Under the pieces are notes generated by a model, which worked only from the letters and a program-made list of their open reading frames with translations, did no database searches and had not been told where the DNA came from. The position numbers and the translations under genes are program-made. DNA of 59,055 nucleotides, counting the filler. It is 8 parts of 8 records of this genome, joined end to end, with 100 filler letters (N's around TTAATTAATTAA, not from the genome) between each part and the next. Parts side by side here need not be neighbours in the genome. Positions count along the whole stretch, not along the records: positions 49,813 to 59,055 come from SRR31147125_3678; 7 more parts are not named here. One strand, 5' to 3'. This document shows, one piece after another, positions 1 to 59,055 of this stretch; position 1 is the stretch's first letter, and each line of letters begins with the position of its first letter.

Positions 1-219
1 TTTTTTTCCAGGGTAGAAGTGGAACAGTGGTTTTTTTTCAATAGGATCGAGATTTAAAGCTGTTACCAGCTCATAATTTTCAGTATAAAGTATGCCATTA
101 ACATTTTTACGAACCTTGCATATTCCTACTTTACCATCATTTATTACACAATTGTGTGGGCACAAAATACATCTGATTTGTTTATTCTCTAATGATTTCC
201 AATACATTGCTTCTTTCAT
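1..219 (-). CDS. amrS: AmmeMemoRadiSam system radical SAM enzyme, N-terminal part (truncated by window edge)
   Basis: Manual translation, absent from ORF track: MKEAMYWKSLENKQIRCILCPHNCVINDGKVGICKVRKNVNGILYTENYELVTALNLDPIEKKPLFHFYPGKK. The CxxCPxxC...C and DPIEKKPLFHFYPG motifs are typical of this family. GAGGAG RBS upstream; alternative ATG at 225. Confidence 0.9.
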   Translation of the reverse strand, partial: MKEAMYWKSLENKQIRCILCPHNCVINDGKVGICKVRKNVNGILYTENYELVTALNLDPIEKKPLFHFYPGKK

Positions 220-231
220 AGTCATACTCCT

Positions 232-749
232 CTAGTAGTATCTATCAACACTAAATTTATATATATCGACCTTTTCATTACTTGCATTGATTCCAGCCTT
301 ATTTTTAGCTATTTGTAACTGATAATCCACTGTGTCAACACCATCAAGATCAGGAAGTAAAACTCCTTTTCTATATCCGTCAGAAACAATTACACCAAAT
401 TTTTTACAATCTAATTCATCGATGCTATTTATTAGTTTTGGTTCAGAAAGAATATCTACATTTATTTCAAGATTATTAAGTTCTATTTCTGTTATTGGTA
501 AAAACCGTGGGTCTTCAGTTGAAGCAGCTATTGCATTATGTATAATCTCTTCTTTCAGGTTATCTCTATATGGGTATATTGTCCCGATACATCCCCTTAA
601 TTCATGGTTTTTGAGATGAATTGAAACAAAACAAGCTTTCTTTTTTTGAAATCTAAATCATCTGAGAAATCAATTTTAGCTATTTCCTTTGTTTTTATAT
701 ATGAATTAATAGTTTTTTCAGCTAATATAACATATTTTGATTTTTCCAT
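232..749 (-). CDS. amrA: AmmeMemoRadiSam system protein A (AMMECR1 domain), one frameshift at T7 run 641-647
   Basis: Manual translation: MEKSKYVILAEKTINSYIK.../KACFVSIHLKNHELRGCIGTIYP...NAIAASTEDPRF...GVLLPDLDGVDTVDYQLQIAKNKAGI. LRGCIGT and DPRF are AMMECR1 signatures. Span is 518 nt, one base short of frame. Confidence 0.88.
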
Positions 750-2377
750 TACTCCTCACTTTCATTAATATATGATTTTACTTGTTCGTATGTGTACATA
801 ATATGTCTGTTTAATCTTCGATATTTTGCTACTATATCAGAATAGATAGCTGTAGAGATTGGCTTATCCTCAATGACAACATCTGTTTCTAATTTTTCAT
901 TAATTTCTTTGCATTTTTTTAAGCCACCTTCAATTAAATGTTTATCCTTGCTTTTTAATACTTTTGCGAGAATCTCATAATTTTCTTCAATTGTTTCATG
1001 TAGTAGGGCTATTTTTTTCTTTTTAGAGACTTTTATATTGTTATTTTTTGCTTTTAAATAAAGTTTAACAAGTCCAGCTCCGTAGTCACCAAATGATTCA
1101 TACTGATCTGAAATCTCTATAAGGTGCTGAACCTCTATTAGTATGTTATTAGAAGACGAGTAACGTAGTAGTGCAGTTAATTGCTCTCTAATTCGAGCAT
1201 TGATTTTATCAAATTTTTGCTCCGTTGCTACAATATCTTCTGTTATTTGTTTTTGCTCTTCTTCGTTGATTTCTTTATCATTTTTAATAAGGTATATGAA
1301 TTTATCTAAAACTTCTTGAAATTCATCAGACATTTTTTCTATTTGTAAGCTACTTTTTTCCAAAACTATAAATGGTGTTTCAACTAACTGTTTTTCAAGC
1401 GAAGAGCTGACCTCTTCACTATCTCTTTCCGGCATTACTTTGTCCCATACATCTGCAATGAAAGAAGTGAATGGAAGTAAAATAAAACTATTTAAAACAT
1501 TAAAGATAGTGTGTGCAAAAGCAATGAAAGTGACAATATCTTCTGTTTTGGCTATTAGGTGAACTAATTTCACATATTGATGAAATAGTGGAATAACAAC
1601 CATTACACCAGTAATTTTTATCAATATATGTGAGTATGCAGCTTTTCTAGCTGTTGTACCTGTGCCAAGAGAAGCTAGAAATGCAGTAATAGTCGTACCA
1701 ATATTTTGTCCAAGGACAAGAGCTACAGCTGAATCTGCAGTAATAAGTCCCTGTGAAGCGAGTGTCATAGTAATTCCCACAGTAACAGCAGAAGATTGAA
1801 CAATTGCAGTAATAAATGCTCCTGTAATAGCAGAAAGGATTATTCCATAATATGATGATGCATCAAATTTTTGAAATAACAAAATAAATCCTTGCATTTC
1901 TTTTAAAGGGGCTATGCCATTTTTCATTAACTCTAGACCAAAGAAAATCATACCAAATCCCATTAAAAGTAGAGCTTTTTTTCTTGATTTGCTTTTTTTA
2001 ACGAATATGGAGAGTAGTGCTCCCAAGCCTGTTAGTGGTAAACCAAACTTACCAAGTTTAAGGACAAGAAGCCAACCAGTAAAGGTAGAGCCAATATTTG
2101 AGCCTAGTATAACTCCCAATGCTTGAGTGAGATTCATTAATGAGGCTTCGATGAAACCAACAACCATTACTGTTGTAACAGAGCTTGATTGTAAAATAGC
2201 AGTGATGATCATTCCGGAAATTAGTGCAGAAATTCTGTTACCAGTTATTTTTTTAATAAGTTCCCGTAGCTTATTTCCGGCTAAATCCTGAACATTTTTT
2301 GACATCAAATTCATACCATAAATAAAAACACCTAAACCACCAATTACTGCGAAGATAATATTAACTGTTAAAGACAT
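749..2377 (-). CDS. Na+/Pi cotransporter family protein with PhoU-like C-terminal region
   Basis: Two repeats TAILQSSS...GSNIGST and TAIVQSSA...GQNIGTT; many TM helices; helical hydrophilic tail. Stop overlaps amrA ATG (TAATG). Confidence 0.9.
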   Translation of the reverse strand: MSLTVNIIFAVIGGLGVFIYGMNLMSKNVQDLAGNKLRELIKKITGNRISALISGMIITAILQSSSVTTVMVVGFIEASLMNLTQALGVILGSNIGSTFTGWLLVLKLGKFGLPLTGLGALLSIFVKKSKSRKKALLLMGFGMIFFGLELMKNGIAPLKEMQGFILLFQKFDASSYYGIILSAITGAFITAIVQSSAVTVGITMTLASQGLITADSAVALVLGQNIGTTITAFLASLGTGTTARKAAYSHILIKITGVMVVIPLFHQYVKLVHLIAKTEDIVTFIAFAHTIFNVLNSFILLPFTSFIADVWDKVMPERDSEEVSSSLEKQLVETPFIVLEKSSLQIEKMSDEFQEVLDKFIYLIKNDKEINEEEQKQITEDIVATEQKFDKINARIREQLTALLRYSSSNNILIEVQHLIEISDQYESFGDYGAGLVKLYLKAKNNNIKVSKKKKIALLHETIEENYEILAKVLKSKDKHLIEGGLKKCKEINEKLETDVVIEDKPISTAIYSDIVAKYRRLNRHIMYTYEQVKSYINESEE

Positions 2378-2561
2378 AAAATCACTCTCCTTCAGTATAA
2401 GAAGATGTAAATAAATAATAACTGTTACTTATATTTACGGAATAAATCCTAAATTCTTCTTTTTTTAGTGCAAAATATAGAAAGAAAAGCAAAAATTATT
2501 GTGGCAATATAGATGTATATAGTTGATAGAATTAATATGAAATAATAAAAACGACAGATGA

Positions 2562-2795
2562 GGCAGTCGTGATAATTTTGATATCGATGACGTTTATGTT
2601 TCGAGAGAAGAACTTGATGATATTGCCTATTCGCTAAATATTTCTTATCAAGATGACGTAGATGGCTATTATTGGGAATTAAATGGTCTTAGTGAAAAAG
2701 AAGTTAATTTTGATTTAATTGAAATGATGATAAACGAGCATGAGATAGAGTATAGCGATAGAAAAATGCATATAGAGTTGGTTAAACAAAAATAG
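2562..2795 (+). other. Open acidic ~77-codon frame without a normal start (gene remnant or small gene with damaged 5' end)
   Basis: GSRDNFDIDDVYVSREELDDIAYSLNISYQDDVDGYYWELNGLSEKEVNFDLIEMMINEHEIEYSDRKMHIELVKQK*, stop-free in very AT-rich DNA and followed by a terminator hairpin. Confidence 0.4.
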
Positions 2796-2803
2796 CGATA
2801 GAA

Positions 2804-2830
2804 AAATCCCCTATTACACTTAGGGGATTT
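2804..2830. terminator. Bidirectional intrinsic terminator hairpin
   Basis: AAATCCCCTA-ttacact-TAGGGGATTT, perfect 10-bp stem between convergent frames. Confidence 0.75.
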
Positions 2831-2844
2831 ATATATATATATTA

Positions 2845-5087
2845 TTATAATTTCAGTTCTTCTTTTTTTATAAGTTTTTCAATTACCTCAGGGTACAAAG
2901 GCTTATGAAAATAATAACCTTGCGCTATATGAACATTCATTGATTTCATAAGTTTTAGTTGCTCTTTTGTTTCAACACCCTCTGCAACGATACTTAAGTT
3001 TAAGCTTTTTGCTAAGTTTACAATGATTTTAGAGATAGTTCCATCGTCTTTTTCTGGAAAATCTTTTACAAATGTTCTGTCGATTTTTAATGTGTCAACA
3101 GGGAAGTTTTTAAGGTAACTAAGTGACGAGTATCCTGTACCAAAGTCATCAATTGAGAGTTTAAACCCATGAGCTCTAAATTGATTAAGTTTAGTTGTTG
3201 TTTTCTTTAAATCTTCCACCAGAGTTCCTTCTGTGATTTCTATCTCAAGATCTGATGGCTCTAAGTTGTATTTGTCCAGAAATTCAATAATCTCTTCAAC
3301 AATCTTGTCATTTTTGAATTGTATTGGTGATAAGTTAATAGCAATATGACCTATCTCAACTCCAGCATTTCTCCATTTTCTCATCTGCGAACATGCTTCA
3401 TTAATCACCCATGTACCAATACTTGCGATCTCTCCGTTTTCCTCTGCTATTGGAATAAATTCAAAAGGAGAAATGATTCCATTTTTAGCATGTTGCCATC
3501 TAATGAGGGTTTCCACTCCAATAATGTCCTCTGTAAATATATTAACCTTAGGTTGATAAACTAAGAAAAGTTCATTATAATCAATAGCATATTTCAAGGC
3601 ATTTGATAGTTCCAATTTTCTTTTAGAATCACTACTTAGATTACTTGAGTAAAAATGATAGTTATTCTTTCCATTATTTTTTATATGCTCAAGAGCGGTG
3701 TGTGCATTTTTTATGATATCCTCAGTTGTACCTCCATCAGTTGGGTATACTGCAATACCCATACTAGTTGAAACCTTATATTCAGTGCTATTTATTAGAA
3801 ATGGTTTTTTCATTACCTGTTTTATCTGTTCTGCAATAAAACTAATTTTTTCTGCGTTTTCTGCATCAGGAATTACAATTGCAAATTCATCGCCACTGAT
3901 TCTAGCAAACGTATGGTCACTTCGAAGTGATGTAGACACTCTTTCAGTTACGTTGCAAATTAATTCATCACCTGAGGAATAATCGAAATATTTATTTATA
4001 TCTTTAAAGTTATCAATATCAAAATAGATGAAACCAACGTTTTTCTTATTTATATCCGCTTTTAAAAAAGCCTGGGTTAGTCGATCTCTCATTAAAAATT
4101 GATTTGGTAAATTAGTTAATAAATCGTAATTACCTAGTTTATGTATACTTTTTTTATTTTCCCTTAGTTCTGTTAAATCTTCAAACATTCCCATATACAT
4201 ACTTTCATTTTTTTTAACATGAATTTTTGAAAAGATTGTCCAACATGGGAAGATTTCACCATTTTTCTTTCTTAACCAGAGTTCTCCCCGCCATTCATTG
4301 TTTTTAATTAAGGAATTTGATATATTCTTAACAGAGTTTTCAGAATGAATAAAGGAGTCAAGAGTCTCAAGTTCAACATTCAATATATCTTTTGAATCAA
4401 AAAGAGTTATGTTGCAAAATGCCTGATTAGCTCTTATAATTTTCTTTTTATGATCAAAAATAATAATTCCATCTTTTGAGTTGTCAAAAACTTCATCACT
4501 AAGTAAAGAATCCCTATGAAATGCCTTAAATTTTGTTATATCTTGTGCGATTCCTCCAATTAAATTTAAGGAATTATTTTCATCTGTTATAGGAAATTTA
4601 GAACATAAAAAAGTTTTTTCGTTATAATCAAACTCAAAAGGTTTTGAAGTTCCATTTTTAAGAATTTTGTTATCTGTATTTTCAAGTTCTTCACTTAAAG
4701 TAGCAGGAAAAATATCTTTTGTTCTTTTCCCCACAATCTCTTCTTGATTTAGGTCAGATAGAAACTTTGAGTTTGCTAAAAAATATTCTCCGTTAAGTTT
4801 TTTTATAAAAACCCATAGGTTAGAGTTATCAATTATTGCCTGAATCATGCTGTAATACTTATTTTTTCTTTTTCCTCTTTGTTTCTTTTTCTTACTTCTG
4901 ACAAGAGTAAGAAATAGATAAGGGAAGTGCTGATGATTACAAAAGTTAAACCTTTATAAGTTTGAAGTTTTGTAAGTAAATCAGGATCTTTAACTAAAGA
5001 GCTCAAAATGGTATCAGATAGTTTTACCCATAGTGTACTAAATATAAAATATAATCCGCTAACTTTAAGTAAAGGCGAAATTTTCAT
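2845..5087 (-). CDS. Membrane-anchored PAS-PAS-GGDEF-EAL c-di-GMP enzyme (ORFs 4845-5105 and 2845-4848 joined; frameshift at T6 run 4862-4867)
   Basis: N-terminal 2-TM segment (LWVKLSD...QTYKG) typical of sensor anchors; PAS (WRGELWLRKKNGE); YDLLTNLPN, SGDEF, ETLIRW, DDFGTGYSS, AEGVET, QGYYF. One extra A gives ...KEKNKYYSMIQA. GGAGG RBS before ATG 5087. Confidence 0.85.
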
Positions 5088-5310
5088 AATTCTACTAACC
5101 TCCAAAAAATAGTGCTGTAAAATTTAATGTGTACTGGTATAGTAAATTATACCAAAGTAAACTAAAATTATCAATAAATAGTAAAAAGTTGTCAATTTTT
5201 ACTATTTTATTTTTTTGTTAAAAGAGAAAAATTATGAAAAAGTTTATATTTTGTGCGGAAAATGAAAGTAATTTCTATTAATGACTTTTTTAAAAAATAA
5301 TCATTTTTTG

Positions 5311-5339
5311 TTGACTTTAATGGGGTGGTGTGGTAATAT
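5311..5339 (+). promoter_or_regulatory. Sigma70-type promoter with extended -10, pointing off the contig end
   Basis: TTGACT (5311-5316), 17-nt spacer ending TGG, TAATAT (5334-5339); AT-rich UP-like region upstream. Confidence 0.6.
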
Positions 5340-5387
5340 TAGTCTCAAGAAAGCAGGATAAATAAATTTTATACCAACATAATAACC

Positions 5388-5487
5388 NNNNNNNNNNNNN
5401 NNNNNNNNNNNNNNNNNNNNNNNNNNNNNNNTTAATTAATTAANNNNNNNNNNNNNNNNNNNNNNNNNNNNNNNNNNNNNNNNNNNN
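5388..5487. other. Artificial contig spacer
   Basis: 44 N + TTAATTAATTAA (stops in all six frames) + 44 N. Confidence 0.99.
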
Positions 5488-5488
5488 G

Positions 5489-5932
5489 GTCAAGACAGAT
5501 CATATCTTGTTTATTGCTTCCGGAGCGTTTCATGTATCCAAACCCTCGGATCTGATTCCGGAGTTACAGGGGCGATTCCCCATTCGTGTAGAACTTCATA
5601 GCCTTACCGCTGATGATTTTAAGCGTATTCTTGTAGAACCGAAAAATGCGCTCATTAAACAGTATTTGGCACTTGTTAATAGTGAAAATGTTAAAATTAA
5701 TTTTACCAAAGGTGCAATAAGCGAAATCGCGGATATCGCATCAGAGGTAAATGAGCGTGCCGAGAATATAGGAGCACGCCGTCTTCATACCATTATGAGC
5801 ATTGTACTGGATGAGATTCTTTTTGATTTGCCAGATACTGATATAAAAAGTATTCGTATTGATAAAAACATGGTGAGAAATAAACTTCAGGATGTCATCG
5901 CAGATGAAGATTTGAGTGAATACATCCTGTAA
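5489..5932 (+). CDS. hslU: ATP-dependent protease ATPase subunit HslU, C-terminal part
   Basis: [36 protein letters not shown]...[10 protein letters not shown]...EDLSEYIL. Confidence 0.96.
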
Positions 5933-5983
5933 AATACAATTCAAACGATTACAAAAAAAGAATTTATACTTGCGGAGGGTCCT

Positions 5984-6904
5984 GTGAAAAAGGATTTTTT
6001 AGCTATCCCGGATTTTAGCAGGGAAGAGATCGATGCAACCTTTGCACTTGCAAGGGAGCTCAAAGAAAAGACAAAAAATCGTGAGGAACATCATATATTA
6101 AAAGGCCAGACATTGGCCATGATATTTCAAAAACCATCGGCTCGAACCCGCATCTCCTTCGAGGTGGGCATGTATCAGTTAGGTGGTCACGCTCTTTATC
6201 TTGCTCCTACAGATATTGGACTCGGGAAGCGTGAATCTGTCGCTGATGTTGCGCGTGTTGTGGCACGTTTTTGTGATGGAATTATGGCCCGGGTTTTTGG
6301 CCATGAAATTGTCACAGAATTAGCCCGGTTTTCCGATGTTCCTGTAATAAATGGGTTGTCAGATTTTTTGCATCCATGTCAAATTATGGGTGATATGCTG
6401 ACAATACTGGAACACAAGGGAAGAACAGATGATATAACAATCACCTATATTGGCGATGGCAATAACGTTGCGAATTCATGGATTAATTTAGCACAGCTGA
6501 TTCCATTTACATTACGCCTGGCCGTACCTGAGGGCTTTGAACCAGACGAGACGTTATTAAAGCAAGCCAAAGATAAAGGCGCGAGCGATATTCATATTCT
6601 TCATGACCCCTATACGGCTGTTGAGAATACGGATGTTATTTACACCGACGTTTGGGCCAGCATGGGTCAGGAAGATGAAGCGCTGGAAAGAAAGAAAATT
6701 TTTGCACCGTTTCGTGTCGATGAAAAACTTGTCTCACACGCTGCTGACGATGCAATTGTAATGCATTGTTTGCCTGCACATAGAGGCGATGAAATAACTG
6801 ACGGAGTTATGGATGGTCCTCATTCCGTGGTGTTTGATGAAGCGGAAAATAGAATGCATATACAAAAAGCAATTATGGTTAAGCTGATGTCGAAAAATAG
6901 TTAG
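5984..6904 (+). CDS. argF: Ornithine carbamoyltransferase
   Basis: FQKPSARTRISFE (SxRT), HPCQ, GDGNNVA, DVWASMG, HCLP, AENRMH; GTG start after GGAGG. Confidence 0.92.
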   Translation: MKKDFLAIPDFSREEIDATFALARELKEKTKNREEHHILKGQTLAMIFQKPSARTRISFEVGMYQLGGHALYLAPTDIGLGKRESVADVARVVARFCDGIMARVFGHEIVTELARFSDVPVINGLSDFLHPCQIMGDMLTILEHKGRTDDITITYIGDGNNVANSWINLAQLIPFTLRLAVPEGFEPDETLLKQAKDKGASDIHILHDPYTAVENTDVIYTDVWASMGQEDEALERKKIFAPFRVDEKLVSHAADDAIVMHCLPAHRGDEITDGVMDGPHSVVFDEAENRMHIQKAIMVKLMSKNS

Positions 6905-6915
6905 GGAAAAGCGTT

Positions 6916-7884
6916 TTGTCGATTGAAATCAGATCTTTTCAGCAAAATGATTCCAGAGAATGGGATGATTTTGTCTGGAATTCGAACAATGGAACACTCT
7001 TTCATACAAGAAAATTTTTAGAATATCATCCACCAGAAAGATTTACAGATCATTCACTCAGTTTTTACGATGGAAATAAAAGAATTGCCCTTTTTCCAGC
7101 GATAGACTATAACGACAATGGAAAACGAGTCTTGATTTCCCACCGGGGTGCTTCTTACGGTGGTTTTATAATCAAAGATACACTGTCGATCAGGGATTCA
7201 TTCGATCTGGTAAAAAAAATAATCAGCTATGCACGAGAATCCGGATTTGATTCGATTGATTTGACGCCACCACCTCAGATCTATCTCCGGAGGCCGAGTA
7301 ATTATATCGATTTTGCCTTGCAGCAAAATGGATTTTCTTATCGAAAAAGAGAGATTTCAAGTGTCATTCCTCTTGATTTTAGTGCAAATGAAATAGACAA
7401 GTCCTTTAATGAAAGTTCACGTCGTGCTGTCAGGAGAGCTCAAAAGTTGGGCGTAGAGGTTCGGGAGTCGGAAGATTATGCCGAGTTTTATCGTATTCTT
7501 AAAAAGAATTTAAGGCTTCGGCATGATGTAAGCCCGACTCATACCCTTGAAGAGCTTTTGCTAATTAAAAAAATATTCCCGGATAGAATAAAGCTCTTTG
7601 CCGCTTATTTTCAAGATACGATGGTGGCCGGTGTTGTTATGTTTGTATGTAATCCCCGGGTAGTACTGGCTTTTTATATTAGTCATAATGAGGAATATCA
7701 ACAATACCGTGGTGTGAATATCCTTTTTCATGATATTTGCAAGTGGGGTATTGAGGAGGGTTATTCTTTTCTGGATTTTGGCATATTTACCGTCAATGAA
7801 GATCCAAATTGGGGCCTGGCACGATTTAAAGAGAGTTTTGGTGCGCAAGGTGTTTTTCGTGACAGCTGGCGTTTTGAGTTTTAA
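6916..7884 (+). CDS. GNAT/FemAB-like acyl- or aminoacyl-transferase associated with cell-surface glycan genes
   Basis: WDDFV...NGTLFH, SHRGASYGG, RRAVRRAQKLGV, LDFGI...GLARFKESFGA. Confidence 0.78.
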   Translation: MSIEIRSFQQNDSREWDDFVWNSNNGTLFHTRKFLEYHPPERFTDHSLSFYDGNKRIALFPAIDYNDNGKRVLISHRGASYGGFIIKDTLSIRDSFDLVKKIISYARESGFDSIDLTPPPQIYLRRPSNYIDFALQQNGFSYRKREISSVIPLDFSANEIDKSFNESSRRAVRRAQKLGVEVRESEDYAEFYRILKKNLRLRHDVSPTHTLEELLLIKKIFPDRIKLFAAYFQDTMVAGVVMFVCNPRVVLAFYISHNEEYQQYRGVNILFHDICKWGIEEGYSFLDFGIFTVNEDPNWGLARFKESFGAQGVFRDSWRFEF

Positions 7885-7933
7885 AAAAAGATGTTTTGCA
7901 TAATCTTTGATGCAAACGTGCTATATTATTCAG

Positions 7934-7975
7934 CGGTCAAAAGATGGAACCAATATCTTTTGACCGTTATGTTTT
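7934..7975 (+). terminator. Intrinsic terminator
   Basis: CGGTCAAAAGAT / ATCTTTTGACCG 12-bp perfect stem followed by TTATGTTTT. Confidence 0.65.
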
Positions 7976-8005
7976 CTGAGCAATAAAAAATCACGTTCCT
8001 GGAAA

Positions 8006-9079
8006 ATGAAACCAAAAATATTACATATAGCTCCGATGAATACCTCAGGAGTACCTGGACAATTTGTACAAGCCGAACGGCAGATGGGTTGCCACAGTCG
8101 CCTCGTCACGCTTTTTAAAGATCGTCGGGGCTATTTTGAGGATATTTGCCTCAATTTACCCTTTATTGATTTTTCCGGTACAAAATGGATTAAAAAAATT
8201 GTGTCGGATCCCAAAAAATTAAAAGTGAATAATTATCTCACTATTCCGGCAAGTTTACCTTTAACCTGGAAACCACATTCTGCAGCCGAGTCTTATTTGA
8301 TCCATCTGCGGGATTATTTATGGCGTAATCAAATTGAAAAAGCCATTGAAAAGTATGCGCTTGATCAATATGATGTTTATCAGTTGGATGGCGGGCTTTG
8401 TTTTTATCGGGGTGCGCATTTTATTACGAAAATGAAGCAGCTGGGCAAGAAAATTATATGCTGTTATACCGGTAGTGATTTGCGAACCCGTGGTGTTATT
8501 TCAGCAATTGACTCGATTGCAGATGTAACAGTCAGTGTAGAATGGGATCATATGCTGCTGCATCCAAACATTCATCATGTGTTTTTTCCGTTTGATCCAG
8601 GCACATACAAGAGGACTGATGCGTCACGGGGAAAGACAATCTGTATTGGACATGCACCAACTAATCGGCAAGCCAAAGGAAGCGATATCATAATCCCGAT
8701 TTTAGAGGAACTGGCCAGAGAATGTGATGTCAAGGTTGCGCTGATACAAAATGTGCCTTTTAAACAAGCCATTCAAATGAAGAGTCAATGCGATATCTTT
8801 GTCGATCAAATAGGTGATCTGGGATATGGTATTAATTCCCTGGAATCTTTGGCGATGGGCATTGCAACATGTTCTTGTCTGGCCCCGGGTTTTGAAGCAA
8901 CATATCCGGATCATCCGTTTATTGTTGTTGATGAAAAAAATTTGAAAGAAAAATTGATGTCTCTGATAAAGAATGCAGAGAAGCGAGCCAGAAAAGGGGA
9001 TGAAGGTCGGGAATGGGTCATGCGAACACATGACGCTAAAAATAGTGTTCACCAAATTCACAAGTTAGCTGGTATTTAA
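8006..9079 (+). CDS. GT-B fold glycosyltransferase (GT4-like)
   Basis: GSDLR, IGHAPTNRQAKG, CDIFVDQ...YGINSLESLAMG. Confidence 0.8.
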   Translation: MKPKILHIAPMNTSGVPGQFVQAERQMGCHSRLVTLFKDRRGYFEDICLNLPFIDFSGTKWIKKIVSDPKKLKVNNYLTIPASLPLTWKPHSAAESYLIHLRDYLWRNQIEKAIEKYALDQYDVYQLDGGLCFYRGAHFITKMKQLGKKIICCYTGSDLRTRGVISAIDSIADVTVSVEWDHMLLHPNIHHVFFPFDPGTYKRTDASRGKTICIGHAPTNRQAKGSDIIIPILEELARECDVKVALIQNVPFKQAIQMKSQCDIFVDQIGDLGYGINSLESLAMGIATCSCLAPGFEATYPDHPFIVVDEKNLKEKLMSLIKNAEKRARKGDEGREWVMRTHDAKNSVHQIHKLAGI

Positions 9080-9096
9080 ATGACTCTATAAAAATT

Positions 9097-10215
9097 ATGA
9101 ATATTCTGTTTGTTAATACGATTCAAATGTTTGGCGGCGGAGAAGTATGGATGCTTCGCACACTAAAAGAACTACAAAAGCGGGGACACAATGTGGCCTT
9201 GCTTTGCAGACCTCATACTAAAGTTAGCAGACGTGCTTCTGAAAAGGGCATTAAAGTTTTCACAATAAAGTTCGGGGGAGATCTGGAGCCACGTGCTATT
9301 TTAAAAACATATCGGATTATAAAAAAGGAAAATTTTCAAATTATCCTTGCTAATATGGATAAAGGATTAAGAGTGGCGGGTCTCGCGGCAAAGATTGCAG
9401 GAAACTGTTGTGTGATTCCACGTCGGGGTATTGATTTTCCTTTGAAAAATAAAATCCATTACCGGTTGAGCTACAACTGGCTTGCAGATGTCATTATCGC
9501 AAATTCAAAAGCGACAAAAAATTCCTTGTTGAAAAATGCACCCTGGTTAAATCCTGAGAAAATCTGTGTCATTTATAACGGTATCAATCCATCAGCTTTT
9601 TCCAGCCCTGCTAATGAAGATTTAAAGACAAAATGGGGCATACCTTCTCATCATGCTGTGCTGGGATTTGTTGGTCAATTAGATGAGAGAAAAGGAATTG
9701 ATACCCTCATGTCTGCTTTTGCGTCCGCAGCTGAGAAAAATCAAAATCTTCATCTTGTCCTCGCAGGTGAAGGCCCAAAGCAGGTTTTTATTCAAGAGTT
9801 CGCTTTGAAACGACATCTTTCCAATAGAGTTCATCTTTTGGGATTTCAAGAGAACGTAGAGGAATTAATGAAGGCAATTGATATCCTGATTTTGCCTTCT
9901 CTCTGGGAAGGATTTGGTATCGTGTTAATAGAAGCAATGGCAGCTGGCAAACCTGCGATAACGACCAACGTAAGTTCCATGCCCGAAATTGTTGCGAATG
10001 ATATAACCGGTAAGGTCGTGCCTGTCGAGGATCAGGAGAGCCTGGCAAATGCGATATATGAATTATCTAGTGATCCGAACAAAGTATTGGAAATGGGCCG
10101 AAAAGGACGCCAGCGTGTCCTGGATATGTTTACCATTGAACATATGGTGGACGAGCTGGAACACGTGTTTGAAACCTGTTTAAAAACGAAATTAACAAAA
10201 GGTGATATCTCGTGA
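9097..10215 (+). CDS. Glycosyltransferase family 4
   Basis: GGGE N-terminus, VIYNGI, VGQLDERKG, PSLWEGFGIVLIEAMAAG (ExxxxxxxE). Confidence 0.92.
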   Translation: MNILFVNTIQMFGGGEVWMLRTLKELQKRGHNVALLCRPHTKVSRRASEKGIKVFTIKFGGDLEPRAILKTYRIIKKENFQIILANMDKGLRVAGLAAKIAGNCCVIPRRGIDFPLKNKIHYRLSYNWLADVIIANSKATKNSLLKNAPWLNPEKICVIYNGINPSAFSSPANEDLKTKWGIPSHHAVLGFVGQLDERKGIDTLMSAFASAAEKNQNLHLVLAGEGPKQVFIQEFALKRHLSNRVHLLGFQENVEELMKAIDILILPSLWEGFGIVLIEAMAAGKPAITTNVSSMPEIVANDITGKVVPVEDQESLANAIYELSSDPNKVLEMGRKGRQRVLDMFTIEHMVDELEHVFETCLKTKLTKGDIS

Positions 10216-11309
10216 AGGTGTGGACTCGATTTGAACAATTTTTTAAACATAAGCAGCTTCGATTTTTAGAAATTATTATGGGTCGGCAATTAGTGGATCC
10301 GGAGTCAGTGAACTGGGCAAAGATTCACCGAATTTTGATTGTTCGTCAGCACGATCAATTAGGTGACTTTTTACTTTCAACCCCTGTGTTTTGTGCCTTG
10401 AGAAAAAAATGTCCGGATGCGGATATCTCCGTTATTGCGCGTCGATATACAGTTTTATTGGCAGAAAATCATGATTGCCTTAATAGCGTAATTACCTTTT
10501 ATGAGCATGGAAAATACTGGAATTGGAAAAACATTCGTCGATTTGTTTCAGCTCTGCGTAAAGGGTATGATTTGACGATTGTGTTGAATACTGTGTCACA
10601 TTCACTGACAAGTGATATTATTGCGCATTTTTCAAAAGCAGCCTATATTTTGGGATCCGAACATTGTCTCTTTGAAGGAACGAAGCGAAACTTTTTTTAT
10701 AACCTTGGTGCTCCCTATATTAATGAAAAACGTAGTCAAAGCGATCGTAATTTAGATATTGTTCGTTATATAGGTGTAGAGTATGATGACGCTCGGGAGC
10801 ATATTTTTATCACAGAAGAGGAGCATAAATGGGCTCAGGATCTGTTAACGTCATTGGGAAAAGATCAAAGCAGACCACTCATTGCCATACACCCAGGTGC
10901 TGGAAAATTAGGCAATCGATGGGGCGCTGAAAATTTTGCCATCGTTGCAAACAAATTGGCTGTTGAGCATAATGCACAACTTTTTGTAACCTGGGGGCCA
11001 GATGAAAACGAGCTTGGTCGTCAATTATTTGATAACCTTGATCACCAGGCTTTTACATGGAAAAATAAAAATATAAGAAAAATTGCGGCCGTGTTGGCGC
11101 AGGCCGATTTACTTTTATGTAATGATACAGGTGTTATGCATGTAGGAGCTGCTTGTAATACCCCTTTGGTGGCGGTTTTCGGTCCCACTGACCCGCTTGA
11201 GTGGAAGCCTGTAGGTGATCAATTTGTGGCTATTAGAGGAAAAGACGGTCAATGTAGCTCTGTCAGCACATCTGAAGTTTTTGATGCAGCTTGTAAACTC
11301 TTGAAATAA
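10212..11309 (+). CDS. Glycosyltransferase family 9 (ADP-heptose:LPS heptosyltransferase-like)
   Basis: ILIVRQHDQLGDFLLSTP, AIHPGAG, NDTGVMHVGAA, VFGPTDP. Confidence 0.9.
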   Translation: MKVWTRFEQFFKHKQLRFLEIIMGRQLVDPESVNWAKIHRILIVRQHDQLGDFLLSTPVFCALRKKCPDADISVIARRYTVLLAENHDCLNSVITFYEHGKYWNWKNIRRFVSALRKGYDLTIVLNTVSHSLTSDIIAHFSKAAYILGSEHCLFEGTKRNFFYNLGAPYINEKRSQSDRNLDIVRYIGVEYDDAREHIFITEEEHKWAQDLLTSLGKDQSRPLIAIHPGAGKLGNRWGAENFAIVANKLAVEHNAQLFVTWGPDENELGRQLFDNLDHQAFTWKNKNIRKIAAVLAQADLLLCNDTGVMHVGAACNTPLVAVFGPTDPLEWKPVGDQFVAIRGKDGQCSSVSTSEVFDAACKLLK

Positions 11310-11538
11310 AAAATAAAATTTCTTGCATCTTTCGTTTTTTGTGTTTTTTTTAGTAAAATTAATATAACATGAAACTTTTTCATGTTATATTAATACAACA
11401 AATTATAAAAAGAATGGTTTTAAGGTAAAGTTTTTTCTAAAATTTTAGAAAATATGAAAATTATTGTTGCATTTTTATGTTCCATTTGATACTTTTACGC
11501 CAAAATTTATAAATTGTTTATTCAAACAAGAGGGAATA

Positions 11539-11847
11539 ATGACTAACGAAGAATTTTTTAATGACGATGAAAAGTTCAAAAACGGGATGTCCCTCAGTGC
11601 TGGGGGTGATGACGTGGACGAGCCAAGTTTTATTGAAGAAGACCAACCCGTTGATGAAGAATGGGATGATATTTCTGAGGACGAGAGTGAAGTAAGTAAA
11701 GATGATGATGAGGAAAAAGAGGAAGAATGGGATGATGACAATTGGGAAGATGACGAGGATTGGGCTGATCAGGATGAGGTTGATGAGTCTGAGGAAGATT
11801 GGCTAGAGGGTTCTCCTGAATGGGAGGGTGATGATGACTGGGAATAA
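11539..11847 (+). CDS. Small, extremely acidic, Trp-spaced low-complexity protein (hypothetical)
   Basis: 102 aa from ATG 11539 (GAGGG upstream); 52 D/E and 7 W by hand count. Confidence 0.7.
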   Translation: MTNEEFFNDDEKFKNGMSLSAGGDDVDEPSFIEEDQPVDEEWDDISEDESEVSKDDDEEKEEEWDDDNWEDDEDWADQDEVDESEEDWLEGSPEWEGDDDWE

Positions 11848-11889
11848 ATGTGGCTATCTATACTATTATGTCACGTTTATCTATTCATC

Positions 11890-12360
11890 ATGAAATCGAA
11901 AAGTCAGTCTTTTGATGAGCGGGAATATCCTGTTTATCCTCGCATTGGAGTAGGGACCATTGTATTCAATGCTGATCAAATTCTTTTGATTAAAAGAGGT
12001 CAAGAACCTAAGAAAGGCATGTGGACTTTACCAGGTGGTTTGGTCGAGGCTGGTGAAACCCTTGAAAATACCGCCAGAAGAGAAGTGTTAGAAGAATGTG
12101 GTATTAAAATTAAATTGATTGATAAATTAGATATATTTGAATTTATTGATAAGGATGAAACCGGGAGAGTTAGATATCATTATATAATTGTTGATTATTA
12201 TGCTGACTATTTGCAAGGCACGCTGAATCCGGATAGTGATGTTGACGAGGCCGCCTGGGTAAATGTAAACGATATTGGTCGTTTTCAGCTCTCCGACAGT
12301 GTTAAGAAATTAATTGCTATGGCGGTCCGTATAAAAGAGGATTCGTTGATAAATCGTTGA
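11890..12360 (+). CDS. Nudix hydrolase (ADP-ribose pyrophosphatase-like)
   Basis: Nudix box GGLVEAGETLENTARREVLEECG; REYPxxP N-terminus; YHYIIVDY. Confidence 0.9.
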   Translation: MKSKSQSFDEREYPVYPRIGVGTIVFNADQILLIKRGQEPKKGMWTLPGGLVEAGETLENTARREVLEECGIKIKLIDKLDIFEFIDKDETGRVRYHYIIVDYYADYLQGTLNPDSDVDEAAWVNVNDIGRFQLSDSVKKLIAMAVRIKEDSLINR

Positions 12361-12455
12361 TACCTTATTTTACTTGTAATTGCCATGGATGTGAGGACGA
12401 AACAGCCTATGAAGAGTCCTTGATGCAATGGAGAAAGTGCCGGGAAATTTAATAT

Positions 12456-13506
12456 ATGACTTTGTTAAAAGATATTGATAAAATTTTGATCATTAAACTT
12501 CGCGCAATCGGTGATGTTGTCATGTCTACCGTAGTATTGGATAACTTGAGAGCTGCTTTTCCCAAAGCTCGTATCGATTTTTTAACAGAGTCAGAATCCA
12601 AAGATATTCTTATTGGAAATCCCACTCAATCAAGTGCTGGTTTTTGATCGAAAAAGAATAAAAGATTTGCCTTTATTGCAAAGAATAAAGGAATCACGAC
12701 ATCTCATTAAAACAATACGCAATCAAAATTATAACCTTGTTTTTGACTTTTTTGGTAATCCAAGGAGTGCCTGGCTAACCTGGCTGAGTGGTGCGGCTAT
12801 TCGCGTAGGATATGATTATCGCATTCGCAAGAATGCTTATACCATCGTAACACCCTCCAATGCAGATAAACTGCATGAGGTTGAATGGCATCTGGATGCG
12901 CTGCACGCCATTCATGTTCCAATTACGGATAAAAAAACCAGTATTGTTGTCGGAACTGGTAGTAAAAATTTTGCGGATTCATTTTGGCAATCTGCTGGTT
13001 TAAACGGTCAGGATGTTGTGGCAATTAATTTTTCAGGTGGCTGGCCAGCAAAAAGATGGCCATTAGATCGCTTTGCTCACTTGATTGACATTTTAAGCAT
13101 AAAGTACAATTCTAAAATACTCTTAATCTGGGGTCCCGGCGAAAAAGAGCAGGCCTTAACGTTACAAGCACTTACTATAAAACCAACCATATTAATTCCT
13201 GATACAAATCTGACACAACTTGCTGCAATATTATCAAAAGTACAGCTTATGGTGACCACCGACTCTGGTCCAATGCATATTGCCGCCTCAGTGGAGACAC
13301 CTTGTGTGGCCTTGTTTGGTCCAACAAATCCGAAATTGCAGGGTCCATACGGTGATATACATCAGGTCGTCCGTAAAGAAGGCCTGGACTGCCTGGCATG
13401 TAACCGTTTGGATTGTGATCATCTTTCCTGTATGAATTCCCTGTCCGTTAAAGAGGTTCTAAAAGCTGTCGAAAAGTGCGTACATAAGAACCAGTTATTT
13501 TCCTAA
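12456..13506 (+). CDS. Glycosyltransferase family 9 heptosyltransferase (frameshift near 12620)
   Basis: KILIIKLRAIGDVVMST (ORF 12456) continues into NQVLVFD...WPAKRWP...DSGPMHIAA...LFGPT (ORF 12613). Confidence 0.88.
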
Positions 13507-13526
13507 CCTTTGAAGATCACATCAAT

Positions 13527-14308
13527 ATGAAAAATATATCCGTCACAGTCATCACGCAAAATGAGGAAAATAATATAAAAGACTGTCTGGCAAGTGTTTG
13601 CTGGGCAGATGAAATTGTTGTTGTGGATTCCAATAGTACCGATAAAACTGTAGAAATTTGTAAAGAATTTACAGATAAAATATTTATTCGTAAATGGGAG
13701 GGATTTGCGGCTCAAAAGCAATTTGCCATTGATCAGTGTCAGTATGAATGGATATTAAGTATTGATGCCGATGAGCGTGTCCTTCCAGCCTGCCGTGATG
13801 AAATTATTGAAACCATTAAACGCAACGACGTGGCTGATGGTTATCTCATTGCCCGACAAAGCTATTTCTTGAATAAATGGATAAAATACAGCGGTTGGTA
13901 TCCGGGGTATCAGCTTCGGTTTTTTAAAAGATCCAAAACTCATGTGAGTCAGGCACTTGTTCATGAAGGTTTTATTGTGGACGGTCGTATTGGAACTCTT
14001 GAAAATGATCTTGTTCACTATTCCCATCCCAGTTTATTTATTAGCCTGGAAAAATTAAATCGATATAGCACATTAGAAGCTTTGGATCGAATGGAGAGAA
14101 AAAAGTGTATTGGTATGATTTTATTATTCATCCCTTTGGCACTTTTGTGAAAAAATATTTTATTCAAAAGGGTTTCCTTGATGGCCTGCATGGATTTTTG
14201 TTAACTCTCATCTCGACATTCCTCAAGATGGTGCTTTATATGAAGCTGTGGAAGTTACAGAAAATGTCTCCGGATGAGATTGGTAATTTAAAAAAGGTGA
14301 CCTATTGA
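13527..14308 (+). CDS. Glycosyltransferase family 2, LPS beta-1,4-glucosyltransferase-like (frameshift at A6 run 14099-14104)
   Basis: ISVTVITQNEE, DEIVVVDSNSTD, IDADE, GWYP, VHE; the second ORF supplies GFLDGLHG. Confidence 0.88.
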
Positions 14309-15063
14309 GCACTACAATATCCGTCATACTTATTACTTTAAATGAAGAAAAAAATATTAAAGACTGTTTGCAGAGTGTCCAGTGGGCTGATGAGATTGTT
14401 GTTATTGATTCCTTTAGTACCGATCGCACGGCAGAGATGGCACAGCAATATACAGATATAGTTATTCAAACGGAGTGGAAGGGCTATTCTTTCAACAAAA
14501 ATCTTGCCTTGCAACACGCTACATCAGATTGGATTCTGTGGATTGATGCTGATGAACGTGTCACTCCTGAACTCGAGATGGAAATTAAAAATATTGTAGC
14601 AAACCAATCTGGTGAAAACGGATTTGAAATCCCACGCAAGGCCTTTTTCCTGGGACGTTGGATCAAACATTGTGGGTGGTATCCGGGCTATGTATTACGT
14701 TTGTTTCGTAGAGGTAAAGGTCGTTTTAATGACAATCAGGTGCATGAGGGACTCGAACTGGACGGGAAACGCGGCAAACTCGTGAATGCGCTTTTACATT
14801 ATACTGATGATTCCCTCGATCACTATCTTTGGAAATTTAATCGTTACACCTCTCTCGCTGCTAATGATCTAGCCGCAAAGGAACGTCAGGCTGGACTAGC
14901 AAGTATTTTATTTAGACCATTGTTTACTTTTATCAAAATGTATTTCCTTAAACGTGGTTTCTTAGATGGTGTGGAGGGTTTTATGCTCTGCCTGCTATCC
15001 TCCTTTTATGTTTCTATGAAATATGCTAAATTATGGGAAAAACGACTCACCGATATCGCATGA
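14305..15063 (+). CDS. Glycosyltransferase family 2, LPS beta-1,4-glucosyltransferase-like (paralog of upstream gene)
   Basis: ISVILITLNEE, DSFSTD, IDADE, GWYP, VHE, GFLDGVEG; TTG start. Confidence 0.9.
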   Translation: MSTTISVILITLNEEKNIKDCLQSVQWADEIVVIDSFSTDRTAEMAQQYTDIVIQTEWKGYSFNKNLALQHATSDWILWIDADERVTPELEMEIKNIVANQSGENGFEIPRKAFFLGRWIKHCGWYPGYVLRLFRRGKGRFNDNQVHEGLELDGKRGKLVNALLHYTDDSLDHYLWKFNRYTSLAANDLAAKERQAGLASILFRPLFTFIKMYFLKRGFLDGVEGFMLCLLSSFYVSMKYAKLWEKRLTDIA

Positions 15064-15268
15064 TAAAACATATTTTTACTATCGTCAATTATGCCTGCCG
15101 GACATTATTTAATAATATTTTCAAAATGCCAGTCTTTACACGGGTAAGATCATGCCAACAGGTGTAAAATGTGTATTAAATATCTTGAATGAGTTTAAAA
15201 TAATTATTATCTTTTATTAATAATCTGCAATTTTTGTATTTCTCAAGATGATCCGGAGGTCTATTTAC

Positions 15269-15607
15269 ATGAATTTTTCTTTAGAAGAAAAAGATGAAAT
15301 AGCAATTTTAAAGCTAAAAGAAGAACGTCTTGACTCTTATATTGCATCTGAATTAAAAGCACAATTGTTGGTTCAACTTGAGAGCGAAGTGAAAAATATA
15401 GTTGTCGATTTGTCTGATACCAGCTATGTAGATAGTTCAGGACTTGGGGCGTTGTTGCTTGGTGTCAGGCAGGCCAGAGAAAATGAGGGGACTTTTGCGA
15501 TATGTGGAGCGCAAAAAAGAGTTAAAAGTTTGATTAATATTGCGCATTTGGACGATGTGCTCATAAACTATGAAACCGTCGCTGATGCACTAAAAGAAAT
15601 GAAATAG
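15269..15607 (+). CDS. STAS-domain anti-sigma factor antagonist
   Basis: VDLSDTSYVDSSGLGAL phosphorylation motif; GGAGG RBS at 15255. Confidence 0.9.
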   Translation: MNFSLEEKDEIAILKLKEERLDSYIASELKAQLLVQLESEVKNIVVDLSDTSYVDSSGLGALLLGVRQARENEGTFAICGAQKRVKSLINIAHLDDVLINYETVADALKEMK

Positions 15608-15914
15608 CTCATTGAATGTAACTATATGATCTGAAATAAAAACAAGATATACCAAAATTGTGGTGCTTTTTCTCAAAGTAATGAACCTTGAATAAAGAGA
15701 AGCACATAATGAGTATATTTGAAATACATAATGTGGTGAACTGTTAATAACGATTAAACGAGTGCCCTGAGTCGTTCAGGATACATTTTAAGCGGACTTT
15801 ATGTTTTGTAAAACAGGTTTCTCCTTAACGAATTTTGTATACATGGAGACTTGGATATTTCTTTTTATTTAGAAAATATTAATGACCCGCCCAAAATCTA
15901 ACCGTTCTTTTTTT

Positions 15915-16014
15915 NNNNNNNNNNNNNNNNNNNNNNNNNNNNNNNNNNNNNNNNNNNNTTAATTAATTAANNNNNNNNNNNNNNNNNNNNNNNNNNNNNN
16001 NNNNNNNNNNNNNN
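15915..16014. other. Artificial contig spacer
   Basis: N44-TTAATTAATTAA-N44. Confidence 0.99.
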
Positions 16015-16196
16015 AAATTCCGCGTAATAACGGATCTGCACCCTAAAAAATGAATAAGTTTTTGACGTTTGTGGTTATTCCCGAATCTTTTCGCAATAAT
16101 TATTGATTCTGTTTTCGGGCCAAAACAAAAAAGGAGTGTCCAAAAAGTAAAATTAATACATGAAACTTACAGTTTAAAAGTTTTGAGCTATCAAAG

Positions 16197-16254
16197 CCCC
16201 CGTAAATCCCCCAAAGGAGGATATCACCTCCCCTTTCGGGGAGGCCGGGTGGGG
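16197..16254. repeat. REP-like GC-rich double-hairpin element
   Basis: ATCCCCC-AAA-GGAGGAT and CCTCCCC-TTTC-GGGGAGG hairpins enclosed by CCCC...GGGG. Confidence 0.6.
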
Positions 16255-16310
16255 ACAATTACGTATAAATTCAAAGCCTAATTTTGATATTATTTGCTTT
16301 TGAAGTAATC

Positions 16311-17747
16311 CTATATCGATTTCAATAACTCTGGCTTTTCGTTGTAAAGCTTTATTATCAGCTCTCCAAACAGTGTATTTGCCCAGGCAAACCACGAGCG
16401 CGAAAAATTCGAAGCATCGTCTTTATGGAACGTTTCGTGCATAAACCCCATATTGTTATGCGTTTCGAGTAACTGTTTTATGCACCATGCAATTTCTTTA
16501 TCGTCGGTAGATGTCATGGCGCGTAAAATAATTCCCATCGGCCAAATGGTGTTCATTCCTGCATGCGGACCACCTTGCCCCTCTCCTGCTTCTCCTTTAA
16601 AATAGTACGGATTATCGTTGCTTAACAGGTAGTTGCGGGTATTCAAATAGATTGATTTATCGTAATGTTTTTCCTGAAGTAAATAACGCATGGCAATTAA
16701 AGACGGAATATTTGGGTCGTCGATAAACACTTTATTTCCATAACCATCTACCTCGTAGGCATAAATCTTTCCGTAGTTCAAATGCTCGGTTACTGCATAT
16801 TTGTTAATGGCATCTTTTACTTCTTTCGAGAAATCAGCACATTGTTTTGCGAATGCTTTATCGTTTATAACATCGGCATAAATTTTACTCAACTGTGCCA
16901 GCGATTCCACGGCAAACAGGTTCGACGGAATAAGAAACGGGTACATGGTTCCATCGTCGGACGGACGAAAAGCTGAACAAATCAGACCAACCGGTTTCGA
17001 AGGGCGTCCTTTCCCGCTAAATGGTGCGGTTACCGTATGATTTTCGTGACGACGAATGAAATAATAAGGAGTTTCGCCATTTTTGCGTTGCTCGGTACGG
17101 AATGTTTTTACAATGGTACGTGCTGCTTTGTCCCAATCGGCATCGAATACCGAAATATCGCCGGTTTCTTTCCAGTAGCCATGCGCCAAACGAACGGCAT
17201 AACAAAGCGAATCTATTTCCCATTTACGTTCGTGAACCCCCGGAAGCTGATCCGGTTTATCATCTTTCCACTCCGATTTTCGCGTTAAATCTTTGAAAAA
17301 AGCATTGGCATACGAATCGAGATTTACACACTTGGTTTGGCGGTTAATCAATCCTTTAAACAAATCGGCCAATTTTTTATCCTCTTTCACCAAAGGCAGG
17401 TAGGGCCATATTTGTGCTGTTGAATCGCGTAGCCACATGGCATCAATATCGCCGGTAATAATGAATGCATCGGGTTTGCCGGCAATCATTTCAAAGTCTA
17501 CCGTGGTATCCAGTGTATTCGGGAAACAATTTTCGAACATCCACGCCAATTCCGGGTTATTGATTCCTGTTTTTACTTTCGTTATGGTTAGTTCAACGGC
17601 CTTGCTGGTAAAAGTACGCTCGCCAATAGCAGGGCGGCACGTTTTAAAATCGGTACTACCAACCATTGCCCACGATGCTTTTGATAATATTGTGGCGCCG
17701 GCTGTTGCGGCAATGCTTTGTTTAATGAAATTTCTCCTGTTAGTCAT
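16311..17747 (-). CDS. Glycoside hydrolase family 125 (exo-alpha-1,6-mannosidase-like) with Tat-type signal
   Basis: NRRNFIK signal; FENCFPNTLDTT, TGDIDAMWLRDS, ERKWEIDS, FRPSDD, DDPNIPSL, SRSWFAWAN. Confidence 0.93.
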   Translation of the reverse strand: MTNRRNFIKQSIAATAGATILSKASWAMVGSTDFKTCRPAIGERTFTSKAVELTITKVKTGINNPELAWMFENCFPNTLDTTVDFEMIAGKPDAFIITGDIDAMWLRDSTAQIWPYLPLVKEDKKLADLFKGLINRQTKCVNLDSYANAFFKDLTRKSEWKDDKPDQLPGVHERKWEIDSLCYAVRLAHGYWKETGDISVFDADWDKAARTIVKTFRTEQRKNGETPYYFIRRHENHTVTAPFSGKGRPSKPVGLICSAFRPSDDGTMYPFLIPSNLFAVESLAQLSKIYADVINDKAFAKQCADFSKEVKDAINKYAVTEHLNYGKIYAYEVDGYGNKVFIDDPNIPSLIAMRYLLQEKHYDKSIYLNTRNYLLSNDNPYYFKGEAGEGQGGPHAGMNTIWPMGIILRAMTSTDDKEIAWCIKQLLETHNNMGFMHETFHKDDASNFSRSWFAWANTLFGELIIKLYNEKPELLKSI

Positions 17748-18050
17748 GTTTTTATTCTTACTTAGTTAGCCTTGGATAATCCTCAACATTCATTTGAAGA
17801 TTCTCCCGGTTCGATAATCATTTTACTCCTTTAAAAAAGCGTCTAAAGGTAATAAAACAAGAGTTTCACGCTTCTCTGTCCATCTCATTTTTTTTGAATA
17901 TCGATAATAAAAAGACTATTGCTGCAAGTATCAGCAAAAAACGCGTAGTAAGTCCTGCTACATGATTCAAATACTGTGAAGTATCGGACCAAATGGCACC
18001 TTCTTTCTTATGCCTAAGTGTTAAAAACTTCTTTGATTAATTATACAACC

Positions 18051-19436
18051 TCACCTCCAAACCTTTTCAATATCTTCTAACGACATGCCTTTTGTTTCAG
18101 GTATTCTTTTCAAAATAAATGGTACCGGAATACAAAAAAGTGCAAAAATAAAAAAGGTTCCTGCTGCTGTTAGTGTTTCAAGCATCCAGGGAACCACTTG
18201 CCCTATAACTGCTGTTCCAATCCACAATGCAAATGTTGCAATTGACATTGCACGCCCGCGTACATTTGTTGGGTATATTTCGGAGAGTAATACCCACACT
18301 ACCGGTCCAAATCCAACAGAAAATGAAGCACAGAATGTAAGTATGAAAATTAGAATTAGTGTTCCACTGGTTATTTCAAAAAAGAAAAGCCCTCCAACAA
18401 TAATAAGCGAAATAAACATTCCGATAACACCACCAAACATTATCTTTTTTCTTCCAAAACTATCAATTTTCCAGATGGTAAAAATAGTACCAATGGTGTT
18501 CACAAAGCCAATAATTACTTGTCCTCCCAAAGCATCACTCAGCTTCAGCCCCGACTCTTCCATAATTCGCGGGCCATAGTATATTATTGCATTAATTCCC
18601 GTGAATTGAGATAACAAAGCAAGCAAAATACCTGCGATCATTGCGACCTTAATACCCGGGTGAAAAAGAACGTTCCACGAACCTTTTTCTTCTTTTGCAA
18701 TGGCTTTTTTAATTGCTTCCAGTTCATTTTCAGCAATTGAGCTGCTATTTATTTTTTCCAAAACTTTGCCAGCCTGCTGGTTCATTCCTTTACTTGCCAA
18801 CCACCTGGGGCTTTCAGGAATAAAAAACATAGTAATAAAAAACAGTGTGGCCGGTATGGCTTCCGAACCAAACATAGCCCGCCATACTTCTTCAACAAAT
18901 ATTTTATTCAATAATGTGTTTTGCAATTCAACATTTGAACTGTTACCAAGCAACCAGGCATTAGAAAAATAGGCGAATAATATACCAACAGCAATGGCAA
19001 GTTGATAAAGGGCCACCATTCTACCTCTGACCTTGGCCGGAGATACCTCTGAAATGTACAGTGGAGAAAGCATTGAAGCTACACCAACTCCAACGCCTCC
19101 AACTATTCGGTAAATTAACAGTTCGGTGTGCGATGCCGAAATTGCACAGCCAATGGCCGAAACTGAAAATAATAAACCTGAGGCAATCAAAGCTTTTTTT
19201 CGTCCCACCCTGTCGGATAATTCGCCGGCAAAGGATACACCGGCAATGCATCCCACTAATGCCGATGAAACAAACCAGCCTTCCATAACAGCATCGAGGG
19301 CAAATTTCGATTTAACAAAACCGATTGTTCCTGAAATTACGGCAGTATCGTAGCCAAAAAGGAATCCACCCAAAGCGGCAGTTAAGGCAATAAATGCTAA
19401 GTAAAGATTGTTTGATTTTTGGTTTTTATGGTTCAT
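18051..19436 (-). CDS. Sugar porter family MFS transporter
   Basis: GGFLFGYDTAVISG, DRVGRK, YISEVSP, PESPRWL, QFTGINAIIYY, SEIYP, PETKG. Confidence 0.95.
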   Translation of the reverse strand: MNHKNQKSNNLYLAFIALTAALGGFLFGYDTAVISGTIGFVKSKFALDAVMEGWFVSSALVGCIAGVSFAGELSDRVGRKKALIASGLLFSVSAIGCAISASHTELLIYRIVGGVGVGVASMLSPLYISEVSPAKVRGRMVALYQLAIAVGILFAYFSNAWLLGNSSNVELQNTLLNKIFVEEVWRAMFGSEAIPATLFFITMFFIPESPRWLASKGMNQQAGKVLEKINSSSIAENELEAIKKAIAKEEKGSWNVLFHPGIKVAMIAGILLALLSQFTGINAIIYYGPRIMEESGLKLSDALGGQVIIGFVNTIGTIFTIWKIDSFGRKKIMFGGVIGMFISLIIVGGLFFFEITSGTLILIFILTFCASFSVGFGPVVWVLLSEIYPTNVRGRAMSIATFALWIGTAVIGQVVPWMLETLTAAGTFFIFALFCIPVPFILKRIPETKGMSLEDIEKVWR

Positions 19437-19493
19437 TATTTTTTTGCTTTTAGTTTAAAGCATTTGCTTTTTTTACTTCAATAATTCTCTGTT

Positions 19494-21560
19494 TTATTTC
19501 AATATAAAACTTGCCGGTTGATTGGCTTTTATCTGAAATGAAAAGGAATCATTTACAATCTCAATACCCTTTTCTTCAATAATATTATTTCTTAAATCGC
19601 ACAGATAGGCACGTTTAAAGTCATTTCCTTGTATCAAGCTTACATCGCATGTACCAGCCTTGCCTGCCTGTTCCCAAAGTCTAAGAACCATTCCTTCCTG
19701 ACTTTCATAAAATGCTGTAAGCAATACACCTTTTTTGCTCAGGCTCACACCCTTTTGCGTTAATGGATATTCCCCTGCTGCACCTTCATAAAAAGCACCT
19801 TCCAACGGAACCCGTGTTTCTTCTGTTGGTGTAATCAGGCTTTTTTCAGAATCGTAATTGTTATAGCTCCAGATATACATTTTTGAAGAAAACGAACCTT
19901 CAATCCACTCCGTAAAGTTGGTTCCCCATTGGTTATTAAAGAGATTCACAAACACATTTCCACTTGTAAATTCCTTCTTCCCTGAAAATTGGAATAATCC
20001 GGGATTATCGATACTAACGCCAGGAGATTCAGGACAATTGATTGCAACACCATTTCCATCGTTTCCAAAAACTGACATTGATGTGTTCAGGAAAAAATAA
20101 TCAAAATTGGTATTTTCCACAAAATCGGTTTGTGGGTCAACAATTCCACCAGTTCTTAAAACACGGTAGTTTGAATTTTCAACGTTAAAAGGAAACGATA
20201 ACCAACCAGCTTCGGGTAGTGAGCTTGGTTTTTTACCATCAACTCCCCAATTCATTTCTACATAAGGCTGATTCTCATACAAGGTATAAGTTACCAAATA
20301 CCGTTGTTCATTGCTATCGTTCAATTTTCCCCACACCGTTGCCCGAACAGCATTTCCCATGTGTTTGTAGGTAATTTTTGCACATGTCCCCGTACAAATA
20401 ATACTTTCCTTTTTAGGTATCAATGGACGAATCATCTCATCATTTGCCCAATTTTCGGCACCCGGTTTTACATAATTTTTATTGTACTGGTCAATTACAT
20501 TTTGTCCCGGACGTTCAAGAATATAGGTCCCAAAATTATATTTACTTTCTTTAGATGTTAGCTCTCTTTTGTTTTGTTTATCAAACAGGCTTATCAGCGT
20601 ACCTTTCTCTTTGTCTATTTGAAGTTTGAAATACTTGTTTTCAAGCGTATTCAGGCTTTCATCAATAGCTACAAAGTTTTCTGCTGAAATTGGTTCTAAA
20701 ACCGGAATATAGGTTTTATATCCACATGCAGGAATCCCATTTGCATCGAACGAAAGCAAGTTATAATCTTCATAAACAGGTATTTTTTCTCCTGTAAGTG
20801 CGTCTTTTAAGGCATGAATTTTAAATTGCTTTTTATAAATTCCTGCAAAAAAGTTAACCCTGCCGCTTCTTTCCCACGGAAGAGGGTTATAAACAACAAT
20901 TCTTTTCCCCTCGATATTTACCGATGCTGCCAGTTGTTTTAGTTGCTTACGCAATAAAGGCTTTACTATTTTTTCTGCTTTGCGTATTCGGTTTCCCTTT
21001 TCAATCCACGAACCTTCCAGGTAATCATAATTTCCCAAGGATTTATTTATTTTAAACTCCTCGTCGTAAGTCCATTTGTGTTGGTCGGCGTGAGTCATTG
21101 CGGCTCCAAAAGTATGCTCATCGTATAACATCATATTTTCAGCTGCTAATTTAATCGCCGGGCTGACAGAGTTAGAAACCATTCCCCACTGATTCATTTG
21201 GCAATTTAAAATCTCGGTATTGAAAGTTTTACGCTGAAGTTCCTTATTTAGCTTGGTTTCGCGTGGCATCGACATGTAACCATGAATCCAGGTATCGGGC
21301 ATATCTCCGCTTACTACCGGCAATTCGGGATTCTCTTTGATTAGCAAGTCATGAAAATCGGAAAGCCGACCAATTTTCACATTCACATTTGGCAGCTTTT
21401 CTTTTGCCTCTTTCAAAAGTTCAGCTACATATTCAGGAGATGGCGCTCCTGTATTTTCATGCGTGTGAATCATTGCCAGCCACGTTTTATGCGGCCAATC
21501 TTTTGGAGGTAATATTCCCGAGCCATAATACTCGGCCCAATACAGGGTTAAAAGCTTTTT
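19494..21560 (-). CDS. GH38-like alpha-mannosidase, 5'-truncated by contig end
   Basis: Frame open to contig edge; GDMPDTWIHG, YDEHTFG, VYNPLPWER, LENKYF, NLFNNQWGTNF, LRLWEQAG. Confidence 0.75.
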   Translation of the reverse strand, partial: KKLLTLYWAEYYGSGILPPKDWPHKTWLAMIHTHENTGAPSPEYVAELLKEAKEKLPNVNVKIGRLSDFHDLLIKENPELPVVSGDMPDTWIHGYMSMPRETKLNKELQRKTFNTEILNCQMNQWGMVSNSVSPAIKLAAENMMLYDEHTFGAAMTHADQHKWTYDEEFKINKSLGNYDYLEGSWIEKGNRIRKAEKIVKPLLRKQLKQLAASVNIEGKRIVVYNPLPWERSGRVNFFAGIYKKQFKIHALKDALTGEKIPVYEDYNLLSFDANGIPACGYKTYIPVLEPISAENFVAIDESLNTLENKYFKLQIDKEKGTLISLFDKQNKRELTSKESKYNFGTYILERPGQNVIDQYNKNYVKPGAENWANDEMIRPLIPKKESIICTGTCAKITYKHMGNAVRATVWGKLNDSNEQRYLVTYTLYENQPYVEMNWGVDGKKPSSLPEAGWLSFPFNVENSNYRVLRTGGIVDPQTDFVENTNFDYFFLNTSMSVFGNDGNGVAINCPESPGVSIDNPGLFQFSGKKEFTSGNVFVNLFNNQWGTNFTEWIEGSFSSKMYIWSYNNYDSEKSLITPTEETRVPLEGAFYEGAAGEYPLTQKGVSLSKKGVLLTAFYESQEGMVLRLWEQAGKAGTCDVSLIQGNDFKRAYLCDLRNNIIEEKGIEIVNDSFSFQIKANQPASFILK

Positions 21561-21660
21561 NNNNNNNNNNNNNNNNNNNNNNNNNNNNNNNNNNNNNNNN
21601 NNNNTTAATTAATTAANNNNNNNNNNNNNNNNNNNNNNNNNNNNNNNNNNNNNNNNNNNN
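21561..21660. other. Artificial contig spacer
   Basis: N44-TTAATTAATTAA-N44. Confidence 0.99.
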
Positions 21661-21987
21661 ATCCGAGTGATCGACGATATAACGGACATCCTTGGGCAGG
21701 TTGGACTGGTAGATGCCCACCGTCACCGCTCCGATGCTGGTGATGCCCATATCGCACAGCACCCATTGATAGCGCGAATAGCTGAGAATGTTGACTTTGT
21801 CGCCTTTTTCCACTCCCAGCGCCATGAGTGATTTGCCCACCTGTCGGACCTGATCGTAAAACTGGTTCCAGGTCACCGAATCGGTTTGCCCAGGCTCGGT
21901 AAACCACTTGTAGGCGCTCGTCGTGCCATATTTATCGACCGTTTGTTTAAGCATGGCGTGAATGTTGGGATAATCGATAAACTCCAT
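21661..21987 (-). CDS. Long-chain fatty acid-CoA ligase, N-terminal part
   Basis: MEFIDYP...VTWNQF...LGVEKGDKVNILS...GAVTVGIY...YIVDHSD; AGGAG RBS. Confidence 0.85.
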
Positions 21988-22058
21988 ACAGCTTTCTCCT
22001 CCTTTGTGCGGAAATGGCCTGCCGCGGTTCATATGCACTGCTCACACACCAATGGGAC

Positions 22059-22078
22059 GGGACGTTCTTAACATATTA
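22059..22078 (+). repeat. REP-like arm of the contig-4 repeat family
   Basis: GGGACGTTCTTAACATATTA, 16/20 identical to 24001-24020. Confidence 0.55.
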
Positions 22079-22558
22079 GCCTATCGGGTCTTGATCGTCA
22101 TTTCATACCCAATGATCCGGAACTGCCGCGATAAGTTAAAGCGCTAAGAAACCCATTATACATAATAGTTCTCGAAGATGGTGAAATTTTTAGCGGGAAT
22201 TATTTCGTTAAGCAACGCTGAAATCAGCGGAAGGCCGGTCGGCAGACTCTCGCGGGATCTTTTGGATGATTCGGGCATGCGCTTTGATCCTTGAATTTCA
22301 TGGAATTGGCGAGACGGGAACCAGGAGGTCGCCCAGAACTTGATAAACTTTGCGGGCTGTTGATTATCATCCCACTGCCATTGTTCGAGGATACTTAACA
22401 TCCCTCAATTGTTTAAAATGCACTTACTGGTATTGCGGCAATAACCCTGATGATTATGGTTGAATTTATAAACTACGAAATATTTGATTTCACACTCAAT
22501 ATCAGCCCTGTATTCAAGCCTTCTTGGATATTGCTGACACAACACAGAAGGCTACTCC

Positions 22559-23062
22559 ATGTCACCTGAAGGAATCTTTCAGATTGCATTGATCTTAGCT
22601 GCATTTCTATGCTCACTGGTAGCGGGTTTCTTGTTTGCTTTTGCCTTAGTGGTGATGCCGGGCATAAAAGGTCTAAAAGACCCGGAGTTCATCCGGGCTT
22701 TTCAGGTAATGGATCGCATTATACAAAATAATCAGCCTGTTTTTGTGTTGGTTTGGGTTGGTTCAGTCGTGGCCTTGGTGATCTCGGTTGCGCTTGGTAT
22801 CGGGCAGTTAGCCGGAGCCGGGCGTCTGATCATAATCTCGGCTGCACTGGCCTATCTTCTCGGCGTCCAATTGCCAACGGCCATTATCAACATACCGCTG
22901 AACAACAAACTACAAACGGTGGATGTCGAGGCTGCAAATGAAGCGGCCCAAGAAGCTGCTCGTCAGGACTTCGAACCGCATTGGAACCGATGGAACTCAA
23001 TCAGGACGGCCTTTGCGAGTATGGCATCCGCGTTATTAATAATTCTACTCTTCAGACTTTGA
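22559..23062 (+). CDS. DUF1772 / anthrone oxygenase family membrane protein
   Basis: LVAGFLFAFALVVMPG, FIRAFQVMDRII, NIPLNNKL, RQDFEPHWNRWNSIRT. Confidence 0.85.
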   Translation: MSPEGIFQIALILAAFLCSLVAGFLFAFALVVMPGIKGLKDPEFIRAFQVMDRIIQNNQPVFVLVWVGSVVALVISVALGIGQLAGAGRLIIISAALAYLLGVQLPTAIINIPLNNKLQTVDVEAANEAAQEAARQDFEPHWNRWNSIRTAFASMASALLIILLFRL

Positions 23063-23110
23063 AGGTCGCAGTCCCAATTTGATGATTGAGAATAAACAAC
23101 GGGGGAGACC

Positions 23111-23970
23111 ATGCCAAAAACAACAGGTAGAGACCCGCAGGGAGCGAATAATATATTGGTGATTGGCGGTACCGGTAAGACCGGCCGGCGTGTGGCGGAA
23201 CGGCTTGAGGAGATCGGTATGCAGGTAAGAATCGGCTCACGTTCCGTTGAGCCGCCATTCGATTGGGAAAATCCGGAAACCTGGGCAGCGGCTCTCGATG
23301 GAATGGACAAGGTTTACATCACATATCAGCCCGATTTGGCGGTCCCTGGTGCTCGGCAAGCCATTGACGGATTTACCAGCAAAGCGGTCAAAGGCGGAAT
23401 ACAAAAAATGGTCTTGCTTTCTGGGAGGGTGAAAAAGAAGCTGAGCTCTGCGAACAGGTGGTGATGAATGCCGGGGTTGACTGGACGATTGTTCGGGCCA
23501 GCTGGTTCAATCAGAATTTCAGTGAAAGCTTTTTCCTGGACCCAATATTAGAGGGCCAAGTTGCTCTACCAAGAGCAGAAGCGCTTGTGCCTTATGTTGA
23601 CGCGGATGACATTGCGGATGTTGTGATAGAATCCCTATTGGATGACAAGCATACCGGCCAAATTTTAGAATTGACAGGCCCGCGCCAATTGACATTCAAA
23701 CAGGTCATCGAAGAGATTTCAAAGGTCACTGGCAGGGAGATCCTGTTTAATTCGGTTACGATGGATGAGTACACAAAAATGCTCAGAGAATATCAAGTGC
23801 CGGAGGATTACATCTGGTTGATCAATTATCTTTTTACGGAAGTTTTGGTCGACAGGAATTCCAGCATCACCAATGACGTCCAAAAGGTACTTGGAAGGCC
23901 GGCAAAGGATTTTGCCGAGTATGCCAGAGAAACAGCTACAACCGGAATATGGAATCCTGACCCAAAGTGA
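23111..23970 (+). CDS. NmrA-like NAD(P)H-binding protein (frameshift near 23425)
   Basis: ILVIGGTGKTGRRVA, FDW, VLLSG/GEKEAELCEQ, WTIVRASWFNQNFSE, VDADDIA, ELTGP. Confidence 0.87.
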
Positions 23971-24000
23971 ATGAATCTCTGGACGTCATAGCGCGTCATA

Positions 24001-24093
24001 GGGACGTCCTAAACTAATTACCTTTGCATGCCATTGTTATGCCATTGTTTTGGAATTTTAAATGGAAAGTTAACAAGTTAAGGGCATCCGTGT
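24001..24093 (+). repeat. REPIN-like element, copy A
   Basis: Imperfect inverted arms 24001-24020 and 24071-24090; 24041-24093 matches 26629-26681 at 43/53 ungapped. Confidence 0.65.
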
Positions 24094-24205
24094 ATCCTCC
24101 CTACGGCGATCCACATTTTTAAAGACGTCACCTGTCGTAATTCAATCTCATCGTGCTTAACGTTAAACTTTTGTCCCAATCTGAACCACCGACGGGAGTG
24201 TTGCG

Positions 24206-25574
24206 ATGGAAGCACAGGAGGCTGAAAAAACCGAACGGGCCCGGAAATCGATTATCGATAAGGTCCTGGAGCGTACCATGGCGGTCAGCCGTGAAGAGGC
24301 GAAGGCTCTCGGTTGGGCATTCAGCTATTTCTTCGCGCTGTTGTGCAGCTATTACATCATTCGCCCCATGCGTGACGAAATGGGAATTGCCGGTGGCGTG
24401 GAGCATCTGCAGTGGTTATTCAGTGGAACGTTTCTGGCAATGCTGGCGGTCGTCCCCTTATTCGGCTGGATCACGCGGCGGTACACCACGCAGCGGTTTC
24501 TTCCCTTTGTCTATTATTTTTTTGTCGGCAACCTGCTGGTCTTCTATGCTCTTTTTAAATCCGACGTTACGCATGCTTATGTGGCCCGCGCCTTCTTTAT
24601 TTGGGTCAGCGTCTTCAATCTATTTGTTGTATCTGTCTTTTGGAGTTTCATGGCCGACACCTTTACTAATCAGCAGGCCAAGCGCCTGTTCGGCGTCATC
24701 GCCGCGGGCGGCACGGCCGGAGCCCTCAGTGGCCCCATGCTGACTGCAGCCCTGGTGGTTCACATAGGGCCAGCCAACCTGCTGCCACTGGCGGCCGCCG
24801 TACTGGCCTGGGCGGTGTTGTGCATCCATCGGCTGATCGCCTGGAAGCGATCCACATCTGCTCCCCCTCCGACCTGATGGTGAAAATTCGTCAGCAGCAT
24901 CCCGGTCCAAACCGGAACCCCGTTCGGATAAGGTTATGGGCGGCAGTATTTTTGCCGGTGTCCAACTGGTCTTTCGATCTTCCTATTTGGTCGGTATCTG
25001 CCTGCTGATCCTTTTGTACTCATCTTTGGCGACGTTCTTGTACTTTCACCAGGCACAGATCGTCAAAGAGAGTTTCGACGACGCAGCTACCCGTACCGCC
25101 GTCTTTGCGGTCATGGATTTCAGCGTCAACGCCATCACCTTGGCCGTCCAAATTTTCATAACCGGCAGATTGATCCGAAAGATCGGGGTGGGCTGGACGC
25201 TGGCGCTGATCCCGGTGCTGTTGGTTATCGGATTTCTTGCCTTGGGTACTGCACCCGTTTTGGGGGTGATCGTGGTGGTGCAGATCCTGCGCCGGGCCGG
25301 CAATTATGCGATAATGCGTCCGGCCCGTGAAATGCTCTATGTCGTTCTCGGCAGAGAAGAAAAGTACAAAGCCAAAAATTTTATCGACACCGTTGTCTAC
25401 CGGGGAGGGGACGCAGTAAGCGCATGGTTTTATGCAGCCCTGCAAGGCTTGGGGCTGTCGGCTTCCCATATCGCCCTGATGGCGGCTCCCCTTGCCGCAA
25501 TTTGGTCCTGGATATCATTCAGGCTGGGAAAACGCCAGGAACGGATGGCGGAGACAACTTCATCCGAAAAGTAA
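24206..25574 (+). CDS. NTP/NDP exchange (TLC/Npt-like, COG3202-type) MFS transporter (frameshift near 24865)
   Basis: YYIIRPMRDEMG, SVFWSFMAD, QAKRLFG, RPAREMLY...EEKYKAKNFIDTVVYRGGD. Confidence 0.82.
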
Positions 25575-25599
25575 CTATCGGCCAAGGAAGGAGGCCATT

Positions 25600-26534
25600 A
25601 TGAATGATATACACTTATCCATGACGCGACGCTCGTTTCTGGAAACGACCGCCGCCTTGATGTCGACGCTGCTGCTGACACCTGCAATGGCATGGGCACA
25701 AACGCAACGCATGGTGAAACGAACGATTCCGTCCAGTGGAGAAAGTCTGTCGGTTATGGGGATGGGGACTTCACGAACTTTTGATGTCCATGGCGATACT
25801 GCCACTATGACGCAATTGGCACAGGTGCTGGAGGCCTTTTTCGCCAACGGCGGCGAGTTGATCGATTCATCGCCCATGTACGGCGCCGCCGAAAGCGTGG
25901 TGGGCGAACTGCTCGAATCGATTTCTATACCCGATCGATTGGTTACCGCCACCAAGGTGTGGACCGACGGTCGGCAGTCCGGCATTTCCCAGATGGAGCG
26001 GTCGAGGCAACGGTTGGGGGTCGATGTCATCGATTTAATGCAAATCCACAATCTGCGCGATTGGAAGACCCACCTGCCGGTTCTCAGGGAGTGGAAACGG
26101 CAGGGAAAAATCCGTTACATCGGCATTACCACATCTCACGGACGCTTTCGAGCGGATCTGAAGGAGATACTACGAAGCGAGACGTTCGATTTCGTTCAGT
26201 TCAGCTACAACATCGAAGACCGCAGTGCCGAAAGAGAGTTGCTGCCGGTAGCCGCTCAGCACGGGATCGCCACCCTGATCAACCGTCCGTTTCAACGCGG
26301 TAGCCTTTTTCCCGGACCAAAGGGCTCCGTCTTCCGGAGTGGAGCGGGGAATTCGACTGCCACAGCTGGGCCCAGTTCTTCCTCAAGTTCATTATTTCGC
26401 ATCCGGATGTCACTTGCGTCATACCGGCGACTTCGAAAGTCAGGCATATGCAGGATAATATGGCGGCAGGTTTCGGTCGACTGCCGGATGCCGAAATGCG
26501 GAAACGCATGATCGCCTATTTCGAATCGCTATAA
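25600..26534 (+). CDS. Aldo/keto reductase with twin-arginine signal peptide (frameshift near 26308)
   Basis: TRRSFLET...AMAWA signal; GMGT, IDSSPMYG, ATKVW, DLMQIHN, GKIRYIGIT; shifted tail WAQFFLKF...VIPATSK; GGAGG RBS. Confidence 0.88.
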
Positions 26535-26577
26535 AAGCTAAACTACCAGCGCCTGCATGGATCAGTCCGGGGACCAT

Positions 26578-26681
26578 GGGCATACCCTTAACTTATTAAC
26601 TTCACAGGATAATGATTATCATTCCATAGCCATTGTGTTAGAATATTTAATGGAAAGTTATCAGGGTAAGGGAGTCCCTGT
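26578..26681 (+). repeat. REPIN-like element, copy B
   Basis: Left arm GGGCATACCCTTAACTTATTA, inverted right arm ...TAAGGGAGTCCC; homologous to copy A. Confidence 0.65.
26608..26626. promoter_or_regulatory. Fur-box-like sequence
   Basis: GATAATGATTATCATTCCA, 15/19 to consensus GATAATGATAATCATTATC. Confidence 0.35.
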
Positions 26682-26965
26682 TCTCTCGTCCCGGCAGGCC
26701 CCACCGGCCCCATGGGGGTAGAATTGATCGGTGATATAATAAATGTTCGGTGAGTTGAACTTTAAAGAAACAACCACAAAAACAGAGGCGCCATATGATT
26801 CGAACACGTTGGCGAAACGGCATTGGGCAAGGATTCTGTTTGTTCGGGATAGGGGCACGTTTGGTACTTGGAATGCCCATTAAATTATATTAGACGGTAA
26901 TGAAATATTAATGGAAACTGAAGAACAATATAATTGAAGAGGTGTCCCTCTCGCTCCAAAATAAA

Positions 26966-27724
26966 ATGATTATCAGAAGCGAAAATCCATCAGACATTGA
27001 AGCGATCGCCGAAGTCACTAAGGTGGCTTTTGAGGATCATCCGTTCAGTCAACAGACAGAGCATTTTATCATTCGTGATCTCCGTGCCGCCGGCGCACTG
27101 ACCATATCGTTGGTGAGTGAAGTTGATGGGCGGGTTGTTGGGCACATTGCCTTTTCGCCCTTAACGATTTCCGATGGAACGACAAACTGGTATGGCCTTG
27201 GTCCGGTGTCTGTGCTGCCGGATTATCAGGGACGCCGAATAGGTACGGCGCTGGTCAATAATGGGCTGTCGTTGCTGAAGTCTATGGGTAGCAAAGGCTG
27301 TGCCCTTGTGGGGTTGCCTACATACTACAATCGGTTTGGCTTTACGAACCATCCTCAGCTAATTCATGAGGGAATACCACAAGAAGTCTTTGTGGCAAAG
27401 TCCCTTGCTGGAAGAGTGCCATGTGGGACGGCTGAGTTTCATCAGGCATTTAAGCAGCTGTCGGTAATTGAAAAAGATGCCATTACCGATGTCATTATCG
27501 ACTATGACATTGCCGGTATAAGGGTTGATCTTGCGAACCCGGCGATTGAAAGTCAAATGGAAAAAGAAATTTTGACTGAAATGCCGGATGGCAGGTTCAT
27601 GATGCGACCTTCAGCACTGGCAGAGTATGACTCATATTTTGCTCAGGTTGGTCAACTCAGGGCCGCAGAGATGAGTCGTGTGCACAAGAATCCGATATTG
27701 GCGGCGATTAAGTATGGAAAATAA
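26966..27724 (+). CDS. GNAT N-acetyltransferase (YhbS-like) with ~90-aa C-terminal extension
   Basis: LRAAGALTISLV, VVGHIAFSP, WYGLGPVSVLPDYQGRRIG, YYNRFGF, EFHQAF, then extra sequence; alternative GTG start at 26942. Confidence 0.85.
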   Translation: MIIRSENPSDIEAIAEVTKVAFEDHPFSQQTEHFIIRDLRAAGALTISLVSEVDGRVVGHIAFSPLTISDGTTNWYGLGPVSVLPDYQGRRIGTALVNNGLSLLKSMGSKGCALVGLPTYYNRFGFTNHPQLIHEGIPQEVFVAKSLAGRVPCGTAEFHQAFKQLSVIEKDAITDVIIDYDIAGIRVDLANPAIESQMEKEILTEMPDGRFMMRPSALAEYDSYFAQVGQLRAAEMSRVHKNPILAAIKYGK

Positions 27725-27969
27725 TGATGATGATCCAGGGCGATGTGGATTTTGGGGAGGTCTTTTCTACGGTAATCTTTTTTTATGTTCTCTTTGAAAT
27801 CATTACTCATTTGCTATATTAAAAAAAGTATAAATGTTTGCTATCGTCGAATTATAAATAATTTCAATAAATAACGATTCTACTATCAGTAAAAACAATT
27901 AATGCTTTCCCCGAGTATACCGATATCGAAAGTATCCTTTTCCGAACGGAAGGGCGATTCAGCATACTG

Positions 27970-28069
27970 NNNNNNNNNNNNNNNNNNNNNNNNNNNNNNN
28001 NNNNNNNNNNNNNTTAATTAATTAANNNNNNNNNNNNNNNNNNNNNNNNNNNNNNNNNNNNNNNNNNNN
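27970..28069. other. Artificial contig spacer
   Basis: N44-TTAATTAATTAA-N44. Confidence 0.99.
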
Positions 28070-29936
28070 CGAGAAATTGCAGGTGCAGCTTTGGCTGCTT
28101 CAAACGGACGGGCGTCACCTCTCCACCAAGGAACATTAAAACGACTTCCAAAAATCGGAATACCATCAAAAAGCAATCGTCCATTATTAAGAGTGATCGG
28201 TTTATTTTCAATTTCCCCTTTTGATTCACCCTCTGGTATTTCTGAAACGCATATAGCATCAGCTTTTTCAGTTGAAATAGGGTTTCTTTCTGAAGCTTGC
28301 TGTATATAATCTTTTAATTGAATCGGAGGCTCCACTGCCTGCGCTGTAAAAACAGCTGCTTGTTCAATTGTAGGACTTGATGTTGACTCCCCGCCAAAAG
28401 GCAGAATTTCATCTTTATAAATTTCATTTTTTTCTTCAGTCGTTCTGCAAGTTGAGCAAAGAAAAGACTTCGGGGACGGATATGACTATTTGCCTCATAC
28501 CACAATCCATTACCAGCAAACCGGGCCCATGCACCATACGCCCAATTTTGCGCAGTTGGTGGAGCAAAACATTCAATTTTTGCTGCTGAACATTGCCACA
28601 TCATAGAATTGGCAGCTGACCAGCCTACCCCTCGCCCATCTTGTCCATGATCCTTGAAACTTAGCGCTTGTCCATCAATACTCACGATGTCAAATAAAAC
28701 TCCGGAAGCCCAACTATCTATTGCCCCGCTGAAGTTATTCGGCAAGACCGCTTCACATTGAACAAAGGCATTTGGTCCAGCAGCAGCAAAGCCAGTAGAA
28801 AAATCATGCCATCCATTTTCAGAATAACATCGCTTAAATAAGGTTTGCTGTCCCATGGTGAAAAAAGTATTTCTCCTGTGTCCTGCAATCTCTCCAACCG
28901 GATCAATTGAAATACAGTCTTCCACTGTTATTTTGCTCGCCGTCTCAAACAGTGCGACAGCTGAACCGGCAAAATGTTGAAATTTCACTTGTCGAACCCA
29001 TGCATTGGTGACATTCTCCATGGTAATAGCAAACCAGCAATGATTTTCATCCTTTATATTCTCCAGGCTATAATCTGACTCAAGTACCAGGTTCTCAATT
29101 CCAATATTAGAAATTCTTCCCTGCCAAGATAATATGCCAACTTTTGCATTTCCATACTTTTCATCGATCGCAGTTGTTAGTGGAGCATCCAAAAATAAGG
29201 TATCTCCTGAAACCTTGATAACACTCCGCTCCCAAACTATATCTCGCTGACCGGGCTTCCATCCCCACCATCCGGTTTTTCCTCCGAACTCATTCATTCC
29301 AAGCTTATCAATCCATTTCTGTGCCGAAGGCCGATGAACTGCAACTTGCATACCTTCCTTAAATGATGAAGCTTTTGTTACTGTTATTTTCTTTGAACCA
29401 ACAGGCACATAATCTGAAATAATATCTGTTTGTTCATTCAATTCAATATTATTTTCTCCACATACACGGATCAATGTTTCACGGTCAAGACCTGTTGCCC
29501 TTAAAATTGTCTTGCTTCCACTTCCACGCAGAACAATTCCAGAATGCTTTAGCTCAAAACGACCATTGACCTTATAAACACCTTCTTCGAGTAGGATTGC
29601 TCCACGAAAACCATTTTCTTGTAATGCCAAATTAGATACATAATCAATTGCTTTAGAAATAGCAGCAGTCGCATCACCTTTTGTTGCTCGCACAACAACT
29701 TTTACAGGTACCTCTGGAATATAAACATTCGATGATTGATAACCACAATACGAATAATCAGGAATTTGATTTCCAAGACTGTCAGGGGAATATTGAAGTT
29801 TACCGTTTTCCCAACGCAGCGCTGGAAATTCGTACTTTTGAGCTTGTGCAAGAAAGGTATTCAGCACAAAAAAAGCGAGCAACATAAGCACCTTATGTTG
29901 CATCACTTTTATATTCTGAATTCTAATATTTTGCAT
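28070..29936 (-). CDS. Secreted pectate-lyase-like beta-helix protein (DUF6298-type), frameshift at T7 run ~28426-28432, 3'-truncated
   Basis: Signal peptide; GNQIPDYSYCGY, DATAAISKAID, GAILLEEG, SGIVLRGSG, WASGVLFD, PRSLFFAQL; continues in the ORF 28018-28335 frame. Confidence 0.75.
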
Positions 29937-29941
29937 CTATT

Positions 29942-30610
29942 TTAATTTTTCTGCTCTTCTAATCTCTTTTCCCATTCCTTACGTTCAGCCTGCAAATCAT
30001 AACCTCTAGCGGCAAGGTAATTATTAATCTTACCCTTATACTTTCCAAACCACCAGTGTTTTTCCTTTGATGATCCGCCATCAATAGCATGTTCCCGGGC
30101 TTCTGTGAGCCAAATCATAATCTGCCCCTTTTCCTCAACTGTTAAGCTTGGAATCATATCACAAAATCCCGTGTAAGTGACTTTAAGAACGCCATAGGTA
30201 AGGCCATCTTTTACCTGGTCAATTTGATCTTCTGGAATAATCTGTTTCAGCTGAGCACCAAAAGCAAAATGATGATCTCTTATTTTAATCTGGCTTTCTG
30301 CTTTTCGAAAATCAATTTTCACATCACGAAGCTCCTTATTTTCTGAAAATTCTTCACGAATTTTGGCAACATCAGCATTCAAAGTTTCTTCAGCATCATT
30401 TAAAAAACGATAATGCGAAACAATAATATCCCTTACCTGAATCTTTAAATCATTGGAGTCGAACTCCATTGTTTGAACAATTTTATCTGCACGCCCGGTA
30501 ATCACACGTGTGTATTCATCGTTCAAAGATTCATTTTTTTGCTGCACACAAGCAGCTAAACCAGCAAAAACAACAAAGAATAACATTCCTGATATAATTA
30601 ACTTTTTCAT
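29942..30610 (-). CDS. DUF3826 family protein (probable lipoprotein)
   Basis: LAAC lipobox; RADKIV, VKDGLTYGV, EAREHAIDGGSSKEKHWWFGKYKGKINNYL. Confidence 0.8.
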   Translation of the reverse strand: MKKLIISGMLFFVVFAGLAACVQQKNESLNDEYTRVITGRADKIVQTMEFDSNDLKIQVRDIIVSHYRFLNDAEETLNADVAKIREEFSENKELRDVKIDFRKAESQIKIRDHHFAFGAQLKQIIPEDQIDQVKDGLTYGVLKVTYTGFCDMIPSLTVEEKGQIMIWLTEAREHAIDGGSSKEKHWWFGKYKGKINNYLAARGYDLQAERKEWEKRLEEQKN

Positions 30611-32305
30611 CTACAACAATCCTCCCTTTTTACTTAGCGTATCAAAATTATTGTCTAAGTTTTTCCAATCTATTTTTTGAGTTGGATCAATGCCATTTAT
30701 ATATTTTTCAATGTTTGTATAACCATCTCCATTGCAATCTTCATTTGCATCAGAAGGATTATTTGGATCGAAACCAAGTTTTTTGTATTTCTTTTCCCAT
30801 TGATCAGGCATGCCGTCTTTATCTGAGTCTTTATATGGTTTTCCGGTATATTCAGGGTAACCACCAACTTGTCTGATATCCGTTATGATTCCATTTTTGT
30901 ATGAATCCTCAGGAAGCCTGCGGTGTTTAAATTTAGGCACATCCGAATTATCAACATTCTCAACATACTCAGCTTTACCTGTCTTCACAGTATTGCTAAT
31001 TCTTTGATCAACAGCATCACGAGTTGGAAAAATAGCACCAGCATTCTTCAATACAAAATCGAAAGCTTCTTCTGCAGAAACAAGGGTCATATATGGCATT
31101 GGAGCGGGCTTATCTCTTTTGATATATGGCGTATATTCTCCGGCATCTTCCATGCTCTCAATTTGAACACCACCATCCCAGTTGTTTTTTGTTACTCTCT
31201 CGTTGCCCTCAACTACATTTCCATTCACATACACACTTCCATATACTTTTCTACCATTTAGTGTATATCTCGACTCTGGTTTTAGAATTCGATGCCCAAC
31301 AGGACTATCTACACGTGAAAGCGGTCCTGGCTTATAGTAGTTATTAATCATGTTATACTGCGCAGTATGATCACCACCATCGACAGAACGGTGCACCCAG
31401 TTATACACCACATTATTAACAAAATTAAAAATTCCATTCCAGCCAATTGATGGATTTCTACCCGTATTGTTTGCCCACATATTTCGAATGAACGAACAGT
31501 TTTCACCACCCAATGTGCTTCCAAATGAATGATTCCAGGTATCAAGAGCTTCAGCAAATATTGAATTTTGGATTGTAATATTTACTGTTCCAAATTTTTC
31601 AGCTTTTTTCCGAGGATCTTTTAAGTACATGTGACGATACATTGACATGTTTTCATCGCTTCCCCAAGTTGCAGAAATGTGATCAAGCATAATATTTCCA
31701 ATTGCATTTCCACCGATTGCATCATCTCTACGTCCAACGTTAGTTTCTCCTTTGCGGAAGCGCATGTGACGAATAATTACATCGTGGGTATCTACCCAAA
31801 AACTCTCTCCTGCTAAACAAACACCATCTCCCGGAGCTGTTTGTCCGGCAATAGTTATGTAAGGTGCACGAAGCATTATTGGCGATTTTAACCGAATGAT
31901 ACCCGATACATTAAACACGACCATTCTGGCTCCACCTGTTTCACAAGCTTCGCGCAAAGTACCCGGGCCACTGTCTGCAAGACTGGTAACTGTAATCACC
32001 TTTCCGCCACGGCCTCCAAATGAGTACATGCCGCCACCTTCAGCTCCAGGAAAAGAAGGGATCTCTGCCTGAGGCAAATCAAAAGGTCTGGCAGCCCATG
32101 GTATATATGGACGACCTTCTGCTGCTTCTTTTTCAATAATGGGCAAAGCCTTTTCCCATGCCATATCTGAATGTGCACGCGCTTTCCACATCATTTCATC
32201 GGTTGCTTTTTTCACAGTATCAGGCACCTTTGGATACTGCGCTAAAACAACATTTGTAATAAAAAAGAGTACGACTATTAATCCAATATTTTTATATCTA
32301 TCCAT
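30611..32305 (-). CDS. Pectate lyase, polysaccharide lyase family 1
   Basis: FPGAEGGG...GGRGG, DSGPGTLREA, TIAGQTAPGDG, DHISATWGSDE, RNP, NNVVYNW; C-terminal Ca-binding DSDKDGMPD/DCNGDGYTN repeats. Confidence 0.9.
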   Translation of the reverse strand: MDRYKNIGLIVVLFFITNVVLAQYPKVPDTVKKATDEMMWKARAHSDMAWEKALPIIEKEAAEGRPYIPWAARPFDLPQAEIPSFPGAEGGGMYSFGGRGGKVITVTSLADSGPGTLREACETGGARMVVFNVSGIIRLKSPIMLRAPYITIAGQTAPGDGVCLAGESFWVDTHDVIIRHMRFRKGETNVGRRDDAIGGNAIGNIMLDHISATWGSDENMSMYRHMYLKDPRKKAEKFGTVNITIQNSIFAEALDTWNHSFGSTLGGENCSFIRNMWANNTGRNPSIGWNGIFNFVNNVVYNWVHRSVDGGDHTAQYNMINNYYKPGPLSRVDSPVGHRILKPESRYTLNGRKVYGSVYVNGNVVEGNERVTKNNWDGGVQIESMEDAGEYTPYIKRDKPAPMPYMTLVSAEEAFDFVLKNAGAIFPTRDAVDQRISNTVKTGKAEYVENVDNSDVPKFKHRRLPEDSYKNGIITDIRQVGGYPEYTGKPYKDSDKDGMPDQWEKKYKKLGFDPNNPSDANEDCNGDGYTNIEKYINGIDPTQKIDWKNLDNNFDTLSKKGGLL

Positions 32306-32342
32306 GATTGATTGTTTTAGTGATTAGTTAATTGTTTGATTG

Positions 32343-33908
32343 TTACTTAATTTCTAATTTTCTATTCAATTTTAAAGAACCGTAATAAGTTAGATTTTCA
32401 TCCACTGGCTTTTCATTAAAAAAGAAACGGGCTAAAAACCCAACGATCATTAAAATAACATGACTATATACTCCAATCATGTATTTATGATGACCAAAAT
32501 TCATGCTACCCATATCAAGCAGCAATGTTTTATCGTCACCTACTCCTATTGGAGTTGACGATAGCAGAGCATAAAGTGTAAATAGAACACTGGCAATTAT
32601 TCCGGCATAAGCTCCTTTCTTATTTGTTTTCCGGCTAAAAATACCCAACAGGAACAAACCTGCAATTCCACCTGAAAAAATAGAATAAAGCGTGAAAATT
32701 ATTCCTAACACTCCTTTCCCTCCAGCAGCCACATAAAATAAAGCTACCCCAATAGCGCCAATTCCGGCTAAAACTGTAAATACACGGCTAAGCATAAGCT
32801 GTTTTGCTTCCGTAGTATCAGGTTTCCACCTAAGGTAATAATCCTCTAAACAAATAGCAGAAAGACAATTCAGATCAGAATCCAAGCTAGAAAATGCAGC
32901 AGCAATTAGAGCCGATAGAATAAGTCCGACAACACCGACAGGAAGCTTAGTCATAATAAAATGAGGAAATACCTCATCCGAAATAATATCGACAGGAATA
33001 CCTCCCATAATTTGATAGTATGCAAACAATGCCGTACCAATAAACATAAACAAAGCCCAGACCGGCACACTCAATAAGACACCGATTAATGAAGCCTTAA
33101 CTGCTTCTTTGTCAGATCTAGCCGTTAAATACCGTTGGACAATAGTTTGATCTGTTCCATACTTCTGTATTGCGTAAAAAATGCCATTTAATGCCATCAC
33201 CCAAAAAGTCAAGTTCACAAAGTCAACATCAAATGGACCAAAGCCAATTCGGTCATTTTCCATAGCTACATTCCATATTGCTGCCGGTCCACCATCTACT
33301 GAGAAAAGCAAAATTGCAAGCGATATCAGCCCTCCGACGATAAGTAAAAAACCTTGAATCACATCGAGCCAAATTACCGCCTCAATACCTCCAATCATGG
33401 TAATTAAAACAACAATTACGCCAATCACCAAAATGATATAAACAGTATCAACACCTGTCATTCCTGATAAAGCCAAGGCAATAAGGTAAAACACTGTGCC
33501 CATTTTGGCAAAATGATTTAAAACAAAACCAAGTGAAGCATACAAACGAGCAGCAAATCCAAATCTTCGTTCAAAATATTCATAAGCACTTAGTCGTATA
33601 ACTTTTCGGAAAAGAGGAACAATAATCCCAACAACAAAGATTAAAACCACTGGTACCATTAATCCTTGTACCAATCGAATCCAGTTCGATGAATACCCTT
33701 CTCCTGGATAAGCAAGAAAAGTAACACTACTTATTAGTGTAGCCAGAATAGACATTCCAATAGCCCATGAAGGTATTTTTCCACTTGCTTTAAAATAGTT
33801 TCCGGTATCTTTCTGACGATTTGAAAAACGAAGCCCAACCAAAATAGTAACTACAAATGTTCCTAAAATGATTAACCAGTCGATTATATGAATTGAAGAA
33901 TTGTGCAT
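32343..33908 (-). CDS. Sodium:solute symporter
   Basis: SILATLISSVTFLAYPG, SAYEYFERRFG, GGIEAVIWLD, DQTIVQRYL, AAAFSSLDS. Confidence 0.93.
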   Translation of the reverse strand: MHNSSIHIIDWLIILGTFVVTILVGLRFSNRQKDTGNYFKASGKIPSWAIGMSILATLISSVTFLAYPGEGYSSNWIRLVQGLMVPVVLIFVVGIIVPLFRKVIRLSAYEYFERRFGFAARLYASLGFVLNHFAKMGTVFYLIALALSGMTGVDTVYIILVIGVIVVLITMIGGIEAVIWLDVIQGFLLIVGGLISLAILLFSVDGGPAAIWNVAMENDRIGFGPFDVDFVNLTFWVMALNGIFYAIQKYGTDQTIVQRYLTARSDKEAVKASLIGVLLSVPVWALFMFIGTALFAYYQIMGGIPVDIISDEVFPHFIMTKLPVGVVGLILSALIAAAFSSLDSDLNCLSAICLEDYYLRWKPDTTEAKQLMLSRVFTVLAGIGAIGVALFYVAAGGKGVLGIIFTLYSIFSGGIAGLFLLGIFSRKTNKKGAYAGIIASVLFTLYALLSSTPIGVGDDKTLLLDMGSMNFGHHKYMIGVYSHVILMIVGFLARFFFNEKPVDENLTYYGSLKLNRKLEIK

Positions 33909-33929
33909 TATTTATTCTTTCTTTTAGAT

Positions 33930-35080
33930 TTATTTAGAGCCAACATTATCAGGCCATGAATAACTCCCGGGTTTGGTAGTAAGTGTCATATCCGGGTATT
34001 CATCTGTTTTCATTTGTATTATCCCCTGACCTGCGACACTCGTTGGATAAAGCTTCTGAATATTTATTGATTTTAGCACTTCAGAAGTAGTTGCACCACC
34101 CTCTATCAATAAATCTGTAAGCGCCACTTTCTGTAAAACCAACCTAGCCAGTTCTGCAATATTTCTTTTAATTCGATCAGAAGTACCTGTTTCGCTACAA
34201 TAATCCTGCTCAACAGTTACAATTACTTTCTTTTTATTAAGAAGATTGCAAACAACCTGTCTTACCCATTCCTCTAATATTTCCGGATCAAAGGTATTGC
34301 TTTCATATATTTCATCCGGCATGTTCACTTTTACCGTTTCTTCAGCTTTCAATCCCATTGGCAAAGCTGATTTTTGAGGAATTTACTCCCAAAAATGAAC
34401 AAAGTTCTTTCACCAAGAGACATATAAATAGAATCATCAGCATGAATAGCACGATAGTTCTTACTTAATAAAACATCAAAAAAACCGGCACCTCCGGCTA
34501 TAAGTGTTTGACCATCTATTTTATCAGCCCAGCCATTCATTTCTTCCAAATTCTTCACATCTGCAACAACAATGCCACCCCCAGGAATTTCAGAATTTGC
34601 AGGAAGAGAAAAAATGGATATGTCTGTCGATCTAATAATATCAGTTACGACAGAGGATTGAATTGGAAAATCAGGATCATTTGCAAAAGAAGTTTCAGCC
34701 AAAGCAATACCATTCACGGTATAAATTCCATTTTCAATAGCACGACCAAAAATCGGGTTGCCGGCAACAATAATCGCTTTTTTAAGCCCCTGAACATTAA
34801 GCTGAGCCACTAGCTCATCTACAATATTTCCTCTTAACACAGAGTCCAGTTTCTTAAAAATATATTCAGGCTTTAGATCAAGTATTTTATTCGTAATTAA
34901 TTTGATTTCACTTGATGCTTCTTCAGCAGTCAATGATCGAGTACTGGCAGCAATAATCAAAAGGTCAGCATCTACCTCTTTATTAACTTCTGTCTCTATA
35001 ACAGCCTTAAGTCCATATTTTATAGCAACCCCGCCAATTTCTGCTGCCCCTGTAAAGTCATCTGCAATTATTGCAATCAT
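33930..35080 (-). CDS. Four-carbon acid sugar kinase family (DUF1537/YgbK), frameshift near 34380
   Basis: IIADDFTGA, KKLDSVLRGN, EGGAT, TKPGS. Confidence 0.88.
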
Positions 35081-35102
35081 TCTTACTATTCTTAGTTCTT
35101 TT

Positions 35103-35202
35103 NNNNNNNNNNNNNNNNNNNNNNNNNNNNNNNNNNNNNNNNNNNNTTAATTAATTAANNNNNNNNNNNNNNNNNNNNNNNNNNNNNNNNNNNNNNNNNN
35201 NN
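35103..35202. other. Artificial contig spacer
   Basis: N44-TTAATTAATTAA-N44. Confidence 0.99.
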
Positions 35203-35275
35203 GGAATTTATCTTCGCAGGAACTTAATCCGGCGATTATAAAACCTGTTAATATTATATTTTTTAAATATTTCAT
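35203..35275 (-). CDS. Probable SusD/RagB lipoprotein, first 24 codons only
   Basis: MKYLKNIILTGFIIAGLSSCEDKF: lipobox LSSC, directly downstream of SusC. Confidence 0.7.
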
Positions 35276-35294
35276 AATTCTAAAATTTTAACGA

Positions 35295-38200
35295 TTAAAA
35301 TGAAACGTTTACACCAAATGTATAGGTTTTTACAACCGGATAAATAGCTCCTTGCGAGTTATTCGGAATTAGTGGATCAATTCAGGAGGCATTTTATCAA
35401 AAGTCAACAGGTTTTGCCCCGAAGCAAAAACACGGATATTCGAAACCTTCAATTGGTTTAAAATATTTTGCGGAAGGGTGTATCCAAGTGTTATGTTTCG
35501 AATACGGAAATAAGATGCATCAAAAACATAAGTTGAATTTACGTTACTATTGTTGCTTGAGCCGCTATATGGTTTAATTACCGGATAGCGTGCGTCTTTA
35601 TTCTCCTCGGTCCACGATTCTTCAATCTGGTATTTGAATACATTACCGGCATTAAAAAGTGGTTGTACTAAATTTCGTTGAAGCCATACTTTGCGTTTGC
35701 CTACCCCTTGAAAGGCAAGTGTTAAATCAAATCCTTTGTATTCCATACTTACGTCTCCTCCGAAGTTAAAACTTGGGAATGAGTTTCCAAGAATAACACG
35801 GTCATCGGTATTTATAACACCATCTGCTTCGTCAGGAATTCCATCACCGTTCGTATCAACCGTAAGTTGATCTTTAAATTGAATATCGCCTGGAGTTAAG
35901 TTTCCGAACTGTGCTGGTGCTGCATCAATAGCTGCTTGGTCGTCGAAAAATCCAATTGATTCGTATCCGTAAATAGAACTTACCGCTTCACCAATTTGTG
36001 TAATTGACGTACTTGATTTTATAAAATCGACTCCATTTAAATCGGTCACTTCATTGTTTAAGCTCGCCATATTACCCGTAATACTATATTTAAAATCTCC
36101 AACTTGTCTTCTATAACTTAATGACAAATCAACCCCAGAGTTTTTCATACTGTAAACATTTGCTATTGGAGCCTCCAAACCTGTAGTATAAGGAATACGT
36201 TGTGTTCCCAGCAGGTCGTTGGTTTTACGAACATAATATTCAACAGTACCAGTAAGTTTGTTTTTCAAGAGTCCAAAATCAACACCAAGGTTTAATGTTT
36301 CACCCGTTTCCCAAGAAATGAGTGCATTCGACAAGGTTTGTTGTGCCGCACCTTGCTGAATTTCGCCATTGGCATAATGGCTAGAGCCAATTGCAATTAA
36401 AGATGCATATGGAAAACTGGAACCAATTGATTGATTACCCAACTGCCCCCAAGAACCACGTAACTTCAAGCGGTTAAGAAAAGAATCTTGCGAATAAAAT
36501 GCTTCATTATGTAGGTTCCATCCTGCAGAGAACGAAGGAAAAACACCCCAACGATTATCTTCAGCAAAACGTGAAGAACCATCGCGACGAATGTTAAATC
36601 CAAACAAATAACGACTTGCGTAGCTATAAGTAAAGCGACCAAAATAGGATACTAAACCATTGTGGTCGGCATTACCATAATTGCCATCATTTTCAGCATT
36701 ACCGTTATCTAAAATTTCAAAGTCCTGAATAATATAATCGTAACGTGAAGCACCAAAGTATTCGCTTTGGTATTTAATAAATTCGTAACCACCAAGTGCT
36801 TCAAAATGATGGTCGCCTAAATCTTTTACATAATTTGCTGTTGCCGTAAAGTTATCGGTAAAACTCCTTGAGCTACTTTGCGACATCTGGGTTTGGTTGT
36901 TTGTACCTGTACTTAAAACAATCGGTGTCGTATCTTCAAAAGTTTCATACAATTCAAACTGTGGATGGAAACTTTTCTCATAAGTTTCGGCATATTCAGG
37001 CGCATACATTGCACTTATAGAAAGTCCATTTACCGGACGATAAACTGCTTTAACAATCCCTCTGAAATAATTCCCTTTACTAGTATTTAAACCTGAAAAT
37101 TTGGCGAACGCAACAGGGTTGCCACCTGTTGATGGCCAAGAATATCTACCATCACTATATACTGCCGGGAATGTTGCAGGCTGGCGAAATGCTGCCTGAA
37201 CTCCAGCACCTGAAGTAGGTGACGTATTTACCGATTGGCGGAAGTTAATATCGGCACTAATATCTAATTTAGATCCAACCTTAAAGTCACTATTTATACG
37301 GCCCTGATAACGTTTAAAATTGAAATTTTCAATATTACCATCCTGATCTTGAAATGACAATGAAGCTTTTACACGTGCTGTTTCAGAACCACCACTCACA
37401 TCAATATTATGGTATTGCATAAAACCTGGTTCTGAGAATAATAAATCAAACCAATCCGTATCAGGATATAGGTCTGTATTTCCAGGGTTGGCAAGATAAG
37501 CATCCAAAGTAGCCTGATCGCCGGTGGCCTCTAAATATTCAATGGCACTAGCAGCTTCAGGCCAACGTGTTGGTTCCTGAAATCCAACATAACCATTGTA
37601 CGAAACTCTGGCTTTGCCTGTTTTTGCACGCTTGGTGGTTACTAAAATAACTCCATTTGATGCACGCGAGCCATAAATAGCTGAAGCACCCGCATCTTTT
37701 AATACCGAAATACTTTCAATATCGTTTGCATCCACGCCATTTATATTTCCTTCAACGCCATCGATAAGAACTAACGGAGAAGAACTGGCATTAAATGAGC
37801 CCTGCCCACGAATAACCAAACTAGCCTCATCCTTGCCTGGCTGACCACTGCTTTGAATAGCGGTAAGACCAGGTGTTAAACCTTGCAAAGCTTGCGATGT
37901 TTGAAACACAGGCTGTCGCACCAGTTTTTCGCTTTTAACAACTTCAACCGAACCTGTTAAATCAACTTTTTTTTGTGTACCATAGCCCACGGCCACTACC
38001 TCTTCCAATCCAATTGCATCTTCGTTTAATGTAATGTCAATTGTTCTCTGGTTTCCTACCGCTATTTCCTGCGGAGTAAATCCAATAAAAGAAAATACCA
38101 AAGTAGCTTCGGAACCCGATACGTTTAATTCGTAAGTACCATCAACTTTTGAAACAGTACCATTAGTTGTGCCCTTTTCTACAATGTTTACACCGGGAAG

Positions 38201-38305
38201 TTCAAGTCCGGTACCATCGATAACTGTTCCTGTTATCTTAATATCCTGCGCCCACAAAGCAGTGGAACAGAACAAAACAAATAGTAATAAGTAATACCTC
38301 TTCAT
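35295..38305 (-). CDS. SusC/RagA family TonB-dependent receptor (frameshift near 35384)
   Basis: LEEVVAVGYGTQKK, PLVLIDG, VLKDAGASAIYGSRASNGVILVTTK, RRDGSSRF, SWET; restored end GIDPL...YPVVKTYTFGVNVSF* with terminal Phe. Confidence 0.95.
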
Positions 38306-38383
38306 GTTAGGTTTTTAAATGTTAATATTTGTCAAAAATACTCCAGAGATAATTTCAAAACCGGAAAACAATTTCGAAAATAA

Positions 38384-38430
38384 TCGGGAACGGTACCGGG
38401 AACGGTTTCATTTATCGGAACCGTTCCCGA
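38384..38430. promoter_or_regulatory. Putative LacI-family operator cluster
   Basis: CGGGAACGGT at 38385 and 38397, inverted ACCGTTCCCG at 38420, between susC and a divergent LacI gene. Confidence 0.7.
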
Positions 38431-38629
38431 ATTCAACAACTTACTTTCAAAAACACTAAACTTATCGAACACAAAGGTTTCAAATTCGAAAATAAAACTC
38501 AACAAATACTAGCTTAACATCTCTCTTTCAAACCATTAAAAAATCCCTTCATAAATTATTTTATTATTCAATTTTGCCTTTTCGTAAATTCTGAAAAGAT
38601 TATTAGTAGTAATTGCACTTTTAATAAAA

Positions 38630-38663
38630 TTTGTTTGATAAAGTCTTTTAATTCCTATATTTG
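38630..38663 (+). promoter_or_regulatory. Bacteroidota -33/-7 promoter for the LacI gene
   Basis: TTTG at 38630/38634 and TATATTTG (TAnnTTTG) at 38656-38663. Confidence 0.5.
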
Positions 38664-38747
38664 AGCCATATTTTTCGAAACCTGAAACTACAATACAATT
38701 GTTTCGGGAATTTCGAAAGCACATTTCGAAACATCCATTTAAAACCT

Positions 38748-39763
38748 ATGCAACACGTTACAATTAAAGACATTGCACGGAAACTTGGTATTTCAAAGTC
38801 ATCGGTATCGAGGGCTTTTAACGACAAGTACGACATAAAGAAAGAAACACGTGATTTAATTTTAAAAACAGCAGAAGAAATGGGCTACTATCCCAATCCA
38901 ATTGCAAAAAATTTAAGTCAGAAAAAAACCTTTAACATTGGTGTCGTTGTACCTGAATTTGTTAATGATTTTCATGCCGAAATTATTATTGCAATTCAAC
39001 GGGTTCTTAACTCCAAAGGCTATCAAGTACTTACCATGCAATCCGACAACAATCCGATAGTTGAACTTAACAATGTTAAAACACTTATTCAGAACATGGT
39101 AGATGGTTTAATTATTGCACCTTCATCTGATAATGAGAACATGGCCTACTATTTAAAAGAGATGAATAAAGGTTGTCCGATGGTATTTGTTAATCGTGTT
39201 ACCCAGTCGGTGGATGCTACAAAAATAATTTGTGATAATATAAAGTGGAGTTTCTTTGCCACTGAACATCTTATACGTGAGAAATACAAAAAGATATATC
39301 ACCTATCGGGTCCCAAAGATGTAAGTGTTACAAGAGATAGGATAAAAGGTTTTAAGCAAGCTCTAACAAAACACAAATTTGATGAAGCTAATTACAAGGT
39401 TATTCAAACCGGATTATTATCGTCGGAAGGAATTGATGTGGTTGAAGATTTAATATACCGGCAAGATTTACCGGATGCCTTTTTTGCGCCAACGATTTGG
39501 TGGCAATGGGTGCAATAAGAACACTTAAAATGAACAACATTCGGGTTCCAGAAGACATTGCAATTATTGGTTTTTCGGAAACACAAATGGCACGACTCAC
39601 AAGTCCACAACTAAGTAGTATTAAACAACCCACTTTTGAAATGGGACAATGTGCTGCGCAACAACTTATTCGACATATTAATAAGGATGATGCTGAATTT
39701 GAAACCATCATTTTAAATGGAAAACTAAATATCCGTGAGTCCTCGGTAAGAAACACAAAATAG
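38748..39763 (+). CDS. LacI family transcriptional regulator (frameshift at T6 run 39480-39485)
   Basis: VTIKDIARKLGISKSSVSRA HTH, YYPNPIA, PDAFF/CANDLVAMGA, VPEDIAIIGF, LSSIKQP, RES. Confidence 0.93.
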
Positions 39764-39850
39764 AATATAGGGATTTGAAGCCCAATGGTACGAAAACTAG
39801 CGCTAAGGAATATGCGCATTAAACAGATCTTGGTTCAATGGCCTAAAAAA

Positions 39851-40441
39851 TTATCTTCTGTTTAGTTCTACCTTTTCATACTCAAGGTATTTATATAAAG
39901 TTGTTTTGCTACCAATCCCGGTCATAGTACATATTTCATCTGCTGTGTAGTCGCCCGTTAAGTAATATTTTTTTGCTAAAGCTGCTTTTTTCTTTGCACT
40001 TTTTGATAAGCCCGGTTTTCTTCCACCGGTTTTTCCTTTTCTTTTTGCTGCCTCTAATCCTGCCTTTGTTCTTTGTACAATAATTTCCCTTTCATATTCA
40101 GCAAGTGCTGCAAAGATTCCAAACTGCATTCTTCCCATGGCAGAACTTGTATCAATCCCATCATTGATACTTTTGAATCCAATTTCAGCTTTATTTAAAT
40201 CATCTATTATTGTCACCAGGTCTTTAAGCGATCTCCCGAGCCTGTCGAGCTTCCAAATCACAAGCACATCCCCGGCCCTCATATATTCTAAAGCCTTATC
40301 AAGCTCCTTTCTTTGTGAAAGCGCTGAGACCTTTTCAGAATAAATTTTTACACAACCTGCCTTTTTAAGCGCATCAATCTGCAAATCCAGGTTCTGTTCC
40401 TTAGTACTTACCCTTGCATACCCAATTAACTGTCCTGCCAT
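39851..40441 (-). CDS. Serine recombinase (resolvase/invertase family)
   Basis: GYARVSTKEQ (catalytic Ser), VIWKLDRLGRS, AEYERE, RTKAGL...GGRK, C-terminal HTH. Confidence 0.95.
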   Translation of the reverse strand: MAGQLIGYARVSTKEQNLDLQIDALKKAGCVKIYSEKVSALSQRKELDKALEYMRAGDVLVIWKLDRLGRSLKDLVTIIDDLNKAEIGFKSINDGIDTSSAMGRMQFGIFAALAEYEREIIVQRTKAGLEAAKRKGKTGGRKPGLSKSAKKKAALAKKYYLTGDYTADEICTMTGIGSKTTLYKYLEYEKVELNRR

Positions 40442-40453
40442 AGTACCATATTC

Positions 40454-40786
40454 TTACTTATCATTCAGTTCAATTAAAATCACTTCGGAACCAGGGTCAT
40501 ATGCCACACTGGAAACATAAATTGCATCAATAATGGCAAAATTTTCCAGGTCTTTTTTTTCAGGTTTCCTACAATTAAACGAAGCATTATAGAACCATTT
40601 TGGGGCATAATCTTCAGCAATTTCCAAGCTTGCTTTCACTTTGGATTCGAGTTGTTCCCGAAGCTCCTCACTCAAATAAATAAGCTCACCTTTTCTTGGC
40701 GTAGCCGGTAATTCAACATCAACACTTACCCGATTATCAAAAGCACCTGCATTTACGTTTTTAATGTGAATTCTAACTTTCTTCAT
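40454..40786 (-). CDS. Hypothetical protein
   Basis: 110-aa ORF co-oriented and closely spaced with the resolvase; LPATPRKGE motif. Confidence 0.65.
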   Translation of the reverse strand: MKKVRIHIKNVNAGAFDNRVSVDVELPATPRKGELIYLSEELREQLESKVKASLEIAEDYAPKWFYNASFNCRKPEKKDLENFAIIDAIYVSSVAYDPGSEVILIELNDK

Positions 40787-40812
40787 CCCGTTGTTTTTTA
40801 GTTTTTCTTATT

Positions 40813-41166
40813 TTAACTATCACCCATTTTTTTATAAGCTTCATAATCCTGGACAGTCAGGTTCTCTTTCATAAATTGCTCCATTCCTATATCGTTTCGC
40901 TCATTTACATACCTGGTAAATGGAACTGCTAACTTACATTGTTCAAATCCCTTTTTCTCCATATCCCTACGGATATTTTCAGGCAATCCCTCCAACCATT
41001 CTTTAAAATATTCTATTGTCGGTTCCGAACTATTGGCCAGCTGATGGTAACGATAAGTTGCATTTCCAATACGAAAAAACTGCGCGTGCCAGTCGCGTTC
41101 TTCAGGCGAGCAATTTTCAAGGAATTTCTTTTGAGAAATTCTGCATTCTTCAAGTGGATGTTCCAT
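40813..41166 (-). CDS. Hypothetical protein
   Basis: 117-aa ORF in the same run; FKEWLEGLP, PFTRYVNE. Confidence 0.7.
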   Translation of the reverse strand: MEHPLEECRISQKKFLENCSPEERDWHAQFFRIGNATYRYHQLANSSEPTIEYFKEWLEGLPENIRRDMEKKGFEQCKLAVPFTRYVNERNDIGMEQFMKENLTVQDYEAYKKMGDS

Positions 41167-41178
41167 TTCTATATGTTT

Positions 41179-41465
41179 TTATTGAATTAAATCATTCAAT
41201 TGCAAGCTGACTTCTTTTATTATTTGTTTAGCCTGTTTTTCGGCTTTCAACCATTTCGTTTTAGGACAGGCTTCTTTATAAATTGAAAACACATCTTGCA
41301 GAAAAAAGAATTCACCGACGATTTTGAGATTTTAACCTGGTCGCCATATTTATTTTGTGCGAACGATAATTGTAATATTGTACCATCGGGATTAATCTTA
41401 ATGAAGTTAATCGGGAAGTCCCCATCGGGATCTGTCCGGGTTCTGAAAAGTGTTTTCTCTGCCAT
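41179..41465 (-). CDS. Hypothetical protein (probable frameshift at A6 run 41302-41307)
   Basis: ORF 41247-41465 extends with one added base to ...KEVSLQLNDLIQ*, ending 12 nt before the next ATG. Confidence 0.5.
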
Positions 41466-41538
41466 AATTATTAGTTAATGAAATCCAAAATTTCAAAATA
41501 GTCCATTTAACTCATCGAATTACTAAACTATTAAAAAA

Positions 41539-41638
41539 NNNNNNNNNNNNNNNNNNNNNNNNNNNNNNNNNNNNNNNNNNNNTTAATTAATTAANNNNNN
41601 NNNNNNNNNNNNNNNNNNNNNNNNNNNNNNNNNNNNNN
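41539..41638. other. Artificial contig spacer
   Basis: N44-TTAATTAATTAA-N44. Confidence 0.99.
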
Positions 41639-41740
41639 TTTTTCTTTTTTTACAGCTTCCTGCAGAGCTCCTAGGATATCTTCACCGGGATTCAGTCTGA
41701 TCATCACAACCCTTTTGATTTCGGCATTAGTTATTGTCAT
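41639..41740 (-). CDS. PPC/DUF296 domain protein, N-terminal part (second copy)
   Basis: MTITNAEIKRVVMIRLNPGEDILGALQEAVKKE; AGGAG RBS; absent from ORF track. Confidence 0.75.
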
Positions 41741-41775
41741 GAGTTCTCCTTAGTTTGATTTTGATATTTAATCAG

Positions 41776-42489
41776 TTAGATGTTTTTACCAGCCTCACCT
41801 AATGTTTCATCAGGTTCAATTCCAAGAGCTTTATAATGCTGTGCACGTACTTCCTGATCTGCTTTAAGGACTGCCGTGGCAAAATAGACGACCTCTTCTG
41901 CCCTATCCTGAGGGATAACCAATACTCCATCATCATCAGCACAAATAATATCACCGGGGTAAACCGCTACTCCTGCACAATCTACAGGAACATTGACACC
42001 ACCATTTTCCAATCTTGCATATACATGATTAAATGTTCTCTGTGTGCAAAAAACATTAAGCTCTTCCAGATTACACTCATAGGAATCACGACAGGCACCA
42101 TCGATAACAACTCCAACTAATCCCTCATGCATAGCGTATAAGCCGACTTCAGATCCCCAGATACCACCAGGATATCCGCCATTATCAAATACAATAACCT
42201 TGTCTTTTGCTTGGCCATCCTTTAATCCATCAAGAAAAGAGTAGGTATCACTGCATCTTGTCTTCATCTCAGTAATATATTCTTCCGCTGTAGAACATTT
42301 CTTGACCTGAGCTTGTGTCGGTATCAGCTTAACTGTATAGGCATATCCTGCAAATCGAAGGCCTGGACGAAGTGGGCGCATGTCACTGCGCATCGTTCCT
42401 GCATTTACCAGACCCAACGCATCCATTCCATCACCCAGATCTGCTAAACGCAGATTCCTGATTTTCTCTAAAAGTTCTTTCTTAACCAT
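41776..42489 (-). CDS. RraA family / HMG-CHA aldolase-like protein
   Basis: ADLGDGMD, FAGYAYTV, IWGSEVG, VIDGACRD, VNVPVDCAGVAVYPGDIICADDDGVLVIP. Confidence 0.88.
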   Translation of the reverse strand: MVKKELLEKIRNLRLADLGDGMDALGLVNAGTMRSDMRPLRPGLRFAGYAYTVKLIPTQAQVKKCSTAEEYITEMKTRCSDTYSFLDGLKDGQAKDKVIVFDNGGYPGGIWGSEVGLYAMHEGLVGVVIDGACRDSYECNLEELNVFCTQRTFNHVYARLENGGVNVPVDCAGVAVYPGDIICADDDGVLVIPQDRAEEVVYFATAVLKADQEVRAQHYKALGIEPDETLGEAGKNI

Positions 42490-42520
42490 TCATTCACTCC
42501 TTATAAAATGTATCAATTCA

Positions 42521-42949
42521 TTATTTTGACTGTAACACAGCTATATTGTTCTCGTCTTTCACCCTTTCAACACTTAAACCTTTAATTTCGACCAAAGAAA
42601 TTTCACTCAGATAAACAACGGTGGTATCTTCCTCTATGTGACCTGTATAGGTTTTGTCAAGATTTGATATCACCATATGAAAATGGGGTTCTCCATCAAT
42701 TATTACCCCCTGTAGAGAGGCAAGTTCTATTGGATCCTCCAATGTAATGAATTCATCTACAGGTTCTTTCTCATATCCGACAACCCTATGAAAAACTGCT
42801 TTCTGCAGAGATCCGATTGCACTTGTAATAATTGCATCCTTTATTCCAAGCTGCTGCATCTGTGATCTTATACTTTCAAGTACTTTCTCCCCTCTCTGCA
42901 AATTGATTATGACAACTCGTCCAAGACCTTCTCCGGTAAAAACTTTCAT
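42521..42949 (-). CDS. PPC/DUF296 domain protein
   Basis: INLQRGEKVLES, SAIGSL, ELASLQG, PHFHMVIS, GHIEE (HxH...H metal site). Confidence 0.87.
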   Translation of the reverse strand: MKVFTGEGLGRVVIINLQRGEKVLESIRSQMQQLGIKDAIITSAIGSLQKAVFHRVVGYEKEPVDEFITLEDPIELASLQGVIIDGEPHFHMVISNLDKTYTGHIEEDTTVVYLSEISLVEIKGLSVERVKDENNIAVLQSK

Positions 42950-42980
42950 GCAGCAACTCCTTTCCTATGTAATCTACTTC

Positions 42981-44775
42981 TTAATCACTCATAATCATTA
43001 GCAAAGCCCAGTCCTTTGCATCGGGAAGTTTCGGAAATTTCCACATCCAATCTGATCTGTATGAAGTTTAAGAGAGCTTTCCAAATTTGGATCAGTGACC
43101 CAATTTCCGGATCGCGGATTAAACCAGTAGCAGTCATAATCACAATCAGGCAATATTGATCTTATTGTTGGTTGCGGACAATTTTCTTCGAAATAACACA
43201 TAACTAATTTTTTATCCGGTGTATGGGCACAATAAGCCCACCCGGTATACCCATATGGATCACCCGCCTTGTTCGGAACAATAAGTTCAGCATTAGGAAT
43301 AAGATCCTGATATCGTGATCCTATGGAAAAATAAATTCTTTCAGATGAGATACCTGTTTGCCTGAATCATATTGGAGTGCTTCCCACATGGTGTTTGCAG
43401 AACTTTCTTCCCTATTGGCAGCCCACATACCTTCTGCTCCATATATATAACCCGCAAAGCCTCCTGAAAGAAAACTTCCATACATTCCTGACCTGCAGTT
43501 ACGCTCTGCTTCACGACTATCTGCATGAGGAATATTGTCGGGAAAACCAGGATAATATGGTTCTCCATTCATTGCGGGTAACGTAGGATCTGAATGGTAG
43601 ATTTCCGTAAGGTGCCAGTAGTGCGTATGCTCTCTCCAATTACCTATTTGGTGAAAGGTTAGCCATGCAGCCTCATTAGGTGTTCCAAAATTCAAAAGCG
43701 TCGATGGTCCTGCATTAGTTCCAACCGGATTCCCATGTGGAGGAGAGCCATACTTGCTTACTACATCATTAGCCGGCCTGTTAAATTCTCTTGACGGAAT
43801 CGAGTAATGAGCAAAATCATAGTGAACCGGACTTAAAAGTGTATGATGGGCATGATACCGTGAAAAAATATAGTGAACATACCGTGCATAACTATCCGGC
43901 CAGGGATAGTAATTCTTCCATAGCTGACTGATATCTCTTCTAATAGCCTCAATAAAAGCAACCATACCATTTGCATTCAGGTAATCTATTTTTCTATCCA
44001 GGTACTGGAAATAAACAGGATTTATTTTTTCAAGATCGGGAATCACCTGTTCCAGACCAGGAACTTTCCCAGGACATAAAAAGGCTTTCCCTCCCTCATT
44101 TTCCATAGTCTTTGCTGGTAATTCAGCATAGTTTTCAATAGATTGATTACCATCCGCGGGCCATGCAGCTCGTACGGTTGTCTTTTTCTCATCATCAAGG
44201 ATTAAGGTTGCAGGATATCCATCATCATCCCAGTTTGGAAACGCGGCAATCATTGCAATCCCATTAAATTCCTGATTCTTCCTGTACTGCACCATATCCT
44301 GAAAACTCATGTTTTCATGAACGATCGGAACCTTATCTGGTTCTTCACTGCCCCAAGGATATCGCCATGTAGCGGTAGACCACCAAGTATCGGCCAATAA
44401 GTAAAAAGGAGTTCCATCTGCATGCTCAAAAGCGTGTCTGTTTGAGGTACTTCGAATGAACCCTCGTCTTAATGGATTTAATTCTAGTTCTTTTTCTGTC
44501 CAGCCTTCGGCAACACATAACCCTTCAACACCCTGCAAGCCAGTATCAACAACATTGGCCGAAGATACCCAACTCCATTCACCCGGACTTTCTGCAACAA
44601 AACGGATTTTAAAGGTATTTCCACCATCCCAAAAGCCATAAATACGTTTATTGAATCCAGGGCCGATTAGGTCAATCCATACATCAACTTCCAAATACGG
44701 ATTGGTATAATTTTTTTGCGCAATCAGGGTTATTTCCTGTGTTTCCCATATATGTATTAATTTATTATCTTCCAT
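42981..44775 (-). CDS. DUF5060/DUF4038 domain protein (apiosidase-like putative glycoside hydrolase), two frameshifts (~43328, ~43037)
   Basis: NPYLEV, GFWDGGNTFKIRF, FEHADGTPFYLLADTWW, YFQYLDRKIDY, NGEPYY, GYIYGAEGMW; rejoined tail WFNPRSG...DWALL. Confidence 0.78.
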
Positions 44776-44803
44776 AATTATTTGAGTCCATTTAATTGTT
44801 TGA

Positions 44804-45694
44804 TTAGTATTGAAGTGATTCACGATGCATGATTTTTCTCAACCCTATCGTCAAAATCAATGAAAGGAGAAAAATAACAACGGCAACAGCACTTCCGAGT
44901 CCTATATTAAAGTTTTCAAAAGCATGTACAAACATGTGCATTGGCAATACTTCAGTAGCATGGTTAGGGCCGCCTTTTGTCATGACATAAATGAGGTCAA
45001 ATGCCCTTAGAGACCCGGTTACCTGAAGAACAATAACCATTTTGGCAATATCCCAGGATAGTGGAATAATCATATACCAAATCATCTTCAACCCAGAAGC
45101 CCCATCAATACTGGCTACCTCCAGTACTTCTTGAGGCATATTCATAAATCCGGCATAAAACAGCATGACTTGAATTCCAACAAGCCTCCAGGAGTTTGCC
45201 AAGATGATAAAAATTATAGCCTGTTTCGGATCTGCCAAGGGCGGGAAATACTTATGTCCCAGTCCGATTATTTCCATGAATGGTTTAAGAAGGCCGAACG
45301 CAGGACTATAGATATATCCCCAGATAAACCCGACTGCAACTGTCATAAGGATTACAGGAATAAAAAAAAGTGTTTTGAAAAATCTGTATCCCCGAAGCTG
45401 AATATAGAGGAAATAACCAAGCAGGAATCCTATGACTACCTGCAAAAAGGTGGTTCCAAACATAAAAATCAGAGAGTTCTTCACTGAATACCAAAATAAT
45501 GAATCACCGAATATTCTTATGTAATTTTCAAAACCGACTGCAACACTGCGAGTTATCGTTACCCATCTCTTTGTACTTAAGAGAAACCCTTGAGTGAGAG
45601 GACTCAAAACCAGAACAGTATATACTAACAATCCAGGTATGAGAAACAATAATATTGTTGATGTTTTACCCTTCATTAAATTATTTTTACTCAT
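44804..45694 (-). CDS. Carbohydrate ABC transporter permease
   Basis: VGFENY, FFIPVIL, EVASIDGA (EAA loop), FDLIYVMTKGGP, GLGSAVAV; start uncertain (45694-45730). Confidence 0.92.
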   Translation of the reverse strand: MSKNNLMKGKTSTILLFLIPGLLVYTVLVLSPLTQGFLLSTKRWVTITRSVAVGFENYIRIFGDSLFWYSVKNSLIFMFGTTFLQVVIGFLLGYFLYIQLRGYRFFKTLFFIPVILMTVAVGFIWGYIYSPAFGLLKPFMEIIGLGHKYFPPLADPKQAIIFIILANSWRLVGIQVMLFYAGFMNMPQEVLEVASIDGASGLKMIWYMIIPLSWDIAKMVIVLQVTGSLRAFDLIYVMTKGGPNHATEVLPMHMFVHAFENFNIGLGSAVAVVIFLLSLILTIGLRKIMHRESLQY

Positions 45695-45710
45695 AATATT
45701 TCCTTTCCTT

Positions 45711-46574
45711 TTAACCTTTGATAGCACCAACAGTCATCCCTTTGACGATGCGTTCCTGCAGCAGTACATAAAAGATGAGGTTAGGAATTGAGGCTATGAT
45801 CAAACCTGCACTTAGCTGGGTATATTGAGAACTAAACTCTGCAATAAAGCCAAGAACTCCTATTGGCAGAGTTTTTATCAGCGGCCGACCAAGCATCAGC
45901 ATCGCTACCAACAGCTCATTCCAACAGGCAAGAGAAGTAAGAATAGTTATTGTCAGAATACCATCTTTGGATAATGGTAAAATTACATGATAAAATATTT
46001 TTGGATATGAACATCCGTCAATTATTGAGCACTCTTCCAACTCTTTAGGAATCGTGATCATAAAACTTTCTAAGATAAAGACCGATATAGGAATACGAAA
46101 AGCAGCATAAATAAATCCTAAGGCAACAAGATTATTCTGAAGCCCAAAATCCATAGCCATAATGTAAATTGGGATTACTGCAGAATGGATTGGGATCATC
46201 ATTCCGGCAATAACGATATAATAGATTATCCGATTAAATCTGAATCTGAACCGTGAAAGGACATAGGAAATAGTAGTAGCACATACACCGGCAACTATTA
46301 CAGCAACGCCTGTGGAGATGATGCTATTCAGCATATACCTGCCCATATTACTTTTTGTCCAGGCATCAAAGTAGTTTATAAATTCAATTTTCTTCGGAGG
46401 ACCCCAAATATTAACTGCCAATTCACTCTGCGATTTCAATGAAGAAAACAACAGCCAAACTAAGGGAAGAAGAACAATGATTCCCCATATAATCAAAACT
46501 AACTGTATAGCAGCTCGCGTAATTCTGGTTCCCGATTTTACCCCGGGTTGTTTTGAAGATACTTTCTTACGCAT
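45711..46574 (-). CDS. Carbohydrate ABC transporter permease
   Basis: SSLKS, NYFDAW, GMMIP, IPKELEECSIIDG, WNE, QERIVKGMTVGAIKG. Confidence 0.93.
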   Translation of the reverse strand: MRKKVSSKQPGVKSGTRITRAAIQLVLIIWGIIVLLPLVWLLFSSLKSQSELAVNIWGPPKKIEFINYFDAWTKSNMGRYMLNSIISTGVAVIVAGVCATTISYVLSRFRFRFNRIIYYIVIAGMMIPIHSAVIPIYIMAMDFGLQNNLVALGFIYAAFRIPISVFILESFMITIPKELEECSIIDGCSYPKIFYHVILPLSKDGILTITILTSLACWNELLVAMLMLGRPLIKTLPIGVLGFIAEFSSQYTQLSAGLIIASIPNLIFYVLLQERIVKGMTVGAIKG

Positions 46575-46669
46575 AAGCAATTATTCCTTTTAGTATCATG
46601 TATAAGCTGATTTTTTGATTGTACTAAACACATAATAAATATTTGTGTTTTTTTGAATAATGATTAAAC

Positions 46670-46704
46670 AGGAGCAGACAGTAATTTTGAAACTGTCTGC
46701 TCCT
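46670..46704 (-). terminator. Stem-loop between substrate-binding protein and permease genes (partial terminator or mRNA stabiliser)
   Basis: AGGAGCAGACAGT / ACTGTCTGCTCCT, 13-bp perfect stem. Confidence 0.7.
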
Positions 46705-46730
46705 AAATAAGGTTAAATTGCGATTATTAC

Positions 46731-48074
46731 TTATTCTGCAGCCATTAAATAGTCATCTGCAGCTTTCTGAACTTCGGCAACCGCTTCTTCAACAGTATAC
46801 TGTCCGGTAATAATTCCAGGCATAGCTGTTTTCTTAATTGCAAGGTCAATAGCCGGAGGAGCAAATGTATCCATAGATGGAATAATTATCTCTGCGTTCA
46901 GCAATGTTTCAGCACACTGCTGCATAACAGTTGATACATTTGATTTATCATAATCAATTTCTCCTGGGTAGAGATTCTTGCCTTCGGATAGTACAGGTTT
47001 CCAGAACTCATGAGAACTGAGTGCTTTAACCCATTCAATACTTGCATCCATCTCGTCATCTGGCTGACCCGCTGAAGCAATAAGACCTACTATAGTTCCA
47101 CCAACTCTTGCTTCGGCATCTCCCATTGGCATATCTGTCATGACAGGGAAATCTGCTCGTCGAACATTTTCAATAAATCCTTCTTCAGCCATACTTTGCC
47201 ATCTACCGGGAAGCCACTGACCTTCAAAATAGGTTGCAGCTTCACCACGTACAAACATCTGATCAGCTTCATTTGAGCTTAGTGCCAGCACACCTGAAGG
47301 ATAGGCTCCTGCGTTAACCATTTCGGCAAATTTTTCCATAGCCTGCGGAAATCCATATTCAGGATTGTCCCATTGATCCTTTGCATCCCCAATCGCAAGC
47401 GCGGCAGCATTATCATAACCACCAGTTCTTGCCAGAAGAATTGATGCCAACCATGCAAATCTAATATCTTTACCGCCTGTTACTGTTGCAACAATGCCCT
47501 CTTTTTTAGTTTCTTCTGCGAGCGCGATAAGTTCATCAAATGTCTCAGGAACATCCCAGTCATATTTATCAAATAGAGCTTGGTTGTAAAATAGACCACC
47601 TACATGGGCTTCAAAGGGAGCCATCATGACTCTACCTTTATCATCTTCTGAAAAATAGAGAATTGCATCGGAAAAGCGCTCTTTAAATTCCGGATGAGCT
47701 GGGTCTTCATATACATCTGCCCAGTCAATCATCAGATCATCCCTCATAAATTCTCTTGCATAGCTTAGAACTAACCATGATGTATTTGGTGGATTTCCTG
47801 AGGCCATTTCTACGGTAATTTTAGTTCGTAATTCTGCTGAAGGTAATGCATCATGAATGATGTTAATATTCTCATTTTCTTCATTGAACTGATCAACGTA
47901 AGATTGAAAATAGTCACCAAAACCACCTTCACCGGCTGTATGTGGAGACATGTGACGAATTTCAACTACATCTCCACTCTCTTCTGCGCCCTGGGCGCAT
48001 AACCCAGCAATGGAAATAAAAATCACCATTACAGCCAAAATTGTTCGTTTTACAAAAACTTTTGTTGTTTTCAT
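46731..48074 (-). CDS. Carbohydrate ABC transporter substrate-binding protein
   Basis: Signal ending CAQGAEE (spirochaete-like); MASGNPP, LFYNQALF, VPETFDEL, FVRGEAATYFEGQW; GGAGG RBS. Confidence 0.9.
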   Translation of the reverse strand: MKTTKVFVKRTILAVMVIFISIAGLCAQGAEESGDVVEIRHMSPHTAGEGGFGDYFQSYVDQFNEENENINIIHDALPSAELRTKITVEMASGNPPNTSWLVLSYAREFMRDDLMIDWADVYEDPAHPEFKERFSDAILYFSEDDKGRVMMAPFEAHVGGLFYNQALFDKYDWDVPETFDELIALAEETKKEGIVATVTGGKDIRFAWLASILLARTGGYDNAAALAIGDAKDQWDNPEYGFPQAMEKFAEMVNAGAYPSGVLALSSNEADQMFVRGEAATYFEGQWLPGRWQSMAEEGFIENVRRADFPVMTDMPMGDAEARVGGTIVGLIASAGQPDDEMDASIEWVKALSSHEFWKPVLSEGKNLYPGEIDYDKSNVSTVMQQCAETLLNAEIIIPSMDTFAPPAIDLAIKKTAMPGIITGQYTVEEAVAEVQKAADDYLMAAE

Positions 48075-48124
48075 AATTCCTCCTATTATTCTCTTGCAAA
48101 CCGCAAGGGTTATACCGTATATAT

Positions 48125-48139
48125 TTGATATACCATCAA
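48125..48139. promoter_or_regulatory. Putative GntR operator upstream of the ABC operon
   Basis: TTGAT-ATACC-ATCAA inverted repeat; shares TGATATA core with the site at 48910. Confidence 0.45.
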
Positions 48140-48177
48140 GTATAAAATTTTTTCAGCCTTCTTCCTCATAAATTAAA

Positions 48178-48858
48178 TCAGTATACTGGTGAAAGATTTT
48201 CTACTAATTTTCCGTCCTGATCATATATTCCGCTATGGAGAATATGTTCTCTCATAACATCTTCTGCAATTTGCGGATCTTTCTGTTTCAAAGCAATAAG
48301 CAAACGCATATGATTGTCTTTGGGAATTTGTGAGCGATGTTCTTGGGCACTTGATTGAGCCCTCTGAAGCAATGTAAACAAGTTAATTCTTTTCAAAGCA
48401 TCAATTAAGGACTTATGCCCTGTAAATTTTGCCAGATTTATGTGTAATTCATGGTGCAACTCTCTAAACTTTTCTCCAACATCTCCTTTGTTTTCCATTT
48501 CATCTAACCTGTGAGCAAGTGCTTCAAGAGACTGAATATCATGATCATTCAATTTTAATGATATAATTCTCACAACTTGACATTCTACGGCCTCACGAAG
48601 GGCATACCAATCAAGAATTTTTTCATAGGTTACTTTTACAACTCGAGAACCACGATATGGCATTGACTCAACAAGACCATCTGCTTCCAATCTTAAAAGC
48701 GCTTCAAGAACTGGGATTGTACTGACTTTGGATATCCCAGCCAATTTTCTACGAATCAGTTTTTCACCTGGTTTTAGTTCTCCAGTCAGAATCATATTAT
48801 ATATACAAGCATAAGCTTTATCCGTAGAGCTCTGAAATTCATTTTCTTGCAAGGTCAT
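48178..48858 (-). CDS. GntR family regulator (FCD domain)
   Basis: ILTGELKPGEKL, VSTIPVLEALLRLEADGLV, LREAVE, ELHINLA, AEDVMREHI. Confidence 0.92.
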   Translation of the reverse strand: MTLQENEFQSSTDKAYACIYNMILTGELKPGEKLIRRKLAGISKVSTIPVLEALLRLEADGLVESMPYRGSRVVKVTYEKILDWYALREAVECQVVRIISLKLNDHDIQSLEALAHRLDEMENKGDVGEKFRELHHELHINLAKFTGHKSLIDALKRINLFTLLQRAQSSAQEHRSQIPKDNHMRLLIALKQKDPQIAEDVMREHILHSGIYDQDGKLVENLSPVY

Positions 48859-48901
48859 GATTTTATATCCTTGGATAAGGTGTATTTTTCTTCAGTAATT
48901 A

Positions 48902-48929
48902 TGATATAAATGATATATCATATATATCG
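48902..48929. promoter_or_regulatory. Putative GntR autoregulatory operator
   Basis: Perfect palindrome ATGATATATCAT (48910-48921) with flanking TGATATA-like half sites. Confidence 0.45.
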
Positions 48930-49050
48930 ATTGCGCAACATTAATTTTCACAAATCTTCTTATTATTACTAATTGGTTACTATATATGTATTTATGGACC
49001 GTACTATCAAACGGACAGCTTTATGTGTGAAGTCACAAAGGACAATTATT

Positions 49051-49701
49051 TTAATTTTCCTCTACCGTTTCCCCGCTCTCCAGCTCACCAACCACACTTA
49101 CCTGCAGCACAGATCGCCCCTCAAGAAACGCCTCCAGTTCATCACCAATCTGCACCGGTCCGACACCTTCCGGGGTACCGGTCATCAGGATGTCGCCCGG
49201 GTCGATGGTAACAAACTGTGAAACATGCGCAATCAGCTTATTCACAGGAAATATCATATCGGCTGTAGTTCCGTCCTGTCGGACATCACCATTCAACTTT
49301 AATGTTAAATGCAGATTCTGAACATCATGTTCCAGATCATCAAGCTCTATCCAGGAACCGACGGGAGCCGACCCCTCAAACGCTTTAGCAATCTCCCAGG
49401 GAAACCCCAGTTTCTTCTGTTTTCGCTGCAGATCTCGTGCCGTGAAATCGAATCCCAGTGACACTTTGGAGTAACAGGAGGGAGCCTCCTCTTCGGTAAT
49501 ATTTCTGCCGCCGATATCGATCAGTACCGCCAGCTCCACTTCATGATGCACATCTTCAGAGAACTCAGGATAGACAAAAATCTCGGGATCAACCGGGACA
49601 GCATTATCCGGCTTGAAGAAAAACATTGGTTCCGCGGGAGGATCGCCGCCCATCTCTTTGGCATGCGCAAAATAATTTTTCCCGATACAGATGAATTTCA
49701 T
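49051..49701 (-). CDS. Fumarylacetoacetate hydrolase family protein
   Basis: ICIGKNY, FFFKP, HHEVEL, DFTARDLQ, WEIAKAF, PGDILMTGTPEGVG. Confidence 0.93.
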   Translation of the reverse strand: MKFICIGKNYFAHAKEMGGDPPAEPMFFFKPDNAVPVDPEIFVYPEFSEDVHHEVELAVLIDIGGRNITEEEAPSCYSKVSLGFDFTARDLQRKQKKLGFPWEIAKAFEGSAPVGSWIELDDLEHDVQNLHLTLKLNGDVRQDGTTADMIFPVNKLIAHVSQFVTIDPGDILMTGTPEGVGPVQIGDELEAFLEGRSVLQVSVVGELESGETVEEN

Positions 49702-49712
49702 ATAATACTCCC

Positions 49713-49812
49713 NNNNNNNNNNNNNNNNNNNNNNNNNNNNNNNNNNNNNNNNNNNNTTAATTAATTAANNNNNNNNNNNNNNNNNNNNNNNNNNNNNNNN
49801 NNNNNNNNNNNN
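49713..49812. other. Artificial contig spacer
   Basis: N44-TTAATTAATTAA-N44. Confidence 0.99.
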
Positions 49813-52331
49813 ACCTGTATTAATGTAGTTGCAGGAGTTGCGTTGATGCTTGCAATAATTCCACCTGATTTTTTAACATCAACAATAACGTTACATGTAT
49901 TTTTAATAAGACCATCTTCAGTTGACACCGTAATAGTAGTCTCTCCTTTTGAAATCCCACTAATAATACCTGTTGAACTTACAACCGCAATAGATGGATT
50001 ATCTGACGTCCAACTAAGTTTTTGGTTAGTTGCGTTCGATGGAACCACTTCTGAGTTTAGTTGAAATGTTTCACCTACATTTAAATTAACAGATTCTGTA
50101 TTTAAATTAATCTCCTCGACATTAATTATTTGAGATGCACCTGCTTCTACAACAACTGCACATGAAGAAGTATATCCACCATCTCTTGTAGTAACGGTAA
50201 TTGTAGAACTTCCTGGAGATATTGCTTTTATCAATCCGTCAGTATCTACCTCAACAACTGATGGGTTGCTTGATTGCCAAGATACTGATTTATTGGTTGA
50301 GTTTGTTGGAGTTATACCATATGATAATTTAATTTCTTCTCCAACCTCTAAGGTTTCTGAAGTCCGGTTTAATGAAATTCCATTCACTTTTATTTCATCA
50401 CCAATCAATCCACTAACAAAATAAACATTACTTCTAAAACTAGGTATAGACACCTCATTTCCAACTGAATTACCATCCTTATCCACATACGAATAATTTG
50501 GATTTAGTTCATAGGTTTTTGCAGCATTTGAAGTATTATATAAATATACGATCTTATCAGAAGCTCTTTCGGATGAACTATATCTAATTGGAGTAGATTT
50601 TGAGTTATCTTCCCAATTATTATCATATGGATTATTACTTTTCCAGCTATCAAGGCTATAATATGAACTACCTCCAATTTTAAATAATTTATTTGGATCT
50701 CCCCACGGTGCGATCCAATAATTATGGTCCGACTCAACATTATTATAATTTGAACTAAATCCCCACCAGGCATTTTGAAATAATTCATTACCAACAATTA
50801 CATTATTTGTAAATGTTAAATTATTTTGTGTTGGAAAACCAAATAAAAGTCCATATGCGTCTGGCCATTCACTTTTCATTAAGCCAATATCAAAAAAGTT
50901 ATTATTTCTAAATGTTCCTCCTTGTGCCTCGTTAATTCTGCAACCAAAATCAACGTTAATACATGTATTATTTTCCCATGTAATACCATTACACGCATTA
51001 TCTTGATATAATCCGATACCTGGGTGCCATTCACTACCATCACTAGGATTACCACTATTCATTACAATATTATTGCTAACAACTGAACCCGAATTGGTAG
51101 TTTTATATGCGTATATAGCCCCTCCATCATTTAATACCTGACAAAAACCATCAATTACATTCGAGTCTATAACCACTGAGTTTTTGTGCCAATTAATAAC
51201 ATTATAACCAATATTTGTAAATGTATTTTTTCTAATTGTAGCAGGCGCATATTCAATTGCTAATGCCCGATATCCATACGATCCATCATCTAATCCAGCA
51301 ATGCTACCAATATTCGTAAACTTATTATTATAAATATATGCGGTGTATCCTCCTGTCCACATAGCATCACTGGTCATATTAGAAATATCACAGTTTTGTA
51401 TAACCATATTCCCACTTCCAGATTCTTTTAAAAAATAATTCGAATAACGTGCTGTTACATTATTGATTGTAAGATTACTCATACTACCAATCTGAAAAAT
51501 AGTATATTCAAAATCTCTAAGTTCGATATCATTTACAGTACAAACAGATGCTGTGATATTAAACCCTGTACGATGCACCGGCATTTCTACTTGCTGCTGG
51601 TTCAAATTACCAGTGTAATAAACTTTAATTGTATGATTTGAAGAATTATAGTTCCATTCTCCATCAAATGACAAAGTATTATCATGATTTTGAATAAAAT
51701 AACCATTATTTGCAGTGGATTGAGTTCCAAATGAATATGTTGCAGACTCAGATAAATTAAAGGTTCCACCGTTTTGTGAGCGTATCGATAACCTATCGTA
51801 AATATAATGCATTGTCCTTACAACTACCTCTCCTCCATCCCAAGTACCTGATGAAGATATTTGATTGTCCACAATAACATTATTGCCAGAACTAGATTCA
51901 AAGTATAAAAACCCTTGATCTGGATATCTTCCTAAACGATTGAAGACTCCGTTTATAAATATTCCTCCAAGGTAATTCTCATCCGATGGCAATTCTGAGT
52001 TCGATAAACTCCATATATTACCATTTTGAGCAAACCCGGATAATAATTTACTTCCTTTAATTATAGGCTTACTACCCTCAGAATATGCCCCAAATGTTAA
52101 ACCTGAAACAGAAACGGTTAAACTACCGCGAAATACATCGCTCCTTTTAAACAGAATAACATCACCAGAACGTAAACTCCCCATTGAAGATTGAACTTTT
52201 TGTATAGTTGCCCAAGGAGAATTTTCTGATGTTCCTGAATTATTATCATTCCCTTCGTTTGAAACGTAATACGTTGTACCATAGGCTACGCCGAACCATA
52301 TTGCACATATAAATATAATTATCCTTTTCAT
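49813..52331 (-). CDS. Secreted right-handed beta-helix protein with two Ig-like (Big_2) domains, 3'-truncated
   Basis: Signal peptide; TYYVSNEGNDNNSGTS..PWATI; Asn-rich beta-helix with DGGAIY and GLYQDN; two repeats of type V.GISL...P.N.TN...W.S.NPS...V...G.I.....G..TITV.T.DG. Confidence 0.8.
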
Positions 52332-52348
52332 AATCAACGTAATTAATT

Positions 52349-52400
52349 TTTGACTAAACGCTAAAAAAATTTGACTAAATAACGATTCTCTTTGACCAAA
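52349..52400. promoter_or_regulatory. Three 10-bp direct repeats at exact 21-bp period (LytTR-type binding array)
   Basis: TTTGACTAAA 52349, TTTGACTAAA 52370, TTTGACCAAA 52391; 18-69 nt upstream of ATG 52331. Confidence 0.65.
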
Positions 52401-52922
52401 ATTACGTCAATCACATGTATTTTGTTTCTCTTTTTATACACTTTTTATTAAAAATCTTAACACATGATTGTTAACTTCCAGAATTGACGAACCTTTCATG
52501 GTTAAGAAAAAAATTAATAGATTCAATAAATATTTATTTATAACACAAAAAATTGAAAACTTTATTATGGGCTACTTTAACGCCTCTCACCTCTAACCTT
52601 CTAAAACACTGAAAAACAAAAATATAAAAGAAAGTATAAAATAACACAAAATTTGATAAAAATTTTTTATTAAGAATTAACCTTGATATTTATTGTTCTA
52701 TCAAAGTTTTACAAGAAACTATAACAAATGAGTTATTTATTATTTGACTTTTTAACAAAAAACGGTTAACATATAAATTACAAAATCAGTTTTAGAGTCA
52801 TTTTATACAATATTCAACTATACAGAATCAACATAATTTTACACTCAAATAAAATCTAAAACCATATAACGTTGAGATAGTTGATATTATTTTAGCAACA
52901 ACAATAATAGTTATTAATATAA

Positions 52923-53882
52923 TTATTCTAAGATATCATGATTTTTTTCTCCCCATGCAATCAATTTTTTCCTTGAAATAATGAAAACATAGTTATAAGG
53001 ATTATATACACCTTCATCATATAACCTTTTTCTTTCTTTGCTTAAAAACAGCGCATTTTTGATTGTCTTCTCGTTTGTATTATGTTTAAAGGTTTCACCT
53101 CCAATTTCTTCTATTATATTAAGAAAAAAAGCCAACTCTGGAGATATTTTTTTAATAACAGGATCAAAAAACCAACTGGTTCCATTAACCCCTTTAATTT
53201 TTTTATTCTTTTTTAACAATTGAGATACACTATAAAACATCCTTCGTACACCAGCTTCATTAAAAAATTTCATAGCATTAAAGTCAACCTGATTGTTATG
53301 AAACTTATAAACTGGAGAAATTCCTTTTAGCTGAAAAACAACGGTAAAAACACCTTTTATAAGTTGTCTTACATTATGCGAAAATAAAAATCTGATTGAG
53401 ATACGATCCGTATCTAGTAGTAGAGGGTTAATTAATATTGTATTAAGATTACAAATAGACTGAATTTTCAAAAATTTATCATCTGTATAAACAAAAAAAC
53501 TGTCAGAAAAATGATTGTTCATTAGACTGTTAGTTGTTGCAGAATAAAATTTTAAAATTCCTTCAATGATGTATTGTGTTAAAAGGTCATTATTGAGTCT
53601 ATTTAAAGAATTAAGCATCATTTTAGCCAAAAGTACTTTTTGGTGAATTACATACTCTTGCCCTTGAAGAACATTACTTATTTTGTCAAAATAACCTTTG
53701 GCTTCCTTTGAAATATAATTGTAACTACATTCAATTGGATAATCTTTAAGAATATTAATCACCTCTGATAAATTCTCATCAATCAAATGAAAATCAGCAC
53801 TTTTGTTTTTAGAATCTAGAATTAATCTCTCAATCTCTTTTTTTACTTCTGTTGAAGTTGGGATATTTTGGTTTGAATACAT
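52923..53882 (-). CDS. Hypothetical protein, possible GNAT-like N-acyltransferase
   Basis: 319-aa ORF; GTSWFFDPVIKKISP resembles the SWxxDP motif of GNAT_C-type acyltransferases; divergent from the ACP operon. Confidence 0.55.
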   Translation of the reverse strand: MYSNQNIPTSTEVKKEIERLILDSKNKSADFHLIDENLSEVINILKDYPIECSYNYISKEAKGYFDKISNVLQGQEYVIHQKVLLAKMMLNSLNRLNNDLLTQYIIEGILKFYSATTNSLMNNHFSDSFFVYTDDKFLKIQSICNLNTILINPLLLDTDRISIRFLFSHNVRQLIKGVFTVVFQLKGISPVYKFHNNQVDFNAMKFFNEAGVRRMFYSVSQLLKKNKKIKGVNGTSWFFDPVIKKISPELAFFLNIIEEIGGETFKHNTNEKTIKNALFLSKERKRLYDEGVYNPYNYVFIISRKKLIAWGEKNHDILE

Positions 53883-54092
53883 AATTTAAAAAAATATATT
53901 TCCTCTCAAAAATAACCTTAATTTTAGGTTAAAAAAATGATATAACATGAAAATTAGTTTTAAAACAAAGCTTATATTTTAACGTACATTGAAAAAATTA
54001 GTCCCTTAATCAAATTAATAGATACATTGGGACATATTAAGCAGTATAAGGCAAATAAATAAATAATTTTGAAATAAAATAATTTAATAAAC

Positions 54093-54347
54093 ATGATGCA
54101 AATGGAGCAAATAAAACAAAAAGTAAAAGATTACATTCTTGAAGTATCATTCGCTGAAAAAGAAAGTATTAATGAAGAAACCCTCATATTTCAGGAGGGC
54201 TATTTTGATTCAATGGGGTTTGTTATGCTACTTAGCTTTATTGAAGAATCTTTCGGTGTTAAACCAAGCGATGAGGATCTCGTTGAAGAAAATTTCGAGT
54301 CAATTATCGCAATCTCTGATTTTATCACAAAAAAACAAGCCGCCTAA
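54093..54347 (+). CDS. Acyl carrier protein
   Basis: Small and acidic; GYFDSMG phosphopantetheine Ser motif; FIEESFGV...ENFES. Confidence 0.9.
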   Translation: MMQMEQIKQKVKDYILEVSFAEKESINEETLIFQEGYFDSMGFVMLLSFIEESFGVKPSDEDLVEENFESIIAISDFITKKQAA

Positions 54348-54350
54348 AAA

Positions 54351-56317
54351 ATGTGCGGGATTGCAGGCATAATAGATTATTCAGGCAAGGAACATGTTGA
54401 CCTTGTTACAAGAATGCTAACCAGAATTAATCATCGGGGTCCTGATGAAAGCGGTATTTATTCAAGTAATAAAGCAACAATTGGTAACGTAAGACTAAGT
54501 ATTATTGATATTGCTTCAGGTCAACAACCTTTATCTGATCCTCATGAGAATTATTGGATTGTCTTTAATGGGGAATTATTTAATTACATCGAACTACGTG
54601 ACGAATTAGAAAAAAAGGATATTCTTTTAGAACAAAAAGCGATACCGAAGTAATTGTTCAATTATATGCATGTTACGGTAAAGATGCTCTCTCTAAAATG
54701 AACGGGCAATTTGCTTTTGCCATATGGGACAAACAAAAAGAAGAACTTTTTATTGCGCGCGACAGGGTTGGAATACGGCCATTATTTTATCATTATAAAG
54801 ATGGTATTTTCACATTTGGCTCTGAAATTAAAACAATCCTAGAAAACCCTATGGTTGATCGAAGATTTAACTATCAAGGATTACACCAGGTTTTCACATT
54901 TTGGACAAGTATTACACCAAATACAGTTTTCGAAAATATATTTGAATTGTCTCCGGGTCATTATATGACAATAAATAAAGACGGTATCAAAACATCGAAA
55001 TACTGGGAGTTAGATTATACTGAAACTGATAAATTTTCTAGAATAGAGGAGGCAGCCGAAGAGTTCAGTTCACTATTTTCAGATGCGATTAGGATTAGAT
55101 TGCGGGCAGATGTTGAAGTTGCCGCATATCTGAGTGGTGGTCTTGATTCAAGTGCAACAACAGCTTATATAAAAAAGATTGAGCCAAGTATTCTGCACAC
55201 GTTCTCAATTGGTTTTAGAGAGGGTGAATTTGATGAAACAAAGTATCAGAATGAAGCCTCAAAATACCTGGATACAGATCACAACTCGATCTATTGCAAC
55301 TCTGAGGAAATTGCAGAAAATTTCCCCAAAGTAACATGGCATGCAGAGACTCCATTAATTAGAACTGCTCCAACACCAATGTATTTATTATCTGGATTGG
55401 TACGTTCTAATAATATTAAAGTTGTTATTACGGGAGAAGGAGCAGATGAAATGCTTGGAGGCTACAATATTTTTAAGGAATCAGAAATCCGACGGTTTTG
55501 GGCAAAATACCCAAATTCAAAATACCGTCCATTGCTTCTTAAAAAATTGTACCCATATCTTCCTCAGATGCAAAAGGCATCTCCAACTATGTTGAAACTA
55601 TTTTTTGGGTATAAACTTGAGGATCAACAAAATCCATTTTATTCTCATTTATTAAGGTGGAACAATGCTTCGCATATTAAAAAGCATTTTAGTCAATCTG
55701 TAAAGAACATTAATAACAGCTATGATCCTTTTGACGAAATTACCAAGCTTTTACCTGGTAATTTTGAAAATTGGAGTTCGCTTTCGAAGGCCCAATATCT
55801 TGAAACAAGCATCTTCTTATCTGGATATTTGTTATCCTCGCAAGGTGACAGAATGGGTATGGGAAATTCTATAGAAGGGCGTTACCCTTTCCTCGATCAC
55901 AGGTTAATAGAGTTCTGTAACAGCCTTCCACCAAAATTTAAACTCAATGGATTAAATGAAAAACATCTTTTAAAAAAGGTGGTTAAAGGTAAAATTCCAG
56001 AAAGTATTGTTGGAAGATCAAAACAAGCTTATAGAGCACCAATAGCAAGTACATTTTTAAGTTCAAATGCTCCTAGTTATGTTAAAGAAGCACTTGACAA
56101 TGCTAATATTGATAAAGTTGGTGTTTTCGACTCTAAATCTGTAAGCTCACTTTTAGAAAAAGTTAGGAAAAGTGATAGACCTTCAGAAATAGAAAATATG
56201 AGTATAACAGCTATAATTTCTACTCATCTAATTTACAATCAATTCATAAAAAATGATTATCTTTCTTTAAACAAAGACGATCTTCTTAAGCCTAGGATTA
56301 TTAATGAGAGGCTATAA
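54351..56317 (+). CDS. asnB: Asparagine synthetase B-like glutamine amidotransferase (frameshift at A7 run 54610-54616)
   Basis: MCGIAG (Ntn Cys), HRGPD, RLSIID, FNGELFNY, SDTEV, GQFAFAIWD, ARDRVG, LSGGLDSS, GEGADE, EGRYPFLD. Confidence 0.93.
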
Positions 56318-56333
56318 TAAAAATAATAAAACA

Positions 56334-57332
56334 ATGAATAAATCAGAAAAGAAACCATTTTCAAAAGATATCATCCTTCTTGAGGATATTGAAGGAGTTG
56401 TTAACACAATAATAGAAAAAATGCGTGCCGATGTTTTTAAAACGCTGCATAGAAGAGGTGGTGTAATTGGAATCAGTGGTGGTATTGATTCGTCTGTTTG
56501 TATGGCATTAGCAGCAAAGGCATTTGGTCCGGAAAGATGTTTTGGTATTATGATGCCTGAACAAGATTCGAGTCCTGAGAGTGAAATGTTGGCAAGGGAA
56601 CTTGCTTCAAAATTCGGAGTTGAGGCAATTGTCGAAGATATGACTGCGTCATTAGCTGGTTTCAAATGTTATGAAAGAAGAGATGAAGCAGTAAAAAATG
56701 TCTTTCCTGAGTATGATCCGCAAAAACACAAAATGAAAATTGGTGTAAAACAAAGCGGTTTATATTCGAAACTTCCTCCTGTTTTTTCTGTAACAATTAT
56801 CGATGAAGATGGTAATGAAAAAGAAGAACGATTGCCAGCAAACGATTATTTGCAGATAGTTGCTTCTTCAAACTTTAAGCAACGTTCTAGAATGTCTATG
56901 GTTTATTATCATGCAGAACGTCTTCACTATGCTGTAGTTGGAACACCAAACAAACATGAAAAAGAACAAGGTTTCTTTGTGAAATATGGTGACGGCGGTG
57001 CTGATATAATGCCAATTGGTAATTTATATAAAACCCAGGTATATCAAATAGCTGAATACTTAGGTGTACCTCAGGGAATTATTGATAGAACACCTACAAC
57101 TGATACATATACTGCTGAGCAAACACAAGAAGAATTCTTTTATCAGTTGCCACATGATTTAATGGATAGATACTGGTATGGTTATGAGAATGGATATTCT
57201 CCGGCAGAGGTTGCAGAAGTGATGGGCAGTACCGAAGAAGATGTAAAGGCAATGTTTGTTAATTTTGAACGCAAATATAAAACTACAGAATATCTTAGAA
57301 TGCCTCCAATTAGGGAGTATTATAATGGATAA
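56334..57332 (+). CDS. nadE: NH3-dependent NAD+ synthetase-like protein (divergent paralog subfamily)
   Basis: SGGIDS PP-loop, NFKQRSRM, GTPNKHE, GFFVKYGDG, LYKTQVY, TPTTDT; long insertion after the PP-loop. Confidence 0.8.
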   Translation: MNKSEKKPFSKDIILLEDIEGVVNTIIEKMRADVFKTLHRRGGVIGISGGIDSSVCMALAAKAFGPERCFGIMMPEQDSSPESEMLARELASKFGVEAIVEDMTASLAGFKCYERRDEAVKNVFPEYDPQKHKMKIGVKQSGLYSKLPPVFSVTIIDEDGNEKEERLPANDYLQIVASSNFKQRSRMSMVYYHAERLHYAVVGTPNKHEKEQGFFVKYGDGGADIMPIGNLYKTQVYQIAEYLGVPQGIIDRTPTTDTYTAEQTQEEFFYQLPHDLMDRYWYGYENGYSPAEVAEVMGSTEEDVKAMFVNFERKYKTTEYLRMPPIREYYNG

Positions 57333-57459
57333 AAGCATTAAATTTTGAGTTATCCATTGTTTTGGGTAACTCAAAATATATTCTACCAAATTATTACATA
57401 AAACATCAAATCAATAAATTTATCTAACCCAAATATCTACATAAAAACAAATCAAAAGA

Positions 57460-58908
57460 ATGAATTGTGTCGATTACCTATTTGAAAATACTTTTGAGAA
57501 TGATAATATCTTTATTGTTGGAAAAGAAGAGATCTCATTTAAAAAATTAAATGATAATGCTAATAGTTTGGCTAATCACATAAACAATACAATAGGTAAA
57601 GGTGAAAATATAATCCTTCTATCGGTCAACAATTTATTCTTTATTACTGCTTATTTGGGCATAATTAAATCTGGAAATACGTGTGTCCCACTCGATCCTA
57701 AAATAGAAAACAGCAATTTGGAATACATTATTGGGCAAACTGCTCCTAAAATGATTATTCTTACACCTGATGTTGCTAAAAGGTTAAAGATTGATACGGA
57801 AATTAGCTTATTACCAGAAAATTTACAATCAATTTTCATAGATAATTCATCAACATATAAAGCTGATCCAAATTTTGATGAAGAGACAAATGCAGAAATA
57901 ATATTCACATCTGGCTCAACAGGAGTTCCTAAAGGAGTAATGTTAACTCATAAAAATATTATTGCAAATACACAATCCATAGTTGAATATTTAGGAATCA
58001 CAGACAAGGACCGAATGATGGTCGTAATGCCATTCTTTTATTGTTATGGATTATCATTACTTCACACTCATCTGCGTGTTGGAGGTTCAATTGTTCTTAA
58101 TAATTCCTTTATCTTTCTTGGAAAAGTAATTTCCGATCTAAAGAATCTTGAATGCACTGGATTTGCCGGTGTTCCAAGTCATTTTCAAATTCTACTAAGA
58201 AAATCAGATACTTTTAAAAATTCTGATTTCCCAAAATTAAGATATGTAACTCAAGCTGGCGGAAAACTTTCAACTGTATTTATCGACGAATTCATTGAAA
58301 ACTTTCCAGATACCGAGTTTTTTGTCATGTACGGACAGACAGAAGCAACAGCCAGGTTATCATACCTTCCTCCTAACGCATATAAAGCAAAAAAAGGTTC
58401 GCTTGGAAAAGGAATACCTAATGTAACATTATCAGTAGTAAACAATGAAGGTAAACCCGTTAAACCTGGCGAAGCTGGTGAAATAATTGCTTCTGGGGAT
58501 AATATTATGAAAGGTTATTTAAATCAACCTGAAGAAACAGACAAAGTCATAAAAGACGGATGGTTATACACGGGCGATCTAGCAACAATCGATGAAGATG
58601 GATATATTTTCCATGCCGGTAGGATGAAAGAAATAATGAAAATTTCAGGCAAACGTGTTAGTCCTAAAGAAATCGAAGATGTAGTACTTAGAATGAATCA
58701 AGTTGTTGATTGCACAATTGAAGCAATTTCTGATGATATACAAGGCGAAGCAATAAAAGCTACAATAATTGTCAAAAATGTTAACGCCCATACTTTATCG
58801 GATGCGGAAGTAAAAGAGCATTGTTCGAAAAGTTTAGCATTATATAAAATTCCGTCTGTTATTGAATTCAAAGACAGAATGGAATTAAGTAGTTCCGGAA
58901 AAAGTTAA
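57460..58908 (+). CDS. AMP-dependent acyl-CoA/acyl-ACP ligase (ANL adenylating enzyme)
   Basis: FTSGSTGVPKG, YGQTE, IMKGY, YTGDL, GRMKE, SPKEIE, SSSGK. The last few codons may be shifted in an A run (possible true end ~58922). Confidence 0.92.
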   Translation: MNCVDYLFENTFENDNIFIVGKEEISFKKLNDNANSLANHINNTIGKGENIILLSVNNLFFITAYLGIIKSGNTCVPLDPKIENSNLEYIIGQTAPKMIILTPDVAKRLKIDTEISLLPENLQSIFIDNSSTYKADPNFDEETNAEIIFTSGSTGVPKGVMLTHKNIIANTQSIVEYLGITDKDRMMVVMPFFYCYGLSLLHTHLRVGGSIVLNNSFIFLGKVISDLKNLECTGFAGVPSHFQILLRKSDTFKNSDFPKLRYVTQAGGKLSTVFIDEFIENFPDTEFFVMYGQTEATARLSYLPPNAYKAKKGSLGKGIPNVTLSVVNNEGKPVKPGEAGEIIASGDNIMKGYLNQPEETDKVIKDGWLYTGDLATIDEDGYIFHAGRMKEIMKISGKRVSPKEIEDVVLRMNQVVDCTIEAISDDIQGEAIKATIIVKNVNAHTLSDAEVKEHCSKSLALYKIPSVIEFKDRMELSSSGKS

Positions 58909-59055
58909 AGCTAAATTATAATCATTTAGACCAGTTTTAATAGTTTTCCAAATTTATCTTCCATAATCATTTTATTTTTTTACGTGCATTAATATATTTT
59001 TGCACAAAAAACTATAATGATTAAATTCTTACTAGTAAATCTATTATTTTCATCA

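Follow-up and report, generated by a model that had tools for sequence, protein, structure and literature searches.

A conserved, candidate catabolic gene cluster linking DUF296 and RraA-like proteins in anaerobic plant-polymer degraders

BT1012 of Bacteroides thetaiotaomicron, the DUF4038 founder and a member of glycoside hydrolase family GH140, is an endo-apiosidase, and catabolic routes for D-apiose were reportedly described by Carter et al. in 2018. In Pseudomonas mevalonii, MvaA and MvaB form the mevalonate catabolism pair. Solved DUF296 proteins are trimers, and FCD-type GntR regulators are usually carboxylate sensors. Within the RraA family, FlDet (237 residues) is a dehydratase/decarboxylase that converts 2-keto-3-deoxyglucarate to alpha-ketoglutarate semialdehyde (PMC8563752). 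Another report describes C11orf54/PTD012 (DUF1907) as a beta-keto-L-gulonate decarboxylase with zinc held by three histidines, whose step in a sugar-acid pathway directly follows that of a 3-dehydrogenase; the protein also hydrolyses p-nitrophenyl acetate, an esterase activity now considered a side activity, owing to which it was long mis-annotated (PMC12435205). LmiA (Z4267) of E. coli O157:H7, a DUF296 protein, is reported to bind the LEE1 promoter specifically in EMSA, ChIP-qPCR and footprinting (PMC7667037).

The window analysed here, 59,055 nucleotides in total, consists of eight contigs joined with N-linkers, and the locus occupies a single contig of 8,074 nt (positions 41639–49712). ORF calling and Pfam searches place all of its genes on the minus strand, in the order FAH, GntR/FCD, binding protein, two permeases, DUF5060+DUF4038, DUF296, RraA-like and a partial DUF296-like gene (Table 1), and thus bear out the gene content given in a preliminary description. 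The single GntR-linked operon proposed there is truncated at both contig ends. Downstream pathway genes are missing because the contig ends; a search of the whole window, this contig included, found none of them. The contig holds only part of the candidate pathway. We read it as a piece of a conserved cluster, probably catabolic and so far uncharacterised, that occurs in anaerobic degraders of plant polymers (Spirochaetota, Bacillota and Atribacterota).

Table 1. Features of the contig, in window coordinates.
Feature	Position	Strand	Basis
FAH-family protein, 216 aa	49051..49701	-	PF01557 178.3 bits
GntR/FCD transcriptional regulator	48178..48858	-	PF00392 48.8 bits, PF07729 63.4 bits
CUT1-type solute-binding protein	46731..48074	-	SBP_bac_1/8
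ABC permease 1	45711..46580	-	PF00528 (BPD_transp_1)
ABC permease 2	44804..45730	-	PF00528 (BPD_transp_1)
DUF5060 + DUF4038 (Apiosidase-like), catalytic part	43321..44823	-	PF16586 60.1 bits, PF13204 117.7 bits
DUF4038 C-terminal beta-sandwich domain remnant, two other frames	42985..43330	-	tblastn, weak PF12904
DUF296/PCC protein, 142 aa	42521..42949	-	PF03479 70.6 bits vs cut-off 25
RraA-like protein, 237 aa	41776..42489	-	PF03737 103.1 bits
Second divergent DUF296-like gene, N-terminal 33 codons	41642..41740	-	sub-threshold PCC match, BLAST

Recurrence was assessed in 79 genome loci fetched via the RraA-like protein and in 80 metagenome loci. DUF296 is present in 42 of the 79 and directly adjacent to RraA in 18; orthologous ABC permeases (at least 45% identity) occur in 29, and these 29 include 23 loci with DUF296 and 17 with HMGL/HMGR. 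DUF4038 was found in 18 of the 79 loci (14 by tblastn and four C-terminal fragments by ORF clustering), jointly with the ABC genes and DUF296 in 12, and is absent from 11 of the 29 with the orthologous importer. Among the metagenome loci, DUF296 lies directly upstream of RraA in 11, and L102 and L104 (partly also L103) carry SBP, permease, permease, DUF296, RraA, HMGL, HMGR and SDR. Sampling via DUF296 found a subfamily member in 13 of 401 genomes, and there a deep-branching RraA clade adjoins DUF296 in 4 of 12 genomes other than the centre. The linkage of RraA, DUF296, importer and DUF4038 is far above chance, and the expectation that it would recur is borne out by both neighbourhood checks; with the gene content, it is established. 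Since each occurs without the other, DUF296 and RraA are not obligate partners: 37 of the 79 loci have RraA but no DUF296, among them the entire Lachnospiraceae "type B" cluster, and DUF296 stands without RraA in L089–L098 and in L085, a second cluster in the genome of L047 (DUF296, GH2, ZnADH, HMGL, HMGR, 2HADH, GlyK).

Complete clusters, whose neighbour families were assigned by Pfam and NCBIfam, continue with a Zn- or SDR-type dehydrogenase and HMG-CoA-lyase-like and HMG-CoA-reductase-like genes, and many also carry a split transketolase, a xylose-isomerase-like TIM barrel, a 2-hydroxyacid dehydrogenase and a glycerate kinase. The typical order in Bacillota is DUF4038, TK_N, TK_C, HK, RR, DUF296, SBP, permease, permease, RraA, ZnADH, HMGL, HMGR, XylTIM, 2HADH and glycerate kinase. 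With the HMG-CoA lyase model (cut-off 246), the HMGL orthologue reaches 363 bits. The HMGR-like protein is class-I-like, with 295 bits to TIGR00533 (cut-off 441.8) but only 27 bits when compared with the class-II model for degradative enzymes; aligned with solved reductases, it retains EGKIG, GDAMGMN, DKK, GQD and SH, which we take to be the catalytic motifs, together with an arginine that presumably binds the HMG carboxylate.

On the contig, the N-terminus of the binding protein appears lipoprotein-like by inspection. Its best solved relatives are oligosaccharide binders, namely 4g68 (E 2e-27) and 7ehp/7eho, which bind chitin oligosaccharides, and orthologues (44–55% identity) occur in 21 of the 79 loci. 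The permeases are 52–70% (permease 1) and 52–71% (permease 2) identical to those in related loci. Homologues of the GntR/FCD regulator (family f29) are present in six of the 79, including the Spirochaetaceae locus L075 (43% identity), and in metagenome loci L102, L104, L122, L133 and L152. Membership of the upstream, same-strand FAH gene in the cluster is doubtful. Its homologue recurs in none of the 79 related loci (singleton family f454), and its score against NF007967 (196.5 bits) is slightly below the cut-off of 201; in the fusion family NF009399, one half corresponds to FAH and the other to the RraA-like protein.

The DUF4038 protein is 47–53% identical to homologues of 584–637 residues, and its PF13204 match spans profile positions 2–313 of 320; its ORF ends prematurely at residue 500. 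Two frameshifts, overlooked in the preliminary description, interrupt the gene near its 3′ end. In tblastn, homologues align in frame -1 to position 43327 and then in frame -3 over 43330–43046 (39–48% identity), and the final ~20 residues ("...DAKDWALLM...") lie in the third frame. Both shifts are of the -1 type and each adjoins a short homopolymer run. The C-terminal remnant matches PF12904 weakly (E 0.0011). The protein indeed lacks a signal peptide by inspection, and homologues start just 5–10 residues ahead of the aligned region. Among solved chains, a sequence search matched 4n0r only, an uncharacterised glycosidase, and phmmer did not recover BT1012 at E≤0.01. The locus in this organism might be a decaying or mis-assembled, non-functional remnant, which would be independent of the role of the intact cluster elsewhere: the shifts fall within about 300 nt of the 3′ end while the other genes are all intact, one public run was found, with the contig covered in short pieces at a depth of 1–3, and DUF4038 is also in pieces in Treponema locus L019. 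However, homopolymer runs are typical sites of sequencing or assembly error, the catalytic TIM-barrel part is intact, and the seven other genes have the full length of their orthologues; we consider a remnant unlikely.

The RraA-like protein shares 52–78% identity with its orthologues, all 16 aligned sequences keep its RD motif (R134, D135) unchanged, and phmmer matches the protein to 3noj (E 7.9e-14). By sequence, it is probably a divalent-metal C–C lyase or decarboxylase. The more specific label of aldolase is not secure, as no NCBIfam cut-off is reached (best NF006093, 101 bits versus 208) and FlDet, of equal length, is a dehydratase/decarboxylase; its scores with the two LigK models, 77.5 and 66.2 bits, are below the respective cut-offs of 179 and 304.5. 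The second DUF296-like copy, on the other side of this gene and 31% identical to the first, has DUF296 N-termini as its 12 best BLAST matches among all proteins of the fetched loci, all in register, but it is a fragment of 33 codons, cut off where the contig stops, with a sub-threshold PCC match (E 0.012, 16.3 bits, cut-off 25, profile positions 1–24), and RraA with DUF296 on both sides was found in none of the 176 other fetched cluster loci.

The complete DUF296 protein is usually labelled DNA-binding, yet it looks like a zinc enzyme with the AF0104/ALDC/PTD012 fold. Its predicted structure (pLDDT 96.6) matches solved DUF296 proteins with VIA Z 16–19, acetolactate decarboxylases (ALDC) with Z 7.4–9.4 (rmsd 2.3–3.8 Å over 103–119 residues) and human C11orf54/PTD012 with a Foldseek E of 1.6e-2 and VIA Z of 5.1. 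Both of these decarboxylases hold zinc with three histidines and act on alpha-hydroxy-beta-keto acids. The HxH...H motif noted earlier is confirmed: all 30 aligned orthologues keep H89, H91 and H104, H54, E75, E106, E116, E121 and R129 are likewise invariant among the aligned orthologues, and hhalign places the triad on the ALDC zinc ligands H175/H177/H188, in a profile match that is weak alone (E 0.2). This fold and the conserved metal-site residues are established; the fold shared with ALDC does not establish a shared function. Remoter relatives also sit near transporters, amidohydrolases and cupins.

It is nevertheless conceivable that DUF296 is DNA-binding or a non-catalytic accessory, either a regulator or a chaperone or subunit of the RraA-like enzyme, with other enzymes doing the chemistry. 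"Putative DNA-binding protein" is the title of several solved DUF296 structures, and LmiA, a stand-alone DUF296 protein whose putative zinc site uses the same three histidines, was reported to bind DNA (PMC7667037). LmiA is, however, reported as a transcription activator of LEE1; its gene lies in a pathogenicity islet beside ABC-type genes and belongs to no catabolic operon. Each cluster here already comes with a regulator of its own, either GntR/FCD or a histidine kinase paired with an AraC-type response regulator, DUF296 sits among the structural genes of the operon, 16–35 nt from its neighbours, the window apparently carries two copies, and the nine invariant residues (four His, four Glu, one Arg) form an active-site pattern across three phyla. 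An accessory role thus appears improbable.

Our tentative explanation, a possibility to which we give somewhat less than even weight, is that a glycoside, possibly one of a branched sugar, is imported and degraded by a hitherto undescribed route in which DUF296 serves as a metalloenzyme; the individual reactions, their order and the substrate are all inferred. The CUT1 ABC system would bring in a small glycoside or oligosaccharide, from which a cytoplasmic glycosidase (DUF4038/GH140-like here, GH2-like in the paralogous cluster) would free an unusual moiety. This moiety would be broken down by a fixed set of enzymes, comprising a Tdh-like Zn-ADH or SDR, DUF296, the RraA-like metal-dependent lyase/decarboxylase and the HMGR-like and HMGL-like proteins, followed in many genomes by a hydroxypyruvate-to-glycerate-to-phosphoglycerate module and the split transketolase. 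Working beside the RraA-like enzyme, DUF296 would act as a zinc enzyme rather than a regulator and may take up an alpha-hydroxy-beta-keto acid that the adjacent dehydrogenase produces and decarboxylate (or ketol-isomerise) it, a role proposed because of the analogy with alpha-acetolactate decarboxylase and C11orf54. The earlier suggestion of a metalloenzyme acting with an aldolase thus gains from the fold and histidine triad of two zinc-dependent decarboxylases, but not in the identity of its partner. Enzymes that cleave at tertiary carbinols point to a branched substrate, which may be a sugar or sugar acid resembling apiose or aceric acid; the HMGL-like and HMGR-like genes fit a tertiary carbinol, although the retained arginine suits true HMG-CoA or mevalonate more than it suits a neutral sugar like apiose. 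The preliminary interpretation is partly supported: recurrence and the DUF296 fold favour it, whereas the aldolase identity and the two-sided DUF296 arrangement are not secure.

The substrate could instead be a common acidic sugar without a branch, for example a uronate, an aldarate or a 2-keto-3-deoxy acid like Kdo or Dha, on which the RraA-like protein would work like FlDet and not as a tertiary-carbinol aldolase. The carboxylate sensing usual for FCD-type GntR regulators and the 2HADH, XylTIM and glycerate-kinase module, which suits tartronate-semialdehyde/hydroxypyruvate chemistry, are consistent with this, as is the reaction of FlDet; however, the best NCBIfam match, NF006093, is far under its cut-off, alpha-KGSA dehydrogenase is absent, and the HMG-CoA lyase and reductase homologues are left unexplained. 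We give an unbranched substrate little weight. Distinctly unlikely is a zinc-dependent sugar lactonase (or other hydrolase) that fills the gap of a non-phosphorylative route (sugar to lactone by a dehydrogenase, to sugar acid by DUF296, to 2-keto-3-deoxy acid by a dehydratase, then to pyruvate and an aldehyde by an RraA-like aldolase, the aldehyde being reduced by Fe-ADH): Bacillaceae/Paenibacillaceae "type C" loci (L023, L028, L032, L038, L049, L076; metagenome L136, L142) do have the order SDR, DUF296, RraA beside GntR, Fe-ADH and a two-part UxaA-type dehydratase (SAF + GD_AH), with no lactonase candidate, and PTD012 hydrolyses p-nitrophenyl acetate, but both characterised enzymes of the fold are decarboxylases, the PTD012 esterase is now considered a side activity (PMC12435205), and the cluster type of the window has no dehydratase.

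The cluster recurs in many anaerobic plant-fibre bacteria and matches no described pathway; a full-text literature search found no paper on it. As the preliminary description held, the route appears unlike those for D-apiose (PMC13753588, PMC13001218), with E. coli SE15 ECSF_RS02670-02715 as comparison cluster. The contig carries no D-apiose marker gene, the cluster lacks the CUT2 ribose-type binding protein and FGGY apulose kinase, and no Pfam or NCBIfam match among recurrent neighbour families suggests ApnO or a RuBisCO-like protein; in their place the cluster has DUF296 together with RraA-like, HMGL-like and HMGR-like genes. The complete relatives resemble the D-apiose routes in the xylose-isomerase-like TIM barrel and in the split transketolase, to which SE15 AptA and AptB are 40% and 33% identical. 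The DUF4038 protein is akin to BT1012 in its PF13204 match (117.7 bits); unlike BT1012, it has an N-terminal DUF5060, is predicted to be cytoplasmic, is frameshifted, and is coupled to an ABC importer instead of a Sus-type locus. As in MvaA/MvaB, reductase and lyase genes are adjacent, but here the reductase is class-I-like and the pair lies inside a glycoside-utilisation locus. The RraA-like protein shares its fold and RD motif with the HMG/CHA aldolase LigK/PcmE (PDB 3noj), and its fold and length of about 237 residues with FlDet (KDGR dehydratase/decarboxylase), in a context of sugar import rather than aromatic or alginate catabolism. C11orf54/PTD012 has the same superfold as DUF296 in a distant match, but is much larger, two-lobed and eukaryotic. 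DUF296 is half the size of ALDC (142 versus about 240 residues), with neither PF03306 membership nor significant sequence similarity, yet its model superposes on the Zn-binding C-terminal half of ALDC (PF03306; PDB 4bt2/4bt3), whose substrate, an alpha-hydroxy-beta-keto acid, contains a tertiary carbinol, and its HxH...(12)...H aligns with the HxH...(10)...H of that enzyme.

The cluster on the study contig is a sugar-utilisation operon with unassigned enzymes. The contig spans 8,074 nt (41639-49712); its genes all lie on the minus strand and are clearly assigned by Pfam. The last five genes are spaced by ~30-35 nt or overlap, and thus form one operon. The surrounding 59,055-nt window is a concatenation of contigs from a draft or metagenome assembly, not a stretch of one replicon: eight contigs, ranging in GC content from 26% to 54%, are joined by seven linkers, each consisting of 44 N, TTAATTAATTAA and another 44 N, so that genes on either side of a linker are not genomic neighbours. 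A 196-aa ORF on the neighbouring contig, whose N-terminus (…YARVST.EQ…) we take to resemble that of a serine recombinase/resolvase, is unrelated to the operon; small hypothetical ORFs come after it. A consensus scan of the contig for promoters and terminators gave 20 and 5 sites, compared to 23.7 and 5.9 expected from shuffled sequences, and thus no signal; the window has no Rfam match.

Positions of the genes on the study contig, of a neighbouring ORF and of the linkers
Feature	Position	Strand	Basis
FAH-family protein	49051-49701	-	Pfam
GntR/FCD regulator	48178-48858	-	Pfam
CUT1-type binding protein	46731-48074	-	Pfam
Permease	45711-46580	-	Pfam
Permease	44804-45730	-	Pfam
DUF5060 + DUF4038 ("Apiosidase-like")	43321-44823	-	Pfam, 117.7 bits (PF13204, profile positions 2-313 of 320)
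DUF296/PCC	42521-42949	-	Pfam, 70.6 bits (PF03479, cut-off 25; residues 11-123)
RraA-like protein	41776-42489	-	Pfam, 103.1 bits (PF03737, cut-off 24.5)
Stub of a further gene, 33 codons, running into a linker	41642-41740	-	
196-aa ORF, neighbouring contig	39851-40441		
Linkers	5388-5487, 15915-16014, 21561-21660, 27970-28069, 35103-35202, 41539-41638, 49713-49812		

The best solved relatives of the binding protein are binders of xylo- and chitin-oligosaccharides. The FAH-family and RraA-like proteins correspond to the N-terminal and C-terminal halves, respectively, of NF009399, a fusion family of 501 residues, at positions 23-212 and 269-459. These matches hint at a functional link between FAH and RraA, possibly of the Rosetta-stone type; FAH does not recur among the related loci.

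The TIM-barrel part of the DUF4038 catalytic domain is intact, and the gene is not full-length. The ORF stops at residue 500, compared to 584-637 residues in intact homologues, and two frame changes follow. In tblastn searches with four intact homologues, the match runs in frame -1 to 43327 and then in frame -3 from 43330 to ~43046 (39-48% identity), and the conserved C-terminal "...DWALL..." end sits in the third frame. Both frame changes adjoin short homopolymer runs, and the frame-shifted stretch has a weak match (E 0.0011) to PF12904, the C-terminal domain usual in this family. The frame changes may be a sequence or assembly error or may mark a pseudogene; the single public run containing the contig (share 0.27) provides short pieces at depth 1-3, none over 42180-45149, and since these miss the site, the two explanations are equally possible. 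The same cluster in a Treponema MAG likewise has its DUF4038 gene in pieces (L019:2281-3144; ORFs of 172 aa and 89 aa), and the DUF296 gene of that locus is also divided between two frames (7158-7391 and 7390-7554). Homologues of the DUF4038 protein begin only 5-10 residues ahead of the aligned region, which leaves no space for a signal peptide; the enzyme is predicted to be cytoplasmic, in agreement with the preliminary description of it as signal-less. The GH140 founder BT1012 was not retrieved by sequence with this protein at E<=0.01, and GH140-family apiosidase activity is a candidate role.

In fold and in its conserved RD motif, the RraA-like protein (237 aa) agrees with metal-dependent pyruvate lyases, and it reaches none of the curated NCBIfam cut-offs (for example, 101 bits to NF006093 with a cut-off of 208). 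Identity with the RNase E regulator RraA (NF006875, TIGR02998) was rejected, at 49.3 bits versus 136 and 237 aa versus ~161 aa; compared to RraA proper, the RraA-like protein bears an extra N-terminal region and an insert. The HMG/CHA aldolase (LigK) equivalog was also rejected (NF006731, 77.5 bits versus 179; TIGR02798, 66.2 versus 304.5). FlDet, a 237-aa enzyme of the RraA family, dehydrates and decarboxylates 2-keto-3-deoxyglucarate (PMC8563752). As no NCBIfam cut-off is reached and FlDet has this different chemistry, aldol cleavage is one of several possible reactions; of the aldolase proposed earlier, the fold and motif stand, whereas the activity is not secure. The protein belongs to a tight group of orthologues, with at least 120 matches listed at 58-78% identity; among these listed matches, the carriers are Spirochaetia, Treponema, Clostridia, Atribacteria, Paenibacillus and Bacillaceae.

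Structures of DUF296/PPC proteins have been solved since 2006, to our knowledge without an enzymatic function, and the family is routinely annotated as "DNA-binding" on account of plant AT-hook proteins. The DUF296 protein of the contig is a clear member of this family. An AlphaFold model built on 30 orthologues (mean pLDDT 96.6) retrieved structural-genomics DUF296 entries at the top of a Foldseek search (2h6l, "metal-containing protein AF0104", E 5.6e-10), followed by alpha-acetolactate decarboxylases (ALDC; E 4e-3 to 5e-2, probability 1.00) and human PTD012/C11orf54 (E 1.6e-2). VIA-align gave Z scores of 16-19 for solved DUF296 entries (18.9 for 2h6l AF0104, 18.0 for 2dt4 PH0802), 7.4-9.4 for nine ALDC entries (their residues ~100-250; rmsd 2.3-3.8 Å for 103-119 residues), 5.1 for PTD012 and at most 3.7 for all else. 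Nine residues are invariant in 30/30 orthologues (H54, E75, H89, H91, H104, E106, E116, E121 and R129). A profile-profile comparison with four ALDC sequences out of four Paenibacillaceae genomes was weak (E 0.2); its single alignment sets PHFHMV...GH of DUF296 on YHLHFI...GGH of ALDC, and thereby H89, H91 and H104 on H175, H177 and H188, which we take to be the Zn ligands of acetolactate decarboxylase. The DUF296 protein has no match to the ALDC family PF03306 in a Pfam scan, and PF03306 is missing from five carrier genomes; the resemblance of the model to ALDC is at the level of the fold only.

A 2025 commentary (PMC12435205) describes C11orf54/PTD012 as a Zn/three-His protein and structural relative of acetolactate decarboxylase, shown to be a beta-keto-L-gulonate decarboxylase, an assignment backed by fusions to the preceding 3-dehydrogenase. 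No fused DUF296 forms were found among proteins of 250-2000 aa, which is weak evidence. Both characterised enzymes of the DUF296 fold act by decarboxylating alpha-hydroxy-beta-keto acids, and DUF296 in the clusters examined always occurs with a dehydrogenase, either a Tdh-like Zn-ADH (303 bits to TIGR00692, under the cut-off of 458) or an SDR. Based on these two known decarboxylases and the constant dehydrogenase partner, we propose that DUF296 is a putative decarboxylase or ketol-isomerase. The E. coli O157 protein LmiA is a counter-example: it belongs to DUF296 and has these three His residues, and its binding to a 17-bp LEE1 promoter site has been reported from EMSA, ChIP-qPCR and footprinting (PMC7667037). 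The remoter DUF296 relatives lie beside NhaC-type transporters, amidohydrolases and cupins, and these surroundings are catabolic, not regulatory. Two such loci (L094, L096) have the order NhaC-type transporter, DUF296, AhpC/redoxin-like fragment, amidohydrolase, cupin; two others (L091, L095) hold parts of it.

The linkage of these families recurs in other genomes. An alignment of 16 RraA-like sequences (A1) yielded 79 loci from species-representative genomes, in which ORFs were called and clustered, and recurrent families were named by Pfam and NCBIfam and counted. DUF296 is present in 42/79 of these loci (directly beside RraA in 18) and DUF4038 in 18/79 (14 by tblastn and four as C-terminal fragments at locus edges). 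Permeases at least 45% identical to those of the window occur in 29/79 loci, 23 of which also hold DUF296 and 17 HMG-CoA-lyase-like and HMG-CoA-reductase-like genes (HMGL/HMGR). Five of the six importer loci without DUF296 end at a contig or locus edge before the place that DUF296 takes in complete clusters; L007, the sixth, has DUF4038 immediately ahead of the binding protein. The ABC importer, DUF296 and DUF4038 are found jointly in 12/79 loci. A scan of metagenome contigs with the RraA-like protein of the window added 80 further loci, with DUF296 directly preceding RraA in 11.

Gene content of the related loci (SBP, binding protein; TK_N and TK_C, split transketolase halves; XylTIM, xylose-isomerase-like TIM barrel; 2HADH, 2-hydroxyacid dehydrogenase)
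Locus type	Carriers	Genes
Type A	Oscillospiraceae, Clostridiaceae, Christensenellaceae, Blautia, Treponema, Spirochaetia	DUF4038, TK_N, TK_C, histidine kinase, AraC-type response regulator, DUF296, SBP, permease, permease, RraA, Zn-ADH, HMGL, HMGR, XylTIM, 2HADH, glycerate kinase
Type B	Herbinix, other Lachnospiraceae	RraA, two putative glycosidases, XylTIM, 2HADH, FAD oxidoreductase; without DUF296
Type C	Bacillaceae, Paenibacillaceae	SBP, permeases, SDR, DUF296, RraA; beside GntR, Fe-ADH, two-part UxaA-type dehydratase
L102, L104	Metagenome	SBP, permease, permease, DUF296, RraA, HMGL, HMGR, SDR; GntR homologue close by
L133	Metagenome	SBP, permease, permease, DUF296, RraA, DUF4038, GntR
L085		Permeases, GFO-type oxidoreductase, XylTIM, SBP, DUF296, GH2-like glycosidase, Zn-ADH, HMGL, HMGR, 2HADH, glycerate kinase

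Variants of the cluster were also observed. Atribacteria-type loci (L078, L111, L112, L121) hold two RraA paralogues of different clades, two ABC importers, DUF296, a split transketolase and a 137-aa protein that by eye is glyoxalase/VOC-fold-like. Blautia-type loci (L048, L052, L154, L155) are without HMGL/HMGR and contain Dak1/Dak2 (dihydroxyacetone-kinase type), an RpiB-like isomerase and a second XylTIM beside DUF4038 and RraA, pointing to a ketose (dihydroxyacetone or tetrulose) among the products.

An independent check started from DUF296: a profile (A2) was run on a sample of 401 genomes from across the phylum to which one carrier belongs. Members of the subfamily occur in 13 of them. 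An RraA-like gene lies directly downstream of DUF296 in four of the 12 genomes besides the centre (L084, L086, L087 and L088), and these RraA-like genes form a separate, deep-branching clade in a quick tree; the pairing thus spans two distant RraA lineages. The centre genome carries the type A locus L047 and, besides it, a paralogous cluster (L085; G046:C5:336561-354986) that lacks RraA and in which a GH2-like glycosidase takes the place of DUF4038. From the content of L085, DUF296 also accompanies the dehydrogenase/HMGL/HMGR set, and the glycosidase is exchangeable.

The locus closest to the proteins of the window is L001 from Spirochaetales (permeases 70% and 71% identical, DUF296 74%, RraA 70%), and the RraA-like protein pairs with that of L001 in a quick tree (SH-aLRT 95), among Spirochaetaceae sequences. 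Given this closeness, the original locus very probably continued beyond the contig end with HMGL, HMGR and a dehydrogenase; no homologues of these three are found elsewhere in the window. The 33-codon stub at this end has a PCC profile match below threshold (16.3 bits, E 0.012, profile positions 1-24). In a BLAST comparison with the whole set of proteins translated from the loci, its 12 best matches are N-termini of DUF296, aligned in register, and it is 31% identical to the first DUF296 copy, so that it is a probable divergent DUF296 paralogue. The reported placement of RraA between two DUF296 genes probably applies to this contig, with the second gene a stub; among the 176 other cluster loci that were fetched (79 + 80 + 17), there is no case of DUF296 on both flanks of RraA.

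Further enzymes of the relatives indicate how the cluster might work. The HMGL orthologue of L047 passes the cut-off of the HMG-CoA lyase model NF004283 (363 bits versus 246), and the glycerate kinase is unambiguous (480 bits versus 168). The HMGR-like protein is class-I-like (295 bits versus 441.8); in an alignment with solved reductases it retains the E, DKK, D and H motifs, to which we presumptively assign their catalytic roles, and the NRG-type Arg, presumably carboxylate-binding. A small glycoside would enter the cell through the ABC system, and DUF4038 or GH2 would cleave it in the cytoplasm. Oxidation of the unusual moiety by the dehydrogenase would be followed by processing steps of DUF296 and the RraA-like enzyme, and then by activation and cleavage through the HMGR-like/HMGL-like pair; C3 products would end up as phosphoglycerate, with hydroxypyruvate and glycerate as intermediates.

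A branched pectin sugar (apiose, aceric acid) would be an attractive substrate, since HMG-CoA lyase and the HMG/CHA-aldolase type cleave at tertiary carbinols and the cluster also contains an ALDC relative and a GH140-family glycosidase. A CoA-dependent route for such a tertiary-carbinol sugar (D-apiose or aceric acid, from rhamnogalacturonan-II or apiogalacturonan) can be formulated, although we regard it as rather unlikely. The HMGR homologue would oxidize the sugar aldehyde or alcohol to a thioester, which the HMGL homologue would split at the branch carbon; the Tdh-like dehydrogenase would yield an acetolactate-like alpha-hydroxy-beta-keto acid, to be decarboxylated by DUF296. The carboxylate-binding Arg kept in the HMGR-like protein argues against neutral apiose as the reductase substrate. 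Cleavage of apionyl-CoA to glycolyl-CoA and dihydroxyacetone, a branch from aceric acid to 3-hydroxy-2-oxobutanoate, and conversion of isosaccharinate-type acids to acetyl-CoA and hydroxypyruvate were each considered, and none is preferable from the sequences.

If true, the CoA-dependent route would add a fifth pathway for apiose or a first one for aceric acid, would provide the first enzymatic function for the prokaryotic PPC/DUF296 family, and would imply that the domain common to DUF296 and plant AHL proteins descends from a Zn decarboxylase. The assignment of DUF296 is the most valuable testable point: its context with a dehydrogenase and a C-C lyase suggests a directly testable activity, modelled on the 2025 assignment of C11orf54. 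The HMGL/HMGR homologues that anaerobes of gut, rumen, termite and sediment carry within glycoside-utilisation loci may help to explain the fermentation of rare branched pectin sugars, which maps of fibre degradation so far lack. Experiments are feasible in culturable carriers (Ruminiclostridium cellobioparum, Paenibacillus abyssi, Sediminibacillus massiliensis and Gracilibacillus kekensis). As the copy in the window is truncated and possibly damaged, the interest lies in the family-wide pattern. In a search of openly accessible full-text literature, no paper linked these families or described the cluster.

The described apiose routes comprise one transketolase route and three oxidative routes via ApnO (PMC13753588); the E. 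coli apiose cluster encodes two SDRs, a CUT2 ABC system, an FGGY kinase and aptAB (PMC13001218). As markers of D-apiose pathways we used the CUT2 apiose-binding protein, FGGY apulose kinase and AptA/AptB, or ApnO with OiaK/OiaC/RuBisCO-like proteins. By Pfam, none of the CUT2, FGGY and AptA/AptB markers is on the contig, consistent with the earlier proposal of a route unlike the described apiose pathways. Neither an FGGY kinase nor a CUT2 binding protein occurs in the related loci, where, judged from annotations, no neighbouring family pointed to ApnO or RuBisCO-like proteins. The split transketolase of the relatives is 40% and 33% identical to AptA and AptB of the E. coli SE15 apiose cluster, levels that are not diagnostic, and is the sole marker that the present cluster has in common with the described routes.

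Follow-up and report, generated by a model that had tools for sequence, protein, structure and literature searches.

A conserved ACP, AsnB, NadE-like and ANL ligase gene cassette and its possible role in acyl donor synthesis

In the window (the whole stretch of DNA analysed here, 59,055 nt with filler included), four co-directional genes coding for an ACP, an AsnB-type glutamine amidotransferase, a NadE-like paralog and an ANL (adenylate-forming) ligase make up a conserved and widespread unit. In our estimate there is about an even chance that these genes form a donor-building module that is combined with interchangeable transferases, its product being an amide-bearing acyl group for a surface glycan. 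The observed part of this reading comprises the gene content and conservation of the cassette, together with the paralogy and the folds of its proteins.

Layout and conservation of the cassette

On the plus strand, the gene of the dedicated carrier protein (ACP, 54093-54347; 84 aa, with Ser40 of a DSMG motif as the attachment site) is followed by asnB (54351-56317), by the gene of the NadE-like paralog (56304-57332; 342 aa; an ATP pyrophosphatase of the PP-loop type that carries a conserved insertion) and by that of the ANL ligase (57460-58908 as recorded). A divergent ORF (ORFdiv, 52923-53882, minus strand; 319 aa) is separated from the ACP gene by an AT-rich region of 210 nt (53883-54092, 18% GC). 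This region holds two copies of TAnnTTTG, at 53907-53914 (minus strand) and 54064-54071 (plus strand), in both cases some 22-25 nt ahead of a start codon; over the whole window TAnnTTTG shows no enrichment, with 64 matches where 75 would be expected. The five ORFs described in a first-pass annotation were all found at these coordinates. The amidotransferase gene had been said to start 3 nt after the ACP gene, which agrees with an ATG at 54351, but in this record it is not one ORF and its frameshift had been overlooked.

Eighty related loci were compared, 48 of them with at least 7.5 kb of flanking DNA on each side. The earlier proposal that the four genes form a cassette is supported by these well-flanked loci, where the NadE-like gene is accompanied by an ACP in 47 cases, by AsnB in 48, by an ANL ligase in 47 and by all three in 46, meaning that the complete set is kept in 46 of 48. 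In 48 of 52 loci asnB is immediately preceded by the ACP gene, and in 56 of 63 the NadE-like and ligase genes are neighbours; the order ACP-AsnB-NadE-like-ANL is found in 25 of 47. The same four genes are present on plasmids of S. meliloti and Shinella. The S. meliloti operon, which had been named as a similar case, does exist, being arranged on pSymB as asnB, smb20651 (ACP), smb20650 (ligase) and nadE, with overlapping ligase and nadE genes. It comprises the same four families as the window in a different order, and the rhizobial NadE-like proteins are 43-46% identical to that of the window over 90-98% of their length. In the passages of PMC7232532 that deal with these proteins, SMb20650 is described, with reference to Ramos-Vega 2009, as acylating holo-SMb20651 in E. 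coli, and the paper's own results indicate that it does not replace FadD, nor is it a long-chain acyl-CoA synthetase. The rhizobial operons have neither polysaccharide nor acyltransferase genes in their flanks, and this location outside EPS loci counts against the proposed donor synthesis.

In this record asnB cannot be read as one uninterrupted frame. Its first frame ends at a stop codon (54651-54653) after 100 aa, and the remainder (54611-56317) is in another frame, the shift lying inside an A7 run at 54610-54616; a gene broken as recorded also counts against an active donor pathway. Four aligned relatives have one base more than the window at the shift point, and the N- and C-terminal parts of AsnB share one frame in all 69 related loci that could be assessed (11 of the 80 could not). 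Moreover, a Logan contig of run X1 (22,105 nt, depth 52), which spans 52300-59055, has an extra A behind 54609 and an AA behind 58898. With these two A's the ligase stop codon would move to 58919-58921 and the C-terminus would become ...SSSGKKVKAKL, like that of the closest related locus, instead of the recorded ...SSSGKS. The contig also differs from the window by 4 intergenic insertions and 14 substitutions, and as run X1 is possibly the source sample, it may not represent independent DNA. Because it carries the missing bases, the one-base shortfall in asnB and the two-A shortfall in the ligase gene are most likely record errors. A biological split, meaning a pseudogene or a programmed -1 frameshift, appears very improbable. 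The sequence would allow for slippage, with the 0-frame reading gaA AAA AAG and the -1 frame going on with the canonical ...KKGYSFRTKSDTEV, and the A AAA AAG heptamer is known from E. coli dnaX as its slippery site. Against such a split stand the additional A of the contig, the intact frame of the 69 assessable relatives, the interruption of the A-run by other bases in three of the four aligned relatives and the fact that the same record is short of bases in other A-runs or AT-rich stretches.

The four encoded proteins

The ACP scores 23.1 bits against PF00550 (cut-off 20.8), which places it in this family, and among 44 family members the residues D39, S40 and G42 are invariant, as are N67, F68 and S70. 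In 6 of the 80 loci the cassette has a gene for an Sfp-type PPTase as a neighbour. Judged from its sequence, AsnB belongs to the glutamine-hydrolysing asparagine synthase family: the protein starts with MCGIAG, its N-terminal part matches GATase_6/7, and its C-terminal part reaches 295 bits with Asn_synthase (PF00733) and 405.5 bits with TIGR01536 (cut-off 267.1). The two parts obtained 91.3 and 322.5 bits with TIGR03108, whose cut-off is 816.9, and the protein was not assigned to the XrtA/PEP-CTERM amidotransferases.

The ligase is a member of the ANL superfamily (AMP-binding, 239.3 bits; AMP-binding_C, 40.9 bits), with the oxalate-CoA ligase 5IE0 as its nearest solved single-domain match (190.5 bits) and about 110 bits for each of two A domains of LgrA. 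The Asp of the FDxS motif in adenylation domains binds the alpha-amino group of the substrate; in the cassette ligase a Cys aligns with the Asp of the LgrA FSFDGS motif. With this Cys and 234.4 bits against 317.4 for TIGR01733, an amino-acid adenylation domain was rejected, as were DltA (NF003417, 201.7 bits; cut-off 476) and the exosortase A-associated acyl-CoA ligase (TIGR03098, 289.3 bits against 592.35).

The motifs NFKQRSRM, GTPNKHE and TPTTDT, by which the NadE-like protein had been singled out, are all present in the product of 56304-57332 (plus strand). Its predicted model (pLDDT 86.6) has the NadE fold, residues S58, G59, G60, D62 and S63 of the PP-loop are invariant in the family, and with 425.4 bits it lies above the cut-off (313) of NCBIfam NF002048 (PRK00876, NAD(+) synthase). 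The insertion noticed at first sight was located at about residues 105-185 (some 70-80 residues), a segment that ranks with the best conserved ones of the family, with Y123, R126, A129 and K145 invariant. Neither the solved NadE structures nor the housekeeping NadE of one relative has an equivalent segment, and the insertion is absent from each of the nearest solved structures, 2E18, 3FIU and 1XNG. These short-type, NH3-dependent enzymes (3FIU being the NMN synthetase of Francisella) share fold, PP-loop and core motifs with the NadE-like protein, which alone has the insertion with invariant Tyr, Arg and Lys. It reads PTTDT and QTQEEFF where 2E18 has PSAGL and QTDEDEL, and its gene is linked to ACP, AsnB and ANL genes in 46 of the 48 well-flanked loci.

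That the protein is a paralog, as initially supposed, is corroborated by the genomes of five relatives, each of which has, besides the cassette copy, a separate frame of about 550 aa matching NAD_synthase with 238-250 bits. These glutamine-type enzymes (CN_hydrolase plus NAD_synthase in the two that were scanned) are 21-27% identical to the NadE-like protein of the window. A genuine second NAD synthetase that merely happens to be located in the operon would agree with the NF002048 score, the NadE fold and the retained PP-loop and core motifs, but it is quite improbable given its occurrence together with the ACP, AsnB and ANL genes in 46 of 48 loci, the glutamine-type NadE elsewhere in 5 of 5 genomes, the conserved insertion with its invariant residues and a segment past the P-T-T-D-T motif that is unlike that of solved NadE. 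Apart from this alternative, the retained core motifs and the NF002048 assignment count against the donor synthesis proposed here. More tentatively, and with rather less than even confidence, we suggest that the paralog, rather than being an NAD synthetase, belongs to the carrier pathway, where it would activate a group of the ACP-tethered acyl chain by adenylation and attach ammonia, with its conserved basic insertion serving as the carrier docking site. Its target might be a second carboxyl, or else the amide made by AsnB, which would become an amidine or a nitrile; other PP-loop enzymes form amidines or nitriles.

Locus context and candidate transferases

A link to surface polysaccharides had been put forward from the outset, and it receives partial support: capsule or EPS genes occur in about half of the 80 related loci, whereas none adjoins the cassette in the left flank of the window, which holds sugar-uptake genes and a Big_2 surface protein. 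Poly_export is found in 20 of the 80 loci, MBOAT in 19, Bac_transf (cluster c6) in 18 and a Wzc-like protein in 17, and at least one among these, a second Bac_transf cluster and UDP-GlcNAc 2-epimerase is present in 44. In 61 loci there is no MBOAT within the DNA covered, which, like the gene content of the left flank, counts against the donor reading. No MBOAT is visible in the window either, which ends 147 nt past the ligase stop codon, so that the DNA downstream of the cassette is not visible. In the closest locus (L001; NadE-like proteins 82% identical) a flippase gene lies divergently upstream, and the ligase gene is followed by cluster c8, MBOAT, cluster c14 and a DAO-family oxidoreductase. 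In locus L053, two FdtA genes precede the cassette, and a hexapeptide acyltransferase and a DegT aminotransferase follow it.

AsnB-family enzymes of O-antigen loci amidate uronic acid, and the amide synthetases of the cassette might likewise not act on a carrier, with AsnB amidating a uronic acid of the glycan and the ACP and ligase providing an ordinary acyl group. Such an arrangement would suit the EPS nature of the relatives' loci and the 322.5 bits of the AsnB C-terminal part with TIGR03108, a score below cut-off. We consider it improbable, as asnB follows directly on the ACP gene in 48 of 52 loci, at a distance of 3 nt in the window, and the four genes travel together also where glycan genes are not near.

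The protein encoded by ORFdiv carries the SWFFDP motif that had first drawn attention to it (S236-W-F-F-D-P241) and has no match in Pfam or NCBIfam. Its family (864 representatives at E<=1e-3) has invariant W237, R284 and P295 and nearly invariant H195, D240 and P241. The suspected relation to GNAT_C could be traced at the level of fold but not by a Pfam match of the window protein itself; in the family, 3 of 83 members match GNAT_C weakly (best E 0.0031), and 27 of 30 matches in the ESM Atlas belong to clusters carrying GNAT_C/NAT_N. The predicted model (pLDDT 96.1) aligns by VIA-align with the Orf11* entries 4MFJ, 4MFK, 4MFZ, 4Q36 and 6IIX (Z 10.7-11.9; 237-248 residues, model residues 11-308, rmsd 4.4-4.9 A), the next row having a Z of 7.0, and the top Foldseek match is 4MFZ (E 1.9e-3, TM 0.44). 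ORFdiv is predicted to adopt a two-domain NAT_N/GNAT_C-like acyltransferase fold and is the candidate transferase in this genome. With Orf11*, the N-acyltransferase of teicoplanin biosynthesis (Pfam NAT_N and GNAT_C), it shares a helical N-terminal and a GNAT-like C-terminal domain at 5-9% sequence identity. The PDB titles of Orf11* refer to complexes with acyl-CoA and teicoplanin, whereas the genes next to members of the ORFdiv family point to polysaccharide loci in which the donor is an acyl-ACP and the acceptor a sugar. Among 46 metagenome loci of this family, an ACP matching the cassette ACP profile occurs in 6, a strong ANL match in 2, an acyl-CoA dehydrogenase in 11 and a polysaccharide deacetylase in 12, and in locus L128 a family member, an ACP and an ANL ligase are encoded in a single direction. 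ORFdiv is not a conserved partner of the cassette. It is found in none of the 80 cassette loci, a sample of 301 genomes from the phylum gave no match to its family, and its GC content (27%) is unlike that of the cassette genes (32-36%), and for these reasons its adjacency to the cassette may be accidental.

In locus L039, a 1,874-aa type I PKS (KS-AT-DH-KR-ACP) stands directly after the ligase gene. This continuation of the cassette into a PKS suggests a metabolite rather than a glycan at L039, and the cassette might more generally prime or feed the synthesis of a small molecule, a polyketide or a lipid built on an amide starter, with ORFdiv as an unrelated neighbour. Such a role would also accord with the stand-alone rhizobial operons, with the lack of conservation of ORFdiv and with the part presumed for AsnB-type amidotransferases such as OxyD in malonamate starter synthesis (PMC6164072). 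Two observations make it unlikely: polysaccharide export, initiation, MBOAT or epimerase genes are present in 44 of the 80 loci, and a PKS was found in only one of the 97 flanking ORFs that were scanned out of 131 listed.

Proposed pathway and related systems

In the donor pathway that we favour, it is inferred which acid is used, in what order the steps follow, that the amidations take place on the carrier and what the acceptor is. The ANL ligase would adenylate a carboxylic acid, probably short and not an alpha-amino acid, and transfer it as a thioester to the dedicated ACP. AsnB would then use glutamine-derived ammonia and ATP to amidate a free carboxyl group of the tethered acid, and the NadE paralog, with free ammonia and ATP, would add a second nitrogen transfer to this pathway, one that likewise depends on adenylation, without making NAD. 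The finished acyl group would pass to its acceptor by whichever transferase the locus carries: in this genome probably ORFdiv, as an Orf11*-like N-acyltransferase acting on the amino group of a sugar or glycan, and in the relatives either an MBOAT that works with periplasmic partners or an N-acyltransferase of the left-handed-helix type, within capsule or EPS loci. If the more tentative reading of the NadE paralog as an enzyme of the ACP-tethered chain is true, thousands of genes automatically named 'NAD(+) synthase' would fall into a new branch of the NadE family with a function of its own, and this branch would decorate bacterial surface glycans with a nitrogen-rich acyl group of a kind not seen so far.

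The Dlt system consists of the ligase DltA, the carrier DltC, the MBOAT protein DltB and DltD. Its small carrier is loaded by an adenylating enzyme, as proposed for the cassette, and 19 of the 80 related loci have an MBOAT accompanied by partner proteins that are membrane-anchored or secreted. Nonetheless, the cassette proteins score far below the cut-offs of the Dlt models (DltA, 201.7 against 476; DltC, 26.9 against 68), the ligase has a Cys at the FDxS-type Asp of LgrA, and amide synthetases belong to the cassette and not to Dlt.

In glutarimide polyketides, pairs of an ACP and an AsnB-like amidotransferase make malonamyl starters. The ACP-AsnB gene adjacency of such systems, among them that of OxyD, recurs in the cassette, which differs from them in having a stand-alone ANL ligase as presumed loader, a NadE paralog and a context made up mostly of polysaccharide loci, with a PKS beside only one locus. 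In the relevant part of PMC6164072, OxyD (AsnB-type) is presumed to be the source of malonamate, the starter of oxytetracycline, and the AsnB-family enzyme is thought to amidate a dicarboxylate bound to a carrier or to CoA.

The presence of two amide-forming enzymes for one small acid counts against the donor pathway. PrmC methylates a glutamine amide nitrogen, and a PrmC/HemK-like methyltransferase gene, which occurs in 13 of the 80 loci, was counted in favour of an amide product.

A conserved four-gene unit and the breaks in its record

Near the right end of the window, an ACP gene (54093-54347, plus strand, 84 aa, Pfam PP-binding) is followed after 3 nt by an AsnB-type gene on the same strand (start 54351; Pfam GATase_6/7 and Asn_synthase), the C-terminal part of which alone scores 405.5 bits against TIGR01536 (NCBIfam). 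Further along the plus strand lie a NadE-like gene (56304-57332), whose protein is matched by Pfam NAD_synthase in two stretches and reaches 425.4 bits against NF002048 (NCBIfam, cut-off 313), and an ANL ligase gene (57460-58908 as recorded) with AMP-binding and AMP-binding_C domains (Pfam). A divergent ORF (52923-53882, minus strand), here called ORFdiv, has neither a Pfam nor an NCBIfam match. The window's left flank encodes a sugar transporter of the ABC type, a regulator of the GntR family, an FAA-hydrolase and a Big_2 protein.

The grouping of the four cassette genes is recurrent. When species genomes were scanned with the NadE-like protein, at least 80 related loci came up, the listed ones originating mostly from Bacteroidales, Marinilabiliales, Chitinophagaceae and Ignavibacteria, with two from Chlorobiota and one each from genomes labelled Caldilineaceae, Acidobacteria and Zixiibacteriota; counts out of 80 refer to these listed loci. 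In the 48 listed loci that have 7.5 kb or more to either side, AsnB was always present (48/48), ACP and ligase were each found in 47, and 46 had all three, the exceptions being one locus without an ACP match (L052) and one without a ligase match (L073). ACP stands directly upstream of AsnB in 48 of 52 listed loci and the NadE-like gene is a neighbour of the ligase gene in 56 of 63. The arrangement seen in the window, ACP-AsnB-NadE-like-ligase, occurs in 25 of 47, and split modules among the listed loci break into ACP-AsnB and NadE-like-ligase pairs. It is very likely that the four genes work together. Culturable carriers include S. meliloti, Carboxylicivirga caseinilyticus, Ancylomarina euxinus and Marinilabilia salmonicolor.

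The five ORFs described in the first-pass annotation, and every motif that it quoted, are present in the window, but asnB is split over two frames. Frame 1 ends after 100 aa and the other 568 codons are read in another frame, the switch sitting in an A7 run (54610-54616). The site reads gaA AAA AAG, a -1 slippery heptamer in the 0 frame that resembles the slippery site of dnaX. A programmed frameshift and a pseudogene were both considered and are unlikely: the two parts share one frame in all 69 assessable related loci (11 of the 80 listed loci were not assessable), four aligned relatives carry one base more at the break, and a 22,105-nt Logan contig from run X1, spanning window positions 52300-59055, has an additional A behind 54609, so that the frameshift is most likely a homopolymer error. 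Since run X1 may be the source sample, this contig counts as an independent assembly but not as independent DNA. It also has AA behind 58898, and differs from the window by further insertions at 53887, 57376, 57424 and 57453 and by 14 substitutions. The two missing A's alter the last codons of the ligase (58893-58908); the corrected frame ends at 58919-58921 and yields the tail SSSGKKVKAKL, identical to that of L001, the closest of the listed loci, and the ligases of relatives finish in GKK(V/I/T)K-type tails. Because the relatives are in frame and the contig supplies the extra bases, both breaks are probably homopolymer errors or minor strain variation rather than biology.

In the divergent intergenic region, two outward-facing TAnnTTTG matches, 53907-53914 (minus) and 54064-54071 (plus), lie about 22-25 nt before the start codons; the motif is not enriched across the whole window. 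Scans for sigma-70 promoters (39 found, 37.3 expected) and for terminators (2 found, 2.9 expected) stayed at chance level. A look for RNA data sets carrying the cassette listed none.

The NadE paralog, the ligase and the rhizobial operons

Among solved proteins, the NadE-like protein is closest to NadE enzymes of the short, NH3-dependent type (2E18, 103.5 bits; 3FIU; 1XNG), to which it aligns in two blocks with residues ~105-185 falling between them. In the AlphaFold model (pLDDT 86.6) this segment, which the solved short enzymes do not have, forms two helices and a three-stranded sheet. Foldseek returned NadE structures only, with TM scores of ~0.6 when normalised to the query against ~0.8 when normalised to the targets, meaning that the extra part is absent from solved NadE structures. 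Across 54 family members the PP-loop is invariant, as are Y123, R126, A129 and K145 inside the insertion and the run P264-T-x-D-T-Y...E-Q-T-Q-E-E-F-F. The family is large: at least 7,987 of 8,000 scored candidates, which are cluster representatives at 90% identity, fall at E ≤ 1e-30, and among the matches listed every member named by its source is called NAD+ synthase.

The relatives carry the NadE-like gene as an additional copy, since each of the five genomes examined contains another NAD_synthase match that scores far higher (238-250 bits) and lies in a ~550-aa frame. These second ORFs encode 548-553 aa with 21-27% identity to the window protein, and the two that were scanned both combine CN_hydrolase with NAD_synthase. 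The NadE-like protein is likely not the housekeeping enzyme.

For the ligase, the best solved match counted per domain is oxalate-CoA ligase 5IE0 (190.5 bits), ahead of feruloyl/fatty-acyl-CoA synthetases (181.5 bits) and malonyl-CoA synthetase (145.5 bits); the 221.8 bits that place LgrA at the top of the list are the sum of two A domains of ~110 bits each. A Cys of the ligase (PFFYCYG) aligns with the Asp of the LgrA motif FSFDGS. In amino-acid adenylation domains this Asp binds the alpha-amino group, and with Cys in its place the predicted substrate would be a carboxylic acid lacking an alpha-amine and may be a short dicarboxylate. For AsnB, the hydroxyamidotransferase 7YLZ is the nearest solved relative.

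A similar operon in S. meliloti, named in the first-pass annotation, does exist, on a plasmid. In PLSDB, matches that take in 80% or more of the query occur in 110 plasmid records, and all matches of that search taken together are mainly rhizobial. The S. meliloti and Shinella operons hold the same four genes as the window in a different order, asnB-ACP-ligase-nadE; the last two genes overlap, and polysaccharide genes were not seen in the surroundings of these operons. Upstream of asnB, Shinella has a hypothetical gene that lacks a Pfam match and is unrelated to the ORFdiv family (hhalign probability 0.2). According to passages of PMC7232532, SMb20650 and the ACP gene SMb20651 are transcribed together, and SMb20650 acylates holo-SMb20651 in E. 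coli (Ramos-Vega 2009, as cited there) and cannot replace FadD. In the open-access full texts that were searched, no paper was found joining ACP, asparagine synthase and NAD synthetase genes to (exo)polysaccharide, nor one joining tetronate, perosamine and acyl carrier protein.

Family and fold of the divergent ORF

A word-index search brought up just 2 relatives of ORFdiv, and exhaustive searching with HMMER yielded 864 representatives at E ≤ 1e-3, of which 479 lie at E ≤ 1e-10. An alignment of 83 sequences shows W237, R284 and P295 to be invariant, and F137, H195, D240, P241, P248, G291, Y293 and R304 nearly so. The SWFFDP motif pointed out in the first-pass annotation contains W237, D240 and P241 and is therefore a signature of the family. 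The window protein itself deviates at two nearly invariant positions, having L150 for Pro and N152 for Gly.

The suggestion of a GNAT_C-type acyltransferase proved right at the level of the fold. The ORFdiv model (pLDDT 96.1) comprises an N-terminal domain made of helices and a C-terminal alpha/beta domain, a two-domain fold in common with the teicoplanin N-acyltransferase Orf11* (4MFJ, 4MFK, 4MFZ, 4Q36 and 6IIX). The top five acyltransferase matches in Foldseek are all Orf11*, although weak (best E 1.9e-3, TM 0.44), and VIA-align gives Z 10.7-11.9 over 237-248 residues of both domains, against 7.0 for the next rows and ~6, in the C-terminal domain only, for ordinary GNATs. Moreover, 27 of 30 Atlas feature matches are clusters carrying GNAT_C/NAT_N, and a weak GNAT_C match appears in 3 of the 83 family members.

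The first-pass interpretation thus holds in part: the conserved unit, the additional NadE copy in relatives, the S. meliloti operon and the GNAT_C-like fold stand, but ORFdiv was found by tblastn in none of the 80 listed cassette loci. Its family HMM detected nothing among the 940 ORFs of these loci, even at E ≤ 10, nor was there a match at E ≤ 1e-10 in 301 sampled genomes of the phylum. ORFdiv has a GC content of 27%, lower than the 32-36% of the cassette genes.

A metagenome scan with a degenerate motif of the family gave 118 stretches, from which 80 loci with flanks of up to 2 kb were taken, 46 of them containing a family member. Within those flanks an ACP matching the profile of cassette ACPs occurs in 6 of the 46, five of which show the NF-x-(S/T)-I motif, and a strong ANL ligase in 2, one locus (L128) having family member, ACP and ANL on one strand. 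Acyl-CoA dehydrogenase was found in 11 of the 46, polysaccharide deacetylase in 12, glycosyltransferase in 7 and flippase in 2; because L143/L159 and L146/L149 each look like one region sampled twice, these are counts of loci, not of lineages. With these data, the chance that ORFdiv draws its acyl group from the cassette ACP is put slightly below even. A coherent scheme would have a deacetylase free the sugar amine, which an Orf11*-like N-acyltransferase would then acylate from acyl-ACP.

In seven of the metagenome loci (L109, L122, L128, L152, L154, L166 and L168) a family member occurs with an ACP and an acyl-CoA or 3-hydroxyacyl-CoA dehydrogenase, sometimes with an ANL. These modules look like a separate, apparently undescribed N-acylation cassette.

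Neighbourhoods, proposed chemistry and the rest of the window

The ORFs of the 80 listed loci were clustered and representatives scanned against Pfam. Poly_export occurs in 20 of the 80, MBOAT in 19, Bac_transf (cluster c6) in 18 and a Wzc-like GNVR/AAA_31 protein in 17, followed by hexapeptide acyltransferase (10), SnoaL (7) and Sfp-type PPTase (6); 44 loci carry one or more of the following: Poly_export, MBOAT, a member of either Bac_transf cluster, Wzc-like protein, UDP-GlcNAc 2-epimerase. Nucleotide-sugar enzymes, flippases and glycosyltransferases are also among the 97 of 131 cassette-flanking ORFs that were scanned. A surface glycan as the acceptor in most lineages is somewhat favoured.

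Individual loci point to different partners. In L001 a Polysacc_synt_3 flippase lies divergently upstream of the cassette, and downstream of the ligase come a cluster c8 protein, MBOAT, a cluster c14 protein and a DAO-family oxidoreductase; similar genes may lie beyond the window's end. In L053 (4808-12414) the cassette is preceded by two FdtA genes and followed by genes for a hexapeptide acyltransferase and for a DegT aminotransferase. These are genes of a 3-amino-3,6-dideoxyhexose pathway, suggesting that a nucleotide amino sugar is N-acylated. L056 has a hexapeptide acyltransferase gene (10562-11344) after the cassette. In L039, from the genome labelled Caldilineaceae, a 1,874-aa type I PKS (KS-AT-DH-KR-ACP, 10532-16156) comes directly after the cassette, which may prime a polyketide there.

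A PrmC/HemK-like methyltransferase was found in 13 of the 80 listed loci (for example L047, 11619-12518). PrmC targets an amide nitrogen, and such a target would fit the recurrence of this gene. It goes, often together with a SnoaL-like gene, with a second, divergent ligase type (28-31% identity), mainly in genomes labelled Chitinophagaceae or Prolixibacteraceae and their relatives. Three clusters without a Pfam family (c8, c11 and c14; ~270-320 aa; L001 10557-13850) stand beside MBOAT in cassette loci, one of them with a weak GDSL match, and may be periplasmic partners of MBOAT.

The cassette would belong with carrier-protein-dependent acyl donor modules, AsnB-type amidation being already known from polyketide starters. 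Its best reading, held at even confidence, is a donor-building module with interchangeable transferases. Whether the amidations would take place on the carrier is judged evenly balanced. Two amide-forming enzymes could be accounted for by two carboxyls or by amidation before loading; alternatively, the second could convert the amide into an amidine or nitrile, chemistry for which there are precedents among PP-loop enzymes. If the donor-building reading is true, the labels "NAD+ synthase", "asparagine synthase" and "acyl-CoA ligase" mislead metabolic reconstructions, and a widespread capsule/EPS decoration in Bacteroidota, Ignavibacteriota and rhizobia is chemically uncharacterised. Since the partners vary (MBOAT, hexapeptide-type, the Orf11*-like protein in the window, PKS in one locus), the module would be well suited to exploring how carrier-protein donors are divided among their users.

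Elsewhere in the window, an N run at ~49702-49760, giving X in both flanking ORFs, marks a gap in the scaffold that separates the FAA-hydrolase gene from that of the 858-aa Big_2 protein, so that the C-terminus of the Big_2 protein is missing from the record. The stretch 22001-28000 has a GC content of 46-54%, against 26-41% in the rest of the window, and short, fragment-like ORFs (MFS, TLC, aldo/keto reductase and NmrA pieces); it may be foreign DNA or a chimeric scaffold, an rRNA operon being ruled out because Rfam has no match anywhere in the window. A serine recombinase (39851-40441; Resolvase domain, 156 bits) lies amid sugar-utilisation genes. Finally, 5984-15063 carries OTCace (aspartate/ornithine carbamoyltransferase) and FemAB/Acetyltransf_6-like genes, then a GT4, two GT9 (heptosyltransferase-type) and two GT2, and looks like an LPS-core or glycan cluster, 38 kb from the cassette.
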